Part shown: in pieces, positions 1-64,000 of the stretch | How positions within the stretch are numbered: position 1 is the stretch's first letter | How the letters are laid out: each line of letters opens with the position of its first letter | Assembly (NCBI GenBank): GCA_964016885.1 | Contig: OZ024743.1 | Span: 352,222,001 to 352,286,000 of the forward strand | Source of the DNA: Eledone cirrhosa | Taxonomy: Eukaryota | Length of the DNA: 64,000 bases | Reading direction: 5' to 3' | The notes under the pieces: model-generated | Database searches by the model: none | What the model saw: only the letters and a program-made list of their open reading frames with translations | What the model was told of the DNA's origin: nothing | Position numbers and translations under genes: made by a program

Positions 1-39
1 TTGACATAATCTTGTAATCTTGTATCAGTAATGACGGTA

Positions 40-77
<38 letters not shown>

Positions 78-633
78 AAGTGAGTAGCGTGTGTGTGTTT
101 GTTTGTATGTATGAGTGTTGCTGTGTGGGCGCGTATGTATGCGCGTGTGTGTATGTCGTACGTATAAGTGTCAATAAGTGAGTTTTTTTTTTTTTTTTTG
201 CGCGCGGGGACATAGAAATAATCGGGCTGGATGCCCGATCGCGCAGTTAAACCACTGGGAGTGCAGAACCCCTAGCCCTTGTCAGAGCATTCTTCTAGGA
301 GAAGGCATCTCAGGAAACTGGGTTAACTCTGACATAAAACCTACGGCTCAGTAGTTACCGATGATGTCGATCTTTTCTTCTTTTCGGGTTATAGCTACTG
401 TCGCTCAGAGAGTGGGATTGGCTCAGTGCACAGTCTTTCCTCACTTTAAAAATATTCGTCACGCACAGGCATTGCACGAGTGCATTAATAATTATTAATA
501 GTGTATTATTATTATTATTGTTACTATTATTATTACTTTTCTTTTTCTTTTTTTTCTTATTCAATGATGTTCCAGAACAATATAAAAGAGATAATTGGCA
601 ATTTAGGTTCTGGAACAAAAAAGATAATTGGCA

Positions 634-3600
634 ATGAGGGCCCGCTCGTCATCGTGCCATTGTAATAGAGCCAAACAAGGCATTTAGTCTTGGCTGCTGG
701 AGCGTACGGACGCTGCTTGACAGGAATTCCTTGGAGCGTCCTGAACGAAGGACCGCTCTTGTTGCAAAGGAGCTTCGACGTTACGATCTTGACTTTATCT
801 GAGACGAGGTTAGCTGGAGATGGTCATCTTACAGAATTTTGTGGAGAATATACATTCTTCTGGAAAGGAAGAGATGAAGGAACCAGAAGAGAGGCTGGGG
901 TAGGATTTGCTGTTAAGACTGTTCTTGTGAATAAATTAGAAGAATTCCCAGTAGGGATTAGTGAGCGTCTTATGTCCATGAGAATTCCGCTGGACAAAGG
1001 AAGATATGCGACCCCGGTGAGTGTGTATGCTCCAACTATGAATTCTGTCGATGAAGAAAAAGTGTCCTTTTACCATGCCTTGAAAGGTGTTTTAAGAAAT
1101 ATCCCTCAGGCAGACAAAGTCATCGTGCTTGGTGACTTTAATGCTAGAGTGGGTAGGGATTTTAACACATGGAATGTAATCGGAAGGCATGGGGTGGGAA
1201 AGTGTAACAACAATGGTATGCTCCTCTGCAGATGTGTGAGGAGCTGGATCTGCGTGTTACCAACACCATGTTCCAACAAAAGAACAAATTCAAGACCACA
1301 TGGATGCACCCTGCATCTAAGGAATGGCATCTTTTGGACTACGTCCTAGTCAGGATGCGTGACAGACAGGATGTGCAGTGTGTTCGTGCTCTTCGTGGAG
1401 CTGAGTGCTGGACGGACCACCGCCTGGTACGCGCAAAAGTGAAACTAATCACTAAACGTAAAATCCGGGCTCCTGGTGTTGCTCTGCCCAAAAGATTGAA
1501 TGTTGCTCGTCGTAAGGATAAAAATGTGAAGAGGACATTGGAAGAAGAGATGCAGGCTGCAGATCTTGGTGAGGATTGGCCGATCCTTAAAAAGTCGGTT
1601 TATGATGTAGGCATGCGTGTTCTGGGATTGGTGCAGAGAAAACATCAGGACTGGTTTAATGAGAATGATGTACATATAGAAGACTTGTTGGCTGATAAGA
1701 GGTGTGTTACTTGACGGCAAAACCACAGGAGAGGAATACGTTGCATGAGGAACTCAAGGGTGTAAAATTACGTGTTAGACGGAGTCTTTCTCAGATGAAG
1801 GATCAGTGGTGGAGTGAGAAGGCTGGTGAGATACAAACTGCGTCAGATTCCAATAACACAAAGCTGTTGTACAGTCTCTTGCGTGAGGTTTATGGACCGT
1901 CTTCTTCTCTGGTGACACCGCTTCGCAGCAAGGATAGCAAAGAACTTCTTCGTGACTCACAAGGAATTCTACGAAGGTGGCGAGAGCACTTTGATGATCT
2001 TTTGAATCAGCCGTCTGTCGTCAGTGAAGATTTCCTCAATCTCATTCCAGAAAGTTCTGTGAAAGTAACTCTCGCAGAACCTCCGACGCTTGTGGAGGTT
2101 GCAGTGGCTATCTCGAAGCTGAACAGTGGAAGGTCTCCAGGTATGGATGGCATACATGCTGAGCTCCTACAATATGGTGGTGAGTGACTTCTGCAACATC
2201 TTCACTCTTTGTTTGGCAGGATATGGGCTAATGGATCCGTACCTGAGGACTGGAGAGATGCAGTAATGGTGGTCTTGTACAAGGGAAAGGGTAACAGGAA
2301 TGATTGTGGGAACTACAGAGGTATATCATTGCTTTCTGTCGTAGGGAAAGTTTTATGTAGGGTGCTTCTGGACCATCTGCTGACACACATTGCAGATTGT
2401 GTTCTTCCTGAAAGTCAATCTGGTTTTCGTGCTGGACGCGGCACTACTGATATTATCTTCTCAGCTAGACAGCTCCAGGAGAAGTGCATGGAATAGGGTT
2501 TGGATCTGTATCAGGTTTTTGTCGATCTGACAAAAGCTTTCGATACTGTTAACAGAGGTGCATTTTGGAAGGTTCTCCAGACACTTGGTTGCCCTGATAA
2601 GTTCCTTGCTTTAGTTAGGTCTTTCCATGACGACATGAAGGCTTGGGTTAATGTCGGAGGTAACATGTCGGAGCCTATCTCAGTAAAAAATGGAATGAAA
2701 CAGGGGGATATTCCAGCACCGACCCTGTTTGCCATATAATTTGCAATGGTTTTCTGTATTGCATTCAGGAATTGCGAGCATGGTGTTTACATCCGATATC
2801 GAACCTCAGGCAGCATATTTAACATCAGGCGCTTTGCTGCAAAGACAAAAGTATTTACATCAATCATAAGAGACCTCTTGTATGCAGATGATTGCGATCT
2901 TGTAGCGCACACAGAGAGTGATATGCAGCACATTTTGAATGCATTTTCTGACGCTTGCACTGCCCTAGGATTGACTGTCAGTCTCAAGAAAACCGTCGTC
3001 ATGTACCAACCTGCCCCTGGTAAGCAGTACACTGAACCAAATATCTATGTGTATGGTAAACGACTTGCAGTGGTTGATCAATTTGTCTACCTGGCAAGCA
3101 CTGTCAATCGATACGGCAACCTTGACAGTGAAATCTCCCTTAGGATTAGGAAAGCAAGTGATGCTTTCGGAAAGCTAGAAAGGGGACTCTGGGGTCGGCG
3201 AGACATATGCAGGAGGACAAAGGTAAAGGTATACAAGGCATGTGTGCTCTCTTGTCTTCTTTATGCCTGCGAGACCTGGGTCACATATCGACACCACCTT
3301 AAGCAATTGGAGCGTTTCCATCAGATGTGTCTCAGATGGATCCATGGCGTTCACTGGAGGGACCACATCAGTGATGTCGAGATTTTTGAAAGCTGTATGT
3401 GTGACAGTATAGAAGCTCTTGTGCTTAAGCAACGACTCCGTTGGAGTGGTCACCTTGCCAGGATGAAGGATTCTAGAATACCAAAACAACTCTTTTATGG
3501 AGAGTTGGTTAAAGGAAAACGACCGCCACATAAACCAAAAAAGAAGTATAAGGATTCGTTGAAAGCCTCTTTGAAAGACGCTAACATCTCTGCTGATACA

Positions 3601-4158
3601 TGGGAAAATATTGCTGTTGATTGTAATAGATGGAGAAAGACTGTATATGAGGGAAAAGTTGCCTTTGAGGCATCTCGAATCGCATACGAGAAAGTAAAGC
3701 GGGATGTGAGGAAGGGCATTGCTGTTGCACTTCCAGACGGCGATGGTCCTCCTATGGTGCTGACATGCAGCGTCTGTGCGAGACTCTGCCTAAGCAAAGC
3801 TGGACTGGAAAGTCATTTTCGCAGTCATAAAGTAAGGCCAGTGGTTGACTATCAGGCTGCTGTTAGAGATGCTACTCATCATGCTTGCCAAGCATGTGGT
3901 AGAGAATGTAAATCAGCAGGAGGGCTCAAACGACATGCAAAAGTACATGAACTCCAACCACAGCCGGGTATTCGCAGTGAATGTTTTGGTTGCCGACTCT
4001 GTGCAAGACATTTTAGATCATTGGCTGGGCTAAAAAGCCACATTCGATCGCAGCGCTGTTAGTTGCTATCGTGTGTGTGTGTGTGTGTGTGTGTAGATAT
4101 GTTTATGTGTGTGCGTGTGTGTGTATATATATATATGTATATTATTATTGTTGTTGTC

Positions 4159-4197
<39 letters not shown>

Positions 4198-4382
4198 GTT
4201 ATTAATGTATATGTGTGTATGTATATATATATGTGTGTATATATGTATATGTATGTGTGTATATATATATATATATTTCTTTTTTTATTTTATTTTATTT
4301 TTTATTTATTTATTAATATATATATATATTTTTTTTTCTCCCGGTGCAATGGCCATACTCGATAACGAGGGGTCAGCCATCG
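634..4382 (+). mobile_element. RTE-clade non-LTR retrotransposon (APE endonuclease + RT + 3 C2H2 fingers), disrupted by frameshifts and stops
   Basis: CWSVRTLLD...RPERRTALVAKEL near 680-790; APE motifs LSETR, SVYAPT, LGDFNARVG, LLDYVL, WTDHRLV; RT motifs NYRGISLL, QSGFR, FVDLTKAFD, KQGD, LLYADD; RLRWSGH; frame split over ORFs 690-4062; short GC-richer 3' terminus at 4340-4382 abutting (TA)n. Confidence 0.93.
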
Positions 4383-4459
4383 TATATATATATATATATA
4401 TATTTCGTTTCTGAATTTGTTTAGCAAGATTGTTTATCTGAAATCGTGTGTTGAAACCG

Positions 4460-4610
4460 ATATTGTTATACTTTGGGAGGGTCATGTTGCCAATAAGAAA
4501 CACACGCACCAGTTGCTTTCACTTCAATTTATTATAATAAATTGAAGTGAAAGCAACTGGTGCGTGTGTTTCTTATTGGCAACATGACCCTCCCAAAGTA
4601 TAACAATATA
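4460..4610. repeat. Perfect palindrome, ~75-bp arms (also ~32115-32265 and ~59091-59241)
   Basis: atattgttatactttgggagggtc...aatttattataataaatt...gaccctcccaaagtataacaatat is its own reverse complement around ~4535. Confidence 0.92.
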
Positions 4611-4754
4611 TATATATATATATATAATGTAGGAGGTGAGTTTTATTGTAGTACAATAAAGCAATGCAGATATCGGATAAGTAGCACTCTACAGTTTGTA
4701 GGACTGGAGTATAAATAATATATAAGATCAAAAGATTGTTAAAAGAGTTCCATG

Positions 4755-4825
4755 TATTTTATTATGCGCATTTCAAAAACAAATATCATCATGCGATAAC
4801 ATTTGCGTTTTCGTCAGATAAAATA
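4755..4825 (-). ncRNA. Type I hammerhead ribozyme motif, family A (also 32410-32480, 59386-59456)
   Basis: Minus strand: tattttat CTGACGA aaacgcaaatgttatcgcatgatgatatttgttttt GAAA tgcgca TA ataaaata; 8-bp stem I, paired stem II, palindromic stem III ATGCGCAT. Confidence 0.85.
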
Positions 4826-5325
4826 GGGAGACATGATATGAAGGTTAAAAAACACTTGTGAATAGTGCCGTTTTAAATCAACATATGAAACGTAGTATTA
4901 GATTGATGTGTGATATTGGGAAAAAAAAAATTATGGGGGGGGGGCGGGGTTGGAAAGGATGAAAAAAAGGAGGAGATGAGAGTAAAAAGTGGAGGGGAGG
5001 AGTATAATGAGGAAGGATGAGATAGGAGGAGAGATGGGTGATAGAGAGAGAGAGATATCTTTTATAACTGAGAAAAATATATTGTTTTACATAGAGAGGT
5101 TAAAAAACCGTTGGAAGATAATATATAAATTAAAAGAATTTGAAAATTAACGAAGAGAAAAATTTAGAATAATGTTAAATTAAGGTTTGTATATTGGAGG
5201 GTTTAATAATATGGGCGATGAAAAGAAATTGTTAATATGTATTAAGAATAATATTTAAGGGTTTAATAATATGTGCGATGGAAAGAAATTGTTGATATGT
5301 ATTATTAAAAAATGGTACTTCTGAA

Positions 5326-7005
5326 GTGATTGGTTGGTTCAACAAATTGAATAAGAAAAACAAACAAAAATTTATTCAATTTGATATTGCCAGCTACTAT
5401 TCTTCTATTTCGCCCTCACTTCTCAACAATGCTCTATCTTTCGCTTACAAATATTCAGACATCACCACATATGAACTTCACATCATTCTCACCGCACGTA
5501 AAACCATCCTACAGTTCAACAATGAATATTGGACCAGAGCTGATACCTCTAACAACTTTGACATCACAATGGGAGCATCCGATTCATCCCAATTGACAGA
5601 TTTAATTGGTATCTTTATTTTGAACTCTTTGAATCGGAAAATTCCTCAACTTCGCGGTGGAATTTATCGTGACGATGGACTCTTTACTATCTTAAATTGC
5701 AACATAGTTAACCTTAATATTATTAAGAACAATATACGTAATCTCTTTAACCAACATAACTTAAAAATTGAATTTGATAACAGCATCAAACTAGCTAATT
5801 TCTTGGATGTATCTCTTAATCTTGACACTGGCCTATATTACCCTTACCATAAAAACAATGAGAACCTAAATTATGTTAATTTTAAATCTAACCACCCCAC
5901 TAATATTAAGAATGCTATAGATAGTAATATTGGAAAAAGAATATCCAACCTATCTTCTAATAAAAACATCTTTGATGCTAACGCCAATTACTATAATAAC
6001 GCGCTTTCTAAAGCCGGTTATCCTGATAAAATCAAATATAGTAAAGAAACAAATGCTAGAAGATCTTACAGTAGAATAATTAATCATGATCATTCCAATA
6101 ATTTTAATAAAAGACCTAGATACAAAAGCATAATCTGGTATAATGCTCCTTTCTCCATCTCTATTAATAATAATATTCCTAAATTATTCTTTAGTGCCTT
6201 AAATAAATGCTTCCCTCCCTCACATATCTATAGTAAAATATTTAACAAACACACTATAAAATTTTCCTATTCGACCTCCTCCAACATCTCCAACATTATC
6301 TCTAAACACAACAATAAAATACTAAATACTAAATCTCTTCCTTCCAACACTGAATATCATAATAATAGTAATAGTACTCCCGACGTCATTGTTAACTCTA
6401 GGCTAATTTCTGCAAACCCAAATACAACGTCAAACGCAACTTCGTTAAATGTTCTCAATCCCATTCTAAATCAAGAAACTATTATTCCTATCGTAAATAA
6501 CTTCTCCAATCCAATTCCTTCTATAGATAACAGTAGGTCACTTGTTAATAACTCTGTTAATTTCTCTAATCGCAATTGTAATTGCCCTGTTAAAAATAAA
6601 TGTCCTCTCAACAACCATTGTCTTGAAAAAAACTTAATCTACGAATGTAAAGTTATAACTGACACCAATTCCTTTACCTATTTTGGCTCCACTTCCACCT
6701 CCTTTAAAGCTCGTCTTTATAATCATCATTCGTCTTTTAAATACCAACTTAAAAGAACCAACACGGCACTCTCAGAACTCATATGGTGCTTGAAAGACAA
6801 ACATATTAACTATAACATCTCTTGGAAGAAGGTTTGTTCTGCTTTTCCATACTTGAATAATTCTCTATCCAAGACATGCAATCTCTGTTTATGTGAAAAA
6901 TTTACCATTATATCTAATTTAGATCCTATAATAAATAGACGCACTGACTTGTTTTCGCTCTGCTTTCATAAATTCCACAGAACATTCCATAAAGTATACA
7001 GCTAA
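5326..7005 (+). CDS. PLE reverse transcriptase (N-terminally truncated) + GIY-YIG endonuclease, Naiad-like
   Basis: FDIASYYSSI, MGASDS, IYRDDGL, NFLDVSL, SNHP, WYNAPFS; CxCx5Cx5C linker CNCPVKNKCPLNNHC; LIYEC...TYFG...FKARLYNH; CNLCLCEK; INRR...CFH. No true start codon. Confidence 0.9.
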   Translation: MIGWFNKLNKKNKQKFIQFDIASYYSSISPSLLNNALSFAYKYSDITTYELHIILTARKTILQFNNEYWTRADTSNNFDITMGASDSSQLTDLIGIFILNSLNRKIPQLRGGIYRDDGLFTILNCNIVNLNIIKNNIRNLFNQHNLKIEFDNSIKLANFLDVSLNLDTGLYYPYHKNNENLNYVNFKSNHPTNIKNAIDSNIGKRISNLSSNKNIFDANANYYNNALSKAGYPDKIKYSKETNARRSYSRIINHDHSNNFNKRPRYKSIIWYNAPFSISINNNIPKLFFSALNKCFPPSHIYSKIFNKHTIKFSYSTSSNISNIISKHNNKILNTKSLPSNTEYHNNSNSTPDVIVNSRLISANPNTTSNATSLNVLNPILNQETIIPIVNNFSNPIPSIDNSRSLVNNSVNFSNRNCNCPVKNKCPLNNHCLEKNLIYECKVITDTNSFTYFGSTSTSFKARLYNHHSSFKYQLKRTNTALSELIWCLKDKHINYNISWKKVCSAFPYLNNSLSKTCNLCLCEKFTIISNLDPIINRRTDLFSLCFHKFHRTFHKVYS

Positions 7006-7383
7006 TATCTAATACTTTACCAATTTAAAATCCTTTTCTCAAAGGCACATATATATATATATACATATATATTTCTTTAAAAATATACCCATCTTTCTAC
7101 CTTATTTCAATGTTATTTATTATACATTATATAATACTAGTTACTCATTCTATATCACTCCTATTTATCACTTCCCTTTCTTTCTTTTTTCCTTTTTTCT
7201 TTTCTTTTTTCTTTTAATTTCTAACCTCTAATCTGTACCTTTTCTTCCTAGATACTTCTCAATTCTCATTATTACCCACCACAATATATCCTTACTTTAT
7301 ATCACCTTGAAAAATCCTTCGTAAACATAAACATTTTTTTGACGTTAGATTATTCATCATCAATTCATTATTTTTTTCTCGGA

Positions 7384-7560
7384 TTGGCAGTATCGGTAGA
7401 GGGTCGGACGCCATGCTTTCCAGCATAGTTACGTCCTTTTACGATCTGAGTTCAAATCCCGCCGAGGTTGACTTTGCCTTTCATCCTTACGGGGTCGATA
7501 AAATAAAGTACCAGTAATGCACTGGATAATTGCTGGCCTTGTGCCTAAAGTAGAAACAAT
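7384..7560 (+). mobile_element. tRNA-derived SINE in the PLE 3' UTR (also ~35041-35217, ~62024-62200)
   Basis: A-box-like tggcagtatcggtag, B-box gagttcaaatccc, body gttgactttgcctttcatccttacggggtcgataaaataaagtaccag repeated at other sites in the window. Confidence 0.8.
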
Positions 7561-7838
7561 TATTTTTTTCTCCCTTTCATGCTCAACTAACTTATACATA
7601 TTACACTTATTCATCCACTCTACTTCTTTTCACAATATATCCTTAATTACATTACTATTGTTATATTTTTATATTTTTTAATAATACATATCAACAATTT
7701 CTTTCCATCGCACATATTATTAAACCCTTAAATATTATTCTTAATACATATTAACAATTTCTTTTCTTCGTACATATTATTAAACCCTCCAATATACAAA
7801 CCTTAATTTAACATTATTCTAAATTTTTCTCTGCGTTA

Positions 7839-9900
7839 TATAAGGTATGTATATACGTTCAACAATCTGGCAGGAAGTTATACGTTGCTGACGATAGCTA
7901 ACAAGCTTGAAACTAGTACAGCGTTCCTTTGTCAGTGTTGAACAAACGAGCAACGGTGGTTGCTAGACACTACGGCTTAATACAGGATGTTTGTTTACAA
8001 ACACACCGAGCGTTATAATAAATGTGCGGTGACTCCATACGTGCATATAAATATATGTGCATGTATGTATATATATATATACATACTACTGTACGTCTGT
8101 ATACATATATGTATGTACGTGTACATACTTATATTTAAGTAAAAGCCGTACTAAGAATGGGAAATGAAATTTCGTTTCATTTTTTCCGTTTATCGTTTTC
8201 CCACACTTAGTACGGCTTTTACTTAAATATAAGTATGTACACGTACATACATATATGTATACAGAGGTACAGTAGTATGTATATATATATATACATACAT
8301 GCACACATATATATATGTACGTGTGGATTCACCGAACATTTATTATAATGCTCAGCGTGTTTGTAAACAAAGATCACGTATTAAGCCGTAGTGTCTAGTA
8401 ACCATCGTTGCTCGTTTGTTCAACACTGACAAAGTAACGCTGTACTAGTTTCAAGCTTATTAGCTAACGTCAGCAACGTATACCCACCTGCCAGATTGTT
8501 GAACGTATATACTTACCTTATGCATATTAACGGGTGAGTAGCCCAATTTGCATATCGAGTGGGTTAATCGGCCGGGTGCAACGAAAACGATAAACGGAAA
8601 AAATGAAACGATATTTCATTTCCCACTCTTAGTACGGCTGTTACTTAAATATAAGAACGTACACGTACATACATATATGTATACAGACGTACAGTAGTAT
8701 GTATATATATATACATACATGCACATATATATATATTCACGTATAGATTCACCGAACATTTATCATAATGCTCGGTGTGTTTGTAAACAAACATCCCGTA
8801 TTAAGCCGTAGTGTTTAGCAACCACCGATGCTCGTTTGTTAAACACTGACAAAGGAACGCTGTACTAGTTTCAAGCTTGTTAGCTATCGTCAGCAACGTA
8901 TACCTTCCTGCCAGATTGTTGAACGTATATATTTACCTTATGTATATTAACGGCTGAGTAGGCCAATTTGCATATCGAGTGGGTTAATCGGGCGGGTGCA
9001 CCGAAAACAATAAGCGGAAAAAATGAAACGATATTTCATTTCCCACTCTTAGTACGGCTGTTACTTAAATATAAGTACGTAAACGTACATACATATATGT
9101 ATACAGACGTACAGTAGTATGTATGTATATATACATACATGCACACATATATATATGCACGTATGGATTCACCGAACATTTATTATAATGCTGGGTGTGT
9201 TTGTAAACAAACATCCCGTGTTAAGCCGTAGTGTCTAGCAACCACCGTTGCTCGTTTGTTCAACACTGACAAAGGAACGCTGTACTAGTTTCAAGCTTGT
9301 TAGCTATCGTCAGCAACGTATACCTTCCTGCCAGATTGTTGAACGTATATACTTACCTTATGCATATTAACGGCTGAGTAGCCCCATTTGCATATCGAGT
9401 GGGTTAATCGGCCGGGTGCAGCGAAAACGATAAACGGAAAAAATGAAACGATATTTCATTTCCTGCTCTTAGTACGGCTGTTACTTAAATATAAGTATGT
9501 ACACGTACATACATATATGTATACAGACGTACAGTAGTATGTATATATATATACATACATGCACATATATATATATGCACGTATGGATTAACCGAACATT
9601 TATCATAATGCTCGGTGTGTTTGTAAACAAACATCCCGTATTAAGCCGTAGTGTCTAGCAACCACCGTTGCTCGTTTGTTCAACACTGACAAAGGAACGC
9701 TGTACTAGTTTCAAGCTTGTTAGCTATCGTCAGCAACGTATACCTTCCTGCCAGATTGTTGAACGTATATACATACCTTATGTATATTAACGGCTGAGTA
9801 GGCCAATTTGCATATCGAGTGGGTTAATCAGGCGGGTGCACTGAAAACGATAAACGGAAAAAATGAAACGATATTTCATTTCCCACTCTTAGTACGGCTG
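7839..9900 (-). repeat. 420-bp HHR-bearing tandem array (4 monomers + partial) with an inverted partial monomer at 7839-8198
   Basis: cttagtacggc recurs near 8207, 8628, 9048, 9468, 9888 (period 420); HHRs on minus at 8437-8479, 8857-8899, 9277-9319, 9697-9739 and on plus at 7882-7924. Confidence 0.93.
7882..7924 (+). ncRNA. Minimal type I hammerhead ribozyme motif, family B
   Basis: acgttg CTGACGA t agct aaca agct t GAAA ctag TA cagcgt; 6-bp stem I, 4-bp stem II, palindromic ACTAGT stem III, GUA cleavage triplet. Confidence 0.85.
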
Positions 9901-11562
9901 CTACTCTATCTGTTCCGTCTCTATATATATCTCTTACTCTTTCGCTTTGCACTCCTCCCCTTCAATACCACCTCTCCCCCTCTCTATATATTTGTTACTC
10001 TATCGCTGCACGCTCCTCTCCTTCAATATATCAATTACACACGCTTTACACTCCTTTATCCCCAGCGCCCCTATATATACACCCCCCCTCTCCCGCATCT
10101 ATATTTTAATGTAGCGTTGCACCGTGAATATATGTGTCTATATATATATACATATATATTGTATATACACATTCATGTATGTGTATACACACTCATGTAT
10201 GTATATACACTGGTTTTATGTGTGTATTGTAAATTTGTACTGTTAAAACACGAAACTAACATTCGATTGACACTTTGATTACCTGTACAGGCAATAGTTA
10301 TTAGAATGCTGTTGAAGTGTGTATATATTTTAGGGGGACATCCTGTATATACACACATTATATATAATACAATAAACAGATAAATACACACATATATATA
10401 TGAGCTTATTTAATTATAAATATTGTGAATTTTTAACTCAGTTCAATTATATATATAAATGGCTTCTACAGGACTAGAACTGTTTCATTCGAAAGAAATC
10501 ATCATAATATTGAGAGGGGGGACTAGATAAAATATTTCAAATCAAATGTGTATAAGTTATAAGTTAAAATGTATAAATAGAGACGATAGTGGAGGTATAT
10601 CTGTTTAGTGGAACAGTAGACGATAGAATTAAATACAGACGAGAATCTCCCTTTAATGAAATAGCAGACGATAGAATTAAGGCAATTTAAATTTTAAGCA
10701 TTTGCATTTTTGCCTTTCATCGTTACGGGGTCGATAAAATAAAGTACCAGTAATACACTGTCACTAGACGACTTTCAAATTGAATTGTTGGTTCCATTTC
10801 TTTAGTATTTTCAATTGTAGTTATCTACTTAAAAAGCGTTACACGGTTAGAGACATAATTCGTAAGTTATATCTTCCCTATTAAACCATTGCATTATTTC
10901 GCCTACAATAGAACAAAAATGAAATGTTCTTTAAAGAAACAGGAATATAACTTTATAAAAAAAAAAGTTGCATCCGCTTCTTTTATCATTGATAATTTTT
11001 TCGTTTTAATATTAATTGTTTTTTGTAGTTGTTTATATTAAAAATCTTACTGTAATATTTACTTAAACGAAGGCAAACATCTAAACTTATAGATTAATCT
11101 TCTGCGAAGGACTAGATAAATCTCTCTCTCTCTCCCTCTCTCCCTCTCTCTCTCTATATATATATATATAAACGAAGAATGATAAAATTTCAAGCAAAGA
11201 GTTTAATTAGGTATATTTTGTAATATTATTAACTAATTATTATAATTAACGCGCATATTTTGCTATCCTCAAACACGTTTACACATGGCATGAAATATAA
11301 CTAATCCGAGATGGCTAGGTTTCATCTTCTAACTGGATATACGAAATCCATTATGTCTTGACAACAACATGAGGTAACATTATGTTATTCACAGACACAC
11401 TTTGTACACTGTTCCATATCAGAATGTATTTCCTTCGTCACATTCACAAACAGTATTGAAAATATGTTCTTCGGCAAATAAAAATGTTTTGTTCATAATA
11501 TTTCAACTAGCGATTGCTCTACTCCACGCACGACCACCATAAATTAATGACCAGCTCAACAC

Positions 11563-11731
11563 AAGTATTGGTAGAGCGTCAGACACCATGCTTTGCAGTA
11601 TTGTTATGGTCCTTTGCATTCTAAGTTCAAATCCTGCCGAGGTTAACTTCGACTTTCATACTTACTAATTCGATAAAATAAAGTACCAGTAATGGACTGC
11701 CGTAATGGATTTGTGCCGAAAAATAGAAACA
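11563..11731 (+). mobile_element. Diverged tRNA-derived SINE (copy 2 ~39639-39807); partial copy at ~10705-10760
   Basis: aagttcaaatcctgccgaggttaac...cgataaaataaagtaccagtaatg matches the 7384-7560 family. Confidence 0.7.
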
Positions 11732-12287
11732 CTATTAATGTGCAATAAAAGCAAAATATAACGACATTGCTCAATTATTTTATCTAATGTTGTAATAACA
11801 CAAGGAAATGTTGTTTGTGTATTTTTTTTTATATTTGCTCATAGGCTTTTACAATTTCGCTCAGCCAACAACTATTAAAAAGTGAGTTGCTTAAGATAAC
11901 AATTTAATCACAAATTGTTGCTATCTTTTAATACACTCCAACAAGTCATCAAATTATGTACAATAAAAACAAATCTTATTAATTTGCTCAGGGAATATAA
12001 AGAAAATGTATATACACTGATAATTGCAATTGTATGTAAATATTTTGTTTATGTATTGTATATTTTATGTTTTCTATTATGTATAATATATTGATTTAAT
12101 ATTGATTGTTTTTTGTAGTTGTTTATATTAAAAGTCTGAAAATATTTTTATACATCTTACACTAATATTTATAAGATAATTTATAATAACAATTACATAA
12201 TCTAATTACATTACAACGATAATTTATTATTAATATATATCCTGTTTAACTAGAGTTATTACAAGCGTTGCCTTAAAAAAATATTAA

Positions 12288-13244
12288 ACTAGACATGAAA
12301 AATGCGCAAGCTCAAAAGTGCCACAGAATGTTATAATAAACCTTCAAAAGTGTGGGACTAGAGTTGTTGCTAAAAAATATTGTAATCATTATATATCGTA
12401 CATTCTGTGGCATCCTTTATAAAAATAGCTTAAACCAACGAAGCCTTTATTTTTACGCTATTTCACTTAGTTAATTCTTAGAGTGTAACATATAAAAATA
12501 AATACATCTATGTTTAATGTAATAACAGCTATAAATAATTACGTAATATTATTATCATATACTCATAGTAACAAAATAATTGTGTTGAAACTTAATATGA
12601 TGCTTATATGAACGATCAAATCTATAATGATAATTTCTTAAATATACTAATAGTAAAATAATTTAGTTATCTATTGTTACATTTTCATAGAACTATAATA
12701 TTAACAATCGTATTGCATTATCAAATTTTTATCACTACAAACTTTCATATTGGAATTACCTTAAGCCACTTATTATTACTTCGCTTTCGTACTTTTACAG
12801 CTGTAGATATTGCGCTGTATCTTATATCTAATATCAATATCTCGTGGTAATTTGCATGAAGTGTAAAATAGGTTTATTAATAACTTTAATATGAAATGTA
12901 TTATACAGGGCTGCGGAGTCGGCCAAAAATTGACTGGCTCCAACTCAGGATCCGATACTCCATTATTTCCTAAATTTCAGCTCCGCAGCTCTGTTATTAT
13001 ATTAATTAATTTATTTTATAGTTGTAAATCATATTTTTATATGTTACACTCTAAGAATTAACTAAGTGAAATAGCGTAAAAATAAAGGCTTCGTTGGTTT
13101 AAGCTATTTTTATAAAGGATGCCACAGAATGTACGATATATAATGATTACAATATTTTTTAGCAACAACTCTAGTCCCACACTTTTGAAGGTTTATTATA
13201 ACATTCTGTGGCACTTTTGAGCTTGCGCATTTTTCATGTCTAGT
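12288..13244. mobile_element. Non-coding element with ~213-bp perfect terminal inverted repeats (copy 2 40364-41320)
   Basis: 12288-12500 is the reverse complement of 13032-13244; termini actagac...gtctagt; no clear TSD. Confidence 0.75.
12906..12993. mobile_element. 88-bp hAT-type MITE nested in the long-TIR element (copy 2 40982-41069)
   Basis: TIRs cagggctgcggag / ctccgcagctctg; 8-bp flanks gtattata / ttattata (7 of 8 match). Confidence 0.75.
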
Positions 13245-13412
13245 ATATATATGTGTGTATATATTGACAGAACTATAGGGACATATTAATTTGTCCATTT
13301 TTTCTTTCAGACACATACACATACACAGACACACATTGGACACAACCATCCACAACCATCTGATGGTTGTGTATGGTTGTGTTTAGAAACATTTTGATGA
13401 CACCCCCATTAG

Positions 13413-13462
<50 letters not shown>

Positions 13463-13830
13463 ATATCTCCCCCCCCCCCCCTCTCTTGCTGCCATACCAA
13501 TTCATCGCATCAATAGAAGTTTAGTAAATACATTTTTAATAATACTTTTGCAAGCAAACACGTATACACATCATACCTTTATAATCAAAAATATATAATA
13601 ATTATTTAAAATAACATAACAGGGGTCGACGTCCTGTTCAATAGGCCGTCCTCGTCAGAGTATTTCTCATTTAAAAAAGTATAATTTAATATGTAACTAT
13701 CAAGCAATGACCATGCTGTGAATTATGTTTCAGAGCCATTCAATTGTCATATTTACAGGTGAGACAGGTTTTCTTTGTCACACACACACGCATATATATA
13801 CACACACACCTTACCACCCGGCCCACACCC

Positions 13831-13960
13831 CACCTCTTCACCATAGACATTAAATCCCTCTAAACAGTCATTCCCTACGCCGACAGCCTACGCGCCCTCC
13901 GGCACTACCTCGACCTTCGTCCCTCCCCCGTCCCCTCGACCCCACCTCCTCTGCCTCGTC
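13831..13960 (+). pseudogene. Short PLE RT fragment, Neptune-like (copy 2 41905-42034)
   Basis: Manual translation HLFTIDIKSL*TVIPYADSLRALRHYLDLRPSPVPST resembles the PLE motif D(V/I)xSLYTxIP; C-rich composition unlike its flanks; not in the ORF track. Confidence 0.65.
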
Positions 13961-14200
13961 TTCCTGTCTTCCTCCAGTTGCAACGTTTTTCGAAATATTT
14001 ACTCCTGCGTTCACAGATTGATTTTTTTAGTTTCAGATCCCGTTATGGGTGAAAGCAGCGATTCTTTGCTTAAACTTTAATCTGTTATTTTAATAAATAT
14101 TTGCTCTACGGTACTTATATATTTGATATATATTTATCCTTATCGAGCCCTCTTTGGATTTTAGTCTTCAAATTTATTATTATTACTATATATATAATAT

Positions 14201-15070
14201 TTCCAAATTGAAGGATGAGTATTTAAAACTTTATTTTATCATGAGTTAAGGCTCTATTGATTTTTCCCTGGATTTCACTAAATTCTGTTGGATGAATCTA
14301 TATCCTGATTCTTTTTGAATTGAGTTTGAATTATTTTTCCCGCATCTTACGTTAACTATTTTCCCATTTTGACGCTATAGTCACTTATATATTATGAAAT
14401 ACTGTGTGCTCCTTGCTCATAATAATTTCTATACTTTTCATTTATATTTATACTCGGATTTCTTTCCTAGAGTGCTTAAATTATTTGTGACTAATCCTGA
14501 TCTTTTTTTAAAAAAACCGCGATAATATTGCTTTTTCTGAACTCCTTATTGTAGAGTTTTTTTCGGAATGTTTGTGACTGTTATTTCATGTAAACAAACA
14601 TATGTCTCATTCTGACGTCACCAGCCCTGTCTCCACATGTGCGTTTTATTTTCATAATTACGCATGATGTTGAACTAGCCTGCTTTTAAATTCCCTTTCT
14701 GGCATATTATAATCAGTGAGATTTTGGTTATCGTGTTGAGCTCTGCTGATGATCTAATCCAACCGTGACCATCGCCACTGAAAGTTTCGTGAAATAGTTT
14801 TTTCAAGACTATACAGAGCATTTGTAGTTTTTCCAAATTGAAGGATGAATATTTTAAACTTTATTTTATCATGAGTTAAGGCTCTATTGATTTTTTCCCT
14901 GGATTTCACTAAATTCTGTTAGATGAATCTATATCCTGATTCTTTTTGAATTGAGTTTGAATTATTTTTCCCACATCTTACGTTAACTATTTTCCCATTT
15001 TGACGCTATAGTCACTTATATATTATGAAATACTGTGTGCTTCTTGTTCATAATAATTTCTATACTTTTC

Positions 15071-15076
<6 letters not shown>
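14201..15076 (+). repeat. 630-bp monomer plus ~245-bp partial tandem copy ending in (TA)n, containing an HHR (copy 2 ~42275-43150)
   Basis: ttccaaattgaaggatga...tatacttttcatttatat occurs at 14201-14448 and 14831-15076. Confidence 0.85.
14740..14819 (+). ncRNA. Type I hammerhead motif, family C (copy 2 42814-42893)
   Basis: gctctg CTGATGA [38 nt] GAAA tagtttt ttc aagacta TA cagagc; perfect 6-bp stem I and full stem III; stem II pairs poorly. Confidence 0.65.
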
Positions 15077-15140
<64 letters not shown>

Positions 15141-15144
<4 letters not shown>

Positions 15145-17220
15145 TTTATATCGTGATGACTGTCTTCTTCTTTCCACTAATCTTAGCCTATCAGCAATTG
15201 AAAAAAATAAAAAACTTATTAGAACTTTCCTCAAAGACTATTACAATCTCACTATTACATTTGAAAACACCAGTAAAATAGTCAATTTCCTAGATATAAC
15301 TTTAGACTTGTCTACGGGAATCTACCAACCTTACCATAAACCTGACCAAAATTTACATTACATACACTCACAATCCAGTCACCCTAGATCTATCCTTAAA
15401 AACCTAGCATATAATATCTCACTCAGAATCTTTAACCTTTCATCTTAAACAAATTAGTCTATATACCTTGCACCAATAATACTTCAAACATACAACCCAA
15501 TATTACCAACAAACACCAAATGAAAAACCCACACCTAAATGCTACTCATACTACACCCAAAAATACCAACCTAAAACTTAATTTCTCTACCTCTTCTCAC
15601 ATAAAATATAATGACTTTCAAAAAACCATTCATCCTAATAATACTCCAATATATGTTAACAACATTACTAACAAAATTCCTAATAATCAGACTAAAACAC
15701 CTAAATCAGTCAATCTAACTAAACCTATATATAATAAATTCACTAATAGTAACTCTCTTAGTAAACATCCTGATACATCGTATAAATATTTTTAAAAAAT
15801 ATCGAAACCGTAATAGACGGGTTACTTGGTATAATGCTCCATTTAATCTACGAATTAAAGATAATATCCTTAAAAAGTTTTTTACTATCCTAGAGAAAAA
15901 CTTCCCGCCAAACCATAAATACCATCAAATTTTAAATAGATCAACTGCCAAATTTTCATACTCCACTACCAAAAATATACAACAAAATATAAGTGCGTAC
16001 AACACATATAAATGTTAAAAAAAATCAAATATACCACTAACACATCAAACCAACCATAATACTAAAATAAACCGCAACAAACCACCATCTCCTTCACCTG
16101 TAACAAGTCGAGTAACTCCCCTGATATAATATTCACGAGTGGTTGTAACTGTAGAATCAAAAGAAATTGCCCATTAAAAGGAAATTGTCTTATTAATAAC
16201 ATAGTCTATAAATGTAAAATTAGCACTAAGGACTCCACTTATTCATATATAGGAGCTATGTCTAACCAATTTAAAGTAACATAGTTTTAAAAATGCTGCA
16301 TTAGCTAATACAACATCCTTGGCTGAAACAATTAATAATTATAGAAAGAAGAATATCGATTACAACCTGACCTGGAGTGTGCTCAAAAGGGCCACCCCTT
16401 ATCAAAATAACAGATACGAGTGTAGACTATGCTCCCAGGAACTTTTTGAAATCATGAACTCTAAGGATATCCTATTAAATAAGCGACAGGAATTAATTAT
16501 ATCTTGTAATCATAGAATTAGAAGAACCTTCAAATATTATAAACCTAATTAATATACACCTTACACTTATATTTTAAATATTATTATAATTAGTTTTTTA
16601 ATTTAGTTAACCTATAATTAGTACTTTACTACAGAGAACTTCATAATTTTATTTCCCTCTTACAGCTCTCTTTTCCGAAAAATTATTACCTAAAAGTATA
16701 CCTATAAATTAATTTAATTTGCTGTTATGAATCTAGATTCCTTGTAGTTTATATAAGATTGGTATTTCTCACTACTACCCCTATCCCTATAACATCAAAT
16801 TTTCGTGTACCTTTCACTGGCTTGATCTCTTTTCATCCCCAAAGTATTCTTTTCATTCAAAGTATTCTTTTCATTCAAAACATAAGTCTGCACTCCTCTA
16901 CCCCTAAATTAAATTTCTACTACTACTATTCTATCAACTTGACCTCTAACTACTTTTCTATTGGTCAATTCAAAACCTGTTCCCAAGCAGACCTTTTATA
17001 TTAAATCTTTGTTGGTTTTTGTTTCAATAAACAAATTTCATCATTTCTGAAGACAGCATATATATGTGAAGGTATGTATATTTCCTCTGATAGTTTGTAA
17101 TATTTTTACATAGATCTATATGATATACATACCAACACACATATACATCCTAGAAACGATCGTAAAATGATGAATTTTTTAATATAAGGAACTTGTTCTT
17201 TGTTTTTATTTCATTGCTTT
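15141..17220 (+). mobile_element. Second, decayed Naiad-like PLE with HHR in its 3' pLTR (copy 2 ~43223-45300)
   Basis: Manual translation: LYRDDCLL (~15146), VNFLDITLDLSTGIYQPYHKP...SSHPRSILKN (~15281), RRVTWYNAPFN, GCNCRIKRNCPLKGNC...IVYKC...SYIG (~16141-16255); ORF 16319-16552 CRLCSQE...LLNKRQEL...CNH; stops and frameshifts. Confidence 0.88.
17037..17174 (+). ncRNA. Type I hammerhead motif with ~100-nt stem II, family D (copy 2 45119-45256)
   Basis: ttcatcattt CTGAAGA [long hairpin including ggtatgtatat/atatacatacc] GAAA cgatcg TA aaatgatgaa; 10-bp stem I, palindromic ACGATCGT. Confidence 0.85.
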
Positions 17221-17314
17221 TATTAATTTATATATATATATATAGTTATGTAATATCCACACATGCACACACGCACATATACATACACATACACATATAC
17301 ACACACATACACAT

Positions 17315-17373
<59 letters not shown>

Positions 17374-17583
17374 CATACATACACACATACATACACGTAC
17401 AAATACACATACACACAAATACACAAACGCACACACACACATATATATATATATATGTATGTAATTGCGTGTGTGTGTGCATGTGTGTTTATTTTTCCTT
17501 TCCTTCTTCCTTTTCCAGCCTCACTTTCATATAGATTATATATTTGTTTTTAAAATCTAATGTCAATAAATACACCAGGATTT

Positions 17584-17644
17584 TTTCATTCTGATAATTG
17601 AAAGCAAAATTTGTTTGCTTTCAAGAAACCACTGGTAAATGAAA
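17584..17644 (+). ncRNA. Hammerhead-like motif, family E, variant core CUGAUAA (inverted copy 17915-17975; single copy 45621-45681 in unit 2)
   Basis: tttcatt CTGATAA ttgaaagcaaa atttg tttgctttcaa GAAA cc act gg TA aatgaaa; 11-bp perfect stem II; G8 replaced by A. Confidence 0.7.
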
Positions 17645-17669
17645 TAATTGCCTTATGTTGTTTATTACA

Positions 17670-17747
<78 letters not shown>

Positions 17748-17803
17748 CATACATACACACATACATACACATACAAATACACATACACACAAATACACAA
17801 ACG

Positions 17804-17889
<86 letters not shown>

Positions 17890-18282
17890 TGTAATAAACA
17901 ACATAAGGCAATTATTTCATTTACCAGTGGTTTCTTGAAAGCAAACAAATTTTGCTTTCAATTATCAGAATGAAAAAATCCTGGTGTATTTATTGACATT
18001 AGATTTTAAAAACAAATATATAATCTATATGAAAGTGAGGCTGGAAAAGGAAGAAGGAAAGGAAAAATAAACACACATGCACACACACACGCAATTACAT
18101 ACACACACATATATACATACACATATATATACATATATATATATATATGCATACATACACATATACATACACGTACAAATACACATACATATACATATAC
18201 ATACATACACACACACATATATATCAACATATCTATACATAGATACACACAAATACACAAGCACAGACACATGTATATATTT

Positions 18283-18455
18283 CTCTCTAAGGCGGGTAAA
18301 ATTCCCGAGATCCATGGACGAGTTCTCTTCAGCGGTCTCTGTCCATCATTATCGCTGCCATGTCCTGCGTCTCCACCAGACCAGTGTCTGTCCTTAGGGC
18401 ATCAACATACGTTAACCTTGGTCTTCCTCTTCTAGTGTGTCCATGTAGGGGCATA
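18283..18455 (-). mobile_element. 3' fragment of a different RTE-like LINE (copy 2 ~45989-46161)
   Basis: PLHGHTRRGRPRLTYVDALRTDTG...MMDRDR resembles the RTE C-terminal RGRPxxT(W/Y)xD...DR motif. Confidence 0.65.
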
Positions 18456-18461
18456 TATATA

Positions 18462-18990
18462 TATATATGTGTAGAAGTTATATTTAACTTGTTGGGATAC
18501 AACAAGCAACAAATTATTGGAGTAAAAATACAATATATTAACAAATGGAAACTATATTTATAAAACCATATTTATTTCATTATACATATTTCAGGGATAT
18601 CATATTAACAATATGTTATGCCTTCCTCAGACAAAATACAATATAGACAGTTTTATAGATAAATAGATTTGACATACCGTTCAACATCGACTTGTATTTG
18701 AAAAAGTTGATTTAGCAGATCAACTTTTTCAAATACAAGTCGATGTTGAACGGTATGTCAAATCTATTTATCTATAAAACTGTCTATATTGTATTTTGTC
18801 TGAGGAAGGCATAACATATTGTTAATATGATATCCCTAAAATATGTATAATGAAATAAATATGGTTTTATAAATATAGTTTCCATTTATTTAATATCGTA
18901 AATATACTCCAAATACTTGTTGAGTGCTTTTATATCAGTTATAAATATTTACTAGTTGTAACCCAACAATTTAAATATAACTTTCCATAT
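18462..18990. repeat. Fold-back, ~250-bp arms, with HHR family F in each arm (copy 2 ~46168-46696)
   Basis: Centre ~18714 (aaaagttgatttagcagatcaactttt). Minus HHR 18573-18638: tattttgt CTGAGGA aggcataacatattgttaatatgatatccct GAAA tatgta TA atgaaata; the plus copy 18792-18857 has GAAA changed to AAAA. Confidence 0.88.
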
Positions 18991-19145
18991 ATATATATAT
19001 ATATATATATGTAGATAAATCTACCAAGAGTTTACGGTAGTGTCCAATCCGTATGAAGAACTCAATGTAATCCGGATATCATGGAAAGAAGAGATGCAAT
19101 GAAAAATCACTTTCGGTGAAAGATAAACGGAATACAGAGTCAAGA

Positions 19146-19575
19146 TAAAATATAAAAAAAATAATGAATAAAACAATGAAACAGTTCCTTATATTAAACA
19201 AAAAAAGTTCATTATTTAACGATCGTTTCTGGGATATATATGTGTTAGAATTGGCATGTATATTTAACAGATCTATGTACAAAATTATACAAAATTATAC
19301 AAACTATCAAAATTAAATATACATACCAACTCATATATATGCCGTCTTCAGAAATAAAATTATAATAATGATTATTTCTGAAGACGGCATATATATGAGT
19401 TGGTATGTATATTTAATTTTGATAGTTTGTATAATTTTGTATAATTTTGTACATAGATCTGTTAAATATACATGCCAATTCTAACACATATATATCCCAG
19501 AAACGATCGTTAAATAATGAACTTTTTTTGTTTAATATAAGGAACTGTTTCATTGTTTTATTCATTATTTTTTAA

Positions 19576-19584
<9 letters not shown>
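19146..19584. repeat. Fold-back, ~210-bp arms, with family-D-related HHR in each arm (copy 2 ~46852-47290)
   Basis: Centre ~19363; plus HHR 19371-19518 attattt CTGAAGA cggcatatatatg...catatatatccca GAAA cgatcg TT aaataat; minus copy 19211-19356. Confidence 0.88.
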
Positions 19585-19673
<89 letters not shown>

Positions 19674-19678
19674 CATAA

Positions 19679-19830
19679 TTGTATCTACTTTAGGCACAAG
19701 GCCAGCAATTAACCAGTGCATTACAGGTACTTTATTTTATCGACCCCGTAAGGATGAAAGGCAAAGTCAACCTCGGAGGGATTTGAACTCAGATCGTAAA
19801 GGGACGTAACTATGCTGCCAATCCACCGCC
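19679..19830 (-). mobile_element. tRNA-derived SINE (copy 2 ~47373-47524)
   Basis: Reverse complement of the 7384-7560 family (ttttatcgaccccgtaaggatgaaaggcaaagtcaacctcgg). Confidence 0.8.
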
Positions 19831-20193
19831 CTATATATACATACACATAATCATACATATATACACACGTACATACACACATATACATACACACATATAT
19901 ACACGCATACATATGCATACACAAATATAGATATATGTACACACACCTACATACGCACACACACAATTAATTATAAGAAAAAATATGATAATAAAAATAT
20001 CGTCACATAAGAATAAAAATAAATGTAAAAATTATTATAAAGTTGACAGCGATACAGGCAACAAATAAATGAACAAACACACGTGGTAAGCAATACACAC
20101 AATTGCACATACACATACATACATAAAAATAAATACATACACACACACAAACATACATATGCATATATACATACATACACATATACATACACG

Positions 20194-20230
<37 letters not shown>

Positions 20231-20331
20231 GCACATACATATACACACACACATACATATAAATACATACACACACATGTATGTGTTTAAAACTCATTCT
20301 TAGATGTATTCATTGAATCTTGTTTAACTCT

Positions 20332-20397
<66 letters not shown>

Positions 20398-20402
<5 letters not shown>

Positions 20403-22111
20403 TGAAACAAAATGAAAACGAAATTTCATTTCTCACTCTTAGTATGGCACTTACTTAAATGTAAGTATGCATGTATACGTACATACATATATGTATACAG
20501 ACGTACAGTAGCATGCACATATATATATATATATACATATATATATACATATGCATACAGGTACACATACATATATGCACGTATCAGTTTAGCGGCGCTA
20601 ACATCGCTTTGTTCGTTTGTAAACAAACTGAACAGCCTGAATTTATGCCATACGGTGTTAAGGCAACCACGTCACCTTTTTGTTCAACACTGACACAGGA
20701 ACGATGTACTAGTTTCAAGCTTGTTAGCTATCATCAGCACCGTTTACCCATCTGCCAGATAGTTGAACGTTCGAAAGTATATACTTTCCTTATGAAAATT
20801 AACGGCTGAGCAGCCTAATTTGCATATTGAGTGAGTTAAATCGGTCAGGCATACCGAAAACGATAAATTGAAACAAAATGAAAACGAAATTTCATTTCTC
20901 ACTCTTAGTATGGCACTTACTTAAATGTAAGTATGCATGTATACGTACATACATATATGTATACAGACGTACAGTAGCATGCACATATATATATATATAT
21001 ACATATATATATACATATGCATACAGGTACACATACATATATGCACGTATCAGTTTAGCGGCGCTAACGTCGCTTTGTTCGTTTGTAAACAAACTGAACA
21101 GCCTGAATTTATGCCATACGGTGTTAAGGCAACCACGTCACCTTTTTGTTCAACACTGACACAGGAACGATGTACTAGTTTCAAGCTTGTTAGCTATCAT
21201 CAGCACCGTTTACCCATCTGCCAGATAGTTGAACGTTCGAAAGTATATACTTTCCTTATGAAAATTAACGGCTGAGCAGCCTAATTTGCATATTGAGTGA
21301 GTTAAATCGGTCAGGCATACCGAAAACGATAAATTGAAACAAAATGAAAACGAAATTTCATTTCTCACTCTTAGTATGGCACTTACTTAAATGTAAGTAT
21401 GCATGTATACGTACATACATATATGTATACAGACGTACAGTAGCATGCACATATATATATATATATACATATATATATACATATGCATACAGGTACACAT
21501 ACATATATGCACGTATCAGTTTAGCGGCGCTAACGTCGCTTTGTTCGTTTGTAAACAAACTGAACAGCCTGAATTTATGCCATACGGTGTTAAGGCAACC
21601 ACGTCACCTTTTTGTTCAACACTGACACAGGAACGATGTACTAGTTTCAAGCTTGTTAGCTATCATCAGCACCGTTTACCCATCTGCCAGATAGTTGAAC
21701 GTTCGAAAGTATATACTTTCCTTATGAAAATTAACGGCTGAGCAGCCTAATTTGCATATTGAGTGAGTTAAATCGGTCAGGCATACCGAAAACGATAAAT
21801 TGAAACAAAATGAAAACGAAATTTCATTTCTCACTCTTAGTATGGCACTTACTTAAATGTAAGTATGCATGTATACGTACATACATATATGTATACAGAC
21901 GTACAGTAGCATGCACATATATATATATATATACATTCAGGCTGTTCAGTTTGTTTACAAACGAACAAAGCGACGTTAGCGCCGCTAAACTGATACGTGC
22001 ATATATGTATGTGTACCTGTATGCATATGTATATATATATGTATATATATATATATATGTGCATGCTACTGTACGTCTGTATACATATATGTATGTACGT
22101 ATACATGCATA

Positions 22112-22113
<2 letters not shown>
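20398..22113 (-). repeat. 466-bp HHR-bearing tandem array (3 monomers + partial, then inverted partial 21936-22113); absent from unit 2
   Basis: ORF echoes at 20412, 20878, 21344, 21810 give period 466; HHRs on minus at 20700-20744, 21166-21210, 21632-21676; (TA)n on both sides; homologous to the 420-bp monomer. Confidence 0.93.
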
Positions 22114-22160
<47 letters not shown>

Positions 22161-22236
22161 ATATATATACATATAAATGTATATATATATACATATACAC
22201 ACACACATATATATATAAGAAAATACATAAATATTA

Positions 22237-23500
22237 TCTAATATATATTTGTGAAATGGGCGGTGGCTGAAATTCAAATGTGCACGGTTAAATGGTAGTA
22301 GACGTGGTCGGACGGACGTGAAAATTTACACACCTATATAAAAAGTACCAAGGAAGCAAATAGACGAGGTGTCAAATCTCTAACTTGAAAAATGTGGTCC
22401 CTGGGGCCCCCAAACTATCGCGTTCGGTGAGTTATTTCCCCCTGTTCTAATACTTTTGTCTAAAAAAACATATCAAAGACAACGTTATTTCGCTGTTAAT
22501 AAACTTTTGGCTACTACAGTACGTTTCATTTTCATTTTTAAAATATAATTGCTCTATATTAAATTTAAATAATTCTATAACGATCATACAGTACTGTTTT
22601 ATAAAATCGATTCTGCAGTAGAATTTTACGAAATGCCAAATCGAAAAAGTAACTGTTTTCTAACAAAAGAAATAAAACCCTTACATTGCTAACCCCCTGT
22701 TCTAATACTGGGGTTAGTTATTTCCCCCTCTTCTAATAAATATCTAATGCTGACCAGGGCAATCAAAGTGTAAACTATCATACAGTACCGTTTTATGAAA
22801 TCAATTCTGCAGTACCATTTTACGAAATGCCAAACCGAAAACAGTCACTGTTTTCCATCAAAAGAAATAAAACCCTTAAATTGCGAAGAAGGGAGTCATG
22901 TTCTCAAGTACGTTTTTTCAGATATCATTTTCATTTTATTTCTAATATATGTTAACCACAACTAACAGTAACTAGTATTTTTCAATTCATTGTCTTATTT
23001 AAAATAACATATCAAAGACCACGTTATTTCGCTGTTAATAAACTTTTGGCTACTACAAGCTTCCATGGTTACGGAGAAAATCGATGAAACAGGAATTTCC
23101 CATTCAAATTGAACTGAGAGTAATCTGTGAACGCAGAAGTAAATATTTCGAGAAACGTTGCAACCAAACGAAAACAGGAAGACGATATTTTGGTTCGTGA
23201 AGACGTTCCCTGGCAAGGAACGGGAAAAAAGCGAGGATAATACATCGTTATGTGGAGCGTGAAGAACAATTTCATACAAAGACAAGTTTATGGTATAAAT
23301 GGAGTCGTTAGGCTAATATTCTATTTAAAATAACAGAATGGTTTCCAGCCCCGGATTTTAAGAATGATGTAAATAAAATTGAAAACGAAAATGACAGAGG
23401 TTATTAAAATAGTAAAAGTAAATAGTGAAGATTTAGGCCAGTACATACGTATGCCCCGACGAATATACACATACATACGCACACACAAATACACACACAC

Positions 23501-23531
<31 letters not shown>

Positions 23532-24007
23532 CACGAACGCACGCGCGTATGTATAAACCTTATACATTTCTACAGTATTTTCACCAAACTTAAGACATAG
23601 GTTACTTATGTACTCCGGATGGTCATGGGCACTGTCATTTTTCCAGATATTGATTATAGCCCCCAACCCCCCCCCCTCCCCGGCAGATAACCCCTTTAAC
23701 CACTTTAACCACTTCCTTGGAGTCGACTGAAGCACTGCAGTGCAATGCAACAAAACGTCATAACTTCTGGAGTTCGCAACCGATTTTCACAAAACTTGAC
23801 ACATGGGCTACGTTTGTCTTACAGATGAATGTGAACTCTCAGAATTAGCACATATTGGGTAGGGGAACCCTGGGGGCAGGAAGCCCCTTTTGGAAAAAGC
23901 GGATGATTTTGTAAAAGTATAGTTTTCGAAGCAGCACTGTAGTATTGACATAAATGGTATACACAACTGCTATTTAATATCCGAGCAACGCCGGGTACCT
24001 CTGCTAG
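22237..24007 (+). mobile_element. Probable non-autonomous Helitron-like element (copy 2 48333-50103)
   Basis: 5' a|TCtaatatat and 3' ccgagcaacgccgggtacctctgCTAG|t with a subterminal GC-rich hairpin, between A and T, no TSD; internal duplicated blocks (~22468/23005, ~22582/22777). The 5' boundary is less certain. Confidence 0.6.
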
Positions 24008-24474
24008 TATATATATAAAAATAAAAAGGTAAAAGGGGTAAACAAATAGTTGGGAATACGACAAATAATAAATAGATAAATAATTAGAAAAGGGTATAAA
24101 TGTTTATAGCTGATTTAGAGCATTCAACAAGTTCCTGGAGCAAATGATCAATGAAAATAAGCAGTAAATCATTGTATGTAATTATGCATATACATACACA
24201 TACACATATACATATATATATACACACACACACAACCATACAAATACACATATATATACATACATATACATATACATATATATATATATATATATATAGG
24301 AAAAAGTATGACCCCGACGGCAGAGCTCAAGCCGTTTCTGAGGCTATTATATATATATACACACATAAACAATTATATAAAAATACACATATACACACAC
24401 CCACCACATATCTACAAAAATTATATATATATATACGTATATATATATATATATACGTATATATATATATATAT

Positions 24475-24583
<109 letters not shown>

Positions 24584-24590
24584 CGTATAC

Positions 24591-24625
<35 letters not shown>

Positions 24626-24626
24626 T

Positions 24627-26927
24627 CATAGGTTCTCAACCCATTTAGGCCAAACGCCCCCTTTTGTCCCTCGAAATCACGAAACGCCCCTACCCTATTT
24701 TTACATTTTTCAATATACTACTGATTTTGATATCTGTAGATTATTAAAAAATTGATTAACAATATTCCAAAGATACCATTGCAGGCAGCTGAGAGTATAA
24801 ATACATTCCTTGAAAGGAAATATATAAATTTCAAGAAAAGGAACATAAATGTTCTTTTTTATGAATAAGGACCAGTTGAATTTGTTATTTCCCACCAGGC
24901 GATACCAACTGTTTTGAAAATTTATACAAGAGCAACTCTATCCAAAGAGTGCTCTTATCTGGAAGAAAGTGGCAATTATATCATTTCAAAGCTTTCCAGT
25001 TTTCCCTTTAATGAAACAGACAGAATAAATGTTGATATCTAACTTGATGTCCTCTCTGCTTTGTGAGCTTAGAGACCACGGAAGAGGGTTTTCATGACCA
25101 CGCGGGAGGGTGTATTTATTAGTAAATGGTAAAATATAAACAACAAATGAGTAAGTGAATTGTAGTAGATGGTTTCCAGTCCAGTCAGACTGCAACTACA
25201 AATAAAAAAAAATGTTAGTTTGCTTTGTAACAATAGCATATCTAAGTTTTCGGATAAATCAACTTACTTTAACTTTGACCTCATTTCAATAGGACCCTTG
25301 AACTTCATGGAGTCTAGCTAACTCTTTGACGTCAGTCTGGATTTTCGTAAGATGTAGCCGGAGATCTCCACATGTAATTACACTGTAGTGGTTGCGAGCC
25401 TTACTGTGCAGTCTGGAAACAGCACCAAACCTCCTCTTGACTAAGTATGAGCTTGGAAAAGGCAGAGCAAATCTCTTAGCCTCTGCATGTAGGTGTGGAA
25501 ATCGACGCTGAATTTCCTCTTGCATCCAAAAAAGGGGTTCACCTATTTTGGGAAATCTAATTTTGATCATGTCATCTGCTTGAAGTTCAATGAATTCTTC
25601 CTGAAATATAACGTCCAAATCATCGACGTTAACTATAAAGGGATCTGCTACCCACATTGGGATGTCCATCGGCAAAAGGTCGACAAACCGTTCTCTCATG
25701 TTGTCTTGTAGCGCACGGTGGTGAGTGGTATAAATTTGGAGTTGATCATCGCTTACAATGTTTTGAACATTGGCGACACTAGGAAAATTATAGAATTCCC
25801 GTCAACAAAGATTCCTTTCGATGACATTCAATTTGGCCAGGAATGTTTTCAAGCAAGGTGATCTTCTCCTGCAAAGCCAAAATGACGCTGTTGCATTTGT
25901 CGAAGATGTCGGTGAGGTAGGCGCAGTTTTGCCTCATATCGAGGGTTTTCTTGTACAGTTTTGTGTTGCATCCTCGCAGAAACTCAATCATAGAGTCAAA
26001 CAGTTCAAAGAAGTGAGTAAGGCACTTGCCATTTGAAAGCCACCTCACTTCATTATGAAGGAGCAACTTGACAAATTCTTCGTCATTATCTTGGCACAGT
26101 TGCCGGAAAATTCGTTCATTGAGGGAATGCCGTTTGATAAAATTGATGACATCAATGGCCACCAGCAAGTTTCTTCACAGCCAAGTGTTGTCGATGAATG
26201 ACACAATGAACAACAAATACAGATAGACTTTCTCTCTTCAGAAGAGTGACGAAACCCTTATGTTGGCCGACCATTGCTCTTGCGTCGTCCTAGATGTATG
26301 TATTACCTGCCTGTGTGTGGTAGGTAGTCATGGATGTATGTATTACCTGTTTATGTATTGCATGTGGTCCTAGATGTATGTATTACCTGATTATGTGTTG
26401 TATGTGGTCCTAGATGTTTGTATTACCTGATTATGTGTTGTATGTGGTCCTAGATGTTTGTATTACCTGCTTATGTGTTGTATGTGGTCCTAAATGTATG
26501 TATTACTTGCCTGTGTGTTGTATATGGTTCTAGATGTGTGTGCTACCTCCTTATGTGTTGCATGTGGTCCTAGATGTGTGTATTACCGACTTATGTGTTG
26601 TATGTGGTCCTCGATGTGTATATTACCTGCTTATGTATTGTATATGGTCCTAGATGTGTGTATTATCTGATTATGTGTTGTATGTTGTCCTAGATGTGTG
26701 TGCTACCGGCTTCTGTGTTTTTTTTTGTTTTTTTTATTTGCAATATTATTTATACAATAGGTTAAAATAAATCTACATAGTGTTAACTTGTTACGGTTGA
26801 GTTAATAATTTCAAACATGAAATACATTGTTATCAGTGAAGGAAAGGCTGCGGTTGAAGTTTCATTGACCCAGATGACTGTGGGTTTTTCCATTGTTAGG
26901 ATCTCAATTGCTGGTTAATGTCTAAAC
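24627..26927 (-). mobile_element. Decayed hAT transposon (Charlie/Buster-like), one terminus deleted
   Basis: Transposase fragments HCVIHRQHLA (~26180-26212), LLHNEVRWLS (ORF 25788-26168), LPFPSSYLV...GDLRL (ORF 25286-25699); terminus cataggttctcaa. Confidence 0.88.
26288..26718. repeat. 40-bp minisatellite (~10.5 copies) inside the hAT element (copy 2 52376-52806)
   Basis: Unit tcctagatgtatgtattacctgcttatgtgttgtatgtgg, period 40. Confidence 0.92.
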
Positions 26928-27289
26928 CATCTTTTGATCTTATATATTATATATATATGTATGTATATGTGTGTATATACATCACTCAGTCAAACGACCA
27001 GATTTCAACCCCAACATCTACAACACCGGCACTAATGTTTACAGCAACAACAGCTTCAGAATGAATTGAAATGAACATTTACAACAACAACAACAGCGGC
27101 ATAAAACGATAACCCCCCCCCCCCCCAAAAAAAAAAAACACAAACAATAAAAAAAGCTCAAAATAACAAAACACACACACACACGCACACAACACAACAA
27201 CAACATCAACTGCCACCACCACCACCGCCGCCGCCATCACCATCACCAGTGACCGGGCCTTAAGAAAACAACTTCAATAATAATAATTT

Positions 27290-27592
27290 TTCTGTTTTTG
27301 ACACGGATCCAGCGACTTGTCCAGCGCATTACTGGTACTCTCTTTTGTTGACTCCGTGGGGATGAAAGACAAGGTTGACCTCGGCGGGATTTAAGCTCAG
27401 AACGTGGAGAGCCATAGCTCTATGCTGTAAAGCAATTATAATAATTGTTTCTACTTTTGGCACAAGGCCAGAAATTATCACAGTGCGTTACTGGTACTTT
27501 ATTTTATCGACCCCGTAAGGGTGAAAGGCAAAGTTAACCTACGCGGGATTTGAACTCAGACCGCAAAGGGACGTAACTATGCTGGAAAGCAT
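27290..27592 (-). mobile_element. Two adjacent tRNA-derived SINEs (~27290-27430, ~27444-27592; copy 2 ~54260-54565)
   Basis: Both match the reverse complement of the 7384-7560 family. Confidence 0.75.
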
Positions 27593-27695
27593 GTTATAAT
27601 AATACTGGACTGTAATACGAACGGCTTCAACTATACAAACTCTTGAAAGTCAACAGTTGACATAATCTTGTAATCTTGTATCAGTAATGACGGTA

Positions 27696-27733
<38 letters not shown>

Positions 27734-28288
27734 AAGTGAGTAGCGTGTGTGTGTTTGTTTGTATGTATGAGTGTTGCTGTGTGGGCGCGTATGTATGCGC
27801 GTGTGTGTATGTCGTACGTATAAGTGTCAATAAGTGAGTTTTTTTTTTTTTTTTGCGCGCGGGGACATAGAAATAATCGGGCTGGATGCCCGATCGCGCA
27901 GTTAAACCACTGGGAGTGCAGAACCCCTAGCCCTTGTCAGAGCATTCTTCTAGGAGAAGGCATCTCAGGAAACTGGGTTAACTCTGACATAAAACCTACG
28001 GCTCAGTAGTTACCGATGATGTCGATCTTTTCTTCTTTTCGGGTTATAGCTACTGTCGCTCAGAGAGTGGGATTGGCTCAGTGCACAGTCTTTCCTCACT
28101 TTAAAAATATTCGTCACGCACAGGCATTGCACGAGTGCATTAATAATTATTAATAGTGTATTATTATTATTATTGTTACTATTATTATTACTTTTCTTTT
28201 TCTTTTTTTTCTTATTCAATGATGTTCCAGAACAATATAAAAGAGATAATTGGCAATTTAGGTTCTGGAACAAAAAAGATAATTGGCA

Positions 28289-31200
28289 ATGAGGGCCCGC
28301 TCGTCATCGTGCCATTGTAATAGAGCCAAACAAGGCATTTAGTCTTGGCTGCTGGAGCGTACGGACGCTGCTTGACAGGAATTCCTTGGAGCGTCCTGAA
28401 CGAAGGACCGCTCTTGTTGCAAAGGAGCTTCGACGTTACGATCTTGACTTTATCTGAGACGAGGTTAGCTGGAGATGGTCATCTTACAGAATTTTGTGGA
28501 GAATATACATTCTTCTGGAAAGGAAGAGATGAAGGAACCAGAAGAGAGGCTGGGGTAGGATTTGCTGTTAAGACTGTTCTTGTGAATAAATTAGAAGAAT
28601 TCCCAGTAGGGATTAGTGAGCGTCTTATGTCCATGAGAATTCCGCTGGACAAAGGAAGATATGCGACCCCGGTGAGTGTGTATGCTCCAACTATGAATTC
28701 TGTCGATGAAGAAAAAGTGTCCTTTTACCATGCCTTGAAAGGTGTTTTAAGAAATATCCCTCAGGCAGACAAAGTCATCGTGCTTGGTGACTTTAATGCT
28801 AGAGTGGGTAGGGATTTTAACACATGGAATGTAATCGGAAGGCATGGGGTGGGAAAGTGTAACAACAATGGTATGCTCCTCTGCAGATGTGTGAGGAGCT
28901 GGATCTGCGTGTTACCAACACCATGTTCCAACAAAAGAACAAATTCAAGACCACATGGATGCACCCTGCATCTAAGGAATGGCATCTTTTGGACTACGTC
29001 CTAGTCAGGATGCGTGACAGACAGGATGTGCAGTGTGTTCGTGCTCTTCGTGGAGCTGAGTGCTGGACGGACCACCGCCTGGTACGCGCAAAAGTGAAAC
29101 TAATCACTAAACGTAAAATCCGGGCTCCTGGTGTTGCTCTGCCCAAAAGATTGAATGTTGCTCGTCGTAAGGATAAAAATGTGAAGAGGACATTGGAAGA
29201 AGAGATGCAGGCTGCAGATCTTGGTGAGGATTGGCCGATCCTTAAAAAGTCGGTTTATGATGTAGGCATGCGTGTTCTGGGATTGGTGCAGAGAAAACAT
29301 CAGGACTGGTTTAATGAGAATGATGTACATATAGAAGACTTGTTGGCTGATAAGAGGTGTGTTACTTGACGGCAAAACCACAGGAGAGGAATACGTTGCA
29401 TGAGGAACTCAAGGGTGTAAAATTACGTGTTAGACGGAGTCTTTCTCAGATGAAGGATCAGTGGTGGAGTGAGAAGGCTGGTGAGATACAAACTGCGTCA
29501 GATTCCAATAACACAAAGCTGTTGTACAGTCTCTTGCGTGAGGTTTATGGACCGTCTTCTTCTCTGGTGACACCGCTTCGCAGCAAGGATAGCAAAGAAC
29601 TTCTTCGTGACTCACAAGGAATTCTACGAAGGTGGCGAGAGCACTTTGATGATCTTTTGAATCAGCCGTCTGTCGTCAGTGAAGATTTCCTCAATCTCAT
29701 TCCAGAAAGTTCTGTGAAAGTAACTCTCGCAGAACCTCCGACGCTTGTGGAGGTTGCAGTGGCTATCTCGAAGCTGAACAGTGGAAGGTCTCCAGGTATG
29801 GATGGCATACATGCTGAGCTCCTACAATATGGTGGTGAGTGACTTCTGCAACATCTTCACTCTTTGTTTGGCAGGATATGGGCTAATGAATCCGTACCTG
29901 AGGACTGGAGAGATGCAGTAATGGTGGTCTTGTACAAGGGAAAGGGTAACAGGAATGATTGTGGGAACTACAGAGGTATATCATTGCTTTCTGTCGTAGG
30001 GAAAGTTTTATGTAGGGTGCTTCTGGACCATCTGCTGACACACATTGCAGATTGTGTTCTTCCTGAAAGTCAATCTGGTTTTCGTGCTGGACGCGGCACT
30101 ACTGATATTATCTTCTCAGCTAGACAGCTCCAGGAGAAGTGCATGGAATAGGGTTTGGATCTGTATCAGGTTTTTGTCGATCTGACAAAAGCTTTCGATA
30201 CTGTTAACAGAGGTGCATTTTGGAAGGTTCTCCAGACACTTGGTTGCCCTGATAAGTTCCTTGCTTTAGTTAGGTCTTTCCATGACGACATGAAGGCTTG
30301 GGTTAATGTCGGAGGTAACATGTCGGAGCCTATCTCAGTAAAAAATGGAATGAAACAGGGGGATATTCCAGCACCGACCCTGTTTGCCATATAATTTGCA
30401 ATGGTTTTCTGTATTGCATTCAGGAATTGCGAGCATGGTGTTTACATCCGATATCGAACCTCAGGCAGCATATTTAACATCAGGCGCTTTGCTGCAAAGA
30501 CAAAAGTATTTACATCAATCATAAGAGACCTCTTGTATGCAGATGATTGCGATCTTGTAGCGCACACAGAGAGTGATATGCAGCACATTTTGAATGCATT
30601 TTCTGACGCTTGCACTGCCCTAGGATTGACTGTCAGTCTCAAGAAAACCGTCGTCATGTACCAACCTGCCCCTGGTAAGCAGTACACTGAACCAAATATC
30701 TATGTGTATGGTAAACGACTTGCAGTGGTTGATCAATTTGTCTACCTGGCAAGCACTGTCAATCGATACGGCAACCTTGACAGTGAAATCTCCCTTAGGA
30801 TTAGGAAAGCAAGTGATGCTTTCGGAAAGCTAGAAAGGGGACTCTGGGGTCGGCGAGACATATGCAGGAGGACAAAGGTAAAGGTATACAAGGCATGTGT
30901 GCTCTCTTGTCTTCTTTATGCCTGCGAGACCTGGGTCACATATCGACACCACCTTAAGCAATTGGAGCGTTTCCATCAGATGTGTCTCAGATGGATCCAT
31001 GGCGTTCACTGGAGGGACCACATCAGTGATGTCGAGATTTTTGAAAGCTGTATGTGTGACAGTATAGAAGCTCTTGTGCTTAAGCAACGACTCCGTTGGA
31101 GTGGTCACCTTGCCAGGATGAAGGATTCTAGAATACCAAAACAACTCTTTTATGGAGAGTTGGTTAAAGGAAAACGACCGCCACATAAACCAAAAAAGAA

Positions 31201-31813
31201 GTATAAGGATTCGTTGAAAGCCTCTTTGAAAGACGCTAACATCTCTGCTGATACATGGGAAAATATTGCTGTTGATTGTAATAGATGGAGAAAGACTGTA
31301 TATGAGGGAAAAGTTGCCTTTGAGGCATCTCGAATCGCATACGAGAAAGTAAAGCGGGATGTGAGGAAGGGCATTGCTGTTGCACTTCCAGACGGCGATG
31401 GTCCTCCTATGGTGCTGACATGCAGCGTCTGTGCGAGACTCTGCCTAAGCAAAGCTGGACTGGAAAGTCATTTTCGCAGTCATAAAGTAAGGCCAGTGGT
31501 TGACTATCAGGCTGCTGTTAGAGATGCTACTCATCATGCTTGCCAAGCATGTGGTAGAGAATGTAAATCAGCAGGAGGGCTCAAACGACATGCAAAAGTA
31601 CATGAACTCCAACCACAGCCGGGTATTCGCAGTGAATGTTTTGGTTGCCGACTCTGTGCAAGACATTTTAGATCATTGGCTGGGCTAAAAAGCCACATTC
31701 GATCGCAGCGCTGTTAGTTGCTATCGTGTGTGTGTGTGTGTGTGTGTGTAGATATGTTTATGTGTGTGCGTGTGTGTGTATATATATATATGTATATTAT
31801 TATTGTTGTTGTC

Positions 31814-31852
<39 letters not shown>

Positions 31853-32037
31853 GTTATTAATGTATATGTGTGTATGTATATATATATGTGTGTATATATG
31901 TATATGTATGTGTGTATATATATATATATATTTCTTTTTTTATTTTATTTTATTTTTTATTTATTTATTAATATATATATATATTTTTTTTTCTCCCGGT
32001 GCAATGGCCATACTCGATAACGAGGGGTCAGCCATCG
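28289..32037 (+). mobile_element. RTE-clade LINE, disrupted (copy 2)
   Basis: Same ORF fragments and lesions as 634-4382. Confidence 0.93.
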
Positions 32038-32982
32038 TATATATATATATATATATATTTCGTTTCTGAATTTGTTTAGCAAGATTGTTTATCTGAAATC
32101 GTGTGTTGAAACCGATATTGTTATACTTTGGGAGGGTCATGTTGCCAATAAGAAACACACGCACCAGTTGCTTTCACTTCAATTTATTATAATAAATTGA
32201 AGTGAAAGCAACTGGTGCGTGTGTTTCTTATTGGCAACATGACCCTCCCAAAGTATAACAATATATATATATATATATATAATGTAGGAGGTGAGTTTTA
32301 TTGTAGTACAATAAAGCAATGCAGATATCGGATAAGTAGCACTCTACAGTTTGTAGGACTGGAGTATAAATAATATATAAGATCAAAAGATTGTTAAAAG
32401 AGTTCCATGTATTTTATTATGCGCATTTCAAAAACAAATATCATCATGCGATAACATTTGCGTTTTCGTCAGATAAAATAGGGAGACATGATATGAAGGT
32501 TAAAAAACACTTGTGAATAGTGCCGTTTTAAATCAACATATGAAACGTAGTATTAGATTGATGTGTGATATTGGGAAAAAAAAAATTATGGGGGGGGGGG
32601 GCGGGGTTGGAAAGGATGAAAAAAAGGAGGAGATGAGAGTAAAAAGTGGAGGGGAGGAGTATAATGAGGAAGGATGAGATAGGAGGAGAGATGGGTGATA
32701 GAGAGAGAGAGATATCTTTTATAACTGAGAAAAATATATTGTTTTACATAGAGAGGTTAAAAAACCGTTGGAAGATAATATATAAATTAAAAGAATTTGA
32801 AAATTAACGAAGAGAAAAATTTAGAATAATGTTAAATTAAGGTTTGTATATTGGAGGGTTTAATAATATGGGCGATGAAAAGAAATTGTTAATATGTATT
32901 AAGAATAATATTTAAGGGTTTAATAATATGTGCGATGGAAAGAAATTGTTGATATGTATTATTAAAAAATGGTACTTCTGAA

Positions 32983-34662
32983 GTGATTGGTTGGTTCAAC
33001 AAATTGAATAAGAAAAACAAACAAAAATTTATTCAATTTGATATTGCCAGCTACTATTCTTCTATTTCGCCCTCACTTCTCAACAATGCTCTATCTTTCG
33101 CTTACAAATATTCAGACATCACCACATATGAACTTCACATCATTCTCACCGCACGTAAAACCATCCTACAGTTCAACAATGAATATTGGACCAGAGCTGA
33201 TACCTCTAACAACTTTGACATCACAATGGGAGCATCCGATTCATCCCAATTGACAGATTTAATTGGTATCTTTATTTTGAACTCTTTGAATCGGAAAATT
33301 CCTCAACTTCGCGGTGGAATTTATCGTGACGATGGACTCTTTACTATCTTAAATTGCAACATAGTTAACCTTAATATTATTAAGAACAATATACGTAATC
33401 TCTTTAACCAACATAACTTAAAAATTGAATTTGATAACAGCATCAAACTAGCTAATTTCTTGGATGTATCTCTTAATCTTGACACTGGCCTATATTACCC
33501 TTACCATAAAAACAATGAGAACCTAAATTATGTTAATTTTAAATCTAACCACCCCACTAATATTAAGAATGCTATAGATAGTAATATTGGAAAAAGAATA
33601 TCCAACCTATCTTCTAATAAAAACATCTTTGATGCTAACGCCAATTACTATAATAACGCGCTTTCTAAAGCCGGTTATCCTGATAAAATCAAATATAGTA
33701 AAGAAACAAATGCTAGAAGATCTTACAGTAGAATAATTAATCATGATCATTCCAATAATTTTAATAAAAGACCTAGATACAAAAGCATAATCTGGTATAA
33801 TGCTCCTTTCTCCATCTCTATTAATAATAATATTCCTAAATTATTCTTTAGTGCCTTAAATAAATGCTTCCCTCCCTCACATATCTATAGTAAAATATTT
33901 AACAAACACACTATAAAATTTTCCTATTCGACCTCCTCCAACATCTCCAACATTATCTCTAAACACAACAATAAAATACTAAATACTAAATCTCTTCCTT
34001 CCAACACTGAATATCATAATAATAGTAATAGTACTCCCGACGTCATTGTTAACTCTAGGCTAATTTCTGCAAACCCAAATACAACGTCAAACGCAACTTC
34101 GTTAAATGTTCTCAATCCCATTCTAAATCAAGAAACTATTATTCCTATCGTAAATAACTTCTCCAATCCAATTCCTTCTATAGATAACAGTAGGTCACTT
34201 GTTAATAACTCTGTTAATTTCTCTAATCGCAATTGTAATTGCCCTGTTAAAAATAAATGTCCTCTCAACAACCATTGTCTTGAAAAAAACTTAATCTACG
34301 AATGTAAAGTTATAACTGACACCAATTCCTTTACCTATTTTGGCTCCACTTCCACCTCCTTTAAAGCTCGTCTTTATAATCATCATTCGTCTTTTAAATA
34401 CCAACTTAAAAGAACCAACACGGCACTCTCAGAACTCATATGGTGCTTGAAAGACAAACATATTAACTATAACATCTCTTGGAAGAAGGTTTGTTCTGCT
34501 TTTCCATACTTGAATAATTCTCTATCCAAGACATGCAATCTCTGTTTATGTGAAAAATTTACCATTATATCTAATTTAGATCCTATAATAAATAGACGCA
34601 CTGACTTGTTTTCGCTCTGCTTTCATAAATTCCACAGAACATTCCATAAAGTATACAGCTAA
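32983..34662 (+). CDS. PLE RT + GIY-YIG, Naiad-like, truncated (copy 2)
   Basis: Translation identical to 5326-7005. Confidence 0.9.
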   Translation: MIGWFNKLNKKNKQKFIQFDIASYYSSISPSLLNNALSFAYKYSDITTYELHIILTARKTILQFNNEYWTRADTSNNFDITMGASDSSQLTDLIGIFILNSLNRKIPQLRGGIYRDDGLFTILNCNIVNLNIIKNNIRNLFNQHNLKIEFDNSIKLANFLDVSLNLDTGLYYPYHKNNENLNYVNFKSNHPTNIKNAIDSNIGKRISNLSSNKNIFDANANYYNNALSKAGYPDKIKYSKETNARRSYSRIINHDHSNNFNKRPRYKSIIWYNAPFSISINNNIPKLFFSALNKCFPPSHIYSKIFNKHTIKFSYSTSSNISNIISKHNNKILNTKSLPSNTEYHNNSNSTPDVIVNSRLISANPNTTSNATSLNVLNPILNQETIIPIVNNFSNPIPSIDNSRSLVNNSVNFSNRNCNCPVKNKCPLNNHCLEKNLIYECKVITDTNSFTYFGSTSTSFKARLYNHHSSFKYQLKRTNTALSELIWCLKDKHINYNISWKKVCSAFPYLNNSLSKTCNLCLCEKFTIISNLDPIINRRTDLFSLCFHKFHRTFHKVYS

Positions 34663-35495
34663 TATCTAATACTTTACCAATTTAAAATCCTTTTCTCAAA
34701 GGCACATATATATATATATACATATATATTTCTTTAAAAATATACCCATCTTTCTACCTTATTTCAATGTTATTTATTATACATTATATAATACTAGTTA
34801 CTCATTCTATATCACTCCTATTTATCACTTCCCTTTCTTTCTTTTTTCCTTTTTTCTTTTCTTTTTTCTTTTAATTTCTAACCTCTAATCTGTACCTTTT
34901 CTTCCTAGATACTTCTCAATTCTCATTATTACCCACCACAATATATCCTTACTTTATATCACCTTGAAAAATCCTTCGTAAACATAAACATTTTTTTGAC
35001 GTTAGATTATTCATCATCAATTCATTATTTTTTTCTCGGATTGGCAGTATCGGTAGAGGGTCGGACGCCATGCTTTCCAGCATAGTTACGTCCTTTTACG
35101 ATCTGAGTTCAAATCCCGCCGAGGTTGACTTTGCCTTTCATCCTTACGGGGTCGATAAAATAAAGTACCAGTAATGCACTGGATAATTGCTGGCCTTGTG
35201 CCTAAAGTAGAAACAATTATTTTTTTCTCCCTTTCATGCTCAACTAACTTATACATATTACACTTATTCATCCACTCTACTTCTTTTCACAATATATCCT
35301 TAATTACATTACTATTGTTATATTTTTATATTTTTTAATAATACATATCAACAATTTCTTTCCATCGCACATATTATTAAACCCTTAAATATTATTCTTA
35401 ATACATATTAACAATTTCTTTTCTTCGTACATATTATTAAACCCTCCAATATACAAACCTTAATTTAACATTATTCTAAATTTTTCTCTGCGTTA

Positions 35496-37976
35496 TATAA
35501 GGTATGTATATACGTTCAACAATCTGGCAGGAAGTTATACGTTGCTGACGATAGCTAACAAGCTTGAAACTAGTACAGCGTTCCTTTGTCAGTGTTGAAC
35601 AAACGAGCAACGGTGGTTGCTAGACACTACGGCTTAATACAGGATGTTTGTTTACAAACACACCGAGCGTTATAATAAATGTGCGGTGACTCCATACGTG
35701 CATATAAATATATGTGCATGTATGTATATATATATATACATACTACTGTACGTCTGTATACATATATGTATGTACGTGTACATACTTATATTTAAGTAAA
35801 AGCCGTACTAAGAATGGGAAATGAAATTTCGTTTCATTTTTTCCGTTTATCGTTTTCCCACACTTAGTACGGCTTTTACTTAAATATAAGTATGTACACG
35901 TACATACATATATGTATACAGAGGTACAGTAGTATGTATATATATATATACATACATGCACACATATATATATGTACGTGTGGATTCACCGAACATTTAT
36001 TATAATGCTCAGCGTGTTTGTAAACAAAGATCACGTATTAAGCCGTAGTGTCTAGTAACCATCGTTGCTCGTTTGTTCAACACTGACAAAGTAACGCTGT
36101 ACTAGTTTCAAGCTTATTAGCTAACGTCAGCAACGTATACCCACCTGCCAGATTGTTGAACGTATATACTTACCTTATGCATATTAACGGCTGAGTAGCC
36201 CAATTTGCATATCGAGTGGGTTAATCGGCCGGGTGCACTGAAAACGATAAACGGAAAAGATGAAACGAAATTTCATTTCCCACTCTTAGTACGGCTGTTA
36301 CTTAAATATAAGTATGTACAGGTACATACATATATGTATACAGACGTACAGTAGTATGTATATATATATACATACATGCACACATATATATATGCACGTA
36401 TGGATTTACCGAACATTTATTATAATGCTCGGTGTGTTTGTAAACAAACATCCCGTATTAAGCCGTAGTGTCTAGCAACCACCGTTGCTCGTTTGTTCAA
36501 CACTGACAAAGGAACGCTGTACTAGTTTCAAGCTTGTTAGCTATCGTCAGCAACGTATACCTTCCTACCAGATTGTTGAACGTATATATTACCGTATGCC
36601 TATTAACGGGTGAGTAGCCCAATTTGCATATCGAGTGGGTTAATCGGCCGGGTGCAACGAAAACGATAAACGGAAAAAATGAAACGATATTTCATTTCCC
36701 ACTCTTAGTACGGCTGTTACTTAAATATAAGAACGTACACGTACATACATATATGTATACAGACGTACAGTAGTATGTATATATATATACATACATGCAC
36801 ATATATATATATTCACGTATAGATTCACCGAACATTTATCATAATGCTCGGTGTGTTTGTAAACAAACATCCCGTATTAAGCCGTAGTGTTTAGCAACCA
36901 CCGATGCTCGTTTGTTAAACACTGACAAAGGAACGCTGTACTAGTTTCAAGCTTGTTAGCTATCGTCAGCAACGTATACCTTCCTGCCAGATTGTTGAAC
37001 GTATATATTTACCTTATGTATATTAACGGCTGAGTAGGCCAATTTGCATATCGAGTGGGTTAATCGGGCGGGTGCACCGAAAACAATAAGCGGAAAAAAT
37101 GAAACGATATTTCATTTCCCACTCTTAGTACGGCTGTTACTTAAATATAAGTACGTAAACGTACATACATATATGTATACAGACGTACAGTAGTATGTAT
37201 GTATATATACATACATGCACACATATATATATGCACGTATGGATTCACCGAACATTTATTATAATGCTGGGTGTGTTTGTAAACAAACATCCCGTGTTAA
37301 GCCGTAGTGTCTAGCAACCACCGTTGCTCGTTTGTTCAACACTGACAAAGGAACGCTGTACTAGTTTCAAGCTTGTTAGCTATCGTCAGCAACGTATACC
37401 TTCCTGCCAGATTGTTGAACGTATATACTTACCTTATGCATATTAACGGCTGAGTAGCCCCATTTGCATATCGAGTGGGTTAATCGGCCGGGTGCAGCGA
37501 AAACGATAAACGGAAAAAATGAAACGATATTTCATTTCCTGCTCTTAGTACGGCTGTTACTTAAATATAAGTATGTACACGTACATACATATATGTATAC
37601 AGACGTACAGTAGTATGTATATATATATACATACATGCACATATATATATATGCACGTATGGATTAACCGAACATTTATCATAATGCTCGGTGTGTTTGT
37701 AAACAAACATCCCGTATTAAGCCGTAGTGTCTAGCAACCACCGTTGCTCGTTTGTTCAACACTGACAAAGGAACGCTGTACTAGTTTCAAGCTTGTTAGC
37801 TATCGTCAGCAACGTATACCTTCCTGCCAGATTGTTGAACGTATATACATACCTTATGTATATTAACGGCTGAGTAGGCCAATTTGCATATCGAGTGGGT
37901 TAATCAGGCGGGTGCACTGAAAACGATAAACGGAAAAAATGAAACGATATTTCATTTCCCACTCTTAGTACGGCTG
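35496..37976 (-). repeat. 420-bp HHR-bearing tandem array, copy 2 (5 monomers + inverted partial)
   Basis: One extra monomer (~36277-36695) relative to copy 1. Confidence 0.93.
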
Positions 37977-40900
37977 CTACTCTATCTGTTCCGTCTCTAT
38001 ATATATCTCTTACTCTTTCGCTTTGCACTCCTCCCCTTCAATACCACCTCTCCCCCTCTCTATATATTTGTTACTCTATCGCTGCACGCTCCTCTCCTTC
38101 AATATATCAATTACACACGCTTTACACTCCTTTATCCCCAGCGCCCCTATATATACACCCCCCCTCTCCCGCATCTATATTTTAATGTAGCGTTGCACCG
38201 TGAATATATGTGTCTATATATATATACATATATATTGTATATACACATTCATGTATGTGTATACACACTCATGTATGTATATACACTGGTTTTATGTGTG
38301 TATTGTAAATTTGTACTGTTAAAACACGAAACTAACATTCGATTGACACTTTGATTACCTGTACAGGCAATAGTTATTAGAATGCTGTTGAAGTGTGTAT
38401 ATATTTTAGGGGGACATCCTGTATATACACACATTATATATAATACAATAAACAGATAAATACACACATATATATATGAGCTTATTTAATTATAAATATT
38501 GTGAATTTTTAACTCAGTTCAATTATATATATAAATGGCTTCTACAGGACTAGAACTGTTTCATTCGAAAGAAATCATCATAATATTGAGAGGGGGGACT
38601 AGATAAAATATTTCAAATCAAATGTGTATAAGTTATAAGTTAAAATGTATAAATAGAGACGATAGTGGAGGTATATCTGTTTAGTGGAACAGTAGACGAT
38701 AGAATTAAATACAGACGAGAATCTCCCTTTAATGAAATAGCAGACGATAGAATTAAGGCAATTTAAATTTTAAGCATTTGCATTTTTGCCTTTCATCGTT
38801 ACGGGGTCGATAAAATAAAGTACCAGTAATACACTGTCACTAGACGACTTTCAAATTGAATTGTTGGTTCCATTTCTTTAGTATTTTCAATTGTAGTTAT
38901 CTACTTAAAAAGCGTTACACGGTTAGAGACATAATTCGTAAGTTATATCTTCCCTATTAAACCATTGCATTATTTCGCCTACAATAGAACAAAAATGAAA
39001 TGTTCTTTAAAGAAACAGGAATATAACTTTATAAAAAAAAAAGTTGCATCCGCTTCTTTTATCATTGATAATTTTTTCGTTTTAATATTAATTGTTTTTT
39101 GTAGTTGTTTATATTAAAAATCTTACTGTAATATTTACTTAAACGAAGGCAAACATCTAAACTTATAGATTAATCTTCTGCGAAGGACTAGATAAATCTC
39201 TCTCTCTCTCCCTCTCTCCCTCTCTCTCTCTATATATATATATATAAACGAAGAATGATAAAATTTCAAGCAAAGAGTTTAATTAGGTATATTTTGTAAT
39301 ATTATTAACTAATTATTATAATTAACGCGCATATTTTGCTATCCTCAAACACGTTTACACATGGCATGAAATATAACTAATCCGAGATGGCTAGGTTTCA
39401 TCTTCTAACTGGATATACGAAATCCATTATGTCTTGACAACAACATGAGGTAACATTATGTTATTCACAGACACACTTTGTACACTGTTCCATATCAGAA
39501 TGTATTTCCTTCGTCACATTCACAAACAGTATTGAAAATATGTTCTTCGGCAAATAAAAATGTTTTGTTCATAATATTTCAACTAGCGATTGCTCTACTC
39601 CACGCACGACCACCATAAATTAATGACCAGCTCAACACAAGTATTGGTAGAGCGTCAGACACCATGCTTTGCAGTATTGTTATGGTCCTTTGCATTCTAA
39701 GTTCAAATCCTGCCGAGGTTAACTTCGACTTTCATACTTACTAATTCGATAAAATAAAGTACCAGTAATGGACTGCCGTAATGGATTTGTGCCGAAAAAT
39801 AGAAACACTATTAATGTGCAATAAAAGCAAAATATAACGACATTGCTCAATTATTTTATCTAATGTTGTAATAACACAAGGAAATGTTGTTTGTGTATTT
39901 TTTTTTATATTTGCTCATAGGCTTTTACAATTTCGCTCAGCCAACAACTATTAAAAAGTGAGTTGCTTAAGATAACAATTTAATCACAAATTGTTGCTAT
40001 CTTTTAATACACTCCAACAAGTCATCAAATTATGTACAATAAAAACAAATCTTATTAATTTGCTCAGGGAATATAAAGAAAATGTATATACACTGATAAT
40101 TGCAATTGTATGTAAATATTTTGTTTATGTATTGTATATTTTATGTTTTCTATTATGTATAATATATTGATTTAATATTGATTGTTTTTTGTAGTTGTTT
40201 ATATTAAAAGTCTGAAAATATTTTTATACATCTTACACTAATATTTATAAGATAATTTATAATAACAATTACATAATCTAATTACATTACAACGATAATT
40301 TATTATTAATATATATCCTGTTTAACTAGAGTTATTACAAGCGTTGCCTTAAAAAAATATTAAACTAGACATGAAAAATGCGCAAGCTCAAAAGTGCCAC
40401 AGAATGTTATAATAAACCTTCAAAAGTGTGGGACTAGAGTTGTTGCTAAAAAATATTGTAATCATTATATATCGTACATTCTGTGGCATCCTTTATAAAA
40501 ATAGCTTAAACCAACGAAGCCTTTATTTTTACGCTATTTCACTTAGTTAATTCTTAGAGTGTAACATATAAAAATAAATACATCTATGTTTAATGTAATA
40601 ACAGCTATAAATAATTACGTAATATTATTATCATATACTCATAGTAACAAAATAATTGTGTTGAAACTTAATATGATGCTTATATGAACGATCAAATCTA
40701 TAATGATAATTTCTTAAATATACTAATAGTAAAATAATTTAGTTATCTATTGTTACATTTTCATAGAACTATAATATTAACAATCGTATTGCATTATCAA
40801 ATTTTTATCACTACAAACTTTCATATTGGAATTACCTTAAGCCACTTATTATTACTTCGCTTTCGTACTTTTACAGCTGTAGATATTGCGCTGTATCTTA

Positions 40901-41488
40901 TATCTAATATCAATATCTCGTGGTAATTTGCATGAAGTGTAAAATAGGTTTATTAATAACTTTAATATGAAATGTATTATACAGGGCTGCGGAGTCGGCC
41001 AAAAATTGACTGGCTCCAACTCAGGATCCGATACTCCATTATTTCCTAAATTTCAGCTCCGCAGCTCTGTTATTATATTAATTAATTTATTTTATAGTTG
41101 TAAATCATATTTTTATATGTTACACTCTAAGAATTAACTAAGTGAAATAGCGTAAAAATAAAGGCTTCGTTGGTTTAAGCTATTTTTATAAAGGATGCCA
41201 CAGAATGTACGATATATAATGATTACAATATTTTTTAGCAACAACTCTAGTCCCACACTTTTGAAGGTTTATTATAACATTCTGTGGCACTTTTGAGCTT
41301 GCGCATTTTTCATGTCTAGTATATATATGTGTGTATATATTGACAGAACTATAGGGACATATTAATTTGTCCATTTTTTCTTTCAGACACATACACATAC
41401 ACAGACACACATTGGACACAACCATCCACAACCATCTGATGGTTGTGTATGGTTGTGTTTAGAAACATTTTGATGACACCCCCATTAG

Positions 41489-41536
<48 letters not shown>

Positions 41537-43144
41537 ATATCTCCCCCCCCCCCCCTCTCTTGCTGCCATACCAATTCATCGCATCAATAGAAGTTTAGTA
41601 AATACATTTTTAATAATACTTTTGCAAGCAAACACGTATACACATCATACCTTTATAATCAAAAATATATAATAATTATTTAAAATAACATAACAGGGGT
41701 CGACGTCCTGTTCAATAGGCCGTCCTCGTCAGAGTATTTCTCATTTAAAAAAGTATAATTTAATATGTAACTATCAAGCAATGACCATGCTGTGAATTAT
41801 GTTTCAGAGCCATTCAATTGTCATATTTACAGGTGAGACAGGTTTTCTTTGTCACACACACACGCATATATATACACACACACCTTACCACCCGGCCCAC
41901 ACCCCACCTCTTCACCATAGACATTAAATCCCTCTAAACAGTCATTCCCTACGCCGACAGCCTACGCGCCCTCCGGCACTACCTCGACCTTCGTCCCTCC
42001 CCCGTCCCCTCGACCCCACCTCCTCTGCCTCGTCTTCCTGTCTTCCTCCAGTTGCAACGTTTTTCGAAATATTTACTCCTGCGTTCACAGATTGATTTTT
42101 TTAGTTTCAGATCCCGTTATGGGTGAAAGCAGCGATTCTTTGCTTAAACTTTAATCTGTTATTTTAATAAATATTTGCTCTACGGTACTTATATATTTGA
42201 TATATATTTATCCTTATCGAGCCCTCTTTGGATTTTAGTCTTCAAATTTATTATTATTACTATATATATAATATTTCCAAATTGAAGGATGAGTATTTAA
42301 AACTTTATTTTATCATGAGTTAAGGCTCTATTGATTTTTCCCTGGATTTCACTAAATTCTGTTGGATGAATCTATATCCTGATTCTTTTTGAATTGAGTT
42401 TGAATTATTTTTCCCGCATCTTACGTTAACTATTTTCCCATTTTGACGCTATAGTCACTTATATATTATGAAATACTGTGTGCTCCTTGCTCATAATAAT
42501 TTCTATACTTTTCATTTATATTTATACTCGGATTTCTTTCCTAGAGTGCTTAAATTATTTGTGACTAATCCTGATCTTTTTTTAAAAAAACCGCGATAAT
42601 ATTGCTTTTTCTGAACTCCTTATTGTAGAGTTTTTTTCGGAATGTTTGTGACTGTTATTTCATGTAAACAAACATATGTCTCATTCTGACGTCACCAGCC
42701 CTGTCTCCACATGTGCGTTTTATTTTCATAATTACGCATGATGTTGAACTAGCCTGCTTTTAAATTCCCTTTCTGGCATATTATAATCAGTGAGATTTTG
42801 GTTATCGTGTTGAGCTCTGCTGATGATCTAATCCAACCGTGACCATCGCCACTGAAAGTTTCGTGAAATAGTTTTTTCAAGACTATACAGAGCATTTGTA
42901 GTTTTTCCAAATTGAAGGATGAATATTTTAAACTTTATTTTATCATGAGTTAAGGCTCTATTGATTTTTTCCCTGGATTTCACTAAATTCTGTTAGATGA
43001 ATCTATATCCTGATTCTTTTTGAATTGAGTTTGAATTATTTTTCCCACATCTTACGTTAACTATTTTCCCATTTTGACGCTATAGTCACTTATATATTAT
43101 GAAATACTGTGTGCTTCTTGTTCATAATAATTTCTATACTTTTC

Positions 43145-43227
<83 letters not shown>

Positions 43228-45396
43228 TTATATCGTGATGACTGTCTTCTTCTTTCCACTAATCTTAGCCTATCAGCAATTTAAAAAAATAAAAAACTTA
43301 TTAGAACTTTCCTCAAAGACTATTACAATCTCACTATTACATTTGAAAACACCAGTAAAATAGTCAATTTCCTAGATATAACTTTAGACTTGTCTACGGG
43401 AATCTACCAACCTTACCATAAACCTGACCAAAATTTACATTACATACACTCACAATCCAGTCACCCTAGATCTATCCTTAAAAACCTAGCATATAATATC
43501 TCACTCAGAATCTTTAACCTTTCATCTTAAACAAATTAGTCTATATACCTTGCACCAATAATACTTCAAACATACAACCCAATATTACCAACAAACACCA
43601 AATGAAAAACCCACACCTAAATGCTACTCATACTACACCCAAAAATACCAACCTAAAACTTAATTTCTCTACCTCTTCTCACATAAAATATAATGACTTT
43701 CAAAAAACCATTCATCCTAATAATACTCCAATATATGTTAACAACATTACTAACAAAATTCCTAATAATCAGACTAAAACACCTAAATCAGTCAATCTAA
43801 CTAAACCTATATATAATAAATTCACTAATAGTAACTCTCTTAGTAAACATCCTGATACATCGTATAAATATTTTTAAAAAATATCGAAACCGTAATAGAC
43901 GGGTTACTTGGTATAATGCTCCATTTAATCTACGAATTAAAGATAATATCCTTAAAAAGTTTTTTACTATCCTAGAGAAAAACTTCCCGCCAAACCATAA
44001 ATACCATCAAATTTTAAATAGATCAACTGCCAAATTTTCATACTCCACTACCAAAAATATACAACAAAATATAAGTGCGTACAACACATATAAATGTTAA
44101 AAAAAATCAAATATACCACCAACACATCAAACCAACCATAATACTAAAATAAACCGCAACAAACCACCATCTCCTTCACCTGTAACAAGTCGAGTAACTC
44201 CCCTGATATAATATTCACGAGTGGTTGTAACTGTAGAATCAAAAGAAATTGCCCATTAAAAGGAAATTGTCTTATTAATAACATAGTCTATAAATGTAAA
44301 ATTAGCACTAAGGACTCCACTTATTCATATATAGGAGCTATGTCTAACCAATTTAAAGTAACATAGTTTTAAAAATGCTGCATTAGCTAATACAACATCC
44401 TTGGCTGAAACAATTAATAATTATAGAAAGAAGAATATCGATTACAACCTGACCTGGAGTGTGCTCAAAAGGGCCGCCCCTTATCAAAATAACAGATACG
44501 AGTGTAGACTATGCTCCCAGGAACTTTTTGAAATCATGAACTCTAAGGATATCCTATTAAATAAGCGACAGGAATTAATTATATCTTGTAATCATAGAAT
44601 TAGAAGAACCTTCAAATATTATAAACCTAATTAATATACACCTTACACTTATATTTTAAATATTATTATAATTAGTTTTTTAATTTAGTTAACCTATAAT
44701 TAGTACTTTACTACAGAGAACTTCATAATTTTATTTCCCTCTTACAGCTCTCTTTTCCGAAAAATTATTACCTAAAAGTATACCTATAAATTAATTTAAT
44801 TTGCTGTTATGAATCTAGATTCCTTGTAGTTTATATAAGATTGGTATTTCTCACTACTACCCCTATCCCTATAACATCAAATTTTCGTGTACCTTTCACT
44901 GGCTTGATCTCTTTTCATCCCCAAAGTATTCTTTTCATTCAAAGTATTCTTTTCATTCAAAACATAAGTCTGCACTCCTCTACCCCTAAATTAAATTTCT
45001 ACTACTACTATTCTATCAACTTGACCTCTAACTACTTTTCTATTGGTCAATTCAAAACCTGTTCCCAAGCAGACCTTTTATATTAAATCTTTGTTGGTTT
45101 TTGTTTCAATAAACAAATTTCATCATTTCTGAAGACAGCATATATATGTGAAGGTATGTATATTTCCTCTGATAGTTTGTAATATTTTTACATAGATCTA
45201 TATGATATACATACCAACACACATATACATCCTAGAAACGATCGTAAAATGATGAATTTTTTAATATAAGGAACTTGTTCTTTGTTTTTATTTCATTGCT
45301 TTTATTAATTTATATATATATATATAGTTATGTAATATCCACACATGCACACACGCACATATACATACACATACACATATACACACACATACACAT

Positions 45397-45481
<85 letters not shown>

Positions 45482-45537
45482 CATACATACACACATACAT
45501 ACACGTACAAATACACATACACACAAATACACAAACG

Positions 45538-45595
<58 letters not shown>

Positions 45596-47281
45596 TGTAA
45601 TAAACAACATAAGGCAATTATTTCATTTACCAGTGGTTTCTTGAAAGCAAACAAATTTTGCTTTCAATTATCAGAATGAAAAAATCCTGGTGTATTTATT
45701 GACATTAGATTTTAAAAACAAATATATAATCTATATGAAAGTGAGGCTGGAAAAGGAAGAAGGAAAGGAAAAATAAACACACATGCACACACACACGCAA
45801 TTACATACACACACATATATACATACACATATATATACATATATATATATATATGCATACATACACATATACATACACGTACAAATACACATACATATAC
45901 ATATACATACATACACACACACATATATATCAACATATCTATACATAGATACACACAAATACACAAGCACAGACACATGTATATATTTCTCTCTAAGGCG
46001 GGTAAAATTCCCGAGATCCATGGACGAGTTCTCTTCAGCGGTCTCTGTCCATCATTATCGCTGCCATGTCCTGCGTCTCCAACAGACCAGTGTCTGTCCT
46101 TAGGGCATCAACATACGTTAACCTTGGTCTTCCTCTTCTAGTGTGTCCATGTAGGGGCATATATATATATATATGTGTAGAAGTTATATTTAACTTGTTG
46201 GGATACAACAAGCAACAAATTATTGGAGTAAAAATACAATATATTAACAAATAGAAACTATATTTATAAAACCATATTTATTTCATTATACATATTTCAG
46301 GGATATCATATTAACAATATGTTATGCCTTCCTCAGACAAAATACAATATAGACAGTTTTATAGATAAATAGATTTGACATACCGTTCAACATCGACTTG
46401 TATTTGAAAAAGTTGATTTAGCAGATCAACTTTTTCAAATACAAGTCGATGTTGAACGGTATGTCAAATCTATTTATCTATAAAACTGTCTATATTGTAT
46501 TTTGTCTGAGGAAGGCATAACATATTGTTAATATGATATCCCTAAAATATGTATAATGAAATAAATATGGTTTTATAAATATAGTTTCCATTTATTTAAT
46601 ATCGTAAATATACTCCAAATACTTGTTGAGTGCTTTTATATCAGTTATAAATATTTACTAGTTGTAACCCAACAATTTAAATATAACTTTCCATATATAT
46701 ATATATATATATATATGTAGATAAATCTACCAAGAGTTTACGGTAGTGTCCAATCCGTATGAAGAACTCAATGTAATCCGGATATCATGGAAAGAAGAGA
46801 TGCAATGAAAAATCACTTTCGGTGAAAGATAAACGGAATACAGAGTCAAGATAAAATATTAAAAAAATAATGAATAAAACAATGAAACAGTTCCTTATAT
46901 TAAACAAAAAAAGTTCATTATTTAACGATCGTTTCTGGGATATATATGTGTTAGAATTGGCATGTATATTTAACAGATCTATGTACAAAATTATACAAAA
47001 TTATACAAACTATCAAAATTAAATATACATACCAACTCATATATATGCCGTCTTCAGAAATAAAATTATAATAATGATTATTTCTGAAGACGGCATATAT
47101 ATGAGTTGGTATGTATATTTAATTTTGATAGTTTGTATAATTTTGTATAATTTTGTACATAGATCTGTTAAATATACATGCCAATTCTAACACATATATA
47201 TCCCAGAAACGATCGTTAAATAATGAACTTTTTTTGTTTAATATAAGGAACTGTTTCATTGTTTTATTCATTATTTTTTTA

Positions 47282-47371
<90 letters not shown>

Positions 47372-47887
47372 ATTGTATCTACTTTAGGCACAAGGCCAGC
47401 AATTAACCAGTGCATTACAGGTACTTTATTTTATCGACCCCGTAAGGATGAAAGGCAAAGTCAACCTCGGAGGGATTTGAACTCAGATCGTAAAGGGACG
47501 TAACTATGCTGCCAATCCACCGCCCTATATATACATACACATAATCATACATATATACACACGTACATACACACATATACATACACACATATATACACGC
47601 ATACATATGCATACACAAATATAGATATATGTACACACACCTACATACGCACACACACAATTAATTATAAGAAAAAATATGATAATAAAAATATCGTCAC
47701 ATAAGAATAAAAATAAATGTAAAAATTATTATAAAGTTGACAGCGATACAGGCAACAAATAAATGAACAAACACACGTGGTAAGCAATACACACAATTGC
47801 ACATACACATACATACATAAAAATAAATACATACACACACACAAACATACATATGCATATATACATACATACACATATACATACACG

Positions 47888-47922
<35 letters not shown>

Positions 47923-48023
47923 GCACATACATATACACACACACATACATATAAATACATACACACACATGTATGTGTTTAAAACTCATTCTTAGATGTA
48001 TTCATTGAATCTTGTTTAACTCT

Positions 48024-48117
<94 letters not shown>

Positions 48118-48182
48118 TAAACAAATAATGAATAAACAATTCCTTATATTAAACAAAAAAAGTTCATTATGATGAATATATA

Positions 48183-48258
<76 letters not shown>

Positions 48259-49596
48259 ATATATACATATAAATGTATATATATATACATATACACACAC
48301 ACATATATATATAAGAAAATACATAAATATTATCTAATATATATTTGTGAAATGGGCGGTGGCTGAAATTCAAATGTGCACGGTTAAATGGTAGTAGACG
48401 TGGTCGGACGGACGTGAAAATTTACACACCTATATAAAAAGTACCAAGGAAGCAAATAGACGAGGTGTCAAATCTCTAACTTGAAAAATGTGGTCCCTGG
48501 GGCCCCAAAACTATCGCGTTCGGTGAGTTATTTCCCCCTGTTCTAATACTTTTGTCTAAAAAAACATATCAAAGACAACGTTATTTCGCTGTTAATAAAC
48601 TTTTGGCTACTACAGTACGTTTCATTTTCATTTTTAAAATATAATTGCTCTATATTAAATTTAAATAATTCTATAACGATCATACAGTACTGTTTTATAA
48701 AATCGATTCTGCAGTAGAATTTTACGAAATGCCAAATCGAAAAAGTAACTGTTTTCTAACAAAAGAAATAAAACCCTTACATTGCTAACCCCCTGTTCTA
48801 ATACTGGGGTTAGTTATTTCCCCCTCTTCTAATAAATATCTAATGCTGACCAGGGCAATCAAAGTGTAAACTATCATACAGTACCGTTTTATGAAATCAA
48901 TTCTGCAGTACCATTTTACGAAATGCCAAACCGAAAACAGTCACTGTTTTCCATCAAAAGAAATAAAACCCTTAAATTGCGAAGAAGGGAGTCATGTTCT
49001 CAAGTACGTTTTTTCAGATATCATTTTCATTTTATTTCTAATATATGTTAACCACAACTAACAGTAACTAGTATTTTTCAATTCATTGTCTTATTTAAAA
49101 TAACATATCAAAGACCACGTTATTTCGCTGTTAATAAACTTTTGGCTACTACAAGCTTCCATGGTTACGGAGAAAATCGATGAAACAGGAATTTCCCATT
49201 CAAATTGAACTGAGAGTAATCTGTGAACGCAGAAGTAAATATTTCGAGAAACGTTGCAACCAAACGAAAACAGGAAGACGATATTTTGGTTCGTGAAGAC
49301 GTTCCCTGGCAAGGAACGGGAAAAAAGCGAGGATAATACATCGTTATGTGGAGCGTGAAGAACAATTTCATACAAAGACAAGTTTATGGTATAAATGGAG
49401 TCGTTAGGCTAATATTCTATTTAAAATAACAGAATGGTTTCCAGCCCCGGATTTTAAGAATGATGTAAATAAAATTGAAAACGAAAATGACAGAGGTTAT
49501 TAAAATAGTAAAAGTAAATAGTGAAGATTTAGGCCAGTACATACGTATGCCCCGACGAATATACACATACATACGCACACACAAATACACACACAC

Positions 49597-49627
<31 letters not shown>

Positions 49628-50570
49628 CACGAACGCACGCGCGTATGTATAAACCTTATACATTTCTACAGTATTTTCACCAAACTTAAGACATAGGTTA
49701 CTTATGTACTCCGGATGGTCATGGGCACTGTCATTTTTCCAGATATTGATTATAGCCCCCCCCCCCCCCCCCTCCCCGACAGATAACCCCTTTAACCACT
49801 TTAACCACTTCCTTGGAGTCGACTGAAGCACTGCAGTGCAATGCAACAAAACGTCATAACTTCTGGAGTTCGCAACCGATTTTCACAAAACTTGACACAT
49901 GGGCTACGTTTGTCTTACAGATGAATGTGAACTCTCAGAATTAGCACATATTGGGTAGGGGAACCCTGGGGGCAGGAAGCCCCTTTTGGAAAAAGCGGAT
50001 GATTTTGTAAAAGTATAGTTTTCGAAGCAGCACTGTAGTATTGACATAAATGGTATACACAACTGCTATTTAATATCCGAGCAACGCCGGGTACCTCTGC
50101 TAGTATATATATAAAAATAAAAAGGTAAAAGGGGTAAACAAATAGTTGGGAATACGACAAATAATAAATAGATAAATAATTAGAAAAGGGTATAAATGTT
50201 TATAGCTGATTTAGAGCATTCAACAAGTTCCTGGAGCAAATGATCAATGAAAATAAGCAGTAAATCATTGTATGTAATTATGCATATACATACACATACA
50301 CATATACATATATATATACACACACACACAACCATACAAATACACATATATATACATACATATACATATACATATATATATATATATATATAGGAAAAAG
50401 TATGACCCCGACGGCAGAGCTCAAGCCGTTTCTGAGGCTATTATATATATATACACACATAAACAATTATATGAAAATACACATATACACACACCCACCA
50501 CATATCTACAAAAATTATATATATATATACGTATATATATATATATATACGTATATATATATATATATAC

Positions 50571-50671
<101 letters not shown>

Positions 50672-50678
50672 CGTATAC

Positions 50679-50713
<35 letters not shown>

Positions 50714-50714
50714 T

Positions 50715-53290
50715 CATAGGTTCTCAACCCATTTAGGCCAAACGCCCCCTTTTGTCCCTCGAAATCACGAAACGCCCCTACCCTATTTTTACATTTTTCA
50801 ATATACTACTGATTTTGATATCTGTAGATTATTAAAAAATTGATTAACAATATTCCAAAGATACCATTGCAGGCAGCTGAGAGTATAAATACATTCCTTG
50901 AAAGGAAATATATAAATTTCAAGAAAAGGAACATAAATGTTCTTTTTTATGAATAAGGACCAGTTGAATTTGTTATTTCCCACCAGGCGATACCAACTGT
51001 TTTGAAAATTTATACAAGAGCAACTCTATCCAAAGAGTGCTCTTATCTGGAAGAAAGTGGCAATTATATCATTTCAAAGCTTTCCAGTTTTCCCTTTAAT
51101 GAAACAGACAGAATAAATGTTGATATCTAACTTGATGTCCTCTCTGCTTTGTGAGCTTAGAGACCACGGAAGAGGGTTTTCATGACCACGCGGGAGGGTG
51201 TATTTATTAGTAAATGGTAAAATATAAACAACAAATGAGTAAGTGAATTGTAGTAGATGGTTTCCAGTCCAGTCAGACTGCAACTACAAATAAAAAAAAA
51301 TGTTAGTTTGCTTTGTAACAATAGCATATCTAAGTTTTCGGATAAATCAACTTACTTTAACTTTGACCTCATTTCAATAGGACCCTTGAACTTCATGGAG
51401 TCTAGCTAACTCTTTGACGTCAGTCTGGATTTTCGTAAGATGTAGCCGGAGATCTCCACATGTAATTACACTGTAGTGGTTGCGAGCCTTACTGTGCAGT
51501 CTGGAAACAGCACCAAACCTCCTCTTGACTAAGTATGAGCTTGGAAAAGGCAGAGCAAATCTCTTAGCCTCTGCATGTAGGTGTGGAAATCGACGCTGAA
51601 TTTCCTCTTGCATCCAAAAAAGGGGTTCACCTATTTTGGGAAATCTAATTTTGATCATGTCATCTGCTTGAAGTTCAATGAATTCTTCCTGAAATATAAC
51701 GTCCAAATCATCGACGTTAACTATAAAGGGATCTGCTACCCACATTGGGATGTCCATCGGCAAAAGGTCGACAAACCGTTCTCTCATGTTGTCTTGTAGC
51801 GCACGGTGGTGAGTGGTATAAATTTGGAGTTGATCATCGCTTACAATGTTTTGAACATTGGCGACACTAGGAAAATTATAGAATTCCCGTCAACAAAGAT
51901 TCCTTTCGATGACATTCAATTTGGCCAGGAATGTTTTCAAGCAAGGTGATCTTCTCCTGCAAAGCCAAAATGACGCTGTTGCATTTGTCGAAGATGTCGG
52001 TGAGGTAGGCGCAGTTTTGCCTCATATCGAGGGTTTTCTTGTACAGTTTTGTGTTGCATCCTCGCAGAAACTCAATCATAGAGTCAAACAGTTCAAAGAA
52101 GTGAGTAAGGCACTTGCCATTTGAAAGCCACCTCACTTCATTATGAAGGAGCAACTTGACAAATTCTTCGTCATTATCTTGGCACAGTTGCCGGAAAATT
52201 CGTTCATTGAGGGAATGCCGTTTGATAAAATTGATGACATCAATGGCCACCAGCAAGTTTCTTCACAGCCAAGTGTTGTCGATGAATGACACAATGAACA
52301 ACAAATACAGATAGACTTTCTCTCTTCAGAAGAGTGACGAAACCCTTATGTTGGCCGACCATTGCTCTTGCGTCGTCCTAGATGTATGTATTACCTGCCT
52401 GTGTGTGGTAGGTAGTCATGGATGTATGTATTACCTGTTTATGTATTGCATGTGGTCCTAGATGTATGTATTACCTGATTATGTGTTGTATGTGGTCCTA
52501 GATGTTTGTATTACCTGATTATGTGTTGTATGTGGTCCTAGATGTTTGTATTACCTGCTTATGTGTTGTATGTGGTCCTAAATGTATGTATTACTTGCCT
52601 GTGTGTTGTATATGGTTCTAGATGTGTGTGCTACCTCCTTATGTGTTGCATGTGGTCCTAGATGTGTGTATTACCGACTTATGTGTTGTATGTGGTCCTC
52701 GATGTGTATATTACCTGCTTATGTATTGTATATGGTCCTAGATGTGTGTATTATCTGATTATGTGTTGTATGTTGTCCTAGATGTGTGTGCTACCGGCTT
52801 CTGTGTTTTTTTTTGTTTTTTTTATTTGCAATATTATTTATACAATAGGTTAAAATAGATCTACATAGTGTTAACTTGTTACGGTTGAGTTAATAATTTC
52901 AAACATGAAATACATTGTTATCAGTGAAGGAAAGGCAAGATACTAACTGGCTGCGCTTGAAGTGTCATTGACCCAGATGAAGTGTCATTGACCCAGATGA
53001 CTGTGGGTTTGTCCATTGTTAGGATCTCAATTGCTGGTTAATGTCTAAACACGCCTGCACACCTGCGGTCATACCATAGTTAAGCAATCTGCATGCTCAT
53101 TCAAATGCATTCACTCTGGCTGTCTCAAAGACATACAAATATGGCTTATAAAACTTACCAAAATAAAGAGCCTTCCAGTGCACTCCAAAGCTCAAAACGC
53201 CACACCCCTAGTGTCCCCTTGCTCCCAAACGCCCCCCTGAGTTCCGAAACGCCCCCTGGGGGTGCATATGCCCCCCATTGAGAGCATTTG
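50715..53290 (-). mobile_element. Decayed hAT transposon (Charlie/Buster-like) with both termini and 8-bp TSD
   Basis: Imperfect TIRs cataggttctcaa / ttgagagcatttg; TSD atatagat at 50707-50714 and 53291-53298; subterminal aaacgcccc repeats at both ends; ORFs 51374-51787 and 51876-52256. Confidence 0.9.
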
Positions 53291-53492
53291 ATATAGATAT
53301 ATATATATATAAAATTCAAATTTTGAAAAGAGAAGAAAACGGACAAATGAACTAGATATATCTCACTGTCCCCCACCACCACAATAATGTCTACACTCTC
53401 TCCCCACCATCACATGTCATTACCCTATCTAGACTAAAGTCATCGACCTGTTGTCAAACTCTCTACTCTGTGTTGAATGTGTATATATATGT

Positions 53493-53922
53493 ATGTAGGA
53501 GGTGAGTTTTATTGTAGTACAATAAAGCAATGCAGATATCGGATAAGAAGCACTCTACTGTTTGTAGGACTGGAGTATACATAATATATAAGATCAAAAG
53601 ATGGTTAAATGAGTGCCATGTATTTTATTATGCGCATTTCAAAAACAAATATCATCATGCAATAACATTTGTGTTTTCATCAGATAAAATAGGAAGACAT
53701 GATATGAAGGTTAAAAACACTTGTGGATAGTGCAGTTTTAAATCAACATATCAATATATGTTGATTTAAAACTGCACTATTCACAAGTGTTTTTAACCTT
53801 CATATCATGTCTTCCTATTTTATCTGATGAAAACACAAATGTTATTGCATGATGATATTTGTTTTTGAAATGCGCATAATAAAATACATGGAACTCATTT
53901 AACCATCTTTTGATCTTATATA
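53493..53922. repeat. Fold-back of family-A pLTR with two HHRs (minus 53621-53691, plus 53816-53886); mostly deleted in unit 1
   Basis: Centre ~53755; plus arm tattttat CTGATGA aaacacaaatgttattgcatgatgatatttgttttt GAAA tgcgca TA ataaaata; homologous to 4627-4890. Confidence 0.88.
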
Positions 53923-54667
53923 TTATATATATATGTATGTATATGTGTGTATATACATCACTCAGTCAAACGACCAGATTTCAACCCCAACATCTACAAC
54001 ACCGGCACTAATGTTTACAGCAACAACAGCTTCAGAATGAATTGAAATGAACATTTACAACAACAACAACAGCGGCATAAAACGATAACCCCCCCCCCCC
54101 AAAAAAAAAACACAAACAATAAAAAAAGCTCAAAATAACAAAACACACACACACACGCACACAACACAACAACAACATCAACTGCCACCACCACCACCGC
54201 CGCCGCCATCACCATCACCAGCGACCGGGCCTTAAGAAAACAACTTCAATAATAATAATTTTTCTGTTTTTGGCACGGATCCAGCGACTTGTCCAGCGCA
54301 TTACTGGTACTCTCTTTTGTTGACTCCGTGGGGATGAAAGACAAGGTTGACCTCGGCGGGATTTAAGCTCAGAACGTGGAGAGCCATAGCTCTATGCTGT
54401 AAAGCAATTATAATAATTGTTTCTACTTTTGGCACAAGGCCAGCAATTATCACAGTGCGTTACTGGTACTTTATTTTATCGACCCCGTAAGGGTGAAAGG
54501 CAAAGTTAACCTACGCGGGATTTGAACTCAGACCGCAAAGGGACGTAACTATGCTGGAAAGCATGTTATAATAATACTGGACTGTAATACGAACGGCTTC
54601 AACTATACAAACTCTTGAAAGTCAACAGTTGACATAATCTTGTAATCTTGTATCAGTAATGACGGTA

Positions 54668-54707
<40 letters not shown>

Positions 54708-55263
54708 AAGTGAGTAGCGTGTGTGTGTTTGTTTGTATGTATGAGTGTTGCTGTGTGGGCGCGTATGTATGCGCGTGTGTGTATGTCGTACGTATAAGTG
54801 TCAATAAGTGAGTTTTTTTTTTTTTTTTTGCGCGCGGGGACATAGAAATAATCGGGCTGGATGCCCGATCGCGCAGTTAAACCACTGGGAGTGCAGAACC
54901 CCTAGCCCTTGTCAGAGCATTCTTCTAGGAGAAGGCATCTCAGGAAACTGGGTTAACTCTGACATAAAACCTACGGCTCAGTAGTTACCGATGATGTCGA
55001 TCTTTTCTTCTTTTCGGGTTATAGCTACTGTCGCTCAGAGAGTGGGATTGGCTCAGTGCACAGTCTTTCCTCACTTTAAAAATATTCGTCACGCACAGGC
55101 ATTGCACGAGTGCATTAATAATTATTAATAGTGTATTATTATTATTATTGTTACTATTATTATTACTTTTCTTTTTCTTTTTTTTCTTATTCAATGATGT
55201 TCCAGAACAATATAAAAGAGATAATTGGCAATTTAGGTTCTGGAACAAAAAAGATAATTGGCA

Positions 55264-58200
55264 ATGAGGGCCCGCTCGTCATCGTGCCATTGTAATAGAG
55301 CCAAACAAGGCATTTAGTCTTGGCTGCTGGAGCGTACGGACGCTGCTTGACAGGAATTCCTTGGAGCGTCCTGAACGAAGGACCGCTCTTGTTGCAAAGG
55401 AGCTTCGACGTTACGATCTTGACTTTATCTGAGACGAGGTTAGCTGGAGATGGTCATCTTACAGAATTTTGTGGAGAATATACATTCTTCTGGAAAGGAA
55501 GAGATGAAGGAACCAGAAGAGAGGCTGGGGTAGGATTTGCTGTTAAGACTGTTCTTGTGAATAAATTAGAAGAATTCCCAGTAGGGATTAGTGAGCGTCT
55601 TATGTCCATGAGAATTCCGCTGGACAAAGGAAGATATGCGACCCCGGTGAGTGTGTATGCTCCAACTATGAATTCTGTCGATGAAGAAAAAGTGTCCTTT
55701 TACCATGCCTTGAAAGGTGTTTTAAGAAATATCCCTCAGGCAGACAAAGTCATCGTGCTTGGTGACTTTAATGCTAGAGTGGGTAGGGATTTTAACACAT
55801 GGAATGTAATCGGAAGGCATGGGGTGGGAAAGTGTAACAACAATGGTATGCTCCTCTGCAGATGTGTGAGGAGCTGGATCTGCGTGTTACCAACACCATG
55901 TTCCAACAAAAGAACAAATTCAAGACCACATGGATGCACCCTGCATCTAAGGAATGGCATCTTTTGGACTACGTCCTAGTCAGGATGCGTGACAGACAGG
56001 ATGTGCAGTGTGTTCGTGCTCTTCGTGGAGCTGAGTGCTGGACGGACCACCGCCTGGTACGCGCAAAAGTGAAACTAATCACTAAACGTAAAATCCGGGC
56101 TCCTGGTGTTGCTCTGCCCAAAAGATTGAATGTTGCTCGTCGTAAGGATAAAAATGTGAAGAGGACATTGGAAGAAGAGATGCAGGCTGCAGATCTTGGT
56201 GAGGATTGGCCGATCCTTAAAAAGTCGGTTTATGATGTAGGCATGCGTGTTCTGGGATTGGTGCAGAGAAAACATCAGGACTGGTTTAATGAGAATGATG
56301 TACATATAGAAGACTTGTTGGCTGATAAGAGGCGTGTTACTTGACGGCAAAACCACAGGAGAGGAATACGTTGCATGAGGAACTCAAGGGTGTAAAATTA
56401 CGTGTTAGACGGAGTCTTTCTCAGATGAAGGATCAGTGGTGGAGTGAGAAGGCTGGTGAGATACAAACTGCGTCAGATTCCAATAACACAAAGCTGTTGT
56501 ACAGTCTCTTGCGTGAGGTTTATGGACCGTCTTCTTCTCTGGTGACACCGCTTCGCAGCAAGGATAGCAAAGAACTTCTTCGTGACTCACAAGGAATTCT
56601 ACGAAGGTGGCGAGAGCACTTTGATGATCTTTTGAATCAGCCGTCTGTCGTCAGTGAAGATTTCCTCAATCTCATTCCAGAAAGTCCTGTGAAAGTAACT
56701 CTCGCAGAACCTCCGACGCTTGTGGAGGTTGCAGTGGCTATCTCGAAGCTGAACAGTGGAAGGTCTCCAGGTATGGATGGCATACATGCTGAGCTCCTAC
56801 AATATGGTGGTGAGTGACTTCTGCAACTTCTTCACTCTTTGTTTGGCAGGATATGGGCTAATGAATCCGTACCTGAGGACTGGAGAGATGCAGTAATGGT
56901 GGTCTTGTACAAGGGAAAGGGTAACAGGAATGATTGTGGGAACTACAGAGGTATATCATTGCTTTCTGTCGTAGGGAAAGTTTTATGTAGGGTGCTTCTG
57001 GACCATCTGCTGACACACATTGCAGATTGTGTTCTTCCTGAAAGTCAATCTGGTTTTCGTGCTGGACGCGGCACTACTGATATTATCTTCTCAGCTAGAC
57101 AGCTCCAGGAGAAGTGCATGGAATAGGGTTTGGATCTGTATCAGGTTTTTGTCGATCTGACAAAAGCTTTCGATAATGTTAACAGAGGTGCATTTTGGAA
57201 GGTTCTCCAGACACTGGGTTGCCCTGATAAGTTCCTTGCTTTAGTTAGGTCTTTCCATGACGACATGAAGGCTTGGGTTAATGTCGGAGGTAACATGTCG
57301 GAGCCTATCTCAGTAAAAAATGGAATGAAACAGGGGGATATTCCAGCACCCACCCTGTTTGCCATATAATTTGCAATGGTTTTCTGTATTGCATTCAGGA
57401 ATTGCGAGCATGGTGTTTACATCCGATATCGAACCTCAGGCAGCATATTTAACATCAGGCGCTTTGCTGCAAAGACAAAAGTATTTACATCAATCATAAG
57501 AGACCTCTTGTATGCAGATGATTGCGATCTTGTAGCGCACACAGAGAGTGATATGCAGCACATTTTGAATGCATTTTCTGACGCTTGCACTGCCCTAGGA
57601 TTGACTGTCAGTCTCAAGAAAACCGTCGTCATGTACCAACCTGCCCCTGGTAAGCAGTACACTGAACCAAATATCTATGTGTATGGTAAACGACTTGGAG
57701 TGGTTGATCAATTTGTCTACCTGGCAAGCACTGTCAATCGATACGGCAACCTTGACAGTGAAATCTCCCTTAGGATTAGGAAAGCAAGTGATGCTTTCGG
57801 AAAGCTAGAAAGGGGACTCTGGGGTCGGCGAGACATATGCAGGAGGACAAAGGTAAAGGTATACAAGGCATGTGTGCTCTCTTGTCTTCTTTATGCCTGC
57901 GAGACCTGGGTCACATATCGACACCACCTTAAGCAATTGGAGCGTTTCCATCAGATGTGTCTCAGATGGATCCATGGCGTTCACTGGAGGGACCACATCA
58001 GTGATGTCGAGATTTTTGAAAGCTGTATGTGTGACAGTATAGAAGCTCTTGTGCTTAAGCAACGACTCCGTTGGAGTGGTCACCTTGCCAGGATGAAGGA
58101 TTCTAGAATACCAAAACAACTCTTTTATGGAGAGTTGGTTAAAGGAAAACGACCGCCACATAAACCAAAAAAGAAGTATAAGGATTCGTTGAAAGCCTCT

Positions 58201-58788
58201 TTGAAAGACGCTAACATCTCTGCTGATACATGGGAAAATATTGCTGTTGATTGTAATAGATGGAGAAAGACTGTATATGAGGGAAAAGTTGCCTTTGAGG
58301 CATCTCGAATCGCATACGAGAAAGTAAAGCGGGATGTGAGGAAGGGCATTGCTGTTGCACTTCCAGACGGCGATGGTCCTCCTATGGTGCTGACATGCAG
58401 CGTCTGTGCGAGACTCTGCCTAAGCAAAGCTGGACTGGAAAGTCATTTTCGCAGTCATAAAGTAAGGCCAGTGGTTGACTATCAGGCTGCTGTTAGAGAT
58501 GCTACTCATCATGCTTGCCAAGCATGTGGTAGAGAATGTAAATCAGCAGGAGGGCTCAAACGACATGCAAAAGTACATGAACTCCAACCACAGCCGGGTA
58601 TTCGCAGTGAATGTTTTGGTTGCCGACTCTGTGCAAGACATTTTAGATCATTGGCTGGGCTAAAAAGCCACATTCGATCGCAGCGCTGTTAGTTGCTATC
58701 GTGTGTGTGTGTGTGTGTGTGTGTAGATATGTTTATGTGTGTGCGTGTGTGTGTATATATATATATGTATATTATTATTGTTGTTGTC

Positions 58789-58830
<42 letters not shown>

Positions 58831-59015
58831 GTTATTAATGTATATGTGTGTATGTATATATATATGTGTGTATATATGTATATGTATGTGTGTATATATA
58901 TATATATATTTCTTTTTTTATTTTATTTTATTTTTTATTTATTTATTAATATATATATATATATTTTTTTCTCCCGGTGCAATGGCCATACTCGATAACG
59001 AGGGGGCAGCCATCG
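55264..59015 (+). mobile_element. RTE-clade LINE, disrupted (copy 3)
   Basis: Same ORF fragments and lesions as 634-4382 with a few substitutions. Confidence 0.93.
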
Positions 59016-59963
59016 TATATATATATATATATATTTCGTTTCTGAATTTGTTTAGCAAGATTGTTTATCTGAAATCGTGTGTTGAAACCGATATTGTTAT
59101 ACTTTGGGAGGGTCATGTTGCCAATAAGAAACACACGCACCAGTTGCTTTCACTTCAATTTATTATAATAAATTGAAGTGAAAGCAACTGGTGCGTGTGT
59201 TTCTTATTGGCAACATGACCCTCCCAAAGTATAACAATATATATATATATATATATAATGTAGGAGGTGAGTTTTATTGTAGTACAATAAAGCAATGCAG
59301 ATATCGGATAAGTAGCACTCTACAGTTTGTAGGACTGGAGTATAAATAATATATAAGATCAAAAGATTGTTAAAAGAGTTCCATGTATTTTATTATGCGC
59401 ATTTCAAAAACAAATATCATCATGCGATAACATTTGCGTTTTCGTCAGATAAAATAGGGAGACATGATATGAAGGTTAAAAAACACTTGTGAATAGTGCC
59501 GTTTTAAATCAACATATGAAACGTAGTTTTAGATTGATGTGTGATATTGGGAAAAAAAAAATTATGGGGGGGGGGGGGGGGGCGGGGTTGGAAAGGATGA
59601 AAAAAAGGAGGAGATGAGAGTAAAAAGTGGAGGGGAGGAGTATAATGAGGAAGGATGAGATAGGAGGAGAGATGGGTGATAGAGAGAGAGAGATATCTTT
59701 TATAACTGAGAAAAATATATTGTTTTACATAGAGAGGTTAAAAAACCGTTGGAAGATAATATATAAATTAAAAGAATTTGAAAATTAACGAAGAGAAAAA
59801 TTTAGAATAATGTTAAATTAAGGTTTGTATATTGGAGGGTTTAATAATATGGGCGATGAAAAGAAATTGTTAATATGTATTAAGAATAATATTTAAGGGT
59901 TTAATAATATGTGCGATGGAAAGAAATTGTTGATATGTATTATTAAAAAATGGTACTTCTGAA

Positions 59964-61643
59964 GTGATTGGTTGGTTCAACAAATTGAATAAGAAAAACA
60001 AACAAAAATTTATTCAATTTGATATTGCCAGCTACTATTCTTCTATTTCGCCCTCACTTCTCAACAATGCTCTATCTTTCGCTTACAAATATTCAGACAT
60101 CACCACATATGAACTTCACATCATTCTCACCGCACGTAAAACCATCCTACAGTTCAACAATGAATATTGGACCAGAGCTGATACCTCTAACAACTTTGAC
60201 ATCACAATGGGAGCATCCGATTCATCCCAATTGACAGATTTAATTGGTATCTTTATTTTGAACTCTTTGAATCGGAAAAATCCTCAACTTCGCGGTGGAA
60301 TTTATCGTGACGATGGACTCTTTACTATCTTAAATTGTAACATAGTTAACCTTAATATTATTAAGAACAATATACGTAATCTCTTTAACCAACATAACTT
60401 AAAAATTGAATTTGATAACAGCATCAAACTAGCTAATTTCTTGGATGTATCTCTTAATCTTGACACTGGCCTATATTACCCTTACCATAAAAACAATGAG
60501 AACCTAAATTATGTTAATTTTAAATCTAACCACCCCACTAATATTAAGAATGCTATAGTTAGTAATATTGGAAAAAGAATATCCAACCTATCTTCTAATA
60601 AAAACATCTTTGATGCTAACGCCAATTACTATAATAACGCGCTTTCTAAAGCCGGTTATCCTGATAAAATCAAATATAGTAAAGAAACAAATGCTAGAAG
60701 ATCTTACAGTAGAATAATTAATCATGATCATTCCAATAATTTTAATAAAAGACCTAGATACAAAAGCATAATCTGGTATAATGCTCCTTTCTCCATCTCT
60801 ATTAATAATAATATTCCTAAATTATTCTTTAGTGCCTTAAATAAATGCTTCCCTCCCTCACATATCTATAGTAAAATATTTAACAAACACACTATAAAAT
60901 TTTCCTATTCGACCTCCTCCAACATCTCCAACATTATCTCTAAACACAACAATAAAATACTAAATACTAAATCTCTTCCTTCCAACACTGAATATCATAA
61001 TAATAGTAATAGTACTCCCGACGTCATTGTTAACTCTAGGCTAATTTCTGCAAACCCAAATACAACGTCAAACGCAACTTCGTTAAATGTTCTCAATCCC
61101 ATTCTAAATCAAGAAACTATTATTCCTATCGTAAATAACTTCTCCAATCCAATTCCTTCTATAGATAACAGTAGGTCACTTGTTAATAACTCTGTTAATT
61201 TCTCTAATCGCAATTGTAATTGCCCTGTTAAAAATAAATGTCCTCTCAACAACCATTGTCTTGAAAAAAACTTAATCTACGAATGTAAAGTTATAACTGA
61301 CACCAATTCCTTTACCTATTTTGGCTCCACTTCCACCTCCTTTAAAGCTCGTCTTTATAATCATCATTCGTCTTTTAAATACCAACTTAAAAGAACCAAC
61401 ACGGCACTCTCAGAACTCATATGGTGCTTGAAAGACAAACATATTAACTATAACATCTCTTGGAAGAAGGTTTGTTCTGCTTTTCCATACTTGAATAATT
61501 CTCTATCCAAGACATGCAATCTCTGTTTATGTGAAAAATTTACCATTATATCTAATTTAGATCCTATAATAAATAGACGCACTGACTTGTTTTCGCTCTG
61601 CTTTCATAAATTCCACAGAACATTCCATAAAGTATACAGCTAA
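59964..61643 (+). CDS. PLE RT + GIY-YIG, Naiad-like, truncated (copy 3)
   Basis: Two amino-acid differences from 5326-7005. Confidence 0.9.
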   Translation: MIGWFNKLNKKNKQKFIQFDIASYYSSISPSLLNNALSFAYKYSDITTYELHIILTARKTILQFNNEYWTRADTSNNFDITMGASDSSQLTDLIGIFILNSLNRKNPQLRGGIYRDDGLFTILNCNIVNLNIIKNNIRNLFNQHNLKIEFDNSIKLANFLDVSLNLDTGLYYPYHKNNENLNYVNFKSNHPTNIKNAIVSNIGKRISNLSSNKNIFDANANYYNNALSKAGYPDKIKYSKETNARRSYSRIINHDHSNNFNKRPRYKSIIWYNAPFSISINNNIPKLFFSALNKCFPPSHIYSKIFNKHTIKFSYSTSSNISNIISKHNNKILNTKSLPSNTEYHNNSNSTPDVIVNSRLISANPNTTSNATSLNVLNPILNQETIIPIVNNFSNPIPSIDNSRSLVNNSVNFSNRNCNCPVKNKCPLNNHCLEKNLIYECKVITDTNSFTYFGSTSTSFKARLYNHHSSFKYQLKRTNTALSELIWCLKDKHINYNISWKKVCSAFPYLNNSLSKTCNLCLCEKFTIISNLDPIINRRTDLFSLCFHKFHRTFHKVYS

Positions 61644-62632
61644 TATCTAATACTTTACCAATTTAAAATCCTTTTCTCAAAGGCACATATATATATATAT
61701 ATACATATATATTTCTTTAAAAATATACCCATCTTTCTACCTTATTTCAATGTTATTTATTATACATTATATAATACTAGTTACTCATTCTATATCACTC
61801 CTATTTATCACTTCCCTTTCTTTCTTTTTTCCTTTTTTCTTTTCTTTTTTCTTTTAATTTCTAACCTCTAATCTGTACCTTTTCTTCCTAGATACTTCTC
61901 AATTCTCATTATTACCCACCACAATATATCCTTACTTTATATCACCTTGAAAAATCCTTCGTAAACATAAACATTTTTTTGACGTTAGATTATTCATCAT
62001 CAATTCATTATTTTTTTCTCGGATTGGCAGTATCGGTAGAGGGTCGGACGCCATGCTTTCCAGCATAGTTACGTCCTTTTACGATCTGAGTTCAAATCCC
62101 GCCGAGGTTGACTTTGCCTTTCATCCTTACGGGGTCGATAAAATAAAGTACCAGTAATGCACTGGATAATTGCTGGCCTTGTGCCTAAAGTAGAAACAAT
62201 TATTTTTTTCTCCCTTTCATGCTCAACTAACTTATACATATTACACTTATTCATCCACTCTACTTCTTTTCACAATATATCCTTAATTACATTACTATTG
62301 TTATATTTTTATATTTTTTAATAATACATATCAACAATTTCTTTCCATCGCACATATTATTAAACCCTTAAATATTATTCTTAATACATATTAACAATTT
62401 CTTTTCTTCGTACATATTATTAAACCCTCCAATATACAAACCTTAATTTAACATTATTCTAAATTTTTCTCTGCGTTAATTTTCAAATACTTTTAATTTA
62501 TATATTATCTTCCAACGGTTTTTTAACCTCTCTATGTAAAACAATATATTTTTCTCAGTTATAAAAGCTATCTCTCTCTCTCTATCACCCATCTCTCCTC
62601 CTATCTCATCCTTCCTCATTATACTCCTCCCC

Positions 62633-64000
62633 GGTGAATCCATACGTACATATATATATGCGTGCATGTATGTATATATATATACATACTACTGTACGTC
62701 TGTATACATATATGTATGTACGTGTAAATACTTATATTTAAGTAACAGCCGTACTAAGAGTGGGAAATGAAATATCGTTTCGTTTTTCCGTTTATCGTTT
62801 TCGGTGCACCCTACCGATTAACCCACTCGATATGCAAATTGGGCTACTCAGCCGTTAATATGCATAAGGTATGTATATACGTTCAACAATCTGGCAGGAA
62901 GTTATACGTTGCTGACGATAGCTAACAAGCTTGAAACTAGTACAGCGTTCCTTTGTCAGTGTTGAACAAACGAGCAACGGTGGTTGCTAGACACTACGGC
63001 TTAATACAGGATGTTTGTTTACAAACACACCGAGCGTTATAATAAATGTGCGGTGACTCCATACGTGCATATAAATATATGTGCATGTATGTATATATAT
63101 ATTTACATACTACTGTACGTCTGTATACATATATGTATGTACGTGTACATACTTATATTTAAGTAAAAGCCGTACTAAGAATGGGAAATGAAATTTCGTT
63201 TCATTTTTTCCGTTTATCGTTTTCCCACACTTAGTACGGCTTTTACTTAAATATAAGTATGTACACGTACATACATATATGTATACAGAGGTACAGTAGT
63301 ATGTATATATATATATACATACATGCACACATATATATATGTACGTGTGGATTCACCGAACATTTATTATAATGCTCAGCGTGTTTGTAAACAAAGATCA
63401 CGTATTAAGCCGTAGTGTCTAGTAACCATCGTTGCTCGTTTGTTCAACACTGACAAAGTAACGCTGTACTAGTTTCAAGCTTATTAGCTAACGTCAGCAA
63501 CGTATACCTTCCTACCAGATTGTTGAACGTATATATTACCGTATGCCTATTAACGGCTGAGTAGCCCAATTTGCATATCGAGTGGGTTAATCGGCCGGGT
63601 GCAACGAAAACGATAAACGGACAAAATGAAACTATATTTCATTTCCCACTCTTAGTACGGCTGTTACTTAAATATAAGAACGTAAACGTACATACATATA
63701 TGTATACAGACGTACAGTAGTATGTATATATATATACATACATGCACATATATATATATTCACGTATAGATTCACCGAACATTTATCATAATGCTCGGTG
63801 TGTTTGTAAACAAACATCCCGTATTAAGCCGTAGTGTTTAGCAACCACCGATGCTCGTTTGTTAAACACTGACAAAGGAACGCTGTACTAGTTTCAAGCT
63901 TGTTAGCTATCGTCAGCAACGTATACCTTCCTGCCAGATTGTTGAACGTATATATTTACCTTATGTATATTAACGGCTGAGTAGGCCAATTTGCATATCG
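62633..64000 (-). repeat. 420-bp HHR-bearing array, copy 3 (longer inverted arm, runs off window)
   Basis: Inverted arm ~62633-63222 (~1.4 monomers), then direct monomers. Confidence 0.9.

Follow-up and report, generated by a model that had tools for sequence, protein, structure and literature searches.

The 420-bp and 466-bp tandem repeats of Eledone cirrhosa are non-LTR retrozymes, a class that is already known, and the conserved fold of their RNA and the two sites at which their insertions end are new details. We consider it probable that these repeats are protein-less hammerhead retroelements, and that their conserved branched RNA is bound by a Penelope-like reverse transcriptase (RT)/endonuclease that starts copying at two fixed internal sites on nicked (TA)n strands. 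The fold is likely to be what tells a Penelope-type enzyme where to begin.

The arrays and their ribozymes

The window, which is the whole stretch of 64,000 nucleotides that was analyzed, lies in a genome of about 3.0 Gb and is a tandem segmental duplication with units of about 27 kb. These units (window 1-64000; contig C4, 352.19-352.30 Mb) are about 99% identical and vary in 420-bp copy number and in having or lacking the 466-bp array. The 466-bp array occupies 20397-21936, with 3.3 copies at a period of 466 and one difference between units. Arrays of the 420-bp family are found at 8197-9905, 35854-37981 and 63221-64000 (one adjoining the window extends over more than 13 kb), and the two families share 77-78% identity. 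An inverted arm that the sequence-only reading overlooked carries the 466-bp element to 22115. The main features are as follows.

20397..21936, minus strand: sense arm of the 466-bp insertion (3.3 retrozyme units), with its 3′ end at the distal ("long") site and 5′-truncated at 21936
21931..22115, plus strand: second arm of this insertion, inverted and 5′-truncated, whose end lies within the TACTTA hairpin at the proximal ("short") site
20335..20399: (TA)n target, left side; (TA)n also lies to the right of 22115
48027..48313: corresponding site in the next 27-kb unit, with (TA)n, no 466-bp array and a different insert of about 70 bp
7837..9905: 420-bp family array, minus strand at 8197-9905 and plus strand at 7837-8200
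21167..21209, minus strand: type I hammerhead with stem I ACGGTG/CATCGT, core CUGAUGA, stem II AGC/GCU and a UAACAA loop
20701..20743 and 21633..21675, minus strand: further hammerhead copies with the same motif

Paralogs of the array at 7837-9905 occupy 35494-37981 and 62632-64000. Within 48027-48313, the insert of about 70 bp resembles the end of a foldback element at 19145-19584; this foldback and two others (18453-19004 and 17040-17349) have hammerhead-like cores and long stem II regions, and probably represent the pLTR ends of further Penelope families. The window also contains a frameshifted RTE-like LINE with C-terminal zinc fingers (669-4062), a SINE-like repeat of about 170 bp (in the group 669-4062, 7389-7558, 25286-26174 and 26287-26719) and, in the same group, a 40-bp minisatellite and fragments that we take to resemble hAT-type transposase (no Pfam match).

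The repeat units have GC contents of 0.36 and 0.38. Their longest ATG frame, on the ribozyme strand, is 48 aa, an antisense frame of 112 aa probably crosses a microsatellite, and the open reading frames listed for the 466-bp array include none for an RT with a GIY-YIG endonuclease. In both families every unit contains, on its minus strand, a single type I hammerhead, and all three full junctions of the 466-bp array have the core, stems I-III and a GUA site. Across the families of the window the core reads CUGAYGA, with a short stem II capped by UAACAA. For the hammerhead at 21167-21209 the predicted cut falls after GUA, between 21173 and 21172, and stem III is the palindrome ACUAGU; a palindromic helix III allows hammerheads to cleave as dimers (PMC4209133). 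No Rfam match in the hammerhead units reaches the gathering score, the HH9 matches being weak at 18.5 bits against a gathering score of 52. Matches by e-value to miRNA models were rejected as microsatellite hairpins.

Genome-wide, the ribozyme pattern of family A has 24,478 exact matches (control, 0) and a generic minimal hammerhead pattern has 61,672 (control, 295), with arrays of short units spread over many contigs. About 240 loci were fetched, a sample biased toward contig C1 and toward copies whose core is intact or has a single mutation. They gave 289 distinct ribozyme contexts of family A or E, of which 259 fell into 11 clusters of at least 3 loci and 30 were left out. Family E, summarized from 39 contexts, is older and 67-76% identical. 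Two further families, which came from the generic pattern, are young, with a TAACAA loop and a palindromic stem III as in family A.

Family B (L154, L160 and L161, at C1:5.738-5.751 Mb): units of 466-467 bp, in an array of at least 28 units
Family C (L158 and L132-L145): units of 310-311 bp

Family B is homologous to A (alignment score 327 versus 152±13), with many helix strands that differ. Homology of family C to A is unsupported by its alignment score (44 versus 36±9), the two are not alignable, and the alignment of B with C is weak (50 versus 31±8). In addition, dozens of single-copy hammerheads with a TAATAA loop have unrelated flanks and an often broken stem I (L195, L196, L205, L209, L227-L235 and L301-L323; 122 pattern matches, including copies of families C and E). 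They are probably relics of an ancient family, picked out by the pattern itself, and some two dozen hammerheads present as single copies, with the same loop, unrelated flanks and a mostly broken stem I, were excluded.

Covariation in the predicted monomer fold

Predicted folding of the 466-bp unit places the ribozyme within a larger branched structure, the parts of which are listed here.

21148..21234, minus strand: extended stem I (CCU/GGG, UGUCAG/CUGGCA and GUUGAAC/GUUCAAC), predicted to join both ends of the cleaved monomer
20908..21119, minus strand: long-range helix P3, in which 21111-21119 pairs with 20908-20916, closing a multiloop
20918..20933, minus strand: TACTTA/TAAGTA hairpin, holding the proximal insertion end, a putative site of RT initiation
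20829..20904, minus strand: three-way junction P8, with GAGTGAG/CTCACTC, an AU-rich hairpin, a pyrimidine-rich linker and a TCGGT/ACCGA hairpin
20941..21050, minus strand: long imperfect hairpin arm with the (UA)/(CA)/(UG) microsatellite, excluded from the covariation statistics

The P3 multiloop is predicted to contain two hairpins, the microsatellite arm and the TACTTA hairpin, and the distal insertion end (about 20863) sits in the pyrimidine-rich linker of P8. Predicted pairing takes in 65-69% of the bases of the units. Relative to 30 dinucleotide shuffles, circular MFE has a z of -7.9 for the 466-bp unit and of -7.2 and -6.6 for two 420-bp units, weakening to -5.4 (466) and -4.0 (420) when the microsatellite arm is removed. 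Folding energy is inconsistent as a test of strand, the 420-bp antisense strand scoring better without the microsatellite (-5.1 versus -4.0).

The sequence-only reading had aligned the two families and named paired changes between them, and every one of these is present in the units of the window: the flip of a U-G pair to G-U in stem I (acgTtg/caGcgt to acgGtg/caTcgt), a core that differs only at N7 (CTGACGA versus CTGATGA), two compensatory pairs in P3 (taCggcT/AgccGta to taTggcA/TgccAta) and one in P8 (cCcactc/gagtgGg to cTcactc/gagtgAg). The exact gagtggg/cccactc sequences occur in 6 of the 8 full 420-bp units of the window. The helices that it described as kept are likewise present, although single copies carry private breaks and tactta/taagta is exact in only 5 of the 8 full 420-bp units.

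Covariation was assessed on column-majority sequences aligned by sequence alone, with the microsatellite removed and S10 dropped as a near-duplicate of S1. Pairs were predicted from one sequence per run, changes were counted on a tree, and the null consisted of 200 reshuffles of the substitutions of each branch, a test made for this analysis as an analogue of R-scape. With S7 as predictor, the 91 non-ribozyme pairs experienced 11 pair-keeping and 5 pair-breaking double changes, and 23 pair-keeping and 25 pair-breaking single changes; the null gave 2.3±1.3 compensatory doubles, with a maximum of 6 in 200. The fraction of changes that keep the pair is 0.56, versus 0.42 in the null (maximum 0.52). 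Predictors S3, S0, S1 and E gave 9, 10, 8 and 11 compensatory doubles, with null means of 1.8-2.1 and maxima of 5-8. The strictest subset, which omits extended stem I and hairpins of uncertain register, retains 7, 6, 6, 6 and 4, where the null for paired columns reached at most 5, 5, 5, 4 and 5, so that the 4 doubles of the E-based prediction do not exceed their null maximum of 5. Many pair-breaking events trace to a single hairpin whose register remained shifted by one base. Paired columns accumulated 0.45 substitutions per column and unpaired columns 0.69, and the excess of G·U over A·C is modest (15:5 versus 26:16 in the null).

Dead copies behave differently. Their private mutations (11,703 cells) comprise doubles that kept the pair in 4 cases and broke it in 4, a total of 8 versus 2.4 expected, and singles that kept it in 86 and broke it in 234; overall, 94 of 336 changes keep the pair, and G·U (68) equals A·C (68). 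Private mutation rates in genomic copies are 1.44% in paired and 1.70% in unpaired columns. Because dead copies have no pair-keeping bias, the preservation of pairs belongs to the master lineages and not to DNA repair of copies.

When the named structure is laid on 26 natural copies, 94.6% of cells are paired, and 16 of the 77 pairs change on both sides, 5 of them in the ribozyme and 11 outside. Shuffles gave 9.5±1.5, a figure that ignores relatedness, and slid controls were 32-40% paired. The clearest signal is in P3, where 4 of 7 pairs changed on both sides, followed by P8 with 2 of 7, and the TACTTA and AAATGAAA helices have no double changes in this alignment. One old natural copy has a different predicted fold at P3/P8. 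RNAalifold, which had been suggested as a check, retained 40 pairs on the same noisy alignment, 12 of them with double changes, but it omitted P8 and several hairpins.

Family B offers a comparison at greater distance. Folded independently, it takes the same level-5 shape as the 466-bp unit, which none of 60 shuffles reached, and 52 of 122 pairs are common to the two within 2 nt, versus 2.9. Family C appears by eye to be a reduced version of the layout, without the AU hairpin. Since the tree-aware test, the lack of pair-keeping in dead copies and the similar folding of a distant family agree, selection on the predicted branched fold beyond the ribozyme is supported. The sequence-only reading, which had proposed such selection, went too far in extending it to the whole monomer: tactta/taagta, aaatgaaa/tttcattt and gtttg/caaac are near-invariant within family A and show little covariation, the 420-bp units no longer have the 3′ strand of a hairpin (GAAAGT/ACTTTC) that the 466-bp units and the other subfamilies retain, and the RNAalifold consensus is confined to its 40 pairs. 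Its contrast with an ordinary DNA satellite was correct, and the class to which the repeat belongs was already known.

Insertion ends and Penelope-like elements

The 3′ ends of insertions were mapped from 218 terminal ribozyme contexts, 27 of which continued or met a locus edge, leaving 191 resolved ends. Of these, 172 lie at one of two sites (89 distal and 83 proximal) in windows that span 4-9% of the monomer, and 156 of the 172 run into TA. Where a locus has arms on both strands, the two arms end at different sites, one long and one short, in 28 of 33 cases, and the sole short-short locus mixes two families. The 5′ ends, unlike the fixed 3′ ends, are scattered, with 97 of 167 truncated arms abutting an inverted retrozyme arm; no non-retrozyme upstream sequence is shared among the 39 unclassified 5′ flanks, except in one pair within a locus. 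This two-arm anatomy has no LTR-like framing. The insertion in the window conforms to the pattern, with its distal end at 20397, its proximal end at 22115 and (TA)n on both flanks.

Both fixed ends differ from the ribozyme cut, and the template must therefore have been read through the cut site, either as a circle or as an uncut multimer. The sites are equivalent in the predicted folds of families A, B and C, which have tails of about 60, 70 and 26 nt, respectively; lengths of 30-40 bp have been described for Penelope. Both lie at AU-rich motifs (CTTAT and TTTAT), and TA microhomology makes the exact ends uncertain by a few bases. Several young arrays have locus-specific variants common to all of their units, which fits rolling-circle copying and also a homogeneous donor array.

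The window carries a Penelope-like element of an abundant family (60,114 candidates).

4627..7838: 5′-truncated Penelope-like element, with an inverted 3′ end (4627-5313), an open frame (5296-7005, 569 aa) and a 3′ UTR

A hammerhead of its own, with a long stem II, lies near 4817 on the minus strand, in the inverted 3′ end. We take the frame to be Penelope from its RT and GIY-YIG-like motifs and from the pLTR and tail anatomy; Pfam gave no match for the truncated frame at 5296-7005. A solo copy at 53482-53931 consists of two inverted arms, one of which carries a tail of about 95 nt. In a count by eye, the 3′ ends of this Penelope family use two sites in all 19 readable cases among 22 rows. These sites are about 42 and 137 nt past the element's own ribozyme cut, and the short one has CTTATAT in common with the retrozyme end motif.

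Penelope sequence is joined directly to 420-bp sequence in the window, where the plus arm at 7837-8200 adjoins the Penelope 3′ UTR, and at loci L326 and L334. In the chimera at L326, a Penelope arm at its short site meets a 420-bp arm at its long site without intervening TA. Few arms are chimeric in this way (3 of 167, including two paralogs), all of them involve the 420-bp family, and they could alternatively have arisen by nested insertion followed by deletion; plain nesting occurs too, as in the insertion into Penelope DNA at L108. The fusion of the Penelope 3′ UTR with 420-bp sequence has two different junctions in the paralogous 27-kb units (7838 and 62632; L247, C4:351.94 Mb), and the fused 420-bp arms there meet 3′ to 3′ at non-canonical positions. 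In L215/L327 (4472-5548) a retrozyme distal end directly adjoins RT sequence from another Penelope family, which has 37-41% identity to the protein of the window.

Local scores of 23 and 27, versus 27 for shuffles, show no similarity in sequence between the retrozyme and the single Penelope pLTR that was examined. No autonomous partner with a homologous pLTR was found, the other Penelope families being seen as fragments. At the Penelope distal site, a three-way junction is predicted with an AU hairpin, a pyrimidine linker that holds the site and a small hairpin, with pair probabilities in context of 0.56, 0.93 and 0.36. The same local shape is predicted for families A, B and E, and family C has no AU hairpin; in the predicted junction of A, the putative distal start lies in the linker about 5-6 nt before the small hairpin. 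This likeness is a lead, a two-hairpin junction being a common shape and the match having no null. We offer only tentatively the idea that retrozyme RNA imitates the element at which the Penelope RT initiates, by its shape and not by its sequence, and that a second start, used by the partner subunit of a dimeric RT, is set by the P3 multiloop.

Proposed mobilization by a Penelope-type enzyme

Published metazoan non-LTR retrozymes have short tandem units, a type I hammerhead in each and a GC content below 45-50% (PMC7229834; bioRxiv 10.64898/2026.07.22.740005), and like the repeats described here they encode no protein, have a self-paired predicted RNA and co-occur with Penelope elements. They form expressed circles with self-paired MFE structures, and Penelope has been proposed as their mobilizer (PMC7229834). 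The 466-bp unit slightly exceeds one published range of 150-450 bp (PMC7229834) and falls within that of 51-972 bp for Xenopus, where 24 of 57 retrozyme families are homologous to transposable elements, mostly PLEs, including pLTR homology, and 1 of 9 tested dimers cleaved in vitro (bioRxiv 10.64898/2026.07.22.740005). The portions of these papers covered here present single MFE pictures and pLTR homology, and a covarying multi-helix architecture, fixed ends, inverted arms and chimeras do not appear in them; for the repeats of Eledone, in contrast, no sequence homology was found to the one pLTR examined. The open-access literature, searched in its main texts, yielded nothing on retrozyme fold covariation, retrozyme tails or cephalopod retrozymes.

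Resemblance to Penelope itself extends to the order of parts, with a hammerhead upstream of two RT starts (PMC11167929; bioRxiv 2021.04.23.441226), a tail on one arm, an inverted 5′-truncated copy and AT-rich or (TA)n targets. Penelope is described with an inverted truncated copy, a one-sided tail and a (TA)n bias (bioRxiv 2021.04.23.441226). For the Poseidon element PAc, which provides the only in vitro system, the tail lies between two internal RT starts, the protein is a predicted dimer, ribozyme cleavage is unneeded and the start is an AC-rich stem-loop inside the ORF; the portions of that report covered here describe internal initiation without a defined recognition structure (PMC11167929). 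Unlike Penelope, the retrozyme has no ORF, and its template would be a tandem or circular monomer.

We propose that retrozyme RNA is expressed, cleaved and circular. Arrays would be transcribed, and the transcripts would cut themselves, probably in dimeric form by way of the palindromic stem III, before circularizing. The enzyme would then start at the two internal sites onto both nicked (TA)n strands and run around the circle, or along an uncut multimer, to produce near-identical tandem units, with variable 5′ truncation joining the two arms. Selection acting on the few master RNAs that are copied may have preserved the helices on which display of the ribozyme, the ligation junction and the start sites depends. 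As a separate observation, runs X4 and X5 each have one contig of 470-486 nt, near monomer length, that matches the 466-bp unit (window 20863-21328) with 0-1 differences and corresponds to the youngest subfamily; run X1 has 3,018 versus the single contig in X4 and X5, with a variant cloud only in X1. These contigs carry no weight in the argument above.

It is possible, but on balance unlikely, that the fold is selected for general RNA fitness, such as circle stability, ribozyme folding or end ligation, and that RT starts are set by short motifs together with TA pairing. The AU-rich motifs at both ends, with their TA microhomology, and the CTTATAT of the Penelope short end are consistent with such a scheme, as are a short-end helix that is invariant rather than covarying, the presence of both ends in family C without the AU hairpin, and the general prediction that retrozyme circles are highly self-paired (PMC7229834). 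However, the TA-rich arm has far more homology to the target and yet the ends avoid it, their positions are structurally equivalent in A, B and C, and general stability would require no common helix order in A and B.

Very little probability attaches to compensation at the level of DNA, whether by template switching or conversion between inverted arms or because the selected structure is single-stranded cDNA. Foldbacks fill the region, strand asymmetry is weak and dead copies have a small excess of doubles, but the proportion of dead-copy changes that keep the pair and their equal numbers of G·U and A·C speak against it, as does the fact that each compensation concerns one pair, in helices with 70-200 nt between their strands; moreover, read on the ribozyme strand, stem I alternates among G·U, U·G and U-A. 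That the repeat is an ordinary DNA satellite with a chance ribozyme, or an element moved by a LINE, is scarcely credible. Some arrays are indeed long and locally amplified, and the RTE-like LINE lies in the window, yet end mapping largely refutes this reading: the copies are scattered in short arrays whose 3′ ends are fixed and whose 5′ ends vary, with inverted arms of which one bears a tail, all hallmarks of Penelope (bioRxiv 2021.04.23.441226).

Mobilization of a protein-less RNA by the enzyme of a partner, which we favor here, also invites comparison with other selfish elements. SINEs are non-coding RNAs that borrow the RT of LINEs through a recognized RNA structure. They have the 3′-end sequence of their partner, and priming occurs at the RNA end. 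Unlike that arrangement, priming in the retrozymes of Eledone appears to be internal, and any resemblance to the partner, if real, is in shape only.

Animal retrozymes and Penelope have so far been linked by co-occurrence and pLTR homology. The insertion ends described here are genomic evidence of a Penelope mechanism acting on retrozymes, and the covarying fold names specific helices and start positions that can be mutated in an assay of established format. Should the mimicry be real, a compact RNA module would direct target-primed, internal and possibly rolling-circle reverse transcription, which would bear on the evolution of RTs near telomerase and on tools for RNA-templated gene insertion. 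In that case, this RNA of 12 helices would be a natural, evolution-mapped template for a telomerase-related class of RT.
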